DNA of 64,000 bases from positions 15,218 to 79,217 of the IMG/VR virus record IMGVR_UViG_2832220722_000003; one strand, given 5' to 3'. Of this stretch, positions 1 to 64,000 are shown in pieces (positions within the stretch are counted from its first letter, which is position 1; the number at the start of each line of letters is the position of its first letter). The translations under genes were made by a program, and so were the position numbers. The stretch comes from a virus. Its lineage: Duplodnaviria; Caudoviricetes. Below the pieces are notes generated by a model, which was given only the letters and a program-made list of their open reading frames with translations, did not search any database and had not been told where the DNA came from.

Positions 1-3000
1 TTCCCCGGGCCTGCGCCATCAGCTGGTGGATTTCCTGCGGGCTCACGGTGCCGTCGTCCACGGCGTCCTGCAGGGCCTTGGCCAGGTCGGGCTCGTACTG
101 GAAATTCTTGTCCGTCCACGACTTGCGCATGTCGTTCAGCGCGCGCGCCATCTGGCCGGCTGCCTGCTTCATGCCGCCGTACTGCGACAGCCAGGGCATC
201 GTGATCTGGAAGGGCTGGGTCATGTTGACCATGGCCGAAGCCGCCGACCCGCCCAGGTACTGCGCGAACAGCATGCCGCGCACGGCCTGCCCTTCCTCCT
301 GCGGGTCTTGGATGTAGCTGCGCAGGCCCATGGCCACGTCGCGCAGCTCGCCCATTTCCTTCGGGATGCTCTCGACCGCCTTCTCCATCGTGCCCGCGTT
401 CAGCCCCCCGGAGCCCAGGCGGGCATTGGAGTAGACGAAGCTGGCAAGCACGCGGCCCACATCCTCGCTGTAGCCGTCGATGCCCTTGCGGTGGATCAGG
501 CGCTTGAGCGCGGAGTGGTTGTTCTTGGCCAGTTGCAGGTAGGCCTGGAAAGCCTTGTCCTTGGCCTCGCCGCCGCTGCCGCTCAGCCCCAGCATTTCCC
601 CGAACTGCTCCAGGCTCTCGGGGGTGATGCCCTGGAACAGCTTGAATGCCTGCTGGCTCATGGTTCCCTGCGTGATCGCCGCGCCGGGGAACACAGACGC
701 CATCTTGAGCTTCATCTGATTGGCCTCGCGCTGGCTCTCGAACATGCCGAAATACTGGCGCTCGCCGCCCTGGTCCACCACATCCACGGTGTACCGGCCG
801 AAGCGCGACAGCGGCGCGTAGCCGTGGTCCATCAGTTCGTTCGCCGTCTCGTGGCGCGTCACCACCTGATTGCTGATCTGCAGCAGGCGGTCGGCCTGTT
901 CCTCATTCTCGCGCGCGTCGCCTTGCAGCGTCTCCACCACCAGGTCAAAGGCGTCCCGCAGGGTTGGCTGGCCCAGCACCGCCTCGCGCATCGGGGCGTA
1001 GGCCTCGCCCATCAGGCGCAGCATGTCGGTGCGGGCGGTCATGTCAATGCTGCGGTCGATGGCGGCACGCGCCTCCTGGTACAGGCTCACCTGGCCGTCG
1101 CTCAGGCCGAACAAGGTTTTCAGCTCTTTTGCACTCCAGACAATGCCGGGCTTGAGGATCGTGCTCTCAAATTTGTTGTTGATGATGGCCTCGAAGCGGT
1201 CGAGCGGCTGGCCCTGCCACACCTTCAACATCTGCGGCTGAATCTTGCCGGTGCGCAGCAGAATCTGCGCCTTCTCGTCCGCGCTGGCGTTGCGGTACTT
1301 GTCGTTGAGCGCTTCCGTGGTCACAGGCTCGCCGTCCAGGTCGCGCGCCCACATCAGCGTGCCCTCGAACAGCGGCTTGGCCACGGCCTTGTTGTCGGCG
1401 GCCGTGATCGGCTTCTTCTTGAGGTCGGCCAGCGTCTCCACGCGCGGCATCAGGCGCGGTGCCGCGTCGGCCGCGTCGTTGGCCAGCATGGACACGTCAT
1501 CGATGAAGCGCTGCGCGGCGTCGAACACCGGCTTGAACTGCGGCACCCGCTCACCCAGGTGGCGCATGGTGCCCACGGTCTTGTCCCACAGCGACACCTT
1601 GCCCGGGTGGGTGAAGGTCTGCGTGATCTGGTCGATGGCGCTGGACTTCAACCGGTTGAAGTCGGCCGCGCCGAAGTGGGCGGCGTCTTCTGCGGGCGCT
1701 GCGCCCTGGCCGCGCGCGCCACGCCCGCGCAAGGCCTTGTCCTCGCCCATCACCGCCACGCCCAACTCCAGCGCCTTGGATAGCGCATCGGTCGAATCCT
1801 GCTGCAGCCCCAGGATGGAGCGCAGGATGCGCACGAAGCCATCCCATGCCGTCTTGAGCGTGCTGCCGCTGGGCGCCTCCATCTTCCGCAGCGCGCGCTG
1901 GAATGCGGGATTGGTGAACGCTTCGGCCACGAACTCACCCACGTTCTTCATGCCGTACTGCCCGGCCGCGCCGCTCTGGCGCTTGACGTGCTCATACAGG
2001 CGGCGCATCTGCAGCGAAGCCAGCCCCTTGCGGTCCAGCGCGCGCAGCGTGGCCGCGTGGATCATCTCGTGCATGAAGATGTGCTCGGCCTGCGCCTGGG
2101 CGCCGGGCGTCAGAGTCAGCGTGTCGTTCTTGCGGCTGTACTTGGCCAGGAAGGTGAAGCCGTCAGCCCCACCCATGCTCTCCTGCGACAGTGCCACGGC
2201 GGGCGCGGCCCCGGTCTTCGTCAGCAGGCGTGCCACCTTCCGGTTGAAGGGGCTGCGCGAGGTGCCCGCGATCATGCGCAGGATGCTCGCCGCATCGCGG
2301 CCCTCGCCCACCATGTCCATGATGGCGCGGTCGGTCGGCGTGCCGGTGCTGGTCCGGCTGGCGGCCCGCGCCTGGCCGCCCTTGTAGAAAATCCCCTTGG
2401 CCTGCTCGCCTACCAGTTGACGCGGCTGCCGTAGAGCTTGCTCCAGTAGTCCGGGTCTTTGGCTGCTCTCTGTACGTGCCAGGGTATTGAGGAGAATGCC
2501 TCTTTTAAGCGTTCGCTCCCCAGCGCCTGCCGCTCGCACTCGGCCAAACTTAGATGCCCACCCTCGTAGCACCTCATCAGAAAGGGGTGCGCCTTGAGAG
2601 TTGCGGAAGGTTCCGGTGGTGAAGTCGTAGCGGGCGCGGCGAAATTCGGGGACATGGGCGGCAATCGAGGCCAGCGAGACATCGATCATGCGCTGGATGT
2701 TGCCTATGGTATCGCCACCACGCCACTGCAGCGCAGGAATCCCGAGTTTTTCGTCACCCTCGACCTGGCGGGCGTGCGGCTCCATGTGGTCGGTGCTGCC
2801 GTGCTTGATGGCCGACGAGATCATGGCCTCCAGGCGGCGGCGCATCGCAACGTCCGACAGCCCCGTAGGGTCGCCGATGAACACCTTGCCCTCGCTGGCC
2901 GCGTAGTCCATCAGCGCGGCGTAGATGGCATTGCCGCCGTCGCCCTCATCGAGGCGGCTCACGTCCAGCCACAGCTCGTTGCCCTTCTCGTAGACGTAGA

Positions 3001-6000
3001 AATCGCGGCCCTTGGCGGTGCGGAACATCAGCTTGGTGTCGGCGCCGCTCTCCTGGCGCTCGTCCTCAGCCGTCACGTCGCCCACGAACTTCACCGATGG
3101 GTCGATCTGGCGCAGCGCCGCCTCGGCGGAGCCAGCCCGCACCACCGGGTTCTGGAAAAGCTCGTCCACCGCGGCCAGCTCGGCCATCACCTCGGCCGCG
3201 AAGGTATCGGCAGGCGCGGCCCGCACGCCGGCATGCGCCTCGTCCGGATTCTCGTCGGCTTCGGCCTGGGCCTCGGTGGTGGGCTCGGCCTGCTGCTTGC
3301 CTTCCAGCAGCGTCACCAGCTCGGCCAGGCGCGCGCGCTTGGTGGCCAGCTCCTGCGCCTTGGGGAAGCCCTCGCCCTTGCGCGCTTCCAGCGCCGGCAG
3401 GTCGCGCTCGGCCTGGGCCATCTGGCGCGCCAGGTACTCGGGGTCGGTGCTCCTGGCGTTGCGGTAGATGTCATTCACCAGGCTCTGCAGCAGGCCGCGC
3501 AGATTGGTCGCGGTCAGGTCGCCAGTCTGTACGTTGCCCGAGTGGCTGGCCACCGTGCGATCGCCGTCCATCAGGGTCAGGCTCGGCTCGTAGACGGTCG
3601 CGCCGTCCTTCATCGGCATGGGCACCAGATCGCCCACCAGCTGGTAGCCCAGCATCTCGCCCAGGGCGAAATTCTGCAGTTCGTCCTGGCCCTTCATGGC
3701 CTGGTTCATCCGCTCTGCCGCCTCGCGCGCCGCGGCGGTGCGCTGGGTGAATACTTTGCCGCCCACGGTCGCGGCGAACGGGTCCACGTCACCCAGGGCG
3801 GCCGTGATCTGGTCGGAAATACCGTCCTTGGTCGTCACGCGCCGGCCGTTGATGGTCACGGCGTAGCGGGCCTTGTCGTTGCCGCCCTGCTGGTCCTTCA
3901 CAATGGCCTCGGCCGCCGCAAATGCGTCCTTCACCGTGCCGTAGGCCTTGCCCTCGATGGTCACGCTGCGCGCGTCCTGCTCGGCTTCCAGCGCGGCGAT
4001 GGCATCCTTGGCCTGGGTGCGGCGCTGCTCGGCAGCCTCGATGCGGCCCGGGTTGTCCTTGATGGCCTGGCGGGCGAAGCGAAGTTCGTCCTCCACGCCC
4101 CACATCTTGCGGCGGTGCGCGCGCTCCTGCAGCTCCAGGGTCTGGATTTCGGACTCGACCTTGACGCGCTCCAGCAGCATAGGATTGCCCGAAGCCAGCG
4201 CAGCCATTTCCGCCATGCCCACAGCTTCCTCGTCCTCGAACTCCATCGTGAAGGCGCCGGTGTACTTGCGGATGCCGTTGATGGTGCGCAGCTTGGTCGC
4301 GTTCAGGTCCCACATCTTGGCGTCCGTGGTGCGCTCGGTCGCGTAGGCCAGCAGTTCCACCTCGAAGTCATCGCCGTACTTCGCCAGCAGCTCGTTGCCC
4401 TGGCGGATCGCGCGGCCCTCGCGCTGCTCGATGTCGCTGGGCTTCCAGGTCACGTCCACGTGGTGCAGGCCCACCACGCGCTGCTGCACGTTGGTGCCGG
4501 CGCCCATGCGCGGCGTCGAGCCGATGAGCACGCGCACCTTGCCGCCGTTCACGGCGTCGAACAGCGCGGCCTTCTGCTCGTCGTTGTTCGCCTCCTGCAC
4601 GAACCGGATTTCGTCGGCCGGGATGCCCGCGGCGATCAGGTTGTCCTTGATCTGCTGGTAGGCGCTCCACGGCGAGGTCTGCGCCAGGCGCAACTCGGCG
4701 ATTTCGTTGCTGTCGTAGCGGTCCAGGGCTTCCTGGGCCGCGTCGAATGCTTCCTGGTCATCGACGCGCAGCGCCTCCGAGCGCTTGGTCAGCAGGGCGT
4801 CGTACTCCCTGATGATCTTGTCGTCGCCCTTGGCCTTGGGCACGGATCGGTCCAGAAACACCAGCTGCGTGCCCTTGTCGTCACGCCACTTGTCGTAGAT
4901 GCGCTTGACGTTCTCGCTCACCACCTGCAGCTTGCCGCCTTCCTCCTGGCTGGCGCTGCGCGGATCCACGGCGCGAATGTCCAGGGACAGCTTGCGCGCC
5001 CGGTCCATCAAGCGCAGACGCTCGGCGTTGCGCTCGTATGGGTCTTTGATGTCCTCCAGGCCATCAAAGCTGGCCATCACCGCCTTCAACTCGGCATCCT
5101 GGGCTGGGGTGGGCTTGATCGTCACCAGTTGGCGGTCCTTGCCCCCGGCGATCTTGGGCACAGGGAAGGCGGCGCCGTCGTTGTCCTCGGCGTAGAAGCG
5201 CTTGATGTCGTCCAGGCTCACCGCGTCCGTCACCTGGTAGTACAGGTCCATCAGCGAGCGCATGTTGGACCAGGTGCGGCCCAGGCGCGTCACCTGCTTG
5301 AGGCGGCCCGATTCGGTCGGCTCAAAGGCCGGCGTGGCCTCCACGAACTGGGCGCGGAAGGCGTCGAAGTGGGTCAGCCCCATTTCCTCCAGCGAGTCGG
5401 CGGCGAGGTAGCGCAGCATGGTGAACATCTCCACCGCGCTGTTGCTGATGGGCGTGCCCGTCAGGAACGTGACGCTGCCCGTGGGCTGCTCGCGCAGCAC
5501 GCGCACCTTGTTGTACAGGTCGTTCGCCTTGCGCGAGCCGGTCTTGTCGCCCATGCCGCGCACGCCGGTCAGGTTGGACGAGTAGTAGAGGTTCTTGAAC
5601 TCGTGGGCCTCGTCCACGGTCATGTCGTCCACGCCCAACTGCTCGAAAGTCAGCAGGCGGTCGCGCACGCCCTCGGCCAGGCGGTCCATGCGGCCCTGGA
5701 TCTTCTCGGCCAGGCGCTCGGCCTCCTTCACGCCGAAGGGCTTGCGCCGGCCACCGTCCTGGCCGTCCTCGCGCGCCTGCTGCCATGCGTCCTCGATGGC
5801 GGCCTGGGCCTGGGCCATTTCCAGCTGCAGGTAGCGGCTTTCCGTCTCGGGCGCGATGCCGATGAAGCCGAAGGACGAATGGGGCACGATCACGATGTCC
5901 CAGTCGCCCGTGGCGATCTTGCCGAACAGGCGGCGGCGGCGCTTGGCCTCGAAGTCCTTCTTGCCGGCGGCCAGCACCTTGGCGCCCGGGTACAGGCGGT

Positions 6001-9000
6001 ACACGTCCGCCTCCCACTGCTCCACCAGGTGGTTGGGCACGACGATCATCGGCTTGCGCGACAGCCCCATGCGGCGGCGCTCCATGGCCCGCGCGATGGC
6101 GGTGAAGGTCTTGCCCGCGCCCACGGCGTGGTCCACCAGCATGAAGCGCTCGTAGATGCCGCGCCAGATGGCATTCATCTGGTGGCGGCGCATCTTGATG
6201 AGGGTGTCCGGCACCTTGCCGGGCAGCTGCAGGTGCTGGCCGTTGAACTGGCGCACCACGCGGGTGTTGAACTTCTCGTTGAAGATGCCCACCAGGTGCT
6301 GGCGCCGGTCGCCGTCCTTGAACACCCAGTCCCCGAACTCGGCTTCGATTTCGCGCGCCTTGAGCCCCGCGAGCGCGGTCTTCTCCTTGTCGATGTAGGT
6401 GTTGCCGTCCGCATCGCGGCCCGTCACCGTCACGGCCTTGCTGTTCAGCACGCGCGACACGATGTAATCGACCGGCGCCCCCTCGGTGCTCCAGTTGGCC
6501 ATGGCCGCGCGGTCACTGCTGTCCAGGCTCACGTTGAAGCTGTTGGTCAGCGGCGAGAACGACACGCGGGCCTTCCCTCCTGCCAGGTGCTGCACGAAGT
6601 CCGCGTACACGTCTGCCGGCACCCAGGTGCCGCCCAGCGTGACCGTGACGTTTTCGGCCGTCCAGTCGGCGGGGATTACCCTCTCCAGCGCCTGCACGTT
6701 CTGCGCCATGCCGGCCGCGCGCGCGGCGTTCAGCTTGCGCTTGACCAGGCCCGACAGGTAGGCGTCGGCCGTCTCCCAGGTCTGCGTCTCGGGGTCTTGG
6801 AACACCAGCGGTTCATCGCCCTGCTGCAGTTGCTGCGCCGCCTCGGCCTGGTTCACGCCCAGCAGCGAAGCGATGCGCTCCATGTCCACCCGGCCGCGCT
6901 CGGCCAGGGTGATGGCCAGGGCATCAGAAGCCGTCGCAGCCTTGGTCGCGGGCTCGTACTTCGGCACCACGCGCTCGCGCAGGATTGGCGCGGCCGTTGC
7001 CTGCTCCTTCTGCGCGGGTAGGCCCGAGCGGGCGGCCTGCTCGGCGGTGCGCGCAGGCTGGTAGCCCACCTCCAGGGCCGCCACCAGCCCGCCATCGGGC
7101 ATCGTCATGGCCATCTTGAGGTTGGTGGAGCGGTTCACCGGGCCGTTCGCCTTCACGAAAGCCTCGTATGCCTTGGCCAGCGCCTTGCGGTTGCCCTCCA
7201 TCACGGCCTGAGCCGCGTCGGCGGTTTCCAGCACCAGCTGGCGCTTGAGCAGGTCGCGCAGCCCCACCAACCCCTCCAGGCGCTGCATGCCCAGCTTGCC
7301 CAGGCGCATTTTCTCGGGCACATCGGCCGGCGTGTCGAACACCTTGCGCTCGTACAGGTTGCGGCGCGTCTCCTTGCCGTCATCGCCCAGCGCCTTGAGC
7401 TTGTTGCCCTCGGCGTCCGTGGCCTGCTCCAGCACGTACCACTTGCCGCTGGCGTCCTGGCTCAGGGAGTCGTGCCAGGGACTGGCCTCGTTGATAGGCT
7501 GGTAGGCGAGCTCGTAGTCCCCCTCGGGCGTCTCGCGCTCGATGACGCGCAGTAGCCCCTCGGGCGTGCGCTTGACGTGGCCGGCTTCCTCGTTGGCGAC
7601 GGCGATGCGCAGGGCGTCGCTCATGCTCTTGTGGCGCGCGGCCGTGGCGGCCAGCACCTGCTGGTCGAAGTTCTGGATGTTCTCGGGCAGGCGGGCCACG
7701 GCCTCGCGCAGCAGCGCGCCCAGCTCGGCCGGCCTGTCCAGGCGTACGGTGATGTCGGCGCCGTGCTGCGTGGAGCCGGAGCGCTCCAGCACGCCCAGCA
7801 CGTTGCGGGCGTTGTCGCGGAAATAGGCGTTGACCGTCATGGCCTCGCCGCCCAGCGGATCGGGCACCTGCACGGTTTCCACCCAGGCCGGCACCAGCGC
7901 GGCGGCGGCCGTGTCGGCATCCTTCTTCTTGGCGGCCACCTTGCGGTACTCGGCCACGGCCGCCTCCATGGCAGCCTGCGCGCCCGCGTCCAGCTTCTGG
8001 AAGATCAGGATGTCCGTCACCACATCGGTGCGCGCGTTCTCCTTGAATGCCGTGTCGGGCAGGCGGAAGGCGGCCACCAGCTTTGCCTGCTGGGCCAGCG
8101 CCAGGCGCGTGCTCTTGTCCTGGGCGTCCATGAGGAAGCGCGACACCACCATGGCCTGCAGCCCCCCGGGGCGCAGCGCGTCCATGCCGGCGCGGAAGAA
8201 CTGGTTGTGGATCGACACACCCTGCAACTCGGGCTTGAACTGGAAGCGCAGGGACTCGCTGCCGAATGGCGGGTTGCCGATGTTCAGCATGAAAGCGTTG
8301 TCCGCCACCGGCACCTTCTGGAAGCCGGAGTGCAGCACCGTCGCCTGCGGGTACAGGGCCTGGCCGATTCGCGCCGTCAGGCTGTCGTACTCCACGCCCA
8401 CGAAGCGGTTGGCCATGTCCTTGGGCGCCAGCCCCAGGAAGTTGCCCGTGCCCATGGACGATTCCAGCACCAGGCCGCCCCGGTAGCCCAGGCGGCGCAC
8501 CATGTCCCACATGGCGGATACCACGGTCTGCGACGTGTAGTGCGCGTTGCGCGTGGAGCGGCGCGCGGCGGCGTATTCCTCCTTGGTCAGCAGGTCGCGC
8601 AGCGCCTCGCCGCGCTCCTTCCACTTGTCCTTGAAGTTGCCGCTGATGGGGTCGGGGAAGGCACTGGCCAGGCCGCCCCAGCCCACGTAGCGCGCCAGCA
8701 AGGCCTGCTCGTCGGGGCTCGCGCGGCGGCCCTCGGCCTCGATGTGCTTGAGCGCACGGATCGCGGCCAGGTTGTCGTTGAACTTCTGAACCTCGCCGCC
8801 CTTGCCCAGCTCCACGTCATCGGTGATCTGGAAATCGGCGGCCGGAATGTTCGGGGCGCTGGCCTCACCCCCGGGGACGGCTACTCGGCCATCGTCTTCC
8901 GGTACGCGCGCTCCTGCGCGGCTATTTCCTTGCGCTCCCACGGCGCCAGGTTGGTGGCGGGCTCGGGTTTGAGCAGGACGAACTGCGGGAGCGCCACTTC

Positions 9001-12000
9001 CTCCGCTTCGTGCTGCTGGAAGCCCTGCGCCATTAGGTCCAGCACCTGCTGCTGCGTTGCCTTGCCGGCCGTCTGCAGGGCTTGCTCCAGTTCCCCGCTC
9101 GCCTTCAACTCGGCCACCTTCTGCGGCAGCCACTTGGCCCAGTGCTTGCGGGCCATCGCCTCGTATGTCTGCGCGCTCATTGCCTGTCTCTCCGTTCTGG
9201 TCGGCGCCGGCCGGCGCTTCGTCCATGGTATCGGTTTCCGGTTCTGCCGGGGTGGCGTTGTGCGCCTCGATTTCCGCCTTGTCCTCGATGTCGATCACCG
9301 CGCGCTTGGTGTCAACGCCCTGCTTGCCGCCGGCCATGGCGATGTAGGCGCCCTGCAGGTGATCCAGGGTCAGCGCATCGGCCGCGGCCGCGCCCAGGTG
9401 CTCGCGGATTTGGTCGAGCGAGAACTTCGCCGCGTCCTTGAACTTGTGATACCCCAGGCGGAAAGCCGCGTCGAGCACGCGCGTCAGCACCGGCAGCAGC
9501 TTCTGCTCCTGCTCGGGCATCATGTTCAAGCGCGTGCCCTTGCCCAGGATGTCGCCCAGGTCCGCCAGGGCGTTCATCAGGTCGGCCTTGGCGCGGGTCT
9601 GGTCGGCGCTGGGCTTCTTCTTGACCGTGGTGGACGGCTGCGGCGCGGGGGCTGGCGAGGCCAGCACGGCCCGAATGTCATCTGCCGTGAAGTCTTCTTC
9701 CAGCTTCATGGTGACAGAATCCACTTGCGCCTCTGTAAGCCCAAGAGGGCGTAGCTTTTCGATCAGCGCAGCCTTGTCGATGTCTCCGTCAACATACGCT
9801 CGCACTGCCGATATGGCCGGGTTGATCTTGTCGGCGTCCTTCATATTGGCGGGCGCTTGTGCTGGAGCTGACGCGGCTGTGGCTTCCGCCTCCAGCTTGG
9901 CCAGCAGCGCGCGCTTGGCAGCCAGCGAGGTCTTGCCCGTGGCGCGCACGCCCTTGGTGTCGTTGTTGGACACGGCCACCTCGGCGTAGAAGTGGCCGTC
10001 CATGTCCTTCGTCACCACGCCGCCCGTGCGGCCGATGCTGGCCAGCAGGCGCTTTTCCTCGGCCTCGCTCCAGGCGGCTTCCCTCGGAGCCAGCGCAGGC
10101 GCGGCGCGCTTCTTCGTCTTGGTCGGATCACGGACCCATGCCTTGAATTCGTCCTGCGTCATCTGCGTGATGGCGCCCAGGCCGGTCCAGCCCCTCTCGT
10201 AGTTGCCCAGGTACGTGGCGCGCGCGCCGGCCTCGTCGGCCGCGCCCATCACCACCTTGTGCTCGTCAAAGGAACCATCCTCGTTCACCTGGTCCACCAC
10301 GAACACCGGCAGGTCGGGGTCGGCGGCGCGGTTGGTCATGAACACGTCCACGTGGTCCTTGTCCGCGCCCACGGAGCCCTTGAAGTAGCCGTAGTGGTTC
10401 TTGAGCGGCGGCCACTCCGGGCGACGGCGGCTGCCGGCCGGGTTCTCGATGCTGATGTCCAGGCCGTTGAGGCGAACGTGCCCCTTCTTGTAATTGCCGG
10501 CCTCGATCTGCGCCTCGGTGGGCGCAGGCAGGTCGTTCTTGTGGCTGGTCGCGGCCTCGTGGGCGGCGGCGGTCACTGCTGCGGTTTCGGTCTGGGCATC
10601 CTGCCGCTCAGTCGTCAACGATTCGTTGACAACTGCCTGGCGCGGGATGGCGGCCGGCGCCGGTTTGGCCGTGGCACCAGGGCCGGCAGACCGCACCGTA
10701 ACGGGCGCGGCTTCGGCCTGGACCTGGGGCGCGATGGCGGCGGCGATCTTGAGCTTGATGTCGCCGTTCAGGTTCTCCCACTGCGCGCGCGGCAGGTTCT
10801 TGGCCAGGACCGGCTTGACCCCATCCAGGCGCGCGGTGATGGCCTGGCGGTCGGCCACGGGCATGCGCGTCCAGGCCGCGCCAGCGTCATCGAGGCGCTG
10901 CGCACGCTGGGCGCGCGCGGCGTCGTTGGTCAGCCCTTGGGCTGCAGCGGCAGGTGCTGCGCCAGCTTGTTCAAGGCCGGCACCTTGTCCGGCAACTGCA
11001 CCGCCCGGCGCTGCTCCTGCTTGCGCTGGTTGCGCGCTGCCTTGCTGGGCTTGAGTGGTTTCCGCGCCATTGGTTTTCGCTCCTTCATTGATAGCTGATT
11101 GCGCGGTTTTCGCGCGGGTTTGAAGCTCTTTTTGAATCTTTTTCTGGCGGCCGTGGTCGGCGGGCAAGAGGCTGGCCAGCTGGTTCAACTCCTCGGTGCT
11201 CAGATCGGGCAGTTGCTTGCGGTTCAACTGCGCCAGGGTCGCCACGCTGGCGCCCTCGGCCTTGGAGCCAGGCGCGGCCCGCGCCGCATCGCTCGCACCC
11301 TGGATGTCGATGCGGTCGGGCACCGCGCCGGCATCCTCTTGCACGCGGGCAAAGGCGCTGTCGGGCGCGTCGGGCATGCTCGCGGCGGCCTGCTCGGCGC
11401 GCAGCTCAGCCTGTAGGGCGTCTTCCTCGCGGTTGGCGCGGCGGCGGCTCAGTTCCTGGGCCAGCTGGCGGCGCACATCCTTGGACTGCGCAGCGCGGAA
11501 GGCCGTGGACAGGTCGGCATCGCTCCACTGCGAAACGCTGGTGTCCGAAATCTCGCCAGTATTCGGGTCAACCGCTTGCGCTGCCGTGCTTTCCCGCTCC
11601 TTTTTTTGATCCGCAGGCTTCGCCTTCTTGGCGTCCTCTGCGGCCTGGGCCAGCATCGTGGCCTGCTGCACCTCGGCGCTGGCGCCGGTATCCACGGCCA
11701 GCGCGGCGGCGTTCTCCAGCGTGCCGGCAGCGGGGCCGGGGCGCAGACCCATGGCTTCTGACGGGCGCGGCGTGGTAGCGCCCGTGGACTGATAAATCTC
11801 GTCGTCCGGGCTCTCCATGGCGCGGCCCGCCGCGATCTGCGCATCGCGCTCGGCCTGAGCTTGGGCCTGCTGGCGCGCCAGCGCGGCGGCACCATCGGGC
11901 GGCGCGGCCTGCGGAACCTGGGGTTCGCCCTGCTCCTGCTCCTGCAGAGCCTTGAGGCGCGCGGCGAACTCGTTGCTCACGCGCTCCAGCCCCGCATTGG

Positions 12001-13063
12001 GGGCCGCAGGCGGCGCGCCAAGATCGGCCGGCGCAGCATCCCCGGGAGCGGGCGCCCCGCCCTGTTTGCCCCGGGCGGCGGCCTCGTGCAAGCCATGGAA
12101 GCCGGACGCGCCAGCCCCCATAGCCCCACCGGACAGCACGCCCATGACGGCTGCCGAATCCAGGTCTTCGTACCAAGGCTTGTCCAGCGCGACGTTCTGG
12201 AAAATCTGCTCGGCCATCGACTGCGGCAGTTCCTCCAGGAAGCCCTCGGAAATCGCGCCCTCGATGACCTTGCGCGGGATGCTCTTGACCGCGGCGTCAG
12301 CCACCAGGGGGTTGGCGGCGGCGCGCGCGGCCGTGTCGGCGGCCTGCTTGTCCAGCCCCTTCATGCCCTGCGCCAGCATCGTGTCGGCCTCGCCGATGCC
12401 CAGGCGGTTCGCCACCTTGCCGCCCAGCGCGCCGAATGCGGTCGTGGCAACGCCCGTGGCGCCAGCCAGTGCCGCCTGCTCTGGCGTCAGCAGCCCATCC
12501 TTGGTTTCCTGGCGAATCTGCTCGGCGGCGGAACCTGCGCCCGTCACACCTTCACCGATGGCGCCGGCTGCCCAGGGCGCCACGCGCGGCGCGGCGGCCA
12601 GCAAGCCCCGCGCGGCCACACCGCCCGCGCCCATGCTGGGCAGGGACTCGCCCACCGCCGTGGCGATCAGGCTGGGGTTCTGGATGGCCGTGACGGTCTT
12701 GTCCACGATGCCATCGGCCGCCTGAAACTTGCGCTGCGCTTCCTTGGTCGCGTCTGAGTGCCAGTCGTTGGCAACTTCCTTGGCCTGCTTGAAGCGCAGG
12801 CCCACCGCACCACCCTCGTTCTCCAGGAACTTGCCCACGGCGCCGCCCGTAGGGATGTCGGCCAGGCCCACCAGGGCCTCGGGCACGCCGATGGCGCCCT
12901 TCACAGCAGTAGCGGCAACGTCCTGAGCCCAGCCTTTTAAGCCGCGCGGCGCGGCGGGAGCCTTGTCGGCATCGGGGCCGTAGTCCTCGTTCCAAGGCTC
13001 GGCGCCGCCATCGGCCGCGCCACCACCGTACTGTTGTTCCCAGGGTTTCTTTGCATCGGTCAT
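1..13063 (-). CDS. Giant DarB-like polyvalent protein (>4350 aa, 3' end beyond window): InPase-like, N6-adenine methyltransferase, SF2/SNF2 helicase, zincin-like HExxH and PLxRFG domains
   Basis: ATG at 13063 (MTDAKKPWEQQY). No ORF is listed in this frame, consistent with it staying open to position 1, and the long + ORFs are its antisense shadow. Motifs read by hand: GNYKKGHVRLNGLDISIENPAGS (~10430-10500), VLESSMGTGNF (~8440-8473), NIGNPPFG (~8260-8285), DHAVGAGKT (~6110-6135), VDEAHEFKN (~5590-5620), HEMIH (~2057-2072), GYAPLSRFGRY (~790-825). Confidence 0.9.
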   Translation of the reverse strand, partial: MTDAKKPWEQQYGGGAADGGAEPWNEDYGPDADKAPAAPRGLKGWAQDVAATAVKGAIGVPEALVGLADIPTGGAVGKFLENEGGAVGLRFKQAKEVANDWHSDATKEAQRKFQAADGIVDKTVTAIQNPSLIATAVGESLPSMGAGGVAARGLLAAAPRVAPWAAGAIGEGVTGAGSAAEQIRQETKDGLLTPEQAALAGATGVATTAFGALGGKVANRLGIGEADTMLAQGMKGLDKQAADTAARAAANPLVADAAVKSIPRKVIEGAISEGFLEELPQSMAEQIFQNVALDKPWYEDLDSAAVMGVLSGGAMGAGASGFHGLHEAAARGKQGGAPAPGDAAPADLGAPPAAPNAGLERVSNEFAARLKALQEQEQGEPQVPQAAPPDGAAALARQQAQAQAERDAQIAAGRAMESPDDEIYQSTGATTPRPSEAMGLRPGPAAGTLENAAALAVDTGASAEVQQATMLAQAAEDAKKAKPADQKKERESTAAQAVDPNTGEISDTSVSQWSDADLSTAFRAAQSKDVRRQLAQELSRRRANREEDALQAELRAEQAAASMPDAPDSAFARVQEDAGAVPDRIDIQGASDAARAAPGSKAEGASVATLAQLNRKQLPDLSTEELNQLASLLPADHGRQKKIQKELQTRAKTAQSAINEGAKTNGAETTQAQQGSAQPAQAGAAPGGAVAGQGAGLEQAGAAPAAAAQGLTNDAARAQRAQRLDDAGAAWTRMPVADRQAITARLDGVKPVLAKNLPRAQWENLNGDIKLKIAAAIAPQVQAEAAPVTVRSAGPGATAKPAPAAIPRQAVVNESLTTERQDAQTETAAVTAAAHEAATSHKNDLPAPTEAQIEAGNYKKGHVRLNGLDISIENPAGSRRRPEWPPLKNHYGYFKGSVGADKDHVDVFMTNRAADPDLPVFVVDQVNEDGSFDEHKVVMGAADEAGARATYLGNYERGWTGLGAITQMTQDEFKAWVRDPTKTKKRAAPALAPREAAWSEAEEKRLLASIGRTGGVVTKDMDGHFYAEVAVSNNDTKGVRATGKTSLAAKRALLAKLEAEATAASAPAQAPANMKDADKINPAISAVRAYVDGDIDKAALIEKLRPLGLTEAQVDSVTMKLEEDFTADDIRAVLASPAPAPQPSTTVKKKPSADQTRAKADLMNALADLGDILGKGTRLNMMPEQEQKLLPVLTRVLDAAFRLGYHKFKDAAKFSLDQIREHLGAAAADALTLDHLQGAYIAMAGGKQGVDTKRAVIDIEDKAEIEAHNATPAEPETDTMDEAPAGADQNGETGNERADIRGDGPQALGQVAAAEGGRVEGERGTGASPADGRQGNAAAGAGPNGAGLPAARSGGSGAPAVRPAQTRARHQPGAVGAQGNSRAGARVPEDDGRVAVPGGEASAPNIPAADFQITDDVELGKGGEVQKFNDNLAAIRALKHIEAEGRRASPDEQALLARYVGWGGLASAFPDPISGNFKDKWKERGEALRDLLTKEEYAAARRSTRNAHYTSQTVVSAMWDMVRRLGYRGGLVLESSMGTGNFLGLAPKDMANRFVGVEYDSLTARIGQALYPQATVLHSGFQKVPVADNAFMLNIGNPPFGSESLRFQFKPELQGVSIHNQFFRAGMDALRPGGLQAMVVSRFLMDAQDKSTRLALAQQAKLVAAFRLPDTAFKENARTDVVTDILIFQKLDAGAQAAMEAAVAEYRKVAAKKKDADTAAAALVPAWVETVQVPDPLGGEAMTVNAYFRDNARNVLGVLERSGSTQHGADITVRLDRPAELGALLREAVARLPENIQNFDQQVLAATAARHKSMSDALRIAVANEEAGHVKRTPEGLLRVIERETPEGDYELAYQPINEASPWHDSLSQDASGKWYVLEQATDAEGNKLKALGDDGKETRRNLYERKVFDTPADVPEKMRLGKLGMQRLEGLVGLRDLLKRQLVLETADAAQAVMEGNRKALAKAYEAFVKANGPVNRSTNLKMAMTMPDGGLVAALEVGYQPARTAEQAARSGLPAQKEQATAAPILRERVVPKYEPATKAATASDALAITLAERGRVDMERIASLLGVNQAEAAQQLQQGDEPLVFQDPETQTWETADAYLSGLVKRKLNAARAAGMAQNVQALERVIPADWTAENVTVTLGGTWVPADVYADFVQHLAGGKARVSFSPLTNSFNVSLDSSDRAAMANWSTEGAPVDYIVSRVLNSKAVTVTGRDADGNTYIDKEKTALAGLKAREIEAEFGDWVFKDGDRRQHLVGIFNEKFNTRVVRQFNGQHLQLPGKVPDTLIKMRRHQMNAIWRGIYERFMLVDHAVGAGKTFTAIARAMERRRMGLSRKPMIVVPNHLVEQWEADVYRLYPGAKVLAAGKKDFEAKRRRRLFGKIATGDWDIVIVPHSSFGFIGIAPETESRYLQLEMAQAQAAIEDAWQQAREDGQDGGRRKPFGVKEAERLAEKIQGRMDRLAEGVRDRLLTFEQLGVDDMTVDEAHEFKNLYYSSNLTGVRGMGDKTGSRKANDLYNKVRVLREQPTGSVTFLTGTPISNSAVEMFTMLRYLAADSLEEMGLTHFDAFRAQFVEATPAFEPTESGRLKQVTRLGRTWSNMRSLMDLYYQVTDAVSLDDIKRFYAEDNDGAAFPVPKIAGGKDRQLVTIKPTPAQDAELKAVMASFDGLEDIKDPYERNAERLRLMDRARKLSLDIRAVDPRSASQEEGGKLQVVSENVKRIYDKWRDDKGTQLVFLDRSVPKAKGDDKIIREYDALLTKRSEALRVDDQEAFDAAQEALDRYDSNEIAELRLAQTSPWSAYQQIKDNLIAAGIPADEIRFVQEANNDEQKAALFDAVNGGKVRVLIGSTPRMGAGTNVQQRVVGLHHVDVTWKPSDIEQREGRAIRQGNELLAKYGDDFEVELLAYATERTTDAKMWDLNATKLRTINGIRKYTGAFTMEFEDEEAVGMAEMAALASGNPMLLERVKVESEIQTLELQERAHRRKMWGVEDELRFARQAIKDNPGRIEAAEQRRTQAKDAIAALEAEQDARSVTIEGKAYGTVKDAFAAAEAIVKDQQGGNDKARYAVTINGRRVTTKDGISDQITAALGDVDPFAATVGGKVFTQRTAAAREAAERMNQAMKGQDELQNFALGEMLGYQLVGDLVPMPMKDGATVYEPSLTLMDGDRTVASHSGNVQTGDLTATNLRGLLQSLVNDIYRNARSTDPEYLARQMAQAERDLPALEARKGEGFPKAQELATKRARLAELVTLLEGKQQAEPTTEAQAEADENPDEAHAGVRAAPADTFAAEVMAELAAVDELFQNPVVRAGSAEAALRQIDPSVKFVGDVTAEDERQESGADTKLMFRTAKGRDFYVYEKGNELWLDVSRLDEGDGGNAIYAALMDYAASEGKVFIGDPTGLSDVAMRRRLEAMISSAIKHGSTDHMEPHARQVEGDEKLGIPALQWRGGDTIGNIQRMIDVSLASIAAHVPEFRRARYDFTTGTFRNSQGAPLSDEVLRGWASKFGRVRAAGAGERTLKRGILLNTLARTESSQRPGLLEQALRQPRQLVGEQAKGIFYKGGQARAASRTSTGTPTDRAIMDMVGEGRDAASILRMIAGTSRSPFNRKVARLLTKTGAAPAVALSQESMGGADGFTFLAKYSRKNDTLTLTPGAQAQAEHIFMHEMIHAATLRALDRKGLASLQMRRLYEHVKRQSGAAGQYGMKNVGEFVAEAFTNPAFQRALRKMEAPSGSTLKTAWDGFVRILRSILGLQQDSTDALSKALELGVAVMGEDKALRGRGARGQGAAPAEDAAHFGAADFNRLKSSAIDQITQTFTHPGKVSLWDKTVGTMRHLGERVPQFKPVFDAAQRFIDDVSMLANDAADAAPRLMPRVETLADLKKKPITAADNKAVAKPLFEGTLMWARDLDGEPVTTEALNDKYRNASADEKAQILLRTGKIQPQMLKVWQGQPLDRFEAIINNKFESTILKPGIVWSAKELKTLFGLSDGQVSLYQEARAAIDRSIDMTARTDMLRLMGEAYAPMREAVLGQPTLRDAFDLVVETLQGDARENEEQADRLLQISNQVVTRHETANELMDHGYAPLSRFGRYTVDVVDQGGERQYFGMFESQREANQMKLKMASVFPGAAITQGTMSQQAFKLFQGITPESLEQFGEMLGLSGSGGEAKDKAFQAYLQLAKNNHSALKRLIHRKGIDGYSEDVGRVLASFVYSNARLGSGGLNAGTMEKAVESIPKEMGELRDVAMGLRSYIQDPQEEGQAVRGMLFAQYLGGSAASAMVNMTQPFQITMPWLSQYGGMKQAAGQMARALNDMRKSWTDKNFQYEPDLAKALQDAVDDGTVSPQEIHQLMAQARG
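2410..2682 (-). CDS. Possible nested (alternative-frame) small gene inside the giant ORF
   Basis: Protein-like C-terminus (…PWHVQRAAKDPDYWSKLYGSRVNW); the main frame loses its GC3 bias here; start codon uncertain. Confidence 0.45.
   Translation of the reverse strand: MSRWPRLPPMSPNFAAPATTSPPEPSATLKAHPFLMRCYEGGHLSLAECERQALGSERLKEAFSSIPWHVQRAAKDPDYWSKLYGSRVNW
8881..9180 (-). CDS. Nested alternative-frame gene, TnpV-like small helical protein (99 aa)
   Basis: SD-like GGAGAG upstream of ATG; GC3 bias lies in this frame while the main frame becomes a G/A/R-rich linker; MARKHWAKWLPQKVAELKASGELEQAL resembles TnpV-like proteins. Confidence 0.65.
   Translation of the reverse strand: MSAQTYEAMARKHWAKWLPQKVAELKASGELEQALQTAGKATQQQVLDLMAQGFQQHEAEEVALPQFVLLKPEPATNLAPWERKEIAAQERAYRKTMAE
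10930..11070 (-). CDS. Possible nested 46-aa basic peptide (MARKPLKPSKAARNQRKQEQ…)
   Basis: GAAGGAG SD 9 nt before ATG; GC3-rich codons; same frame as the other nested ORFs. Confidence 0.4.
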   Translation of the reverse strand: MARKPLKPSKAARNQRKQEQRRAVQLPDKVPALNKLAQHLPLQPKG

Positions 13064-13097
13064 GCGCGCATGCTCGCGGGCGCATGCCGATGCGTCG

Positions 13098-13109
13098 AAC
13101 CCTATGCTG
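13098..13109 (-). promoter_or_regulatory. Late-promoter motif CAGCATAGGGTT upstream of the giant gene
   Basis: Identical 12-mer at 24613-24624; followed by N22 then GAGCAT, 6 nt before ATG. Confidence 0.6.
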
Positions 13110-13117
13110 GGGCTGTC

Positions 13118-15208
13118 TTAGACCTTTTCCCAGTTGGCTTGGTCATTGGGGTTCCCGCCCTTATAGCGGTAGCCGTTGCGCATGTCGCCCAGCTTCGGCA
13201 TGCCCGTCGGCTTGGCCTCTGCCGCGCCGGTGTCGGCCCGCACCACCTGCCCCGTTTGCGTGTTGTAGCGGTAGATGCTGCCCTCGCTGGTAGAGCCGTC
13301 CGCGTTCTTCGTGGCCGGCGTGACCTGGATCTTCCAGGGCGATTCGGCCTGCTTGCCTGACAGGTCGCGGATTTGCTGCGCGATGGCGGCGCGTTCCTCG
13401 GGCGTCTTGGCGGCCTCGTAGCGCTGGTTCAGCTTCTCCTGGCGCTCGCCCTGGCGGATGTCGAAGCCGCGCACCTGCTTTTCGAGGTTCAGGCGGCCGG
13501 CGTCAATGGCGCTGCGGGCGCCAGCGCGCGTGCTCTCGCCCTGCTCACGCATCGCGGCACGGGCGGACTCTCCCTGTTGCTGCATGCCTTCGCGCTGCAG
13601 CCCCGCGTTCTCACGCATGGCCGCTGCATCCATGCTCGGCTGCAGGCCGCGTGCGGCGATGTCGGCCGCCAGTGCCGATTGATACGCGGCAATCTTTCCC
13701 TGCGGGTCTCCCTTTGCCGTAGGCCCGCGCGTGCTCCATGCCTGGGTGCTGCTGCCGCTCTGCCACTCGGGGCGGTTCGTGATGCTGCTGGCGCTGACCT
13801 CCAGGTTGCGCAGGTCGTTGCGCGCCTGCCAGGAGTTCCCGCTGTGCAGTACCGTCGGCGCGGTGACGGTGCCCGGCTGCTGGGCCGTCATCACGCGGCC
13901 GATGGATTCCTGCTGCGAGCGCGCGGCCAGCGCATCGGCGGCTGCCACGTCGCGCGCGCTGGGCAGGCCGCGCGGCACCGCACCGGCAATGGCGCCGTCC
14001 GCGCTGTCGGAATAGCTGTTGCCGCTGCGAAAGATGCCTGGGGCAATCTGCGTTGCGGCAGGAGTGGTCGAGGCGGGCACGGGAGTGCCAGGGTCGCCCG
14101 GCGCTGGATTCGCTGCACCACGTTCAGCGACAGCGGCGGGCGAACCTGCAGCCACGGGCGCGGTCGGCGATGCGCCGGGACGGGCGACGGCGGTCGATGC
14201 CGCTGGGGGAGGGACTGCCGGCGTGCTGCCCATGCCAAGGAACTGCTTGCCGGCGTCCACCACGGCCGGGAGCACCGCGCGCGCCGCGCCGCCGATCACG
14301 TCATCCGCCACGGCGGGCGCATAGGCCAGCGCCGCACGCGCGGCCTCCCCGGCTGCCGCACCATAGCGGCCCTGACTGGCCAGGTCGCCGATGGCCTTGC
14401 CCGACTCATTGAACACGGCGCGCGTGCCCGGCATGAAGCCTGCGGCGGTGGGCGCAGTGGCGGGCACCGCTGGCGCCGGCACCGGGGCTGCACCAGCAGT
14501 GGGCGGCGCGGCCAGGCCGCCCGTGGGAATCTGGCCGATGGACTGCGCGCGCTGCGCGTCCGTCATGCCCTGGGGCGCCTGGGTCGGCGTTGCTGCCGGC
14601 GCGGGCTGCTGGCCGATGGAGGTCGGCACCTGCGCAAAGCGCGCCGCATTCTCCGGGCTGGTGTCCACAGCCAGCCCGGACGCGCCGCCCGTCCTGGCGC
14701 GCGCAGCTGCTGCTTCCGACGCTTCCTGAGCGGAAGCCGCGGCGGCTTGGCCTGCTGCCGCGCTGTCCGCGCGCTGCTGCTCCATGGCCTTGAAGGCATT
14801 GCCCATGTAGTCCTCACGCTTGGAGCCAACCAAGCCTCCATCAACGAAGAACAGGGGCGGCTCGGCCTGCTGCTGGGCGCCGGGCGCGAAGCCGCGCGCG
14901 GCCACGGGCGTGTGGGTCGCGCCCTTGATCTGGTCCAGGGCCTGCACACCGATGGCATGCACCTGCTCGGGCGGCAGCTTGTATTCCCCGTTGCTCAATT
15001 GCACGGGCACGCCCTTGGCGTCTGATCCCATGGCTGCGAGTTGCTGCTCGCCCACGGCCTGGGTGCTGTCCGCGGGCATGATGTAGGTGCCGCTGGGTAC
15101 GTTGTCCGACACATCGTCAGAAGTGCCGGTACCGGGGCCACGCACGGGCCCGCCGTTGGCAAAGGGTTTTGCTTTGCCGCGCATGGAGCCGGGTTGGAAG
15201 CCTCGCAT
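13118..15208 (-). CDS. Internal virion / DNA-ejection protein (Ala/Pro/Gln-rich)
   Basis: 696 aa ORF between adaptor and giant gene; N-terminal GGPVRGPGTGTSDD…LSNGEY motif as in tape-measure proteins. Confidence 0.7.
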   Translation of the reverse strand: MRGFQPGSMRGKAKPFANGGPVRGPGTGTSDDVSDNVPSGTYIMPADSTQAVGEQQLAAMGSDAKGVPVQLSNGEYKLPPEQVHAIGVQALDQIKGATHTPVAARGFAPGAQQQAEPPLFFVDGGLVGSKREDYMGNAFKAMEQQRADSAAAGQAAAASAQEASEAAAARARTGGASGLAVDTSPENAARFAQVPTSIGQQPAPAATPTQAPQGMTDAQRAQSIGQIPTGGLAAPPTAGAAPVPAPAVPATAPTAAGFMPGTRAVFNESGKAIGDLASQGRYGAAAGEAARAALAYAPAVADDVIGGAARAVLPAVVDAGKQFLGMGSTPAVPPPAASTAVARPGASPTAPVAAGSPAAVAERGAANPAPGDPGTPVPASTTPAATQIAPGIFRSGNSYSDSADGAIAGAVPRGLPSARDVAAADALAARSQQESIGRVMTAQQPGTVTAPTVLHSGNSWQARNDLRNLEVSASSITNRPEWQSGSSTQAWSTRGPTAKGDPQGKIAAYQSALAADIAARGLQPSMDAAAMRENAGLQREGMQQQGESARAAMREQGESTRAGARSAIDAGRLNLEKQVRGFDIRQGERQEKLNQRYEAAKTPEERAAIAQQIRDLSGKQAESPWKIQVTPATKNADGSTSEGSIYRYNTQTGQVVRADTGAAEAKPTGMPKLGDMRNGYRYKGGNPNDQANWEKV

Positions 15209-15223
15209 TGGAATCCCCTTGTG

Positions 15224-15892
15224 TTACGGCAGATAGACGTGGGTGTGATGCTCCACATCCACGCGCGTGGCCCGGCGCAGATCGCTATCCACCGGCGGGC
15301 CAAAATAGTCCGTGAACTGCTGCTCGGCCAAAGCCGCGCGCTGCAAATCAGAAGTGTCAGCGTCTGGAATGCTGAAAGCCTTGTGCAGCGCCCATGCGAT
15401 CAGGTGCTTGTGGCTCGCCTCATGGATTTCAGGCTTGTCCATTTCGTTGCGCAAGCCCTTGAGCGGCAGGCGGTAGGCCTCCAGCAGCAGCCGGTCTCCC
15501 GGCTCAATCACGCCCACAACCCGCAACGAAGTCTCGTTCTGCACCGCAAAACGCGCCGGGAACTGTGCATCACGCCAATCAGGCATCTCGGCATCCAGCC
15601 ACTCGCGCGACTTCAAATCAATGCCTCGCGCCTTGCCCCCATTGCCGGGGCTCAGGCGCAAGTTGATGATTTCGTAGAGCTTGGAGTGCAGCGCGTAGGT
15701 GTGCTGTCCAACGGCCAGATCCACCTCGCACATCGCGGGCAAGGCATCCTCGCGCAACAGCCGCGCCCGCATGCACGCCTGCACCTGGCCGTCATTGAGG
15801 AAATCCGTCACCTCCTCATCTGGCCAGAAATACGGCTCCACCTTGTCGCCGGAATCCGTGCGAAAGCGGCGGATCAATTCGGCCAACGTCAT
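15224..15892 (-). CDS. Putative head-tail adaptor protein
   Basis: MTLAELIRRFR…PYFWPDEEVTDFLNDG start typical of podovirus adaptors; position after capsid genes. Confidence 0.7.
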   Translation of the reverse strand: MTLAELIRRFRTDSGDKVEPYFWPDEEVTDFLNDGQVQACMRARLLREDALPAMCEVDLAVGQHTYALHSKLYEIINLRLSPGNGGKARGIDLKSREWLDAEMPDWRDAQFPARFAVQNETSLRVVGVIEPGDRLLLEAYRLPLKGLRNEMDKPEIHEASHKHLIAWALHKAFSIPDADTSDLQRAALAEQQFTDYFGPPVDSDLRRATRVDVEHHTHVYLP

Positions 15893-16335
15893 GCAGGCAT
15901 CCCGTACTGATCGATGAAGCCACGGGCCATGTCGCGCGCCTTGGCCACGCTCACGTTGCCGGGAATCTTCTGCTGGTAGTGCTGGTCGGCCCAGGAAATC
16001 AGGGCCGCGCGGTCCATGGACTCGATGCTGTCCAGCATGTCGAAGCGCGCGTTCTCCTGCTGGCGCTGGGTGTCCTCCAGCGTCTTGGCCGCCTCAAGCT
16101 GGCGCTGGGTGTCCTCCAGCGTCTTCTGCTTCTGGCCGTCCGGGTCCGTGTCATCAGGCTTCGCCGCGTCGCCACGCTTGAAAACGTCCTGGTGCTGCAG
16201 GAAGCGCACTGCCAGAGGCTCGGGCAGCATGCGGGTCTGCCCTGGCGTGAAGGTCAAGCCGGAGCGGTAGATGCGGTCCTTGAAAGGGTCGTCCGTGCCC
16301 GTGTAGGTCACGGCAACGTCTTGGGAAGGGGTCAT
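15889..16335 (-). CDS. Phage hypothetical protein (virion cluster)
   Basis: 148 aa ORF, 4-nt overlap with the next gene. Confidence 0.75.
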   Translation of the reverse strand: MTPSQDVAVTYTGTDDPFKDRIYRSGLTFTPGQTRMLPEPLAVRFLQHQDVFKRGDAAKPDDTDPDGQKQKTLEDTQRQLEAAKTLEDTQRQQENARFDMLDSIESMDRAALISWADQHYQQKIPGNVSVAKARDMARGFIDQYGMPA

Positions 16336-16396
16336 GTCATGTTCCAGTCAATGAAGCCATGAAGCGGGCCGAAGCCCGCCCCGCTCCGGCCACCGC

Positions 16397-16876
16397 TTAG
16401 CGCGGCCCCATGCGCTCGCCGTGGACGATGAAGTCCAGGCGCGCAGCCTTGGCGTTGGCCGCGCCCGCGTGCGTCCACACCAGGTAGGCCTCCTTGGCCA
16501 ACTGCACGGGCGCCTTGGCGCTGGCCGTGCGCAGGCGCGCGGCGGCCGCGCCGTTCAAGGCCGCGCCGAAGTAGGCCGCGTCCTGGGGCGCTGCGGGATC
16601 GTCCACGCCGTCGCAGTAGATGAAACCCAGGTCGCCGGTCGAGCTGGCCGTCATGCCCGTGGACACGATCACCTGGGCGTCCTCCAGCAGGAAGCCCTGG
16701 GGCAGCTTCTCCAGGATCACCACATCACCGATGCCGATTGCGGCGGCAGAGTCGGAGTTGATGACGGCGCCCGCTGCATTGGTCTGCAGTGTCGCGCGCA
16801 GGGTGGTGAGGTTGCCGTAGGGCGTGAAGCCGCCGAACTGCTTGTCACCGATGAACTTCTTCTTGATGGTCGCCAT
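16397..16876 (-). CDS. Putative capsid decoration / auxiliary head protein
   Basis: 159 aa directly after the capsid gene; SD GGAGG; beta-rich. Confidence 0.6.
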   Translation of the reverse strand: MATIKKKFIGDKQFGGFTPYGNLTTLRATLQTNAAGAVINSDSAAAIGIGDVVILEKLPQGFLLEDAQVIVSTGMTASSTGDLGFIYCDGVDDPAAPQDAAYFGAALNGAAAARLRTASAKAPVQLAKEAYLVWTHAGAANAKAARLDFIVHGERMGPR

Positions 16877-16950
16877 GTCGGCCTCCAGAGATTGAGAGAG
16901 GGGAAGGAGTCAGGGCCAGCCGCGTGTGCAGCCGGCCCCAGGTCGATCCA

Positions 16951-18243
16951 TCAGCCGCGCGGCTTCATGATCTTCACGGCGGTGTCGAGCACCGTGACGC
17001 CGTGATCGGTGATTTCCTTGTGGTCGCCGTGATCCACCAGGAAGCGGATCTTCGACATGCCCAGGATGGCGCCGATCAGGATTTCCAGCTTGTCGCCGTG
17101 GTCGCCCTTTTCCTCGCTCCAGAAGAACGGGATGCCCGAGTGCTCCGAGGCGCCGAAGGCCATGGCCAGGGCCTGGCCGCCCAGCAGCAGGCCGCGGTCC
17201 ACCGCGAAGGTCGTACCGAACGATGCCGGCACCTTCACGGTCGATTCCGTTTCCGAGTCGTAGGCGGCGCAATACTTGATGTCGTCGCCCGCGTAGAAGC
17301 GGATGGCCTTGGGGTTCTTCAGGATCAGGATGCCGTTCCACAGCCCCGCGTCCCCCAGGAACAGCGGGTGATCCTTGGCCAGGCGCGCGCGGGCGTGGGC
17401 ATTGGCCTGGAAGGCGCGAAAGGCCGGGTCCGTCGAGAACGTGCTGTACTGCGCGGGCGAAGCCAGGAATACCCGGATGGGGCTGTCCGTCGCGGCCTGG
17501 TCGTTGTCGAACTCCACGGGCGGCGGGGGCAGCGGGATGCTATCGCCCCAGGCGCGAACGGAGTCGAGCACGTCCATGCTCAGGGTGTCGGTGGTGGAAA
17601 TCACCAGTTCGCCCGCGTTGGCTTTCAGCTCGGCCACGCTGCCCGCGCCGGCCACGAGGTGGCGGTTCTTGCTGGGCGCCTTCACGCGGTTGACCATGAT
17701 GTCCGCGAACTTCGGATGCGTGTCCACGGGCACAGACCACTCGATCTTGTGGTCGTGATAGCCGCGCGCGCCGGACAGGTGCACCAGGATGGACTGGTCC
17801 ATGTACTGGTTCATCAGCTTCTGCGCCTTGGGGCGGGCCATGCGGCGCTGGTCGAACGGGCTGCGCAGCGTCGTCATGGTGTTGCCCATGTCGATGGGGA
17901 AGCGCGCCTGGTTCACGCGCAGCTTGTCCTCGCTGTAGGACATGCCGATGCCCTTGCCCTCGGCGTACTCGCTGCCCATGATCGGGTAGCCACCGATGGG
18001 GTTGTCCAAGTGGAAGGTGATTTCGTCACCCTTGTTCTTGGTCAGGTTGTCCGCACGCACGATGGGCATCGAGGTCTTGGACTGGTTGCCCTTGGCGGCG
18101 GCCACGGCCGCGTCCACCTTGGGCATGGAGCCCGTCAGGTGGCGCATCTGCGTGTTGCGCTGGCTGCAGGTGCTGAAAACACCCACGGCCTGCTGGATCA
18201 TGGCGCCCGGTGCGCCATGAGGGGTATTGGTTTTGGTTTCCAC
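16951..18243 (-). CDS. Major capsid protein (N4-gp56/DUF4043-like)
   Basis: 430 aa, GTG start after AAGGAG; NLTKNKGDEITF, EYAEGKG and LLGGQALAMAFG motifs; follows scaffold. Confidence 0.85.
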   Translation of the reverse strand: METKTNTPHGAPGAMIQQAVGVFSTCSQRNTQMRHLTGSMPKVDAAVAAAKGNQSKTSMPIVRADNLTKNKGDEITFHLDNPIGGYPIMGSEYAEGKGIGMSYSEDKLRVNQARFPIDMGNTMTTLRSPFDQRRMARPKAQKLMNQYMDQSILVHLSGARGYHDHKIEWSVPVDTHPKFADIMVNRVKAPSKNRHLVAGAGSVAELKANAGELVISTTDTLSMDVLDSVRAWGDSIPLPPPPVEFDNDQAATDSPIRVFLASPAQYSTFSTDPAFRAFQANAHARARLAKDHPLFLGDAGLWNGILILKNPKAIRFYAGDDIKYCAAYDSETESTVKVPASFGTTFAVDRGLLLGGQALAMAFGASEHSGIPFFWSEEKGDHGDKLEILIGAILGMSKIRFLVDHGDHKEITDHGVTVLDTAVKIMKPRG

Positions 18244-18253
18244 GTCTGGCTCC

Positions 18254-19291
18254 TTAAACGGTGCGGTTCAGCCAGGCCTCGATCTGCTCAGGCGTCATGC
18301 CTTGCGTCGCACTGAGCATTTCGGGGCCGGACATATCCGCCGTGCGGTCCAGGGCGGTAGCGCCGCCCGCGTGCCCACCAGGAATGCTGGAAAGGCTCGC
18401 AGGGGCTTCGCTCCTGGCTGCCGCGATGGCGGCGCTGGCGGCGGCCTTGGTGTCGGCTGCCGCAGTGGTGTTGGTCTTCGGCGTGGTCGCCGCCTTGAAG
18501 GCGTCGAACACCTCCACGATTTGCTCGGCCGTGCCACCCGTCTTGTGGTCGAACAGCCCCCAATAGGCGCTGCGCACGGCACTGGGCTGGGCATCCACCC
18601 AGGCCTTGAACTCGCTGCTCTGCGCAATCGAGTCTGCGTCGGGGTGCTTGCCGTAGATGGCCTCGTAGTGGGCGGCCGCAGCGTCCTGCTGCTGCTTGGC
18701 TTGCAGGGGCTTCAAGGCTTCTGCCACGCGGGCACCCACCTGTTCCGCCACCTTCAGATCAACCAGCGTCTGGATGCCCTTGGCCAGTGCTTCCTCGGAG
18801 AAATCCCCGAACAAGTTCGCGTCCGCGCCCGCGTTAATGGCCGCCTGTGCCTGGGCTGCCATCGTGTCGGTCTTGGTCGCGGCCTCGCCCGCGTCCGCCC
18901 GCGCCTGGGCCTGCGCCTGCAGCTCGGCCAGCGCTTGCTGGGCGGCTTCTGCCTGCGCTTTCCAGTGCTGCTCGCCTTCGCGGTGCTTGACCAGCGTCTC
19001 GTAGGGGATGGTGTGTTTGCCATCGCGTGCCAGCACCACGGCCTTCGCGGGGTCTTCCGCGTCGGCCGGGGTGTTGGCGTCCTTCGGGTCACTGGCGGCG
19101 GCTGCCGCGTCGGCATTGCTCTTGGCCGTCTCATCGCCACCGGCAGCGCCCTTGTCGTCCGTCGCAGGGGTGGTCGCGGGCGCGCCACCGTTGTCCGGCT
19201 GGGCGCCGGTATCGCCCTCACCCAGGCTCAGGGCCTGTAGTGCCTGCTCCGGCGTCAGTGCGCCGTCGATGTTGGAGTAATCGAATTCCAT
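18254..19291 (-). CDS. Capsid scaffolding protein
   Basis: Start refined to MEFDYSN; Ala/Asp-rich with coiled coil, DGKHTIPYETL; between portal and capsid. Confidence 0.8.
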   Translation of the reverse strand: MEFDYSNIDGALTPEQALQALSLGEGDTGAQPDNGGAPATTPATDDKGAAGGDETAKSNADAAAAASDPKDANTPADAEDPAKAVVLARDGKHTIPYETLVKHREGEQHWKAQAEAAQQALAELQAQAQARADAGEAATKTDTMAAQAQAAINAGADANLFGDFSEEALAKGIQTLVDLKVAEQVGARVAEALKPLQAKQQQDAAAAHYEAIYGKHPDADSIAQSSEFKAWVDAQPSAVRSAYWGLFDHKTGGTAEQIVEVFDAFKAATTPKTNTTAAADTKAAASAAIAAARSEAPASLSSIPGGHAGGATALDRTADMSGPEMLSATQGMTPEQIEAWLNRTV

Positions 19292-19449
19292 GTGTGATGT
19301 CGTCCTGCTTTCCCGCCACATATCGCCGTGGCCGCAAGGGGCCGCAATCCGGTGCAAGCGTTTGTCGTGCTTGCTCCATCTGCTATGTTTTCCGCAGCGC
19401 TCGCGCGCCCCGGGCTTCGCCATCCGCTCGCGCGTCCGGCTTGGGTGGC

Positions 19450-19490
19450 ACTGTCAATTCGGAGAGCAGATTCCCTAAGCCCTATACCGG
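19450..19490 (-). promoter_or_regulatory. Late-promoter motif ATAGGGCT-N22-GACAGT upstream of scaffold/capsid
   Basis: Variant of the motif at 13098 and 24613 with identical spacing to an nAnnnT hexamer. Confidence 0.55.
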
Positions 19491-19540
19491 GCGAGCACGA
19501 AAAAGCCGCCTCTGCGGGCGGCTGGATGGGGTGGCCTGGA

Positions 19541-21856
19541 TCAGGCTTGCAGGTTGTCGGCCATCTCCGGCGTCTCGATCCCGTTCATGCCCGTGGGCGG
19601 CTGCTGCGGCACGGGCGGAAATGCGGGGCTGGTGTTCTGGCGCACGGCCGGCGCCGCGCCCGCCTCCGCTTCGGTCTCGGGCACAGCCTCTGCGCCGCCG
19701 CCCTGGATGTACGGGTGCGGCACGTTCATCGCGGCGGTGGCGTCCGGCGTCGGGAAGTTGGGATCGTCGCCACCCGGCGTGGGCTTCTTGTAGCCCGCGC
19801 CCTGCATGATGGCGTCCGCGATGGGCGCGATCATGGGCATCTGCGCCACCTGCGCGCCGCCCTGCATGGCGCTGAATGCCGCCTGCACGCCGATCTGCAC
19901 GGCCTGCGCCATGATCTGCTTGATCTCGGCATCGGTCTTGCGCTCCTTCATGTCCAGCTCGCGCGCCTTCAACTCGTTGCCGGCCTCCTTGAGCGCCTGG
20001 GCCACGGCCTGCTGGATGCGCTTCTCCACCTGCTCGGGCGTCTCCTGCGCGCCGGCCTGCTGCAGCGCCTGCACCAGTTGCTCCTTGAAAGGCACATCCA
20101 TCAGCGAAGCCATGAGCGGCATCACCACGGCCTGGAACTGCGGCGGCAGGCCCTTCACCACCTCGCTCATTGCATTGAGCTGCTGGCCGCGATAGGTCCT
20201 GCTGCTCGGCACATCCTCCAGCCCCACCATGAGCCGCGTGCGCTGCAGGTCGTTCGACAGGTAGGGGTAGCCGGCCTCGTCCACCTCGGGGTGGTTGATG
20301 ACGATGGTGCGCGCGGGCGTTATGGCATCGCCCTCGATCACCACGGTGGTTTCCGTCTTCCCCATGTCCTGCACGATCATCGACATCAGCAACTCGCCCA
20401 CCTGGGTCCGGCCGCGCCGGAAGTTGCCCATCATGTGGGCCAGGCTCTGGTTGGCCTGCTCCACCTGGGTCTGCTCCTGCACGCCGCTAGTGGCCGTGCC
20501 GCGCCGGCCGGAGAAGGCCCCGGCCGCCGCCGGGTTCACGCGCTCGATGGCCTGCCGCGCGTTGGCCAGCATGTCGAGCTGCTGCGCGGTCAACTGGAAA
20601 TCGCGCTCCACCTTGAAGCGCGCGCCGGGCTGCGCCATGTGGGCCGCGTCCAACTCGACGTCGGCATCCAACCGTCCCACCGTGCGGCGGAAGACATCGG
20701 CGGGCATCGCCACGGCGCCCTTGGTGCGCTCCACGCGGTACGCGCTCATGCCCCAGCGCAAGCGCGAGTTCCCCGAGTTCAGCGTGTCCTGTTGGTAGAG
20801 CATGTTGCGGATGTACCCGAAAGGCACGCGCGTCTGTTCCTCGCGGAAGCCCCAGAACGGGACATAGGGGAAGTAGCGGTGCGCGTACGGCGTGGGGCCA
20901 TCAAACAGGACGTGAGGCCCCAGCCAGTAGCTGCGGCGCACCCGCGCCACCACCGCGCGCCGGAACTGCACCAGGCGGTTGGCCACGGCATGCACATGGG
21001 CGGGGTTGGCGTCGTCGAACTCCACCACGCGGCCGTCGCGGCTCTTGAGCACCACGACATCGACCCAGCGGCGATACCACAGCTCGGTCGCGCACACCTC
21101 CTTGTTGAACGGGTTGTACCAGCGGTCCTCGGCCACGGTCCAGGAGCGCGCCACGTCGAACGCCCGGTTCAGGCCCGTGCTGCCGCCGCCGTAGCCGACA
21201 TCGTCGAATTCTCTCCACCAGCCGATTCCCGCCTTGCCGAAGCGGCGGATCAGCTCCGCGTGCTGCGGGAACACGCGCGCAAGGCGGCTCGGGTGCATCC
21301 AGCGCTGGCGCCGCAGCCAGCGCGCGTCCGACAGGTCGTCCTCCGCGCTCGACCAGTCCCAGTGGATCTCGTTGCGGTTCACGGCCTTGCACTGGTAGGG
21401 GAAGGCGAACGGGTCATCGCCCTTGCTCACCTCCACCCAGCCCAGCCCGACCCCGATCTGCGAGTAGAAGGCCTTGCTGCAGGCGTCGTCGGCCTTGCTG
21501 TTGCGCTCGCTCTCGTTCAGCTTGAACGATATGGCGGCGGCCACGTCCTGCCCGCCCGGCTGCCCGTTGGCCGTCACGCGCCAGTCCGTGCGCGTGGCTT
21601 CCTCATGACCGCGAATGCCCTCCAGGGTCGCGCCGATCAGGTTCTCCATCGACGGCGGGATGCCCAGCCTGCGCTGCGCCTCCAGCAGCTCGGTCTTGAG
21701 TTGGTTGCCCTCGGCATAGTCCATTTCCCGGTCGGCAATGGGGCGCCACTCGCGCGGTTGGTTCTCGATTTCCTCGTGGATTTCACGGTACTCGGCCAGC
21801 GTCAACGCGCCGTCCGGGGTGTCCACCGGATCGATGGCGGTCTGTGTGTCTTGCAT
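19541..21856 (-). CDS. Portal protein (P22/podovirus-like)
   Basis: Start refined to MQDTQTA after GAGGA; DYAEGNQ, YFPYVPFWG and ATSGVQEQ motifs; follows TerL. Confidence 0.9.
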   Translation of the reverse strand: MQDTQTAIDPVDTPDGALTLAEYREIHEEIENQPREWRPIADREMDYAEGNQLKTELLEAQRRLGIPPSMENLIGATLEGIRGHEEATRTDWRVTANGQPGGQDVAAAISFKLNESERNSKADDACSKAFYSQIGVGLGWVEVSKGDDPFAFPYQCKAVNRNEIHWDWSSAEDDLSDARWLRRQRWMHPSRLARVFPQHAELIRRFGKAGIGWWREFDDVGYGGGSTGLNRAFDVARSWTVAEDRWYNPFNKEVCATELWYRRWVDVVVLKSRDGRVVEFDDANPAHVHAVANRLVQFRRAVVARVRRSYWLGPHVLFDGPTPYAHRYFPYVPFWGFREEQTRVPFGYIRNMLYQQDTLNSGNSRLRWGMSAYRVERTKGAVAMPADVFRRTVGRLDADVELDAAHMAQPGARFKVERDFQLTAQQLDMLANARQAIERVNPAAAGAFSGRRGTATSGVQEQTQVEQANQSLAHMMGNFRRGRTQVGELLMSMIVQDMGKTETTVVIEGDAITPARTIVINHPEVDEAGYPYLSNDLQRTRLMVGLEDVPSSRTYRGQQLNAMSEVVKGLPPQFQAVVMPLMASLMDVPFKEQLVQALQQAGAQETPEQVEKRIQQAVAQALKEAGNELKARELDMKERKTDAEIKQIMAQAVQIGVQAAFSAMQGGAQVAQMPMIAPIADAIMQGAGYKKPTPGGDDPNFPTPDATAAMNVPHPYIQGGGAEAVPETEAEAGAAPAVRQNTSPAFPPVPQQPPTGMNGIETPEMADNLQA

Positions 21857-21867
21857 GGTGGTGGTCC

Positions 21868-23610
21868 TCAATAGCAAACCGGCTCGGGGGCCTCGATGTA
21901 TCCCTGGCCGGCCGTTGCCAGGCTGTTCAGCAGCCCCAGTTCCTTGGCCTGGGCGTACTGGCGGTAGGCGTCCGCGCCCTCGCTGCAGCCGTTGCTCTTG
22001 TCGGGGTGGTCGTCCAGGTAGCGGGCGTCGGCCGTGCTCCACTTCTTCTTGTAGTTCGCCAGCCGCTCCACGCCCTCTTTCGTGCCCTCCAGGTCGAACC
22101 ACGCCGCCTTGAGGTGCTTGCGTGCCGCGTAGATGCCGGTCATCAACTGCGTGGTGCGCGGCACGATGAAGAAGGTCTGCCCGGGCAGCAGGTCCTGCAA
22201 CTGCTCCTTGGTGGACTTGTTGTAGTCGCTCAGGCGCTTGTGGTCGGCGTCATGCGGCAGGAAGTGGGCGCCGTACAGGAAGCCGCGGCGCTGCAACTCG
22301 ACCGCGTAGTGCCGCAGATCCTCGTTGTGCCCCTCGTAGTAGCCGATGAAGCGGTCTTCCTGGCCCAGCATCTGCATGAACCAGATGGCGCAGCCGTCGC
22401 TGTTGCCGATGTCCCAGAACGTGTAGACGGGCAGATCCAGCACGGGCACCTGGGTAATGCCGCCGCGCTTGCGCAGGATCATCAGCTCCTTGGCGAAGTA
22501 GTTGCCCGCCACGCTCTGCTGGAAGGCCTCGGCCGGCGTGCTCGGGTACTCGCGCCACATCCGCTCCTCGGCGCCCGCGAAGTCGTTGCGCTGCTTCTCC
22601 GCGTACCAGGCACGCTGCCCCAGGTCGATGGTGCAGCCCATCAGCTGCTCTATCTCGGCAAAGTAGTCGTGCAGCTCCCGGCTGATGGGCACGCCGGCCG
22701 GGTCCATCGAATACTCCGGCTCCTGCCACCAGGCGTAGAAGTGGAAGCGGTACTGCGATCTGGTCAGCTTGGCCGCACCCACCACCAGCGCCTGGGCGCG
22801 CTGGCACATTTTGTAGAACTCGCCATCGGTGCCCTCGGCCGTGGACTCAACCACGATGATCCCGCTCAGGGGAACGGCCTGAAACGAGCCCGTCACCACT
22901 TCCTCGGCCTTGGCCGGGAACTTGGCGCAAATCTTGCCGAACTCGGAGACGTGCAGCCGGTGGATGGTGCCGCCGCGCACCGACGTGGCCACGCGCATGC
23001 TGCTGTTGTTGTGCGCGAACAGCAATTCCTTGGTGCTCGCGCGCGCCAGCGGGAAGCGCTCCCGAATCTCCTGCGGCAGGTGGTCGTAGGCGAACACCAC
23101 CTTGTCGCGGAAGATCGCCTCGGCCGTTTCGCGATCCTGCGCGATCATGCCGCAGCGCTGGTTGCTGTTCCAGAGCGCGTGATCGAGCCAGAGGATGGCG
23201 ATCAGGGTGGTGAAGCCGAGCTGGCGCGCCTTGAGGATCAGGTTGCGGTGCCACAGCCGCACGATGAAGCGGCGCTGCGCGCGATTGGGCTTGAAGGGCT
23301 GGACAAAGCTCTCGTCGTCGTCTTCTCCCTTGACGATGATCTGGTAGAGCACGCCCGAGAACAGGCGCCACTCCACATCAGCCAGGCACCGCGCCAGCTC
23401 GTCGCGATCGGTGGGCAGGTGCTCGGGCGGGATGACATGCGGTCCACGCCTGGGCCGGCGCTCCGCCTTGGCATCCCAGTTGCAGCCCAGCTGCGCGTCC
23501 AGGTCGCGGCCGCGCTCCACGTCGATGACGGCCTCGTCCTCGTCCAAGCAGCCGGGTTCCGCCGCGGCGCCGCGCGCGGCACGGGCACGCTGTGGGTGCT
23601 TAGTCGCCAT
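21868..23610 (-). CDS. terL: Terminase large subunit
   Basis: ILKARQLGFTT Walker A, LHVSEFG, ESTAEG, WDIG nuclease motif. Confidence 0.95.
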   Translation of the reverse strand: MATKHPQRARAARGAAAEPGCLDEDEAVIDVERGRDLDAQLGCNWDAKAERRPRRGPHVIPPEHLPTDRDELARCLADVEWRLFSGVLYQIIVKGEDDDESFVQPFKPNRAQRRFIVRLWHRNLILKARQLGFTTLIAILWLDHALWNSNQRCGMIAQDRETAEAIFRDKVVFAYDHLPQEIRERFPLARASTKELLFAHNNSSMRVATSVRGGTIHRLHVSEFGKICAKFPAKAEEVVTGSFQAVPLSGIIVVESTAEGTDGEFYKMCQRAQALVVGAAKLTRSQYRFHFYAWWQEPEYSMDPAGVPISRELHDYFAEIEQLMGCTIDLGQRAWYAEKQRNDFAGAEERMWREYPSTPAEAFQQSVAGNYFAKELMILRKRGGITQVPVLDLPVYTFWDIGNSDGCAIWFMQMLGQEDRFIGYYEGHNEDLRHYAVELQRRGFLYGAHFLPHDADHKRLSDYNKSTKEQLQDLLPGQTFFIVPRTTQLMTGIYAARKHLKAAWFDLEGTKEGVERLANYKKKWSTADARYLDDHPDKSNGCSEGADAYRQYAQAKELGLLNSLATAGQGYIEAPEPVCY

Positions 23611-24577
23611 CGGGCACTTCCTCACGCGGCATGAGCGCGTTCCCTCCAGGCGCTGGCGCGGCCGGCGCCGCCGGTGCTTCCGGGTCGTCCGCCACGGGCA
23701 AGAGACTGCTGCTGTTGCCAGCGGCGATGCGGTGCAGCAGCGCGGCCAGCGGGTCGGCCTTCTGCTGGTTGTCCTTCTCGTAGAGGCCCAGGTGCTTTGC
23801 CAGCTTCTCCAAAGCGTCCAGCTTGGAGTGCATCTTTATCTCGATGCCCTCCTTCGTCTGCTTGGCACCGGCATACAGCGCCGCGGCGCGCGGGCTCAGG
23901 TGGCGCGTGTCCTTGAGCACAGTGCGCGCCTGGCCATCGCCGCCACATATGGGGCAGTCGTCCTTGGGCAGCAGCAGCGGGTTGAAGCCAATACCGCCAG
24001 CCTCATCGAACTCGGCAGGGTTCTTGCCCTTCTCCACCCAAGCCTCGCGGTCGCGGTTCATTTCGCCCACGGTGCGCTGGTACTTGTGGCCCTCGCCGTA
24101 GCAGCAGCGACAGCAGCCGGTTTTGACCTCCACCAAGTCGCGGGCGTCCGCCAGAGCCACGTTGGCAATCTCCATCAACACCATGTCTGCCGTGATGGCC
24201 GTGCGCTCCTGCTGGGCTTGGCGCGCTATCGAAATCGCAGCTTGAATGTAAGGTTTTGACAGGTTCTCTGCCCCAATCTGGCGGGCGGTTTCAGCGCTGT
24301 ATCCGGCGCGGATCGCCGCCTGCGTCGCGTTGAGGTCCACCAAGTATTCGTCCACGAATCGCTGCTGTTTCTCGGTCAAGCCAAGCTGCGGCGCCTCCTT
24401 CACGCTCTCTTTTTTGATGGCCGCGCGGGGCTTGCGCACCACCTTCGTGGGGGCCTTCTCGGGCGCGGTGCGCTTCGGTGCAGGCGCGGCTTTGCCCGCC
24501 GCCTTCTTCGCTGGGGCTGCGGGCTTCTTCGTGGACTTGCGGGGCGCAGGCTTCTTTCCTGCCGGAGGTGTTGCCAT
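23600..24577 (-). CDS. terS: Terminase small subunit with Cys-rich insertion
   Basis: LTEKQQRFVDEYLVDLNATQAAIRAGYS; KLDALEKLAKHLG; CCRCC…CPIC. Confidence 0.92.
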   Translation of the reverse strand: MATPPAGKKPAPRKSTKKPAAPAKKAAGKAAPAPKRTAPEKAPTKVVRKPRAAIKKESVKEAPQLGLTEKQQRFVDEYLVDLNATQAAIRAGYSAETARQIGAENLSKPYIQAAISIARQAQQERTAITADMVLMEIANVALADARDLVEVKTGCCRCCYGEGHKYQRTVGEMNRDREAWVEKGKNPAEFDEAGGIGFNPLLLPKDDCPICGGDGQARTVLKDTRHLSPRAAALYAGAKQTKEGIEIKMHSKLDALEKLAKHLGLYEKDNQQKADPLAALLHRIAAGNSSSLLPVADDPEAPAAPAAPAPGGNALMPREEVPDGD

Positions 24578-24584
24578 GCCCGGG

Positions 24585-24624
24585 AGTCTTACGGGGCATG
24601 GCGGGTTGGCCTAACCCTATGCTG
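24585..24624 (-). promoter_or_regulatory. Late-promoter motif CAGCATAGGGTT-N22-AAGACT upstream of terS (probably leaderless)
   Basis: Hexamer 7 nt before the terS ATG; no SD. Confidence 0.6.
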
Positions 24625-24782
24625 TGCGTTCAACTATGATTGCGCCGACCAGTGGGGTGCCGCACCGGAGGTACTGGAAATTGCCATCACAGAGGTGGTT
24701 TATAGATCGAACGCGCGGCATGTCAGGTCAAGGTGTCGTCCCACTCTGTGAAGGACGCGATGCCGATCTTGGGAGGCGGCTT

Positions 24783-24923
24783 ATGTCGAATACCAAATCA
24801 GCCTGGCAAGTTGGGGGTCAAACCTTTGCCTCGGTCTTCGCAGTCCTTGTGACCGCGTTTGACCCGGTGACGGCCTTTGTCCTGGCGCTATGCGCTACTG
24901 TCATCTTGGTGGCAGGAACCTAA
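24783..24923 (+). CDS. Small hydrophobic membrane peptide (46 aa), moron-like
   Basis: GGGAGG SD; hydrophobic C-terminus; opposite strand to neighbours; followed by strong hairpin. Confidence 0.5.
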   Translation: MSNTKSAWQVGGQTFASVFAVLVTAFDPVTAFVLALCATVILVAGT

Positions 24924-24931
24924 CGGGTACG

Positions 24932-24953
24932 GCCCAGGGGGAAACCCCTGGGC
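24932..24953. terminator. GC-rich hairpin between convergent genes
   Basis: GCCCAGGGG-GAAA-CCCCTGGGC. Confidence 0.55.
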
Positions 24954-24981
24954 TCGTTACTTCTCTCTCACTCAGCCAACG

Positions 24982-25743
24982 TCAGCATGGAGCGGCTCCG
25001 CCGTTGGTACGACGACGCGCAGATGGGCGGGCGAACAATTCGGCATGGCGCAGCACGAATCGGCGCAGAAACTCCAGGCCCAGGCCAGTGACGCGGGCCA
25101 CTCTGCTGAACTGCATGCCACGCGTGTTCGTCTCGTAGGTGTGCACGGCCTCCTTGAAGTAGCCCTGCGTCACGTAGCGCGCGGCCGGAGCGTTGTCAGG
25201 CAGGATCACGCCCTTCTCGCGCAGCGCCTTTTCCAGCTTGCGCACCGGCACGCCGATGGTCTTGGCCGCGTCGCGCACCAGCACGGTCCCATCCGCGTTC
25301 AGCATGGCGTTGGCGTAGGTCACCTTGGGCGCGGCCAGTGCCAGCTTGGCCTCGGCCTCCAGGCGGCCAGCCTCGGCGGCCATGGCGATCTGCAGGATTT
25401 CCATGCGGGACATCTCGGCCGGCTTCTTGGCGGCCAGCCCGTCCTCCAACTCCTTCCAGCGGTCCACCAGGGCGGCGGTGAACTCGGGGGAGAGCTGGGC
25501 CACCACTACGATGCTGTCGCGCTTACCCTGCTCCCCGCAGAACAGGTATTGCTGCGTGACGTACGTCCGGTTGTTGCCGCCGGCTTCTTGCACGTTCACC
25601 GTTGGTGGTTGTGCGATAACCCCTTGATTTACAAGGCGTTCGATGGTGCGCTTCACGCTGTCGTGGCGCACACGCACCAAGTCCGCTATCTCGCGGCTGG
25701 TCATGGACATGGTGTCGCCCGTCAAGGGCAGCAGTGCATTCAT
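24982..25743 (-). CDS. Rha-family / KilAC (ANT) phage antirepressor
   Basis: MTSREIADLV…HDSVKRTIE N-terminus; APKVTYANAM…VTGLGLEFL C-terminus. Confidence 0.85.
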   Translation of the reverse strand: MNALLPLTGDTMSMTSREIADLVRVRHDSVKRTIERLVNQGVIAQPPTVNVQEAGGNNRTYVTQQYLFCGEQGKRDSIVVVAQLSPEFTAALVDRWKELEDGLAAKKPAEMSRMEILQIAMAAEAGRLEAEAKLALAAPKVTYANAMLNADGTVLVRDAAKTIGVPVRKLEKALREKGVILPDNAPAARYVTQGYFKEAVHTYETNTRGMQFSRVARVTGLGLEFLRRFVLRHAELFARPSARRRTNGGAAPC

Positions 25744-26309
25744 GGTTGGCTCCCTTCGCGGCGTTCGGTGTCCTCGGGTTCGACGATCCCCAGCAGGTCC
25801 ATCTGGCGTGTGCCCAGCTTCGTGCGCAGCAACTCGCGCATGGCTTTCAGTTCGCGGCCCTGGGACTCCACCCTGGCGGCCAGCTCGGTCGCCAGGAAGA
25901 GGTGCTGATTCGTGCTGTTGATGAGGATCGCCTGGCCGGCGGCACCCATGTTCAGCTGGGCAAGAGCGCGATCCTCGCACGGGGTCAGGTGCAACACCAC
26001 ATCCTCAGCGCCGGCGCGGCCCGTGAACTCGATCATCACGTAGCCGTTGTCCAGAATGGTCTTGCTGATGTTGCGCGACGGCGGGTAGGCCTCCACCAGC
26101 TCGTAGATGCCACGCAGCAGGCGCTTGAGCTTCCCGTCATCCACCAGCGTGCGCAGGCGGTCGTCCACAACCGACAGCTTGAGTCCCGTCAGGTCGGCCA
26201 CCGTCTCGCGCGTGGCGATCTGCTCCAGGCCGCGCAGCTCGCGCACGGCGTCGAACACCCGCGTGGTGCTCGATATGGGTTTGCTCGTCGCCTGCTCGTC
26301 AGGTTGCAT
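25740..26309 (-). CDS. Winged-helix DNA-binding protein (candidate late activator)
   Basis: ATRETVADLTGLKLSVVDDRLRTLVDDGKLKR wHTH pattern; last part of the early-right operon. Confidence 0.65.
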   Translation of the reverse strand: MQPDEQATSKPISSTTRVFDAVRELRGLEQIATRETVADLTGLKLSVVDDRLRTLVDDGKLKRLLRGIYELVEAYPPSRNISKTILDNGYVMIEFTGRAGAEDVVLHLTPCEDRALAQLNMGAAGQAILINSTNQHLFLATELAARVESQGRELKAMRELLRTKLGTRQMDLLGIVEPEDTERREGSQP

Positions 26310-26847
26310 CGCTTCCTCCTTCTTGCCACAGCGGCAGCTTTACCGGCCAGCGGCCGGCCTCCATGATTTGCTTGCGGGTGCGCGCGGCCATGGCCCGGCC
26401 CAGCGCAACGTGCGCCTCCCGGCCGCCCGGTACCAGGCGGTACTGGTCGAATGCGGTGTGGCACCCCTCGGCGCCCGGCCGCGCTGCGCACAGCGGCATG
26501 GCGCGGCGGTCGTCCACCTTGAGCGCCTTGCCCTTTCCCTCGTTCTCGTGGGCGTGCTGGCTATAGCCGACGATGCCGCACCACTCGCAGGGCAACGCGG
26601 CCACCAGGCGCCGGTAGGGCTCGCTGCGCAGCGGGTTTTCCTTCTCGATGGGTGCGGCCGGCGCCGGGCCGCGGGCCATAGTCACATTCACAGGGCTGGG
26701 GCAGGCCATCGCCATGGCGCGGGCTGCGCGCTCGGCCAGGCGCTGCTCGCGGTCGGGCGCTGCGGACCGCTCCGGCATCCGGTACGTGAGGCCCGTGCGC
26801 TTGAACCCCTGCGCGCCGCGGCTCATTGGTTTGTGGCGGGTCAGCAT
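26299..26847 (-). CDS. Zn-finger nin-region protein (DUF968/Ref-like)
   Basis: RSEPYRRLVAALPCEWCG…HAH…MPLC…CH. Confidence 0.7.
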   Translation of the reverse strand: MLTRHKPMSRGAQGFKRTGLTYRMPERSAAPDREQRLAERAARAMAMACPSPVNVTMARGPAPAAPIEKENPLRSEPYRRLVAALPCEWCGIVGYSQHAHENEGKGKALKVDDRRAMPLCAARPGAEGCHTAFDQYRLVPGGREAHVALGRAMAARTRKQIMEAGRWPVKLPLWQEGGSDAT

Positions 26848-27083
26848 GCTGTCTCCTCGGCCGCCAGGCGCGCCAGCTCTTTTCGCGCGTCGTCCACGAT
26901 CTTCGGGTGGATCTGCCGATGGAACCGCACCACCACGCGGCACAGGTACTTGTGCTGCTTGAGCGTGAGCGTCTGCGCCGGCCGCGTCGATGCGCGCGCC
27001 ACCATGTCGTATGCGAACTTCTTCATGGGGTCGCGCGGCGGGAACTTCACGCGGGCCAGGAAGTGGCAGAAAGCAATCTGCAT
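26841..27083 (-). CDS. Phage hypothetical protein
   Basis: 80 aa, coupled to neighbours. Confidence 0.55.
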   Translation of the reverse strand: MQIAFCHFLARVKFPPRDPMKKFAYDMVARASTRPAQTLTLKQHKYLCRVVVRFHRQIHPKIVDDARKELARLAAEETAC

Positions 27084-27088
27084 ATCCG

Positions 27089-27556
27089 TCACGGCTTGCC
27101 TCCGTTCACCTTGCGCGCCTTCGCCACGGCGGCGGCGTTGCGGTACGGCCAGGCCACCATGGCGGCGTCCCGTTCGTGCTGGTTGCTGCGCTTCTCCCAG
27201 CCCGTGATGCGCCCGAAGGCGGCCGCGTCCACCTTGGCGCCCTTGGCTGTGGGGCTGATGCCATGGGCCGGGATGCCCAGGTCGCCACAGATCGCGGTGA
27301 TCAGCGTGCACCACGCATCGACTTGCCCCACGCTGCGCGCCGTGGCCAGGGCCGCGCCGTAGGCGCCCTTGGTGCGGGCGTTCCACAGGCGGGTTTCGAG
27401 GCGGCTGTCCTCGAACACCACGCGCACCGCGCCGGACACGCGCAGGAAGCGCTCCACGTCCCAGGGCTCGATGGTCTGCAGCCCCACGAGCTTGCCATCC
27501 ACATAGCTGGCGACGCCGGTCTCGGCGCCCGGATCGATACCAAGGATCAGCGGCAT
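27089..27556 (-). CDS. RuvC-like Holliday junction resolvase
   Basis: ILGIDPG, VVFED and HERDAA acidic motifs. Confidence 0.75.
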   Translation of the reverse strand: MPLILGIDPGAETGVASYVDGKLVGLQTIEPWDVERFLRVSGAVRVVFEDSRLETRLWNARTKGAYGAALATARSVGQVDAWCTLITAICGDLGIPAHGISPTAKGAKVDAAAFGRITGWEKRSNQHERDAAMVAWPYRNAAAVAKARKVNGGKP

Positions 27557-28701
27557 AGAACCCCCACCATCGTGCCCATCACGGAGGTGGGCTGGCTGGC
27601 CGGCCCGTAGTGCTTGTACGTGCGTCCCGAGCGCACGTCGTTGATGGAGGTCTTGGAGAAGCCGGTTTGCTCGGCCAGCTCGCGCGCGTTCAGCGTGCTC
27701 TCGCGAATCATCTGCACGTCCTCGGCCGTGAACACGCCCGGCCGGCTGCGCATGGCCTCGAATGTGCGGCGGCTGTGCACCACGCCGCCGAAACCGATGT
27801 CCGCGAAAGCCTTCTTCATCGCCTGGCTGCGCGTCACCTGCTTGTGGTGGTCATGGTTGCAGCATCCGGGCGTCTCGCAGGTGGTCACCAGTGTGTAGCC
27901 CTCGCGCAGCACCTTGCCGTGCACAACTTCCCACAGCACCTTGTCCACGCGGACGGTGTTCCCGCCGTGGCGGATCAGAGGGTGGCCCTGCAGGTTGCGG
28001 GCGCCGCTCCACTTGAGGCAGTCACCGCCCACGTCCTCGCAGCGCAGTTCGATTTCGCGGCCAATGTCCTCGGCCGGGCGCTCGTAGTCGGCCAGGGCGT
28101 ACAGCCAGCTCCCGTCCACCTGCACGATGCGCACCTTGCCTGCGCGGCGCGCCTTGCCCACCAGCCCCCGCATGTAAATGCGGCCCCGGTCGAAAATCTC
28201 CACCAGCAGCTCCAGGCGCACCGGCTGATGCAGCGCGATCTGCGCCAGCAACTCGCGGCGCTTCACGGGCCGGCGCGCGCCACCTTTGGTAACGGGCTGC
28301 GTGTACGGTATCCAGCGGCGCATGCCCTTGCCGTTGATGGAGGTGACCTTGGCCAGCTTCTCATACTCCATGCGGCGCAGCATCAGGCGCATGGGTTCGG
28401 GCGAGCACTTCGCCGCTGCAGCCAGCTCGCCGATGGTGCAGGGCTTGGCCTGGATGTGCTCCAGCACCTGCTCGGGTGTCCAGGTGCAGCGCGCGATGAT
28501 GGGCTCGGTGCTCGCCCAGTAGACGCCGGGCTGGTACGGAATCTTGATGCGTTTGGCCAGCACGCGGCGCTGCAGCTCGGCCGTGATGACCCTGAACTTC
28601 TCGGGCTTGTTGCCCAGCATGGCGGCCAGGTCGGCATCACGCATGCGCTGGGTATTCAGCAGCTGGGCCACCAGCGCCAGCTCTTGTTCGTTCACTGCCA
28701 T
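27547..28701 (-). CDS. Multi-HTH protein with HNH/His-Me-like domain
   Basis: Start MAVNEQEL; CLKWSG…TCETPGCCNHDH; C-terminal HTH (ARELAEQTGFSKTSINDVRSG). Confidence 0.65.
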   Translation of the reverse strand: MAVNEQELALVAQLLNTQRMRDADLAAMLGNKPEKFRVITAELQRRVLAKRIKIPYQPGVYWASTEPIIARCTWTPEQVLEHIQAKPCTIGELAAAAKCSPEPMRLMLRRMEYEKLAKVTSINGKGMRRWIPYTQPVTKGGARRPVKRRELLAQIALHQPVRLELLVEIFDRGRIYMRGLVGKARRAGKVRIVQVDGSWLYALADYERPAEDIGREIELRCEDVGGDCLKWSGARNLQGHPLIRHGGNTVRVDKVLWEVVHGKVLREGYTLVTTCETPGCCNHDHHKQVTRSQAMKKAFADIGFGGVVHSRRTFEAMRSRPGVFTAEDVQMIRESTLNARELAEQTGFSKTSINDVRSGRTYKHYGPASQPTSVMGTMVGVLCR

Positions 28702-29237
28702 GACTGCCGGCCCTCCATGCCCAGGGCCTCGCGGGCGAAGATGATCACGGTGGGCGTGCGGCGGATGCCGTCCCGCACCTGGGCCAGGATGGAGCGCGCC
28801 CAGTCCTTGCGGTCGCCCTTGTGGTCGTACTGCACGGGCTCGGGCGGGATCACGTTGGGCGGCGGCAGCGCGGGAAGGCGATTCTCCTGCGCCCAGGTCT
28901 TGCGCGGCGTGGCCGCTTTGCACAGCGCCTCGAACTGCGGCAGGCTCGGCGGGAACTCCCTGTGTTCTTCCGACATGCGCGCGGCGGCGGCCTCGATGAC
29001 GGCCGGCGGGTACTTGCCCAGCGCGGCGCGCCACACGGCCATGGTTGCCCGGATGCCCAGGTCGTGCCCCCGGCCGTCCTTCACGCCCGTGGCGTATTTC
29101 GTCATGAACGCCGTGCCGTAGCTGCCCTGCAGCAGCAGGAACAGGTTCTTGACAGCCAGCGCTGCCTGCTCGGCGGCCTGGTCCTGGGCGCCCTGCTCCA
29201 TGGCGCCCGCGTCGATGACTGCAGCGACTTCCTGCAT
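28692..29237 (-). CDS. Replication protein P-like (helicase loader)
   Basis: Follows the initiator; WRAALG…FPPSLPQFEALCK. Confidence 0.6.
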   Translation of the reverse strand: MQEVAAVIDAGAMEQGAQDQAAEQAALAVKNLFLLLQGSYGTAFMTKYATGVKDGRGHDLGIRATMAVWRAALGKYPPAVIEAAAARMSEEHREFPPSLPQFEALCKAATPRKTWAQENRLPALPPPNVIPPEPVQYDHKGDRKDWARSILAQVRDGIRRTPTVIIFAREALGMEGRQSWQ

Positions 29238-29239
29238 GG

Positions 29240-30124
29240 TCAGCTCTCCAAGATCGTTGCGTAGGCCGACGCGTGCTTGTGCTGTTCGGCTGGGTGGCTG
29301 GCGGCGGGGATGCCGGCGGACCACTGCGTGCGGTAGCCCTCGGCGCTCGACAGCAGCAGCCCCACGTCGTGCATGCGCTGCACCACGATGCGCTCGGTCA
29401 CGCGGTCCACGTAAAAGGCTGCTACCTGCGGCGATTCCTCGTAGCCCAGGCGCTGGACGAGTTGCTTCACCTTCGCATTCACCGTCGCGTTGCGGACGGG
29501 CTTGGCGCCGTAGCGCTTCGCGTAGGCGGCGCTGTAGGCGGCCCAGGTGGCGCGGCATGCCGCCTGCAGCTCGGTTTCCTTCGCGTCAGCCGGGACGGCC
29601 TTCACCTTCGTGACCGGCTGCGCAGCGGCCGGTAAAGGTTCATTGATGGTTAGGTGACGGTTCCCCTGATGATTTGGGGGCGGCATTTGCCCCTCTGGAG
29701 GGGCGGCATTTGCCGGTGGTGGGGCGGCATTTGCCCCACCTGGGGCGGCATTTGCCGGAGGGGCGGCATCTGCCAGGGGGGCGGCATTTGCCCCAGGGGC
29801 GGCATTTGCCGGCGCCTTCTTGCGCTGGGTCGCGCGCTTGCTGGCGGCTGGCGCCTTTTTCGGATCGAAGCGCTTCGGGGTAACGGTGTAGTTCGTGCTG
29901 GTGTTGTGGCGGTACTCGCGGAATACCGCGCCGGCCGACTGCAGCCACGCCAGCGCATCGCGCACGGCGCGCTCCGACAGGCATGTGCGATCCGTCAGCG
30001 TCTTCACGGACGGCCAGCACACGCCGTCATCGTTGGCCTGGTCCGCCAGCGAAATCAGCACGGCTTTCTGCGCGGGCGACATTCCCTGCAGCGGCCAGCA
30101 CTCGGCCATGATGATGGTGCTCAC
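29240..30124 (-). CDS. Replication initiator (HTH, lambda O-like) containing origin iterons
   Basis: KAVLISLADQANDDGVCWPSVKTL…LSERAVRDAL; internal ANAAP repeats. Confidence 0.85.
   Translation of the reverse strand: MSTIIMAECWPLQGMSPAQKAVLISLADQANDDGVCWPSVKTLTDRTCLSERAVRDALAWLQSAGAVFREYRHNTSTNYTVTPKRFDPKKAPAASKRATQRKKAPANAAPGANAAPLADAAPPANAAPGGANAAPPPANAAPPEGQMPPPNHQGNRHLTINEPLPAAAQPVTKVKAVPADAKETELQAACRATWAAYSAAYAKRYGAKPVRNATVNAKVKQLVQRLGYEESPQVAAFYVDRVTERIVVQRMHDVGLLLSSAEGYRTQWSAGIPAASHPAEQHKHASAYATILES
29677..29810. repeat. Seven iterons GGGGCGGCAT(T/C)TGCC, phage replication origin
   Basis: Copies at 29677, 29700, 29721, 29742, 29760, 29778, 29796 within the initiator gene. Confidence 0.85.
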
Positions 30125-30432
30125 TGACCGCCCTCCATGCTGCGCAGGCCGCGCATCGCCAGCGTGCGCATGGCCTTCACCTCGTCGGCATTGATCAGGT
30201 GCGCGTCCTCGGGCACAACCTTCAGGCCCAGGCCGGTCAGCAGCAGCGCCACCTGCTCAATCTGCTCAGACTTCCAGCGGCTTATGGTCGATTCCGAGGT
30301 GCCAAGGGAACTCGCCAGCTTCGATTGGCCAATCTCCGCAAGCTGGTTGCGCAAAGCGGTTTCGGTCTTGCGTGCTCTTTCACGCAGGTCTTGGGACACT
30401 TCAGGCATGCGTTGCTTCCTGTTCGATTTCAA
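30121..30432 (-). CDS. cII: CII-like transcriptional activator
   Basis: GQSKLASSLGTSESTISRWK…LGLKVVP matches the lambda CII family. Confidence 0.8.
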   Translation of the reverse strand: MKSNRKQRMPEVSQDLRERARKTETALRNQLAEIGQSKLASSLGTSESTISRWKSEQIEQVALLLTGLGLKVVPEDAHLINADEVKAMRTLAMRGLRSMEGGQ

Positions 30433-30630
30433 TCACCGCCCCGCCCTCCAGGAGCTTCGTGGGACGATGGGCCATTGGCGCGGTGAGGCCGCTGTCATAG
30501 GCAATGACTGCCCCGGCGGGCAGAACGTGGGGACGGTCAGTCATGGGTGAACTCCTGGTGGTGGGTGCCCGCCACTCCCCGGGCTACGATGGGCTTTCCA
30601 CAGCAACCATCAACCACAAGGAGGGCGGGC

Positions 30631-30879
30631 ATGAAAACGCTTTCGAGCGAGCAAAAAAGAATTGCGGAACTGCAAGGGCAGTTGCATGCAATGCGTACCT
30701 GCATCACAGCGCTCCTCGTTTCCATGCCGTCAGAGCAGCAGCAAGCCTTTGCCGCCAAGTTGGAGCACTTGGCAGAATGGGCGACGGCCAACGCTCTTGG
30801 GTCAGAGGCTCCGGAGGAGATGACTCAGGCGTTTGCCGACGAACTTCAGTCCATCCGCGCTCTATTCGCCGTACGCTAG
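30631..30879 (+). CDS. Small hypothetical protein, antisense to the early-right operon
   Basis: AAGGAGG SD before ATG; 82 aa. Confidence 0.55.
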   Translation: MKTLSSEQKRIAELQGQLHAMRTCITALLVSMPSEQQQAFAAKLEHLAEWATANALGSEAPEEMTQAFADELQSIRALFAVR

Positions 30880-31046
30880 CCTCCAAGCCTGCTTTGGCGA
30901 GTTCCATCCGAGCGTCGTGGAAGTCCTTGAGCCCGTCATCGGCGCAGACGGTGGCGACAGGTCGCCGGATCTCCGCAGGGCTTGCGGTCAGCGTCTGCGC
31001 CCTTTCGTGGCGCAGTTGAAGGCCGAGGCATAAGGCCGTGGGAAGC

Positions 31047-31325
31047 TCAGCCATGAACTCCATCCGGCACGCGCTTGCTCGCCTCCCATGCTTGCGCGGG
31101 TTCTTGGGTGGGGAAGGAGGGCAAAGGCAGGGAGCCGTAGATGTGGTCGAACGACAGCGACACACCAAAGGTGGCGGCGAAGTCGATCACCTTGCGTGCC
31201 ATGTCCGGCGGGAGGGTTTGCCCGCGCTCGTAGTTCGCCACGTTGCTCTGGGTGCAGCCGAGGCCTTGTGCCAGCGCCTGCTGAGTGACTGCGAGACGCT
31301 CGCGAATGGACTTGAGGTTGTGCAT
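31047..31325 (-). CDS. cro: Cro-like XRE repressor
   Basis: LKSIRERLAVTQQALAQGLGCTQSNVANYERG; divergent from cI. Confidence 0.85.
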   Translation of the reverse strand: MHNLKSIRERLAVTQQALAQGLGCTQSNVANYERGQTLPPDMARKVIDFAATFGVSLSFDHIYGSLPLPSFPTQEPAQAWEASKRVPDGVHG

Positions 31326-31328
31326 TCC

Positions 31329-31403
31329 TCAAGTATCAGCGGCGCTTGTTTTTCTGTCAACCAGCGGCGCTTGTTTGCAATTATTTGTCACGCTGATACT
31401 TGA
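31329..31403. promoter_or_regulatory. OR-like region: operators and divergent PR/PRM-like promoters
   Basis: CAGCGGCGCTTGTTT at 31337 and 31362; 13-bp inverted repeat 31329-41/31391-403; minus-strand TTGACA-17-GATACT; plus-strand GATACT 7 nt before the cI ATG. Confidence 0.85.
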
Positions 31404-31407
31404 TCCC

Positions 31408-32166
31408 ATGAGCGAATCGAACAAGAAGGCCACCGTGACGGATGAGCATCGCGAAGAGGCTCGTGCGCTCAGAGCCATATGGGAACAGGCAAAGCCCGCG
31501 AGCCAGAAGGAATTCGGTCGCGAGTTCGGTATTGGCGGACAGGCCGCAGTGAGTGCTTTTCTGGCTGGCAAGTCCGCTCTCAGCCTTAAAGCGGCGACCG
31601 GCTTCGCCACTGGCCTCGCCTGCCGCATCGAAGATTTCAGTCCACGCTTGGCCGCGAGCGCTTCTCAAGTCGCCGAGGTGACGGGAGCCCAAGGAGAAGA
31701 ATCAGCACGTCCGCCAGCCACCGAAATGCGTGAGCCAAAGGTGCCGGCCGGCTACGTCCGCCTTCCTGTGTTGGCCGAGGCAGCAGCGGGTGCCGGCCGC
31801 GCACCTTTGCCTGAGGTGGTGAAGTACGTGGATGTGCTGGAGAGTTTCATCCGGCAGAGGTTCAACCGTAACCCGCACTCACTTAAGGTGCTCACGGCTC
31901 GCGGCAACAGCATGACCGGAGATATTGAAGACGGCGACGTGATGTTCGTGCAGCCGACGAACGAGTTCACGGATGACGGCATCTACGTGCTCACCTTGGA
32001 CGACCTGATCCGCGTGAAACGGTTGAGCGTATCGCTCATCTCTGGCCACGTGGTCATCGAGAGCAACGATGGCCGGAAGCCGGAGGAATTGCCCTTGCGC
32101 GAGGTGCCGCACCGCCTGCATATTCAGGGCCGCGTGATCGGCGCTTGGTCGCTGCGGACGTTCTGA
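31408..32166 (+). CDS. cI: CI-like repressor (HTH plus S24 peptidase)
   Basis: HTH SQKEFGREFGIGGQAAVSAFLAG; AGAG cleavage region; RGNSM serine and VKRL lysine motifs. Confidence 0.9.
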   Translation: MSESNKKATVTDEHREEARALRAIWEQAKPASQKEFGREFGIGGQAAVSAFLAGKSALSLKAATGFATGLACRIEDFSPRLAASASQVAEVTGAQGEESARPPATEMREPKVPAGYVRLPVLAEAAAGAGRAPLPEVVKYVDVLESFIRQRFNRNPHSLKVLTARGNSMTGDIEDGDVMFVQPTNEFTDDGIYVLTLDDLIRVKRLSVSLISGHVVIESNDGRKPEELPLREVPHRLHIQGRVIGAWSLRTF

Positions 32167-32561
32167 TGCGCCGCGCGTTTCTGATGGTCTCGGCAGGGGC
32201 GCTGTTGTGTGCTCCCGTCTGGCCCGCAAGCCCCTCATGCTGGATCGGCGCCAAGTGCATCAAGAGCCAAGGCACATCGATCCCGGTTTCGACGGTCCAC
32301 AACATGTTGGACCGCTGTGGAGAGTTCACGGCAGGCGGCGTCGGGCGCCGCGTCCTTCGTATGTCTATTCAACAGATACAACAGGCGTCAGGCGGAAATA
32401 TTCTGCACCCCGTCTTCTCCGCTTACCACGCATTCACCGAACTCTACGATAGTCCACTACTGTTTGATCGACAGTCGAATGTTGAGAGCACCAACTATGA
32501 ACAAATCGCCAGCGCCTGTGCGAAGCTCAGCCGCGACTATGAAACCTGGCTGAACAAATGA
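32166..32561 (+). CDS. Secreted/periplasmic hypothetical protein
   Basis: TGATG coupling to cI; N-terminal signal-peptide-like segment; Cys pairs. Confidence 0.7.
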   Translation: MRRAFLMVSAGALLCAPVWPASPSCWIGAKCIKSQGTSIPVSTVHNMLDRCGEFTAGGVGRRVLRMSIQQIQQASGGNILHPVFSAYHAFTELYDSPLLFDRQSNVESTNYEQIASACAKLSRDYETWLNK

Positions 32562-32851
32562 AGTCGGCGTGGTTAAGCCTGCTGCTGGGCGCCCTGCTCC
32601 CCCTTTCTGCCGAGCCCAAAATCCCGCGCGACCGCAACGAGGTCCGCGCCTTCCGTGCCGAGCACCCCTGCCCGGCCACGGGACGGATTCGAGGCGCTTG
32701 TCCTGGCTACCACGTTGACCATGTGATTCCCCTCTGCGCTGGCGGGCTGGACCGGCCGGTGAACATGCAGTGGATCACCCGGGAGGACCATCGCTGGAAG
32801 ACGTTCGTGGACGTGCGCGAGTGCCGGAAATTGAAGAAGGAGCAGCCTTGA
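32558..32851 (+). CDS. HNH endonuclease with signal-peptide-like N-terminus
   Basis: CPATG…CPGYHVDHVIPLCAGG…NMQW…H. Confidence 0.8.
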   Translation: MKSAWLSLLLGALLPLSAEPKIPRDRNEVRAFRAEHPCPATGRIRGACPGYHVDHVIPLCAGGLDRPVNMQWITREDHRWKTFVDVRECRKLKKEQP

Positions 32852-33117
32852 TCCTGACCCTGAAAATCGACAAGATCGAGCCCGGCCGCTATCGCGCCGT
32901 CGTCCTTGATGGTCGTGAAGAGATGGACGAATGGGGCGCCTCCGGCATTGGTGATGCCATCCGTCAGTGCGGCCAAGCCCAGATGCCGGACCTGTCGGGC
33001 TTCCACATCTGGTACGAGCACGTCTGCGCGGGCACCATCTCCATGAGCAACATGCGCATCGACCCCGAAGGCATCGCCCAGCGGCTGATGTCGTTGCATA
33101 GCTCCATCAAAGGCTGA
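32848..33117 (+). CDS. Hypothetical protein
   Basis: TTG start after AAGGAG, overlapping the previous stop. Confidence 0.6.
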   Translation: MILTLKIDKIEPGRYRAVVLDGREEMDEWGASGIGDAIRQCGQAQMPDLSGFHIWYEHVCAGTISMSNMRIDPEGIAQRLMSLHSSIKG

Positions 33118-33120
33118 CCA

Positions 33121-33324
33121 ATGACCAATGCCCCTCGCCTCCAATACACCAGCGTCAGAACCCGCATCATAGACGGAGTGCCGCTCATCGGCCTGAGGCA
33201 CACAGCCAAGGGCGCCGCCGACATGCCGATCAAGACTGTCTGGATCGAAATGCCACCAGAGGACGTGGAACGGTTGATCAAGACGCTGCAGGAGACGCTC
33301 GCCGAGTTGGGCGCAAGCGACTGA
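33121..33324 (+). CDS. Hypothetical protein
   Basis: 67 aa ORF in the operon. Confidence 0.55.
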   Translation: MTNAPRLQYTSVRTRIIDGVPLIGLRHTAKGAADMPIKTVWIEMPPEDVERLIKTLQETLAELGASD

Positions 33325-33374
33325 CTGAAGGTCACCATCGAATTGAGAGTAGCGCTGCAAGGTGATAGCGAAAT

Positions 33375-33407
33375 CCTAATAGCGGAACTATTAGGCCGTG
33401 CTACAGT
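33375..33407 (+). promoter_or_regulatory. Palindromic operator plus extended -10 upstream of the TA pair
   Basis: CCTAATAG-N5-CTATTAGG, then TGCTACAGT. Confidence 0.55.
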
Positions 33408-33417
33408 CCAAATTGCT

Positions 33418-33912
33418 ATGCAATCCACACAAGGCCGCATCAACATCGCCCGCATGACGCCAGTAGGCGCTCAGGCGTTTGCCGCGCGCAACCTGGAACT
33501 GCTGGCCGCCATCGAGAACACCCTCGACGCATTGAGCGCTGACACAAATCTTCTGCACGCCATTCACGCCGGCTATCGGGAAATTCACGAGAAGCTGGAA
33601 GGCACCGCCACCGCCATCGATGAGGGGGGGCGCATCCAGGGCATACTGGACAAGGCTGGTGCATCCTGCGCTCGCATCTACCACGATGCATGCCAGCGTC
33701 ATCAAAGCGCATGCCAAGACCCACAGTTGCGCCCTGACGACGGCGTGGCAGACGCCTACAGCGCCTTCATCGACGCGCTGCGCGAGTTGCACGACACCAT
33801 CGAGTACCTGCGCGAATGGATCGCCACGCATGATGCCGTACTGCAACCCACCACAGGAACGGTGTACGCCAGCGCAGACGATCTGTTTGCCGCCCTGCTG
33901 CCCCGTCATTGA
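33418..33912 (+). CDS. Putative antitoxin (helical)
   Basis: Overlaps the toxin start; C-terminal VYASADDLFAAL resembles RelB/DinJ-type tails. Confidence 0.6.
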   Translation: MQSTQGRINIARMTPVGAQAFAARNLELLAAIENTLDALSADTNLLHAIHAGYREIHEKLEGTATAIDEGGRIQGILDKAGASCARIYHDACQRHQSACQDPQLRPDDGVADAYSAFIDALRELHDTIEYLREWIATHDAVLQPTTGTVYASADDLFAALLPRH

Positions 33913-34202
33913 GCCGCATCACCATCACCGGCCTAGCAAATTCCGATCGGTTCGCATCGGATTTGCGCAGCGCGCCAGCAGAAGTGCAACGAGCCGCCCT
34001 GGAGGCCATCAGGCTATTGCAGACCAACCCCGGAGCTAAATCGCTGCGCCTACACAACCTCAAGGGCATGCCCAAACCCACCATCTGGAAGATCGACGTG
34101 TACGCCAACCATGCCTGGCAGATCACCTTTGAGATGAACGGCCAAGTGGCAGAACTAAAGCGACTAGGCACGCACAAGACCATTGACCGCGATCCGCGCT
34201 GA
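33909..34202 (+). CDS. RelE/YafQ-superfamily toxin
   Basis: SLRLHNLKG…WKIDV…ITF…LKRLGTH. Confidence 0.7.
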   Translation: MSRITITGLANSDRFASDLRSAPAEVQRAALEAIRLLQTNPGAKSLRLHNLKGMPKPTIWKIDVYANHAWQITFEMNGQVAELKRLGTHKTIDRDPR

Positions 34203-34221
34203 ATAGCCTACTCGCCTACAC

Positions 34222-34249
34222 AAAGCCGCCCACCGAGGCGGCTTTTTTT
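34222..34249 (+). terminator. Intrinsic terminator of the immunity operon
   Basis: AAAGCCGCC-N6-GGCGGC-T7. Confidence 0.85.
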
Positions 34250-34287
34250 CGTCTGTTGGATGGTGGGCATGGGGGGTGTAGCAAAAA

Positions 34288-34332
34288 AAACAAGCGCCGC
34301 TGATTGACATGTAAACAAGCGCCGCTGATAAT
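34288..34332 (+). promoter_or_regulatory. PL/OL-like early promoter with two operators
   Basis: TTGACA(34304)-17-GATAAT(34327); AAACAAGCGCCGCTGAT at 34288 and 34313 (reverse complement of the OR repeats). Confidence 0.9.
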
Positions 34333-34674
34333 TCCTCATCGACACAACGAACCCCAGCAGACGGATGTGGAAGCTGGAGCGAAGGCAAGGCAATGCCGGT
34401 TCGGTCGGGTGAATCCTGCGCTGCAGGCTCTCCCTGGCACCACGTCGGTGGGCACCACGGCATCGACCAGGCTGCTCTAGTTCTCGCAGCTTGGCAGGCT
34501 GGGTAAACAAAGCACCTCCGCGGTCGGCAGCGGGTTAAAAGAGGCCGCCCCCGCTCTACCACTCGCACGCCGCCCGGATGGGATCACGGTGTAAATGCAG
34601 CGATCTGGGAAAGGCCGGTCGAAGTCCACACCCTGGGGCCGAATACGGGGTTGAGGCGCGGCGCCAAGAACAGA

Positions 34675-35006
34675 AAGCCGATGGGTGAAGACGACCCACC
34701 ACAACGGTCATGCCGGTTGGAATCCCGGCGCAGTCCTCGCAAGAGGGCCATCACGCATGCCGGTTGACCTGTCTGCAGCAGGGATCAATGGCCGCATTCG
34801 GGAAACAGCGTGGGCAGGCCCCACTGCGATCCTGAGTCCCAGCCCGAGATTGCAGCCGGCAGTCGTGATGGTTGCGCATGACTGGAAGCCCTCGGCGCTA
34901 CGGCGCTCAGGCGGCAGACAGACCTGTGACGGCGCGGCGCGGCCTTACGGCCAAGCGGCCTATGGAATGCAGCCCGAAAAATGCGGAAGGTAGCCCGCAA
35001 CCATCA
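34675..35006 (+). ncRNA. Putative structured RNA in the long leader of the early operon
   Basis: Long-range stems 34748-66/34853-71 and 34866-76/34996-35006; GCAA and UACG tetraloop hairpins; no convincing ORF. Confidence 0.4.
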
Positions 35007-35147
35007 ACCATTTCCCAACCGCGCCGAGCAGCGCAACTACCGCCCTCCCCCTCTCTTTTGCTCGGCATGCCCAAGCGGCAAGCGGCTTTCTTTTTTCCAC
35101 GGCCCTCCACGCGAGGGCTTTTTCTTTTCCACCACCAGGAGCACACA

Positions 35148-35720
35148 GTGCACATCACCCTCAACAACCCGACCTTCAATTTCCAGGCGCCACCCGCCGA
35201 CTTCTTCGCCGTACTGCTGCGCGGCAAAGAACCTGACACCACGGCGCCAGCAGTAACAAAGGCCGTCTCTGGACGCCCGCAGATCGGCGAATACTGGGCC
35301 GGCCAAGGCGGCATCTACGCGGGCGACTTCCGCGCCGGTGACGGTTTGACCTACGGCCTGATTGCCGCGCCCGATCAGGACATCGGCCGCGCCACATGGG
35401 GCCCCAACGGCAAGCGCGATCTGTCTGGCTGGGATGGGCTGGAGAACACCCGCAGCCTCATCAAAGAGAGCCCCGCAGCCAAGCTGGCCGCCGGCTACAC
35501 CCGCGACGGGCACAGCGATTTCTACCTACCCGCCCACCGCGAGCTGCTGCTGGGCGCGGCCAACCTGTACGAGACATTCGGCACGGAGTCCTGGTATTGG
35601 ACGAGCACGCCATACGCCAACGACTACGCAAAGGCCTTCGACTTCGAGACCGGGCACTGCCTCTACTACAGCCGCGACCACGAGTTCCGCGTCCGGCCCT
35701 TCCGCAGATTCATTTATTGA
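35148..35720 (+). CDS. DGR target protein 1 (DUF1566/C-type-lectin-fold-like) with C-terminal VR
   Basis: GTG after CAGGAG; GEYWAGQGGIYAG, DFYLPAHREL, WYWTST; VR matches TR. Confidence 0.9.
   Translation: MHITLNNPTFNFQAPPADFFAVLLRGKEPDTTAPAVTKAVSGRPQIGEYWAGQGGIYAGDFRAGDGLTYGLIAAPDQDIGRATWGPNGKRDLSGWDGLENTRSLIKESPAAKLAAGYTRDGHSDFYLPAHRELLLGAANLYETFGTESWYWTSTPYANDYAKAFDFETGHCLYYSRDHEFRVRPFRRFIY
35633..35706 (+). repeat. DGR variable repeat VR1
   Basis: 74 bp; 9 mismatches to TR, all at TR adenines. Confidence 0.95.
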
Positions 35721-35762
35721 GCCCTTCACCCATTCCTCTCATCACCACAGCAGGAGCATCCA

Positions 35763-36182
35763 GTGACCACCGAAGCCAAAACGCGCATCCCCGCCCTCAA
35801 CACGCCCTGGCCCGAGCAGGGCGGCATTTACATCGGCTCGCGCCTCGTCAACGGCGCTGTCCACCATGTCGTGATCGCTGACGGCGGCACGGCCCGCGAC
35901 CTCACGGGTCAGAACTTCAAGGCCGCGCAGAACGTTCAGTTCGGCGAGATTGACGGGCACAGCGACTGGCACGCAGGCGACCAGGAAGACCACATGCTGG
36001 CCTACATCAACGGCCGCGAGCACTTCAAGCAGGAAGACGACAGCATCTACTGGACGCGCGGCGAGCACCACGGCTGGCCCTGGGCCTTCGACTTCGAGGA
36101 CGGGCACTGCAACGGCAACTACCGCTACTACGAGTTCCGCGTCCGGCCCTTCCGCAGTTTTCCCGATTCATCCATTCAGTAA
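35763..36182 (+). CDS. DGR target protein 2 (DUF1566-like) with C-terminal VR
   Basis: WPEQGGIYIG, GHSDW, YWT; VR matches TR. Confidence 0.9.
   Translation: MTTEAKTRIPALNTPWPEQGGIYIGSRLVNGAVHHVVIADGGTARDLTGQNFKAAQNVQFGEIDGHSDWHAGDQEDHMLAYINGREHFKQEDDSIYWTRGEHHGWPWAFDFEDGHCNGNYRYYEFRVRPFRSFPDSSIQ
36083..36156 (+). repeat. DGR variable repeat VR2
   Basis: 74 bp; 7 mismatches to TR, all at TR adenines. Confidence 0.95.
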
Positions 36183-36185
36183 TTC

Positions 36186-36200
36186 GCGGGCGTAGCCCGC
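36186..36200 (+). other. DGR target-recognition hairpin candidate
   Basis: GCGGGC-GTA-GCCCGC about 30 nt after VR2. Confidence 0.6.
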
Positions 36201-45213: not shown

Positions 45214-45555
45214 ATGATTACCCAGGAAACCGCCGCCCTCATATTCCATGCCTACCGCGAAATTGAAGCCGGACAGAAGCTGCTGGATGACATGAAGGCC
45301 ATTCGGAGCCGCGAAGGCCTGGACAGGCACGCGCCGACGATCAAGGACGCATTCGGCAGGCCGCAGCACCTGCAACTCGGCATCCCCTCGGGAGAGAACT
45401 CGCACCGCATCTTGGGCGTGTCCCCGTTCCTGGCCGAGTCCGTCATCCGCGCTCACATCGAGAACAAGCGCGCGGAACTCGCCGAGATTCAGGAGCGCGC
45501 CCGCATCGAACTGCAGGGGGATCGGCAGCCCCCAGCCGCTGGAGAGCCTGAATAA
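45214..45555 (+). CDS. Hypothetical phage protein
   Basis: GGAG SD; 113 aa. Confidence 0.65.
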   Translation: MITQETAALIFHAYREIEAGQKLLDDMKAIRSREGLDRHAPTIKDAFGRPQHLQLGIPSGENSHRILGVSPFLAESVIRAHIENKRAELAEIQERARIELQGDRQPPAAGEPE

Positions 45556-45618
45556 GCAATCCCGCCCCGATGCATCAACGCCCGCCGCGCGCGGGCTCTT
45601 TTTTTTGAAAGCCCCGAC

Positions 45619-46266
45619 ATGCCCCACATCCACCTGGCCGATGGCACCGTGCACTACCTCGATGCCCACAGCGCGGACCTGAACACCTACAACATCGAGA
45701 CGCTGGCGCACCACCTGGCGCTCATCAACCGCTTCACCGGAGCCACCTACCGGCCGTACAGCGTGGCAGAGCACAGCCTGTTGTGCGCCGACATCGCGGC
45801 CGCGCGCGGACTGCCCGTGGTGGCGCAGCTCGCATGCCTGATGCACGACGCCCATGAGGCCATCACCGGCGACGCCAGCACGCCCGTGAAATGGGCTCTG
45901 GGCGAGCCCTGGGAGAGATTCGAGGGGCCGCACGCACGCGCGCTGCGTGCCCACTTCGGACTGCGCACGGTGTTCTCCGGCTACGGCCGCGATATCAAGC
46001 TGGTGGACTACATCGCCCTGGCCACCGAGCGCCGCGACCTGCTGGGCTTCGACCCTGAGCGGCATGCGCCCTGGCCGCAGTTGGATACGCCGGGCCAGAT
46101 CGTCGAGCCTGCGGCCGGCAGCCTCAACGACTATCGGCGAGTGGGCGCCGCCTGGAGCCACTGGAAATCGCTCTTCTGCCATAGGTTTCACGACCTGCGC
46201 GCACAGATTCAGGCGGCCGATGCGCAATTCATCGTCGCGGCGACCGGCGAGTCGCGTGCGGCCTGA
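45619..46266 (+). CDS. HD-domain phosphohydrolase (YfdR-like)
   Basis: LAHHLALINRFTG…YSVAEHS…LMHDAHEA…ALATERRDL. Confidence 0.85.
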   Translation: MPHIHLADGTVHYLDAHSADLNTYNIETLAHHLALINRFTGATYRPYSVAEHSLLCADIAAARGLPVVAQLACLMHDAHEAITGDASTPVKWALGEPWERFEGPHARALRAHFGLRTVFSGYGRDIKLVDYIALATERRDLLGFDPERHAPWPQLDTPGQIVEPAAGSLNDYRRVGAAWSHWKSLFCHRFHDLRAQIQAADAQFIVAATGESRAA

Positions 46267-46380
46267 AAGTCGAACGATCAACCACAGCCCCGCGCGAGCG
46301 GGGCTTTCTGTTTCTGGAGAGTCTATGAACCAAACCCGCCTTGGCTCGTTGATCGAGGCCGTATTGAGGGCAGTGGCCAC

Positions 46381-47016
46381 ATGATCGCGGCGCTGTACGT
46401 TGAAGCCGGCGGTGCGTATTTCGGCCTGCCTGGCGTTGACCCATGGGACGAGGCGCGTGACGCGCGGAAGTACGCAGGCCCATGGCCCGTGGTGGCGCAC
46501 CCGCCATGCCAGCGCTGGGGCCGGTACTGGCACGGCGCGCCCCGCAAGCCACACCAGCATCGCCTGGGCGAAGACGGCGGCTGCTTCGCCGCGGCGCTGA
46601 CTGCAGTGCGCAACTACGGTGGCGTGATCGAGCACCCGAAGGACTCGCACGCGTGGCGCTATTTCGGCCTGACGCCCCCCCCGGCGGCCGGCGGATGGGT
46701 GCCAGCCGATGCCTTCGGCGGCTGGACGTGCTGCGTATGGCAAGGCCACTACGGCCATTTCGCGGGCAAGGGCACATGGCTCTACGCGGTGCCGAGCGAT
46801 CCGGCTCTGCTGCCCGCGCTGACCTGGGGCCAGAGCGACAGCGGACCGACGCCCGAGATGATCGAGCGCTACGGCTACGCGAAGGCGCGACGAGTCGGGC
46901 GCATGGCCCTGGTCGGCGGCAAGGACAAGACCCGTATCCGCAACGCCACACCGCCCGAGTTCCGGGACCTACTGATCGGCATCGCCCGCAGCGCCGCGCG
47001 CGAGCACGTCACATGA
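46381..47016 (+). CDS. Compact C5-cytosine-methyltransferase-like protein
   Basis: VVAHPPCQ (motif IV-like) and VIEHP (motif VI-like). Confidence 0.55.
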   Translation: MIAALYVEAGGAYFGLPGVDPWDEARDARKYAGPWPVVAHPPCQRWGRYWHGAPRKPHQHRLGEDGGCFAAALTAVRNYGGVIEHPKDSHAWRYFGLTPPPAAGGWVPADAFGGWTCCVWQGHYGHFAGKGTWLYAVPSDPALLPALTWGQSDSGPTPEMIERYGYAKARRVGRMALVGGKDKTRIRNATPPEFRDLLIGIARSAAREHVT

Positions 47017-47093
47017 CCGCCCCGCCCGACTGGCACGCCGCAGATAACAACCCCGAGCCCCGCCCGCGCGGGGTTTTTTCATTGGAGGGCCAC

Positions 47094-48164
47094 ATGGCCG
47101 AGAGCACGAAGATCGAATGGGCGGATCACACATTCAACCCCTGGGAAGGTTGCCAGAAGGTAGGACCAGGCTGCGACAACTGCTATGCCGAGAACCGCAA
47201 TGCCCGCTTTGCCGGCGGCCAGGCAATCAACTGGGGACCGGGCGCACCGCGGCGCCGCACGAGCGCCAGCAACTGGAACAAGCCCCTCGCCTGGAACAAG
47301 AATGCCGATGCCTTCATGGCCGCCCACGGCCGGCGCCAGCGTGTTTTCTGCGCAAGCCTGGCGGATGTGTTCGACAACGCGGTGGATCCGCGGTGGCGTG
47401 CGGACCTGTTCGCGCTCATCCTGGCCACGCCGGCATTGGACTGGCTGCTGTTGACGAAGCGCATTGGCAACGTGGTGCCGATGCTGGCCGAATTGCGCCA
47501 CGGCAACGACCCCGACCTGCCTGTGCTGGACATGATGCCGCTGCCCAATGTGTGGATCGGCGTCACCATCGTGAACCAGGAAGAAGCCGACAGAGACATC
47601 ACCAAGCTGATCGAGGTGCCTGCCGCCAAGCGCTTCCTGTCGGTTGAGCCCATGCTGGGCGAGTTGGACATCATGAAGTGGCTGCAGCCGTACACATGCG
47701 CCGATTGCGGCCACCACGGCAGCGTCAACGACTGCGGACCGGATGGCTGCAAAAAGTGCAGCGAGGAAGCCGCCTTCGATAGCGGCTACACATGCAAGGC
47801 ATGCGGCGCTGATGACCAATCGGCAAGGGCGTCGTGTCCGAACTGCGGTAGCCATCGCTCCTACGAGGAAGATAACGGCTTCATCTGGTCAAGCGAGCAG
47901 CGGCTGATTGACTGGGTGATTTGCGGCGGCGAGAGCGGTCCCGGCGCGCGGCCCATGAGCCCCGACTGGGCGCGCTGTCTCCGCGACCAATGCCAAGCAG
48001 CTGGCACGCCCTTTCTCTTCAAGCAATGGGGAGAGTGGCTGCCCGACAACCAGAACCCAGCGATTGCCGGCCCGTCCGGCGACACGCAGGGTATTCGGGT
48101 CGGCAAGAAGGCGGCCGGCCGCCTGCTCGATAGCCGCACCTGGGATGAATTCCCGGCGCTATGA
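47094..48164 (+). CDS. Phage Gp37/Gp68 (DUF5131) family protein with Cys-rich insertion
   Basis: TKIEWADHTFNPWEGCQKVGPGCDNCYAE; LLTKR; DWVICGGESG; FKQWG. Confidence 0.9.
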   Translation: MAESTKIEWADHTFNPWEGCQKVGPGCDNCYAENRNARFAGGQAINWGPGAPRRRTSASNWNKPLAWNKNADAFMAAHGRRQRVFCASLADVFDNAVDPRWRADLFALILATPALDWLLLTKRIGNVVPMLAELRHGNDPDLPVLDMMPLPNVWIGVTIVNQEEADRDITKLIEVPAAKRFLSVEPMLGELDIMKWLQPYTCADCGHHGSVNDCGPDGCKKCSEEAAFDSGYTCKACGADDQSARASCPNCGSHRSYEEDNGFIWSSEQRLIDWVICGGESGPGARPMSPDWARCLRDQCQAAGTPFLFKQWGEWLPDNQNPAIAGPSGDTQGIRVGKKAAGRLLDSRTWDEFPAL

Positions 48165-48406
48165 GCGTCACCTACAGCACGGTAGACCTGGCCGAAGACC
48201 GGGCCTACCTGTCCCACCACTTCAACTGCCCCACATGCTGCGCCGCTGGGCGAACCCAGGGACGCATTGCGCGCTGCCCGGATGGGCAAGCGCTGTGGGA
48301 CGCCTACGAGGCGGCCGTTCTCGCCCGCGATCAAGCCGAGCGCGAGGCGCATGTGGCGCGCCTGAAATCCCTGAATACCCCGAATCGAAAGGGACCACAC
48401 CAATGA
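48161..48406 (+). CDS. Small Zn-finger-like protein
   Basis: HHFNCPTC…RCPDGQALW. Confidence 0.65.
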   Translation: MSVTYSTVDLAEDRAYLSHHFNCPTCCAAGRTQGRIARCPDGQALWDAYEAAVLARDQAEREAHVARLKSLNTPNRKGPHQ

Positions 48407-48666
48407 CTACCAGCCCCACCATGAGCCTGGTCGAAGCAGCCGACACGCTCAAGATGCACCCCCACACCCTGGAGAAACTGATCCGCGCGGGCGAAATAGC
48501 GGCAGGCAAGCCCGGCCGCTCCTACGTGCTGCTGACGCGCGACGTGCTGGCCTACGCCGAGAAGATCATCCTGCGGGACACAGCCGACCGCATCCGCGCG
48601 GCGCGGGCGGCATCACCACAGCGCGGCCGAAAGATCGCTACCCCGCAGGTTCGCGTAGCGCATTAG
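48403..48666 (+). CDS. xis: Excisionase-like HTH protein
   Basis: MSLVEAADTLKMHPHTLEKLIRAGEIAAGKPGRSY; adjacent to integrase. Confidence 0.75.
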   Translation: MTTSPTMSLVEAADTLKMHPHTLEKLIRAGEIAAGKPGRSYVLLTRDVLAYAEKIILRDTADRIRAARAASPQRGRKIATPQVRVAH

Positions 48667-49746
48667 CATGCGCTGACTCTTGTGGCCCGTGATTTTCATG
48701 ATCTGAGTTTCCGAGAGCTTCGTGCGCTCAAACAGGCGGCTTGTGGCCTCGTGCCGCAGGTCGTGAAACTTCAAGTCCTTGCACTTGGCGACATCAAAAA
48801 TGCCTGGGTTGCGGTTGTTGTGGAACAACTTGCTCAGGTAGTCGCTGGTTTCGGCCCGGTCTTCTTCTTCCCCGCTCCACCATGGGAACAGCAGCGCAGC
48901 AGGGTCAGGCGCAGGCCCGTGCGCGGCCGCGATGTAGCTTTTCAGCTCCGCGATGGCCACGGTGGTCAGCGGCACCTGCCGCTTGTCCCCGTTCTTGGTC
49001 CTGTCCAGGAACACCGTTTTCTTGGCGAGATCCACCTGCCCCAGCGTCAGCGTGAACATTTCGCTCAGGCGCATGGCCGACTCCAGCGCCAGCATGTACA
49101 GGCAGCGCACCGCGGCAACGTGCTCTAGCTTGCGCTCGCGCTGCTTGCGCGGCAACACGCCAGCCTCGATCACCCCCAACACCTTCTCGTGCTCTCCCGG
49201 CTCCAGCCGCCGATCCCGCTCGATGTCCTCGCGCTTCACGCCGGCATGGGCCTCGTCCGTCTTGGTGTACTGCGCGTAGCCATCGGGCAGCGTGCGCAAT
49301 GGATGGTCCGGCATCACCAGATAGCCCTTGCGCATGCCCCAGTCGGTGCAGCGCGCCAGCGCCCCTACCCTTTGGCGGATCGTGGCCGGCGCCAATTTCT
49401 CCACGCGCTTCATTTCCGAGATCCACTCGTCCACCCAGGCGGACGTGATGGCCGTCAGCGGATGCCCGCCATGGACTTTCAGCACCACCCCCAGCGCCCC
49501 CTGGTCCTTTGCCGATGGGTGGGCGTCCTGCTCGTACAGGCGCACCAACTGCTGGATGTTCAGCGGCTTGTCTGGCGCGCGCAATTCTGTGGGCACGATG
49601 CCGCGCGACAGCAGGGCGTCCAGGCGGGCTGCGTACTCGTCGCCCTCCTGTTCGCTGGAGAACGTCATGTAGAGGGGCTTGTCCAGCACCCCCGCCTTTT
49701 TGAAGACGTACTCCCAGCCGTTCGCCCGCTTTCTCTTGCCAGCCAC
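48613..49746 (-). CDS. int: Prophage tyrosine integrase
   Basis: AMRLSE, TKNG, FHDLRHEA, TGH…RY. Confidence 0.95.
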   Translation of the reverse strand: MAGKRKRANGWEYVFKKAGVLDKPLYMTFSSEQEGDEYAARLDALLSRGIVPTELRAPDKPLNIQQLVRLYEQDAHPSAKDQGALGVVLKVHGGHPLTAITSAWVDEWISEMKRVEKLAPATIRQRVGALARCTDWGMRKGYLVMPDHPLRTLPDGYAQYTKTDEAHAGVKREDIERDRRLEPGEHEKVLGVIEAGVLPRKQRERKLEHVAAVRCLYMLALESAMRLSEMFTLTLGQVDLAKKTVFLDRTKNGDKRQVPLTTVAIAELKSYIAAAHGPAPDPAALLFPWWSGEEEDRAETSDYLSKLFHNNRNPGIFDVAKCKDLKFHDLRHEATSRLFERTKLSETQIMKITGHKSQRMLMRYANLRGSDLSAALW

Positions 49747-49923
49747 TTGAGCCCTTCCGTTCCTCTTGCAGCCCCAATTCTACGCCGTTTGCGGCAATAG
49801 TACGGGTGGCAAGCGGCGTTTTCTGGTTGGAAGGGGCGTCTTTTGGCGTCCCTTCCGGCTGGCAAGCAGGTAAAGAAAAAGGGCCTAGATTCCTCTAAGC
49901 CCTTGATTTTATTGGGGAGTTTG

Positions 49924-49999
49924 TGGTGGGTGCTAACGGGGTCGAACCGCTGACCTACGCCTTGTAAGGGCGCCGCTCTACCAACTGAGCTAAGCACCC
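49924..49999 (-). tRNA. tRNA-Val(TAC), prophage attachment site
   Basis: GGGTGCTTAGCTCAGTTGGTAGAGC…CTTACAA…GGTTCGACCC…CACCCACCA. Confidence 0.95.
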
Positions 50000-50013
50000 C
50001 CCATATCTCACAA

Positions 50014-50286
50014 TCAGTTCAGGGCGTCCTTCAACGCCTTGCCTGGACGGAACTTCGGCACTTTAGCAGCCTTGATTTTAATCGTGGCGCCCGTGCGGGG
50101 ATTGCGGCCGGTACGGGCGGCACGCTTGCCGACAGCGAAGGTCCCGAAACCGACCAGCGACACCGTCCCACCCTTCTTCAAGGTCTTCTTGACCGCGTCG
50201 ATCGTGGACTCCAGAGCACGCGTAGCAGCGGCCTTGGAGATATCTGCTTGGGAAGCAATGTGCTCTATCAATTCGGATTTGTTCAC
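50014..50286 (-). CDS. hupB: DNA-binding protein HU
   Basis: [10 protein letters not shown]…GFGTF…RTGRNPRTG. Confidence 0.95.
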
Positions 50287-50630
50287 AGGAAGCCCCTCGG
50301 GAAAAGAGTGGATGAATGTCTTATGCAAATCTGATCTTCAATGCCTTGCGCCAGTGACCGTGGGCCAATGGCGGCTAGCGCATGAAAATACTGGAACAGC
50401 AGCAGAAATTGCCGTCGCAGATTAAAACCATCGCCCTGCAGGGTGTCAACAAAGACGTACCGCCGCAGCGACAGCATGGCTGCGGATTCTAGTCGCATTT
50501 GCACGGTGCTCCGGGGCTCTTCCGCCTGTTTTGTCTCGCAAACGCCGGCGCTAGGCGGATTCCGTATTGACAAACGACACCAGGGACGCCTTTTCGGCCC
50601 GGCCGTGTCGCAACGGCGCCTCAGGCGAGG

Positions 50631-51200
50631 CTATTTGGCGACGCGGGCACGTATCTCCGGCAGGGCCTTTTGCAGGTAGTACACCATGGACCACACGGTC
50701 AGCACGGCCGCGAGCCAGATGAGCCAAGTGCCCCATACGCCAGTATCGATGATGTCGAACAATCGTCCATCGTAGAGCAGGAAAGGAATTGCAACCATCT
50801 GCACCGTGGTCTTGAGCTTGCCCAGCATGTGCACGGCCACGCTTTTGCTCGCGCCGATCTGCGCCATCCACTCGCGCAACGCGCTGATGGCGATCTCGCG
50901 GCCGATGATGATGAGGGCCACGAAGACGTCGGCGCGCTGCATGTGCACCAACACCAGCAGCGATGCGCAGACGAGGAATTTGTCCGCCACCGGATCAAGG
51001 AAGGCGCCGAAGGCGGACGTCTGGTTGAGCTTGCGCGCGAGAAAGCCATCAAGCCAGTCGGTAGCGGCGAACACCACGAACATCGCCGTGGCGATGAGAT
51101 TGCGCGTGGCCGGCTCCATCGGCGCATAGAACACGCCCACGATCAAGGGTATCGCGACGATGCGCGTCCAGGTCATGACCGTGGGAATGGTGAAAAACAT
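50631..51200 (-). CDS. pgsA: CDP-diacylglycerol--glycerol-3-phosphate 3-phosphatidyltransferase
   Basis: TDWLDGFLARK…GAFLDPVADK; follows uvrC. Confidence 0.95.
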   Translation of the reverse strand: MFFTIPTVMTWTRIVAIPLIVGVFYAPMEPATRNLIATAMFVVFAATDWLDGFLARKLNQTSAFGAFLDPVADKFLVCASLLVLVHMQRADVFVALIIIGREIAISALREWMAQIGASKSVAVHMLGKLKTTVQMVAIPFLLYDGRLFDIIDTGVWGTWLIWLAAVLTVWSMVYYLQKALPEIRARVAK

Positions 51201-51247
51201 GAGGAGCGATTGTGTCATGCATCGCGATGCTCCACCGCGGCGGCAAC

Positions 51248-53206
51248 TCAGCGCAAGGCGCGGTAGATTTCCTCGGCTAGGCCATGGGAGATGCCTTCCA
51301 CCGTCGCCAGGTCTTCCACGCTCGCGTCGGCCACGCCGCGCACGCCGCCGAAGCGCTGCAGCAGGCGCGCGCGCTTCTTGGGCCCCACCCCGGGAATGTC
51401 CTCCAGCCGGCTGCCGCCCGTGCGCGCCCTGGCGCGGGCCGCGCGCATGCCGGTGATGGCGAAGCGGTGCGCCTCGTCGCGGATCTGGGCCACGAGCATC
51501 AGCGCCGCCGAGTCGCGGCCGAGATAGACCTTCTCGCGCCCGTCGGCGAACACCAGTTCCTCCAGGCCCACCTTGCGCCCCTCGCCCTTTTCCACGCCCA
51601 CGATGCGCGAGACGTCCAGCCCCAGCTCCGTGAACACCTCGCGCGCCATGCTCACCTGTCCCTTGCCGCCGTCGACCAGCACCAGGTCGGGCAGGCGCGC
51701 ACGCTTGTCGGACACCTCGGCGCCGCCTGCCTCGCGCTGCGCCTCGGCCACCTTGCTGTAGCGCCGCGTCAACACCTGGCGCATGGCGGCGTAGTCGTCC
51801 CCGCCGGTGATGCCGTCGATCTTGAAGCGGCGGTATTCGCTGCCCTGCATCTTGTGGTGATGGAACACCACGCACGAGGCCTGCGTGGCCTCGCCTGCGG
51901 TATGCGAGATGTCGAAACACTCGATCGTGAACCGATCCAGGTCCTCGGCGTCCAGGTCCAGCGCCTCGGCCAGGGCGCGCGTGCGCGCCTGCTGCGAGCC
52001 TTCCTCGGCCAGCAGCCGGGCCAGCTGGATCTCGGCATTCTGTTGCGCCATCTCCAGCCACGCGCGGCGCTGCTCGCGCGGCTGGCGCACCGCGGTCACG
52101 CGCACGCCGCTCTGCTCCGACAAGGCCTCCAGCAGCCGCTGCTCCGCCGGCAGGCTGGTGATCAGCGTGGGCGGCACGGGCACGCCCAGGTAGTGCTGGG
52201 CCATGAAGGCTTCGAGCACCTGCGCCTCCACGGGGCAATCGGGCTGCGCCGCTCCTGCGCCCTCTTCCTGATCCTCCAACTGGAACACGCCCGCGGCGTC
52301 TTCGACATGCACGGGAAAATAGGCCCTGTCCCCCAGGTGGCGGCCGCCGCGCACCATGGCCAGGTTCACGCAGGCGCGCCCGCCTGCCACCTTCACGGCG
52401 AGGATGTCCACGTCCTTGTCCGAGACGCTCTCCACGGCCTGCTGGTGCAGCACGCGCGACAGCGCCGTGATCTGGTTGCGCACCTCGGCCGCCAGCTCGA
52501 ACTCCAGCCGCTCGGAGTGCGCCAGCATGCGCCGCTCCAACTCCTGGAGCAGTTCCTGCGTTTCGCCGCGCAGCAGGGCCTCGGCGCTGCGCACGTCGCC
52601 GGCGTAGCCCTCGGGCGAAATCAGCCCCACGCAGGGCGCCGTGCAGCGCTTGATCTGGTAGAGCAGGCAGGGGCGCGTGCGATTGGCGAACACCGTGTCC
52701 TCGCAGGTGCGCAGGCGAAACACCTTCTGCAACAGCTGGATGGTCTCCTTGACTGCCCAGGCTCCCGGATAGGGGCCGAAGTAGCGGTGGCGCTTGTCCA
52801 CCGATCCCCGGTAATACGCGATACGCGGATAGCGCTGGCCCGGCGCGTCGCCCTCGCCGTCCTTTTCGGCCACGCCGGTGATCTTGAGATAGGGGTAGCT
52901 CTTGTCGTCGCGAAACAGGATGTTGTACTTGGGGCCGAGCGACTTGATGAGGTTGTTTTCCAGCAGCAGCGCCTCGGCCTCGGAGCGCACCACCGTCGTT
53001 TCCAGGCGCGCTATCTTGCCCACCATGTGGCCGATGCGCGTGCCGCCATGCTGCTTGGCGAAGTAGCTGCTGACGCGCTTTTTCAGGTTGCGGGCCTTGC
53101 CCACGTACAGCAGCACGCCCTGCGCGTCGAAATAGCGGTACACCCCGGGCAGCGGAGGCAGGGCCGCCACCTGAGCGAGCAGTTCATCGGAGTGCGTTGC
53201 GGACAT
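51248..53206 (-). CDS. uvrC: Excinuclease ABC subunit C
   Basis: PGVYRY…[33 protein letters not shown], HhH. Confidence 0.97.
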
Positions 53207-53330
53207 GGCGCTATTGTGGGCGTGGCAACAGTCCGTCGAGGGCGGAGCAGGCAGGCCCCGCGCTACCAGCCAAGAAGCGAGGCCTGCCCTGGTGCGGCAG
53301 CCGGTGCCGCCGCGCCACCGTGAATGCGGA

Positions 53331-53960
53331 TCAATGCAGGTGGCGCGGGCGGCGGCCGCCGCCATGGCCGCTGCCGCCCTGCCCGCCAAGGCCGCGCGGA
53401 GGCTTGCCGATCTCCAGCGAGTTCACCAGCGCGTCGAACCGCTGCGAGAACAGCTTGTCGATCTCCGAAACCACCCCTCCCAGCTGCGAGCCGTCGAAGT
53501 GGCGCTCCATGAGGTTGATCACGTCCTGCACCAGCAGGTCGCGCTGCACCTGCATGATGGCCGCGGGCGTGGGCCCCACGAACAGCATCACGAAATCGTC
53601 GCGCGCGTCCTCGTCCTCGGGCGCCTCTTCCTCATCGAACTCGGTGTCGTAGAAGGTCACCTCGATGGCCGCGCCCTGCTCGGCCAGCTCGTTGAGGCTC
53701 ATGCACATCTCATCGAGCGACTGGCGGAAATCCTCATCCCCGCTCACCGTCCAGCACATCTGGAGCACATGCTCCTTGGCGTCGAACTGGATGCCCGGCT
53801 CCTCCTCGTAGGCGCTGGCCGCGCCATCGGCAAGCGAGCGCGCCCCGGCGTATTTCCACAGCGGCTTGAGCGCCTCCTGGATCTGGTTGAAGTCCACATC
53901 GGCCCGCAGCTGCACCTGGCCGTGGACATGGATTTCAAAAGGAGCAGTGTAATGTGACAT
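53331..53960 (-). CDS. Conserved acidic hypothetical protein
   Basis: 209 aa with strong host codon bias. Confidence 0.8.
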
Positions 53961-53972
53961 ATCGAATCTTCA

Positions 53973-54032
53973 TGGTGCCCCGAGCCGGGGTCGAACCGGC
54001 ACGCCCCTTTGCAGGAAGCGGCGGATTTTAAG
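53973..54032 (-). pseudogene. 3' half of tRNA-Leu(TAA); att site of the adjacent island
   Basis: CTTAAAATCCGCC, long variable arm, GGTTCGACCCC, ACCA; the 5' half is absent. Confidence 0.85.
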
Positions 54033-54208
54033 CCAGAGCATGACATCCGCGCCGGGTTAACGCTAGGCTTGGATGAGGCTTGCTGTGGCAGGTTTTCCCC
54101 GAGGCCAATGACTCCCATCATATCCCGGTGCGCGATGCAATCCGCCCCGGTTCCCTTACGCTTGGCTCCTAGCCGGCCCCTGGAATCGGAGCCTTTCAGG
54201 AGCACCTC

Positions 54209-55411
54209 ATGGCGAAGATCAAACTCACAAAGTCCGTCGTTGACACGGCGCAGGCGCAGACCTGCGACGTGGAACTCCGGGATACGCTCGTTCCGGGCTT
54301 CTTGTGCAAGGTTACACCAACCGGGCGCAAGGTATTCATGGTTCAGTACCGCACAAACTCCGGCGTGCGGCGCAAGCCGGCACTCGGCCAATTCGGCGAG
54401 CTGACGGTCGAACAAGCACGATCGCTGGCGCAAGACTGGCTGGCCGAAGTCCGGCGCGGCGGCGACCCTGGCCACGACAAGGCCGAAGCCCGCAAGGCGC
54501 CGACGGTCAAGGAACTGTGCGGCCGGTTCATGGACGACCACTCCAAGCCGCACAACAAGCCCAGCACGCAGGCCGGCTACCAGTACCAGATCGACAGCTT
54601 TGTCATCCCGGCCTTCGGTAGCAAGAAGGTTCACGAGGTCACGCGCCACGACATCACCGCGCTGATGAAGCGCATGGAGAAGTCACCCACCCAGGCCAAC
54701 CGCGTGCTGTCGCTCGTCCGAAAGATGTTCAACCTTGCCGAACTGTGGGGCTATCGGCCCGATGGCTCCAATCCCTGCCGCCACGTGCCCAAGTACCCGG
54801 AAAAAGGCTCGACCCGGCTCATCACCGACGAACAGATGGCCAGCCTGTTCGCCTACTTGGACAAGGCCGAGGCCGAGGGACTGGAACACCCGATCTATCT
54901 GCTGGCCGTCCGGCTGCAATTCGAGTTCGCGGCCCGAATGTCGGAGATCCTGCTGTTGCAGTGGGATTGGCTCGACTTGCCCAATGGCCGGGTTGTCTGG
55001 CCGGACAGCAAGACGGGCGATATGTCCAAGCCGTTGAGCGAGGAAGTCCGCCAGCTACTGACGAACGCGCCTCGCTATGACCAGTCGCCCTACGTCTGCC
55101 CGGCTATCCTCGACCATGACAAGCCACTCGGCCCCCATTCTTACTATCAGGCGTGGCGGCGCATCCTTGATCGCGCCGGAGTACCGAAGGTCGGCACCCA
55201 CGGTATCCGCCACCGCTCAGCGACCGACATTGCCAATTCCGGTATCCCCGTCAAGGTCGGCATGGCGCTGACCGCGCACAAGACCGTGGCGATGTTCATG
55301 CGCTACGTCCACACCGAGGACGACCCGGTGCGTAAGGCGGCCGAGTTGGTGGCGAGCCGGCGCAAGTCGGTCGTCAGCACGCGCCAAGAACCGAAAGAGG
55401 TAACCACATGA
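54209..55411 (+). CDS. int: Tyrosine integrase with arm-binding domain
   Basis: KLTKSVVD…LRDTLVPGF; ARMSE, SKTG, HGIRH, TAH…RY. Confidence 0.93.
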   Translation: MAKIKLTKSVVDTAQAQTCDVELRDTLVPGFLCKVTPTGRKVFMVQYRTNSGVRRKPALGQFGELTVEQARSLAQDWLAEVRRGGDPGHDKAEARKAPTVKELCGRFMDDHSKPHNKPSTQAGYQYQIDSFVIPAFGSKKVHEVTRHDITALMKRMEKSPTQANRVLSLVRKMFNLAELWGYRPDGSNPCRHVPKYPEKGSTRLITDEQMASLFAYLDKAEAEGLEHPIYLLAVRLQFEFAARMSEILLLQWDWLDLPNGRVVWPDSKTGDMSKPLSEEVRQLLTNAPRYDQSPYVCPAILDHDKPLGPHSYYQAWRRILDRAGVPKVGTHGIRHRSATDIANSGIPVKVGMALTAHKTVAMFMRYVHTEDDPVRKAAELVASRRKSVVSTRQEPKEVTT

Positions 55412-55550
55412 TCAGTAACCAGAAACTCGCCATGGCGCCCCTGATTGCCGTGTCGCCGTCAAGCCAATCGGCTCGGCTGCCCTCCCCGCCCGTACATCGC
55501 GCTGGCGACTGGAAAAGTGTGCCCGTTTCGGGTATAGTTTGGAGGTCAAG

Positions 55551-64000: not shown

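Follow-up and report, generated by a model that had tools for sequence, protein, structure and literature searches.

Organization of the locus

The stretch of DNA analysed here (the window, 64 kb of a 79-kb viral record) carries a DGR on the arm between a cI-like gene and an integrase gene (Table 1). The cI-like gene lies upstream of the DGR on the same strand. Genes for DUF2303, Lar-like, nucleotidase and DUF5131 proteins follow downstream, and the integrase gene with a tRNA-Val closes the arm. On the other side of cI, the cro-like gene is the first of a rightward-type early operon that continues with cII-like and O-like replication genes and then packaging and head genes. The nearest packaging and head genes (15227-24577) are on the opposite strand, more than 10 kb from the DGR, and a tail-fibre-like gene about 37 kb from it (12432-13505 in the record) carries no VR. 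These distances confirm a preliminary description of the locus, in which the DGR was placed far from the virion genes.

Table 1. Features of the DGR locus and its control region (window coordinates)
Feature	Position	Strand	Evidence and remarks
cro-like HTH regulator	31050..31325	-	HTH_31/HTH_3; phrog_4
cro-side early promoter	31332..31375	-	TTGACA-17-GATACT at 31360-31332, two operator copies overlapping
CI-like repressor with Peptidase_S24 autocleavage domain	31408..32163	+	phrog_4 4.2e-31; PF00717 1.7e-16
Terminator-like hairpin and T run	34222..34245	+	ends the cI-side gene block, shortly before the DGR-side promoter
DGR-side early promoter	34289..34332	+	TTGACA-17-GATAAT at 34304-34332, two exact operator copies overlapping
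Non-coding leader	34333..35100	+	codon-position GC bias absent; blastn blocks shared with other phages
Terminator-like hairpin and T run	35101..35119	+	7 pairs, 5 G-C; 29 nt before target 1 start
DGR target 1, 190 aa	35148..35720	+	GTG start, AGGAG ribosome-binding site; VR1 = 35633-35706
DGR target 2, 139 aa	35763..36182	+	DUF1566-like domain only; VR2 = 36083-36156
GC-rich hairpin (6-bp stem, 3-nt loop)	36186..36200	+	30 nt after VR2; read from sequence
Avd accessory protein	36208..36669	+	phrog_3206 1.4e-29; PF22296 bAvd 54.8 bits (cut-off 40)
RT-15 RNA motif (Rfam RF03018)	36548..36727	+	134.5 bits (gathering score 82)
Template repeat (TR)	36725..36798	+	74-nt core, 20 adenines, AAC codons
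DGR reverse transcriptase (RT)	36818..37918	+	phrog_1423 3.5e-107; RVT_1 57.9 bits (cut-off 29.6)

Mutagenic activity of the DGR

The cassette is a complete DGR with recently active mutagenesis, having a DGR-type RT, an Avd protein, TR/VR differences confined to adenines and a VR at the C-terminal end of a lectin-like domain. The closest solved chain of the RT was 8ub7_A ('Reverse transcriptase', E 1.4e-35), which we take to be the BPP-1 reverse transcriptase. Against the NCBIfam model DivGenRetAVD, Avd scored 59.2 bits, under the cut-off of 80. The RT-15 RNA motif overlaps the 3' end of avd and abuts the TR. The last 25 nt are identical among TR, VR1 and VR2, with divergence directly after. 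No counterpart of the GC-rich hairpin was seen after VR1.

All mismatches between the TR and the VRs fell at TR adenines (9/9 for VR1 and 7/7 for VR2, 16/16 in total), and 23 additional VR positions that vary in other runs were likewise all TR adenines. In the whole record the 74-mer is present three times only, which leaves no remote target in it. Both VRs varied between samples. Among the eight contig pieces listed for the DNA run X2 (33800-38100), 16/16 differences were at VR positions matching TR adenines, and the other six listed pieces had zero differences. In run X1, 15 differences were found in the contig over the targets, and the 12 listed were VR positions matching TR adenines. Runs X3-X20 had small shares and were left out of account for habitat, and the pieces of X13, from relatives, were mostly 90-95% alike. 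The VRs differed between otherwise identical copies, with the reading frame kept.

Target proteins

Target 1 consists of a disordered N-terminal stretch of about 44 residues, the first dozen of which are conserved, and an Lcl_C/DUF1566 C-type-lectin-like domain. The N-terminal extension is missing from target 2. Structure prediction of the monomers, which had been proposed earlier, gave a lectin-like model for target 1 (pLDDT 81.8; residues 1-44 disordered), in which residues 45-190 resembled the Legionella Lcl C-terminal domain 8q4e (Foldseek E 1.9e-6; profile E 7.5e-4). For target 2, however, the model from a 16-row alignment was unreliable (pLDDT 52.7), and its C-type-lectin-like assignment is therefore by sequence similarity only. 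Both proteins scored below the curated cut-off of 34.9 bits for Pfam Lcl_C/DUF1566 (PF07603), with 27.4 bits for target 1 and 20.3 bits for target 2. The resemblance is nevertheless considered real because the identical protein has the precomputed Pfam label PF07603.18, and because of the fold and profile matches to 8q4e.

No signal-peptide-like N terminus, lipobox, twin-arginine motif or membrane segment was detected in target 1 or 2 by a home-made hydropathy and motif scan, which is not a trained predictor. The same crude scan of 120 homologues gave nine with a hydrophobic N-terminal window and one each with a lipobox-like motif, an RR motif and a TM-like segment. Both targets are stand-alone small proteins without a fibre shaft, in agreement with the preliminary description, which had stressed their small size and the lack of signal peptide and shaft. 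No conserved cysteine pair was seen. A search for longer relatives of the targets at E<=1e-5 gave none, a result of little weight as evidence. Across about 190 homologues, with identity as low as 35-40%, the two reading frames have been kept, as have the CLec scaffold and the invariant framework residues. PADLOC assigned 0 families to target 1, target 2 and Avd and gave only generic RT matches for the RT, a result that is neutral for an anti-defence role.

Promoters and operators

The scan of 30000-39000 detected two promoter-like sites only, one on the DGR side and one on the cro side, the latter with the cro-like gene immediately downstream; no further sigma-70-like promoter was found there upstream of the DGR. 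The DGR-side promoter matches 11/12 consensus positions. The operator 16-mer AACAAGCGCCGCTGAT occurs in four copies in the 64 kb, compared with a chance expectation of 0.87, and four copies were reached in 0/100 shuffles. Two copies are located at the DGR-side promoter (34289-34304 and 34314-34329, +) and two at the cro-side promoter (31335-31350 and 31360-31375, -, one mismatch). At both promoters, the copies are spaced by 25 bp and overlap the -35 and -10 hexamers. The relative L003 has another operator sequence, yet its cro-side and DGR-side promoters form a 30-nt inverted repeat that is 90% alike.

The promoter beyond cI thus bears the operators of the cro promoter, as expected for a PL operon, and this is also the case in L003 with its different operator sequence. 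The earlier observation of a sigma70 promoter with two cI/cro operator copies ahead of the DGR was borne out. On sequence grounds, the DGR is placed in the immunity-controlled early-left (PL-type) arm of a lambdoid provirus, and the shared operators suggest that its promoter is repressed by CI.

In lambda, the repressor gene lies between two divergent early promoters that have operators in common, three per promoter, and a terminator in the PL operon is overcome by antitermination. The int-side arm of lambda contains accessory, recombination and restriction-alleviation genes. The window resembles lambda PL in its divergent promoters with common operators, the accessory arm towards int and the terminator downstream of the promoter. 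It differs in having two operators per promoter, no N-like frame that could be found, a long conserved RNA-like leader and the DGR genes in the first place.

Leader and terminator upstream of target 1

The gap between promoter and target 1 is 815 nt (34333-35147), and codon-position GC bias was absent from every frame of it. The part at about 34437-34761 is conserved in the early-left leaders of other phages, as seen in blastn blocks, and is RNA-module-like. An 18-nt hairpin motif within the leader (34712-34729) had 41 exact matches in viral contigs. In run X17, an RNA library, contigs were located at 33800-34211 and 34360-34707 and none on the DGR genes. The missing contig cover is uninformative, and the RNA-library contig of 349 nt that maps to 34360-34707 is itself weak evidence, since DNA can occur in such libraries.

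No boxA-like word within 3 mismatches was found in the window's leader, and no N-like frame was evident in the window; a boxA-like word is present in the commoner form of this leader. Folded as an 801-nt RNA, the whole leader was no better than shuffles (z-score -0.55). Rfam at E<=1 over 34150-35250 gave two weak matches only, both at the upstream terminator, which has a homologous hairpin in L003. RNAalifold detected only 11 pairs in a mixed alignment of 39 leaders. Because the two leader types align badly together, 34 type-A leader sequences were analysed apart.

Two further ideas about the leader were tried. Paired nut-like sites were not supported, as the DGR-side leader and the 617-nt cro-cII gap share only a 13-mer at ribosome-binding sites. 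A degraded upstream gene was not supported either, as tblastn with the frames preceding target 1 in six relatives gave no match in 34333-35147. In Haboob, phPA-G and U9, the frames before target 1 are second DUF1566 targets.

A terminator-like hairpin ahead of target 1 was found in 10/42 loci. Its distance to target 1 is fixed in the window and eight distinct close relatives, and the stem sequences differ. In Magia, a terminator is annotated directly before target gene 47. Because the leader, with its conserved RNA module, and a conserved terminator separate the promoter from target 1, expression of the DGR is probably delayed-early. Alternatively, the terminator could serve to keep the cassette barely expressed or to set it off as an insulated insert.

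The preliminary description of a repressor-controlled operon with the DGR as its first gene block has to be modified accordingly. The control is supported by the shared operators and by the lack of another promoter-like site. The first place holds only in the sense that coding bias is lacking in the gap, which contains a leader RNA module and ends in a terminator-like hairpin. As a general layout, the first place did not hold. Recombination genes precede the DGR in most relatives, among them L007, L010, L014, L015, L018, L020 and L022, and the first place behind the promoter is a peculiarity of the window phage.

Placement of the cassette in relatives

The order target-Avd-RT was kept in 29/37 genome loci and the two-target layout in 16/37. 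Lysogeny, recombination or transposition genes flank the cassette in 17 of the 18 annotated relatives with full flanks. A CI-like gene is located upstream on the same strand in 12/18 of these loci, and a head, tail or connector family was found within 10 kb of the cassette in none (0/18). Early-arm placement agreed in all six cultured-phage records examined. The hairpin and target 1 occur together in varied settings, namely after SSB (L007), after RecE (L010) and after the leader (window). Targets without an RT were found in U9, PAN70, Medea1 and L015. A first viral scan gave one locus, and L003 was the only close relative found in a metagenome scan. The carriers differ in virion and lifestyle, including the P22/SU10-like window phage, a Detrevirus (record taxonomy), Magia (a myophage according to its announcement) and a Mu-like element. 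One placement in such varied types would be difficult to explain for a component of the virion.

Like the window, the cultured phages Haboob, phPA-G and Magia carry small lectin-fold target(s), Avd and RT on the cI-to-int/recombination arm. In Haboob and phPA-G, a second small VR-like DUF1566 frame is located just upstream, as in the two-target window. Unlike in the window, other genes separate cI from the DGR in these three phages. Identity to target 1 is only about 42-44%, and the Magia targets are unmatched by target 1. A passage of the Magia announcement mentions 'relatively short reading frames' and suggests a change of host range, and the early position is not discussed in it.

Comparison with known DGRs

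The DGR of the window shares with that of BPP-1 (mtd-avd-TR-brt), the tropism-switching prototype, the same kind of RT, an Avd four-helix-bundle partner, adenine-specific TR-to-VR differences, AAC codons and a VR at the C-terminal end of a lectin-like domain. In BPP-1, however, Mtd is described as a receptor-binding protein of the tail fibre tip encoded among the tail genes (PMC5758913). The window's two small targets have no fibre or fibre-tip build and lie outside the tail module, behind a repressor-controlled early promoter, a leader RNA and a terminator. Of the 49 Foldseek PDB matches listed for target 1, none is an Mtd chain.

With their DUF1566-type VR-bearing domain, the targets resemble category 'd' of Wu et al. 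2018 (DUF1566/DUF823/Fib_succ_major; exemplar, Legionella LdtA), in which about half are short proteins without another motif (PMC5758913). In that paper, LdtA is presented as a surface lipoprotein whose variable end is exposed. In contrast, the targets of the window have no lipobox, twin-arginine motif or signal-like segment, and their genes belong to the early operon of a phage. PMC5758913 does not contain the words 'early', 'intracellular' and 'cytoplasmic'.

Precedents for DGR targets believed to work within cells and not at the surface are cyanobacterial regulatory proteins (PMC7517822) and the viral CotH-like kinase cluster PC_00012 (10.1101/2020.04.01.020958). These are large multidomain signalling proteins, unlike the stand-alone lectin-like domains of the window, and they have no tie to an immunity-controlled early promoter of a phage. 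According to the latter source, the general view is that the targets of viral DGRs are structural. A search of the main texts of openly accessible papers retrieved none that describes targets of a DGR within the early operon of a phage, and none containing 'Burkholderiales-2'.

Role of the targets

The reading that we favor on balance is that of a working DGR in an early-left operon that is silent in the lysogen, with targets that are cytoplasmic binders and not virion parts. In the lysogen, a CI-like repressor bound to the two operators would block both hexamers, -35 and -10, of the one promoter recognised upstream, so that the RT and both targets would be silent. Upon induction or infection, the promoter would fire and an RNA leader of about 800 nt would be made first. 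Read-through of the hairpin before target 1, probably by antitermination, would then allow target 1, target 2, Avd, TR RNA and RT to be made together. Copies of the TR, with errors specific to adenines, would be written by the RT into the 3' end of each target gene in replicating phage DNA, and each progeny genome would therefore have its own pair of variants. In the next infected cell, the targets would stay in the cytoplasm and bind a variable factor of the host or of a rival phage, serving anti-defence, takeover or exclusion.

It is unlikely, though worth weighing, that the targets are instead accessory adhesins, made early, persisting and anchored on the tail or capsid by the conserved N-terminal peptide of target 1. 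The DGR would then still act in tropism switching, though from an unusual place in the genome. The CLec/DUF1566 fold ends long tail-fibre-like phage proteins elsewhere (with Peptidase S74, collagen repeat and 'Tail fiber protein' annotations), and phrog_4245 is a profile of 583 positions. The conserved N-terminal motif of target 1 is followed by a disordered linker and could be a docking peptide for the virion or for another partner. The survey literature takes unannotated viral targets as likely structural (10.1101/2020.04.01.020958), and a host-range change was proposed by the Magia authors. However, the early-left placement in 17/18 annotated loci and 6/6 cultured-phage records, never beside head or tail genes, argues against virion adhesins, as do the phage's own tail-fibre-like gene without a VR and the lack of the N-terminal extension in target 2. 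One docking site would also be needed across P22/SU10-like, Detrevirus, myophage and Mu-like carriers.

Soluble lectins freed at lysis, which would bind envelope glycans, debris or matrix and, for example, prevent the loss of progeny on dead cells, appear quite improbable. Such proteins would need no export signal, a small soluble domain is compatible with this role, and the solved structure nearest in fold is the Legionella Lcl C-terminal domain (PDB entry title). Yet all progeny of a burst would be served alike, so that a variant would bring no benefit to its own genome and selection for a DGR would be weakened. Such functions are usually encoded by late genes, whereas the targets are in the early arm, and conserved disulphide-forming cysteines are absent. 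An equally doubtful explanation is a largely selfish, insulated mobile DGR that brings its own 5' terminator into the permissive cI-int region, with targets of no specific benefit to the phage. The hairpin does accompany target 1 into different neighbourhoods (L007, L010 and the window), accessory genes usually sit in the early-left arm, and four relatives (U9, PAN70, Medea1 and L015) keep targets without an RT. Against a selfish insert stand the conservation of frames, scaffold and framework residues over the roughly 190 homologues, the two targets kept in 16/37 loci and the in-frame variation of the VRs between otherwise identical copies, as expected for proteins under selection.

The intracellular, non-virion role remains a proposal, though one well supported by the genomic context and the missing export signals. 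The proposal in the preliminary description that the targets act inside the cell and not in tropism switching thus gained support from the early arm, the clean export scan and the conserved placement, but it is weakened by the occurrence of the same fold at the end of tail-fibre-like proteins. An anti-defence role is suggested only by the neighbourhood, in which the operons also encode methyltransferases, Gam and a Lar-like protein. A bolder version of the cytoplasmic-binder reading is offered tentatively, as less likely than not. Temperate phages of Burkholderiales and Pseudomonas might use the DGR for 'host-range switching' after entry, with a library of cytoplasmic lectin-fold binders made in each lytic round. 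The immunity-controlled promoter would drive their expression within minutes after infection, and individual variants might neutralise a strain-specific host defence protein or a resident rival phage. This would be the first hypervariable anti-defence (antibody-like) repertoire in a bacterial virus.

Significance for phage DGRs

In the paradigm for phage DGRs, the receptor-binding tip of the tail is diversified to track a changing cell surface, and because of it, large surveys read unannotated viral targets as unknown structural proteins. The locus of the window and about 30 relatives form a coherent class outside this paradigm, with small stand-alone lectin-fold targets and an RT in the same repressor-controlled early arm of phages with differing virion modules and lifestyles. 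Hypermutation by phages may thus also reach proteins that do their work within the infected cell. The class is open to direct testing in the cultured phages Haboob and phPA-G (Pseudomonas) and Magia (Burkholderia), which carry a DGR of this kind. The operators on the promoter, the leader RNA and the travelling terminator provide a model for the timing of mutagenic retrohoming in a temperate phage, in which the process would be confined to lytic growth and shut off in the lysogen. If the targets act inside the cell, the reach of DGR diversification would go beyond adsorption and include the intracellular arms race.

Activity of the DGR

All mismatches between TR and the two variable repeats were accounted for by TR adenines (9/9 in VR1 and 7/7 in VR2), which lay within AAC codons, and no further copies of the 74-nt core were found in the whole record. 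The contigs of two other DNA runs, X1 and X2 (assembled contigs only), were aligned to positions 33800-38100. Among the eight pieces listed for X2, 16 of 16 differences fell at VR positions opposite TR adenines, and six of the pieces matched the window sequence exactly. The X1 contig over the targets had 15 differences, the 12 listed ones being VR positions opposite TR adenines; five other X1 pieces had no differences, whereas a piece of 180 nt on the leader had six. Because the differences sit there, near-identical copies of this phage differ essentially in the VRs alone, and the DGR is active.

The closest solved relative of the RT was 8ub7_A (E 1.4e-35), and Avd scored above the Pfam bAvd cut-off. 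The RT-15 RNA motif overlaps the 3' end of avd and enters TR (region 36548-36818). Since the Avd frame extends into this motif, it exceeds those at two relatives' loci (L014 and L015) by about 20 aa. The gap of 19 nt between TR and the RT start leaves no space for a spacer RNA there.

Features of the provirus (window coordinates unless marked; gene assignments of the cro-like, minus-strand and CI-like rows by PHROG/Pfam)
Feature	Position	Strand	Remarks
Giant open frame	2-13063, on to record position 13986 (locus L090)	-	>4354 aa within the window; LPD37, InPase, SNF2/ResIII/Helicase_C domains
Tail-fibre-like gene	record 12432-13505		left of giant frame
Endolysin			further left in record, beyond giant frame
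cro-like HTH	starts 31325, leftwards	-	first of minus-strand block
Genes after cro-like HTH		-	in order: CII-like, O-like replication protein, HNH and resolvase genes, Ant
Genes after Ant		-	in order: small and large terminase, P22-type portal, major capsid protein, SU10-type adaptor, phrog_11341
cro-side promoter	31360-31332	-	TTGACA-17-GATACT; directly 5' of cro
CI-like S24 repressor	31408-32163	+	followed by a few small genes, then the DGR
DGR-side promoter	34304-34332	+	TTGACA-17-GATAAT
Terminator-like hairpin	35101-35119	+	end of leader, 29 nt 5' of target 1
Target 1 start	35148	+	GTG, preceded by AGGAG
VR1	35633-35706		in target 1
Target 2 start	35763	+	GTG, preceded by AGGAG
VR2	36083-36156		in target 2
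RT-15 RNA motif (RF03018)	from 36548		134.5 bits; end of avd to TR
TR	36725-36798		74-nt core common to VR1 and VR2
Genes 3' of DGR		+	DUF2303, two further DUF1566-like small frames, Lar-like, nucleotidase, DUF5131
Integrase	48616-49746	-
tRNA-Val	49924-49999		right-hand end of map, after integrase
Upstream DUF1566 frame, Haboob	L001 8385-8873
Upstream DUF1566 frame, vB_Pae_U9	L002 8386-8874
Upstream DUF1566 frame, phPA-G	L004 7383-7874

Promoters and gene map

Within 30000-39000, only two sigma-70-like sites were found. The 16-mer AACAAGCGCCGCTGAT, whose core on direct reading of the sequence is the 9-bp palindrome AGCG-C-CGCT, occurs four times in the 64 kb, with two copies 25 bp apart over the -35 and -10 of each promoter; 0.87 copies were expected by chance, and none of 100 shuffles attained four. 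In the relative's locus L003, whose target 1 is 68% identical, the operator sequence is unlike that of the window, yet its cro-side and DGR-side promoters again match each other, as a 30-nt inverted repeat 90% alike. This indicates that the two promoters co-vary as a pair, as is characteristic of PR/PL-type immunity regions.

The preliminary description had placed the DGR behind a consensus promoter overlapped by two copies of the cI/cro operator; this was borne out by TTGACA-17-GATAAT and by the 16-mer common to the cro promoter, and the target sizes (190 and 139 aa) and the distance from the virion genes were also as it stated. Its claim that the DGR comes first after the promoter held for this phage but not for a number of relatives: recombination genes come ahead of the DGR in seven loci (L007, L010, L014, L015, L018, L020 and L022), indicating that this position is peculiar to this phage.

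The record is a 79,217-bp provirus, of which the window covers bases 15218-79217 with a G+C content of 65%, and 48 frames scanned against PHROG and Pfam gave a lambdoid gene map. The giant frame follows directly upon the head and adaptor genes and phrog_11341, and resembles a "polyvalent protein", a kind presumably delivered together with the phage DNA. The DUF1566-like frames at 41819-42172 (+) and 42205-42615 (+) have no TR-like repeat and are therefore apparently non-diversified paralogues. The 617 nt that separate the cro-like gene from the CII-like gene (30433-31049) had no family match, nor did their plus-strand frame 30547-30876 in PHROG. They have a 13-mer at a ribosome-binding site in common with the region before target 1, and could hold a rightward counterpart of the leader element.

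Leader and terminator

The 815-nt leader (34333-35147) showed no codon-position GC bias and no family matches. It is not a mere spacer: blocks inside approximately 34437-34761 were found again shortly 3' of PL-like promoters in L007, L010, L011 and L021, and an 18-nt hairpin motif (34712-34729) had 41 exact matches among viral contigs. In the commoner leader form, a boxA-like 12-mer comes first, and the spacing between it and the hairpin is fixed. In 42 unique sequences this word was exact in 13 and had one mismatch in 6, two in 2 and three in 14, with no match on the other strand. The Rfam motif Burkholderiales-2 (RF02917) was found in 21 of 40 loci of this form, always on the strand opposite to Rfam's model. 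There were 43 predicted pairs, 10 of them compensatory, and a promoter-like site lay 5' in 15/40 loci, compared with 0/40 for the reverse strand. The window's variant has neither the boxA-like word nor an Rfam match. An RNA-library contig of 349 nt on 34360-34707 is a weak hint, as DNA is possible in such libraries. The conserved leader RNA is probably structured and is possibly a nut/put-like antitermination element.

Many Burkholderiales-type phages have such a leader RNA directly 3' of their early-left promoters (34437-34761, +, and loci L046-L086, L007, L010, L011 and L021), with the boxA-like word first, the orphan motif RF02917 between and the invariant hairpin last. The boxA, the promoter 5' of the leader and the excess of G-U point to one strand, whereas Rfam models RF02917 on the other.

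In 10 of 42 loci, a hairpin and T run occur at an equal distance 5' of target 1, with differing stem sequences and upstream genes. These are the close relatives L003 and L045 (one contig), L007, L008, L009, L010, L012, L018 and L022, plus L043; phage Magia has an annotated terminator 5' of its target. The DGR cassette would bring its own 5' terminator, and early transcripts would need terminator resistance, plausibly given by the leader, to get into it.

Conservation of the DGR position

Six cultured-phage records were compared (Haboob, vB_Pae_U9, phPA-G, Medea1, PAN70 and Magia). In all six, a target homologue or lectin-fold target lies on an arm with recombination and/or integrase genes, with no head or tail genes next to it in any of them; an annotated CI-like repressor lies 5' on the same strand in four. 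Avd and RT adjoin the target in Haboob, phPA-G and Magia, not in U9, PAN70 and Medea1.

A scan with one genome per species gave 37 loci, with a full RT in 29, Avd in 30 and the two-target layout in 16. Full 10-kb flanks were available for 20, and 18 were annotated (the RT-less Trinickia loci L036 and L037 were left out), 5 fully at E<=1e-10 and 13 only for frames of at least 172 aa outside the cassette at E<=1e-15, with gene calls by a GC3 heuristic. A CI-like gene lay 5' on the same strand in 12 of the 18 (L019 by tblastn only). Lysogeny, recombination or transposition genes surrounded the cassette in 17, including the Mu-like L043 with transposase A/B and Gam 5' of it; the one exception was the chromosomal-looking L031, which has no RT. 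No head, tail or connector family was found in the 10-kb flanks of the 18 loci, and a holin lay at the edge of one. The DGR position in the early-left accessory arm is thus conserved across phages of differing virion and lifestyle types.

Trinickia L031, L036 and L037 carry one to three tandem target-1-like frames (one in L036) without Avd or RT, and L031, the only annotated one, has a non-phage neighbourhood; these copies may be domesticated or ancestral cellular members of the family. Loci L038 and L039 are two identical 13-kb copies on one Burkholderiaceae contig, with several tandem target-1-like frames, Avd and RT.

Target proteins

Among 5.8 billion proteins searched, target 1 had 187 relatives of like length, those named being DUF1566/Lcl C-terminal domain proteins of Comamonas, Delftia, Rhodoferax and others; a search for longer relatives gave none at E<=1e-5, although this evidence is weak. 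In a 30-row alignment, a conserved N-terminal dozen residues preceded a variable Ala/Pro-rich linker and a well-conserved domain, whose hypervariable columns were the VR positions only. In the AlphaFold model (pLDDT 81.8), residues 45-190 were folded and 1-44 disordered. Its best solved match was 8q4e, the C-terminal domain of Legionella Lcl (Foldseek E 1.9e-6; profile E 7.5e-4); C-type lectin-like domains ranked next. In predicted viral structures, small DUF1566 proteins share the fold, one of them from Pseudomonas phage D3, and long proteins with the annotation Peptidase S74, collagen repeat or tail fibre have it as a module at the C-terminus. Target 2 is the lectin-like domain alone; its family is equally conserved, and its structure model was unreliable.

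A simple, crude scan found no signal-like, lipobox, twin-arginine or membrane segment in either target, in agreement with the earlier claim of no signal peptide. Among 120 homologues, the same scan found a hydrophobic N-terminal window in 9 and a lipobox-like, RR or TM-like motif in 1 each.

In the Pseudomonas phages Haboob, phPA-G and vB_Pae_U9, a frame of 162-163 aa just 5' of the target 1 homologue encodes a DUF1566 protein, and the three vary chiefly at VR-like C-terminal positions. U9 retains both DUF1566 frames, with no RT in the stretch examined.

Role of the targets

Passages of Wu et al. 2018 (PMC5758913) describe DUF1566-type targets, half of them short, with a Legionella surface lipoprotein as exemplar. 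Roux et al. (10.1101/2020.04.01.020958) conclude that viral targets are mostly structural and unannotated ones probably also. The Magia announcement (PMC7883833) remarks that the target frames are short and proposes a change of host range. Sections of a review-type article on DGRs in immunity (PMC10053308) deal with VR proteins in the cytosol that serve cellular defence, rather than with early genes of phages. In the main texts of the freely accessible papers searched, phage DGR targets in an early operon were nowhere described.

The main rival reading is that the targets are virion-tethered adhesins encoded at an odd location. Two features leave this reading a real chance, though we consider it unlikely: the lectin-like fold is known from fibre tips, and the conserved N-terminal peptide of target 1 is attached by a flexible linker. 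Both targets are small, stand-alone and without a signal in the crude scan, and the only recognisable promoter of the active DGR has operators in common with cro. By the established logic of lambdoid regulation, the DGR would be silent in the lysogen and expressed early upon induction or infection. Beyond that, it is inferred that transcripts get into the DGR by antitermination and that the targets act in the cytoplasm, on a variable intracellular ligand. A cytoplasmic early protein works in the cell entered by its own genome, so that variant and genome would be selected together, which argues in favour of cytoplasmic action.
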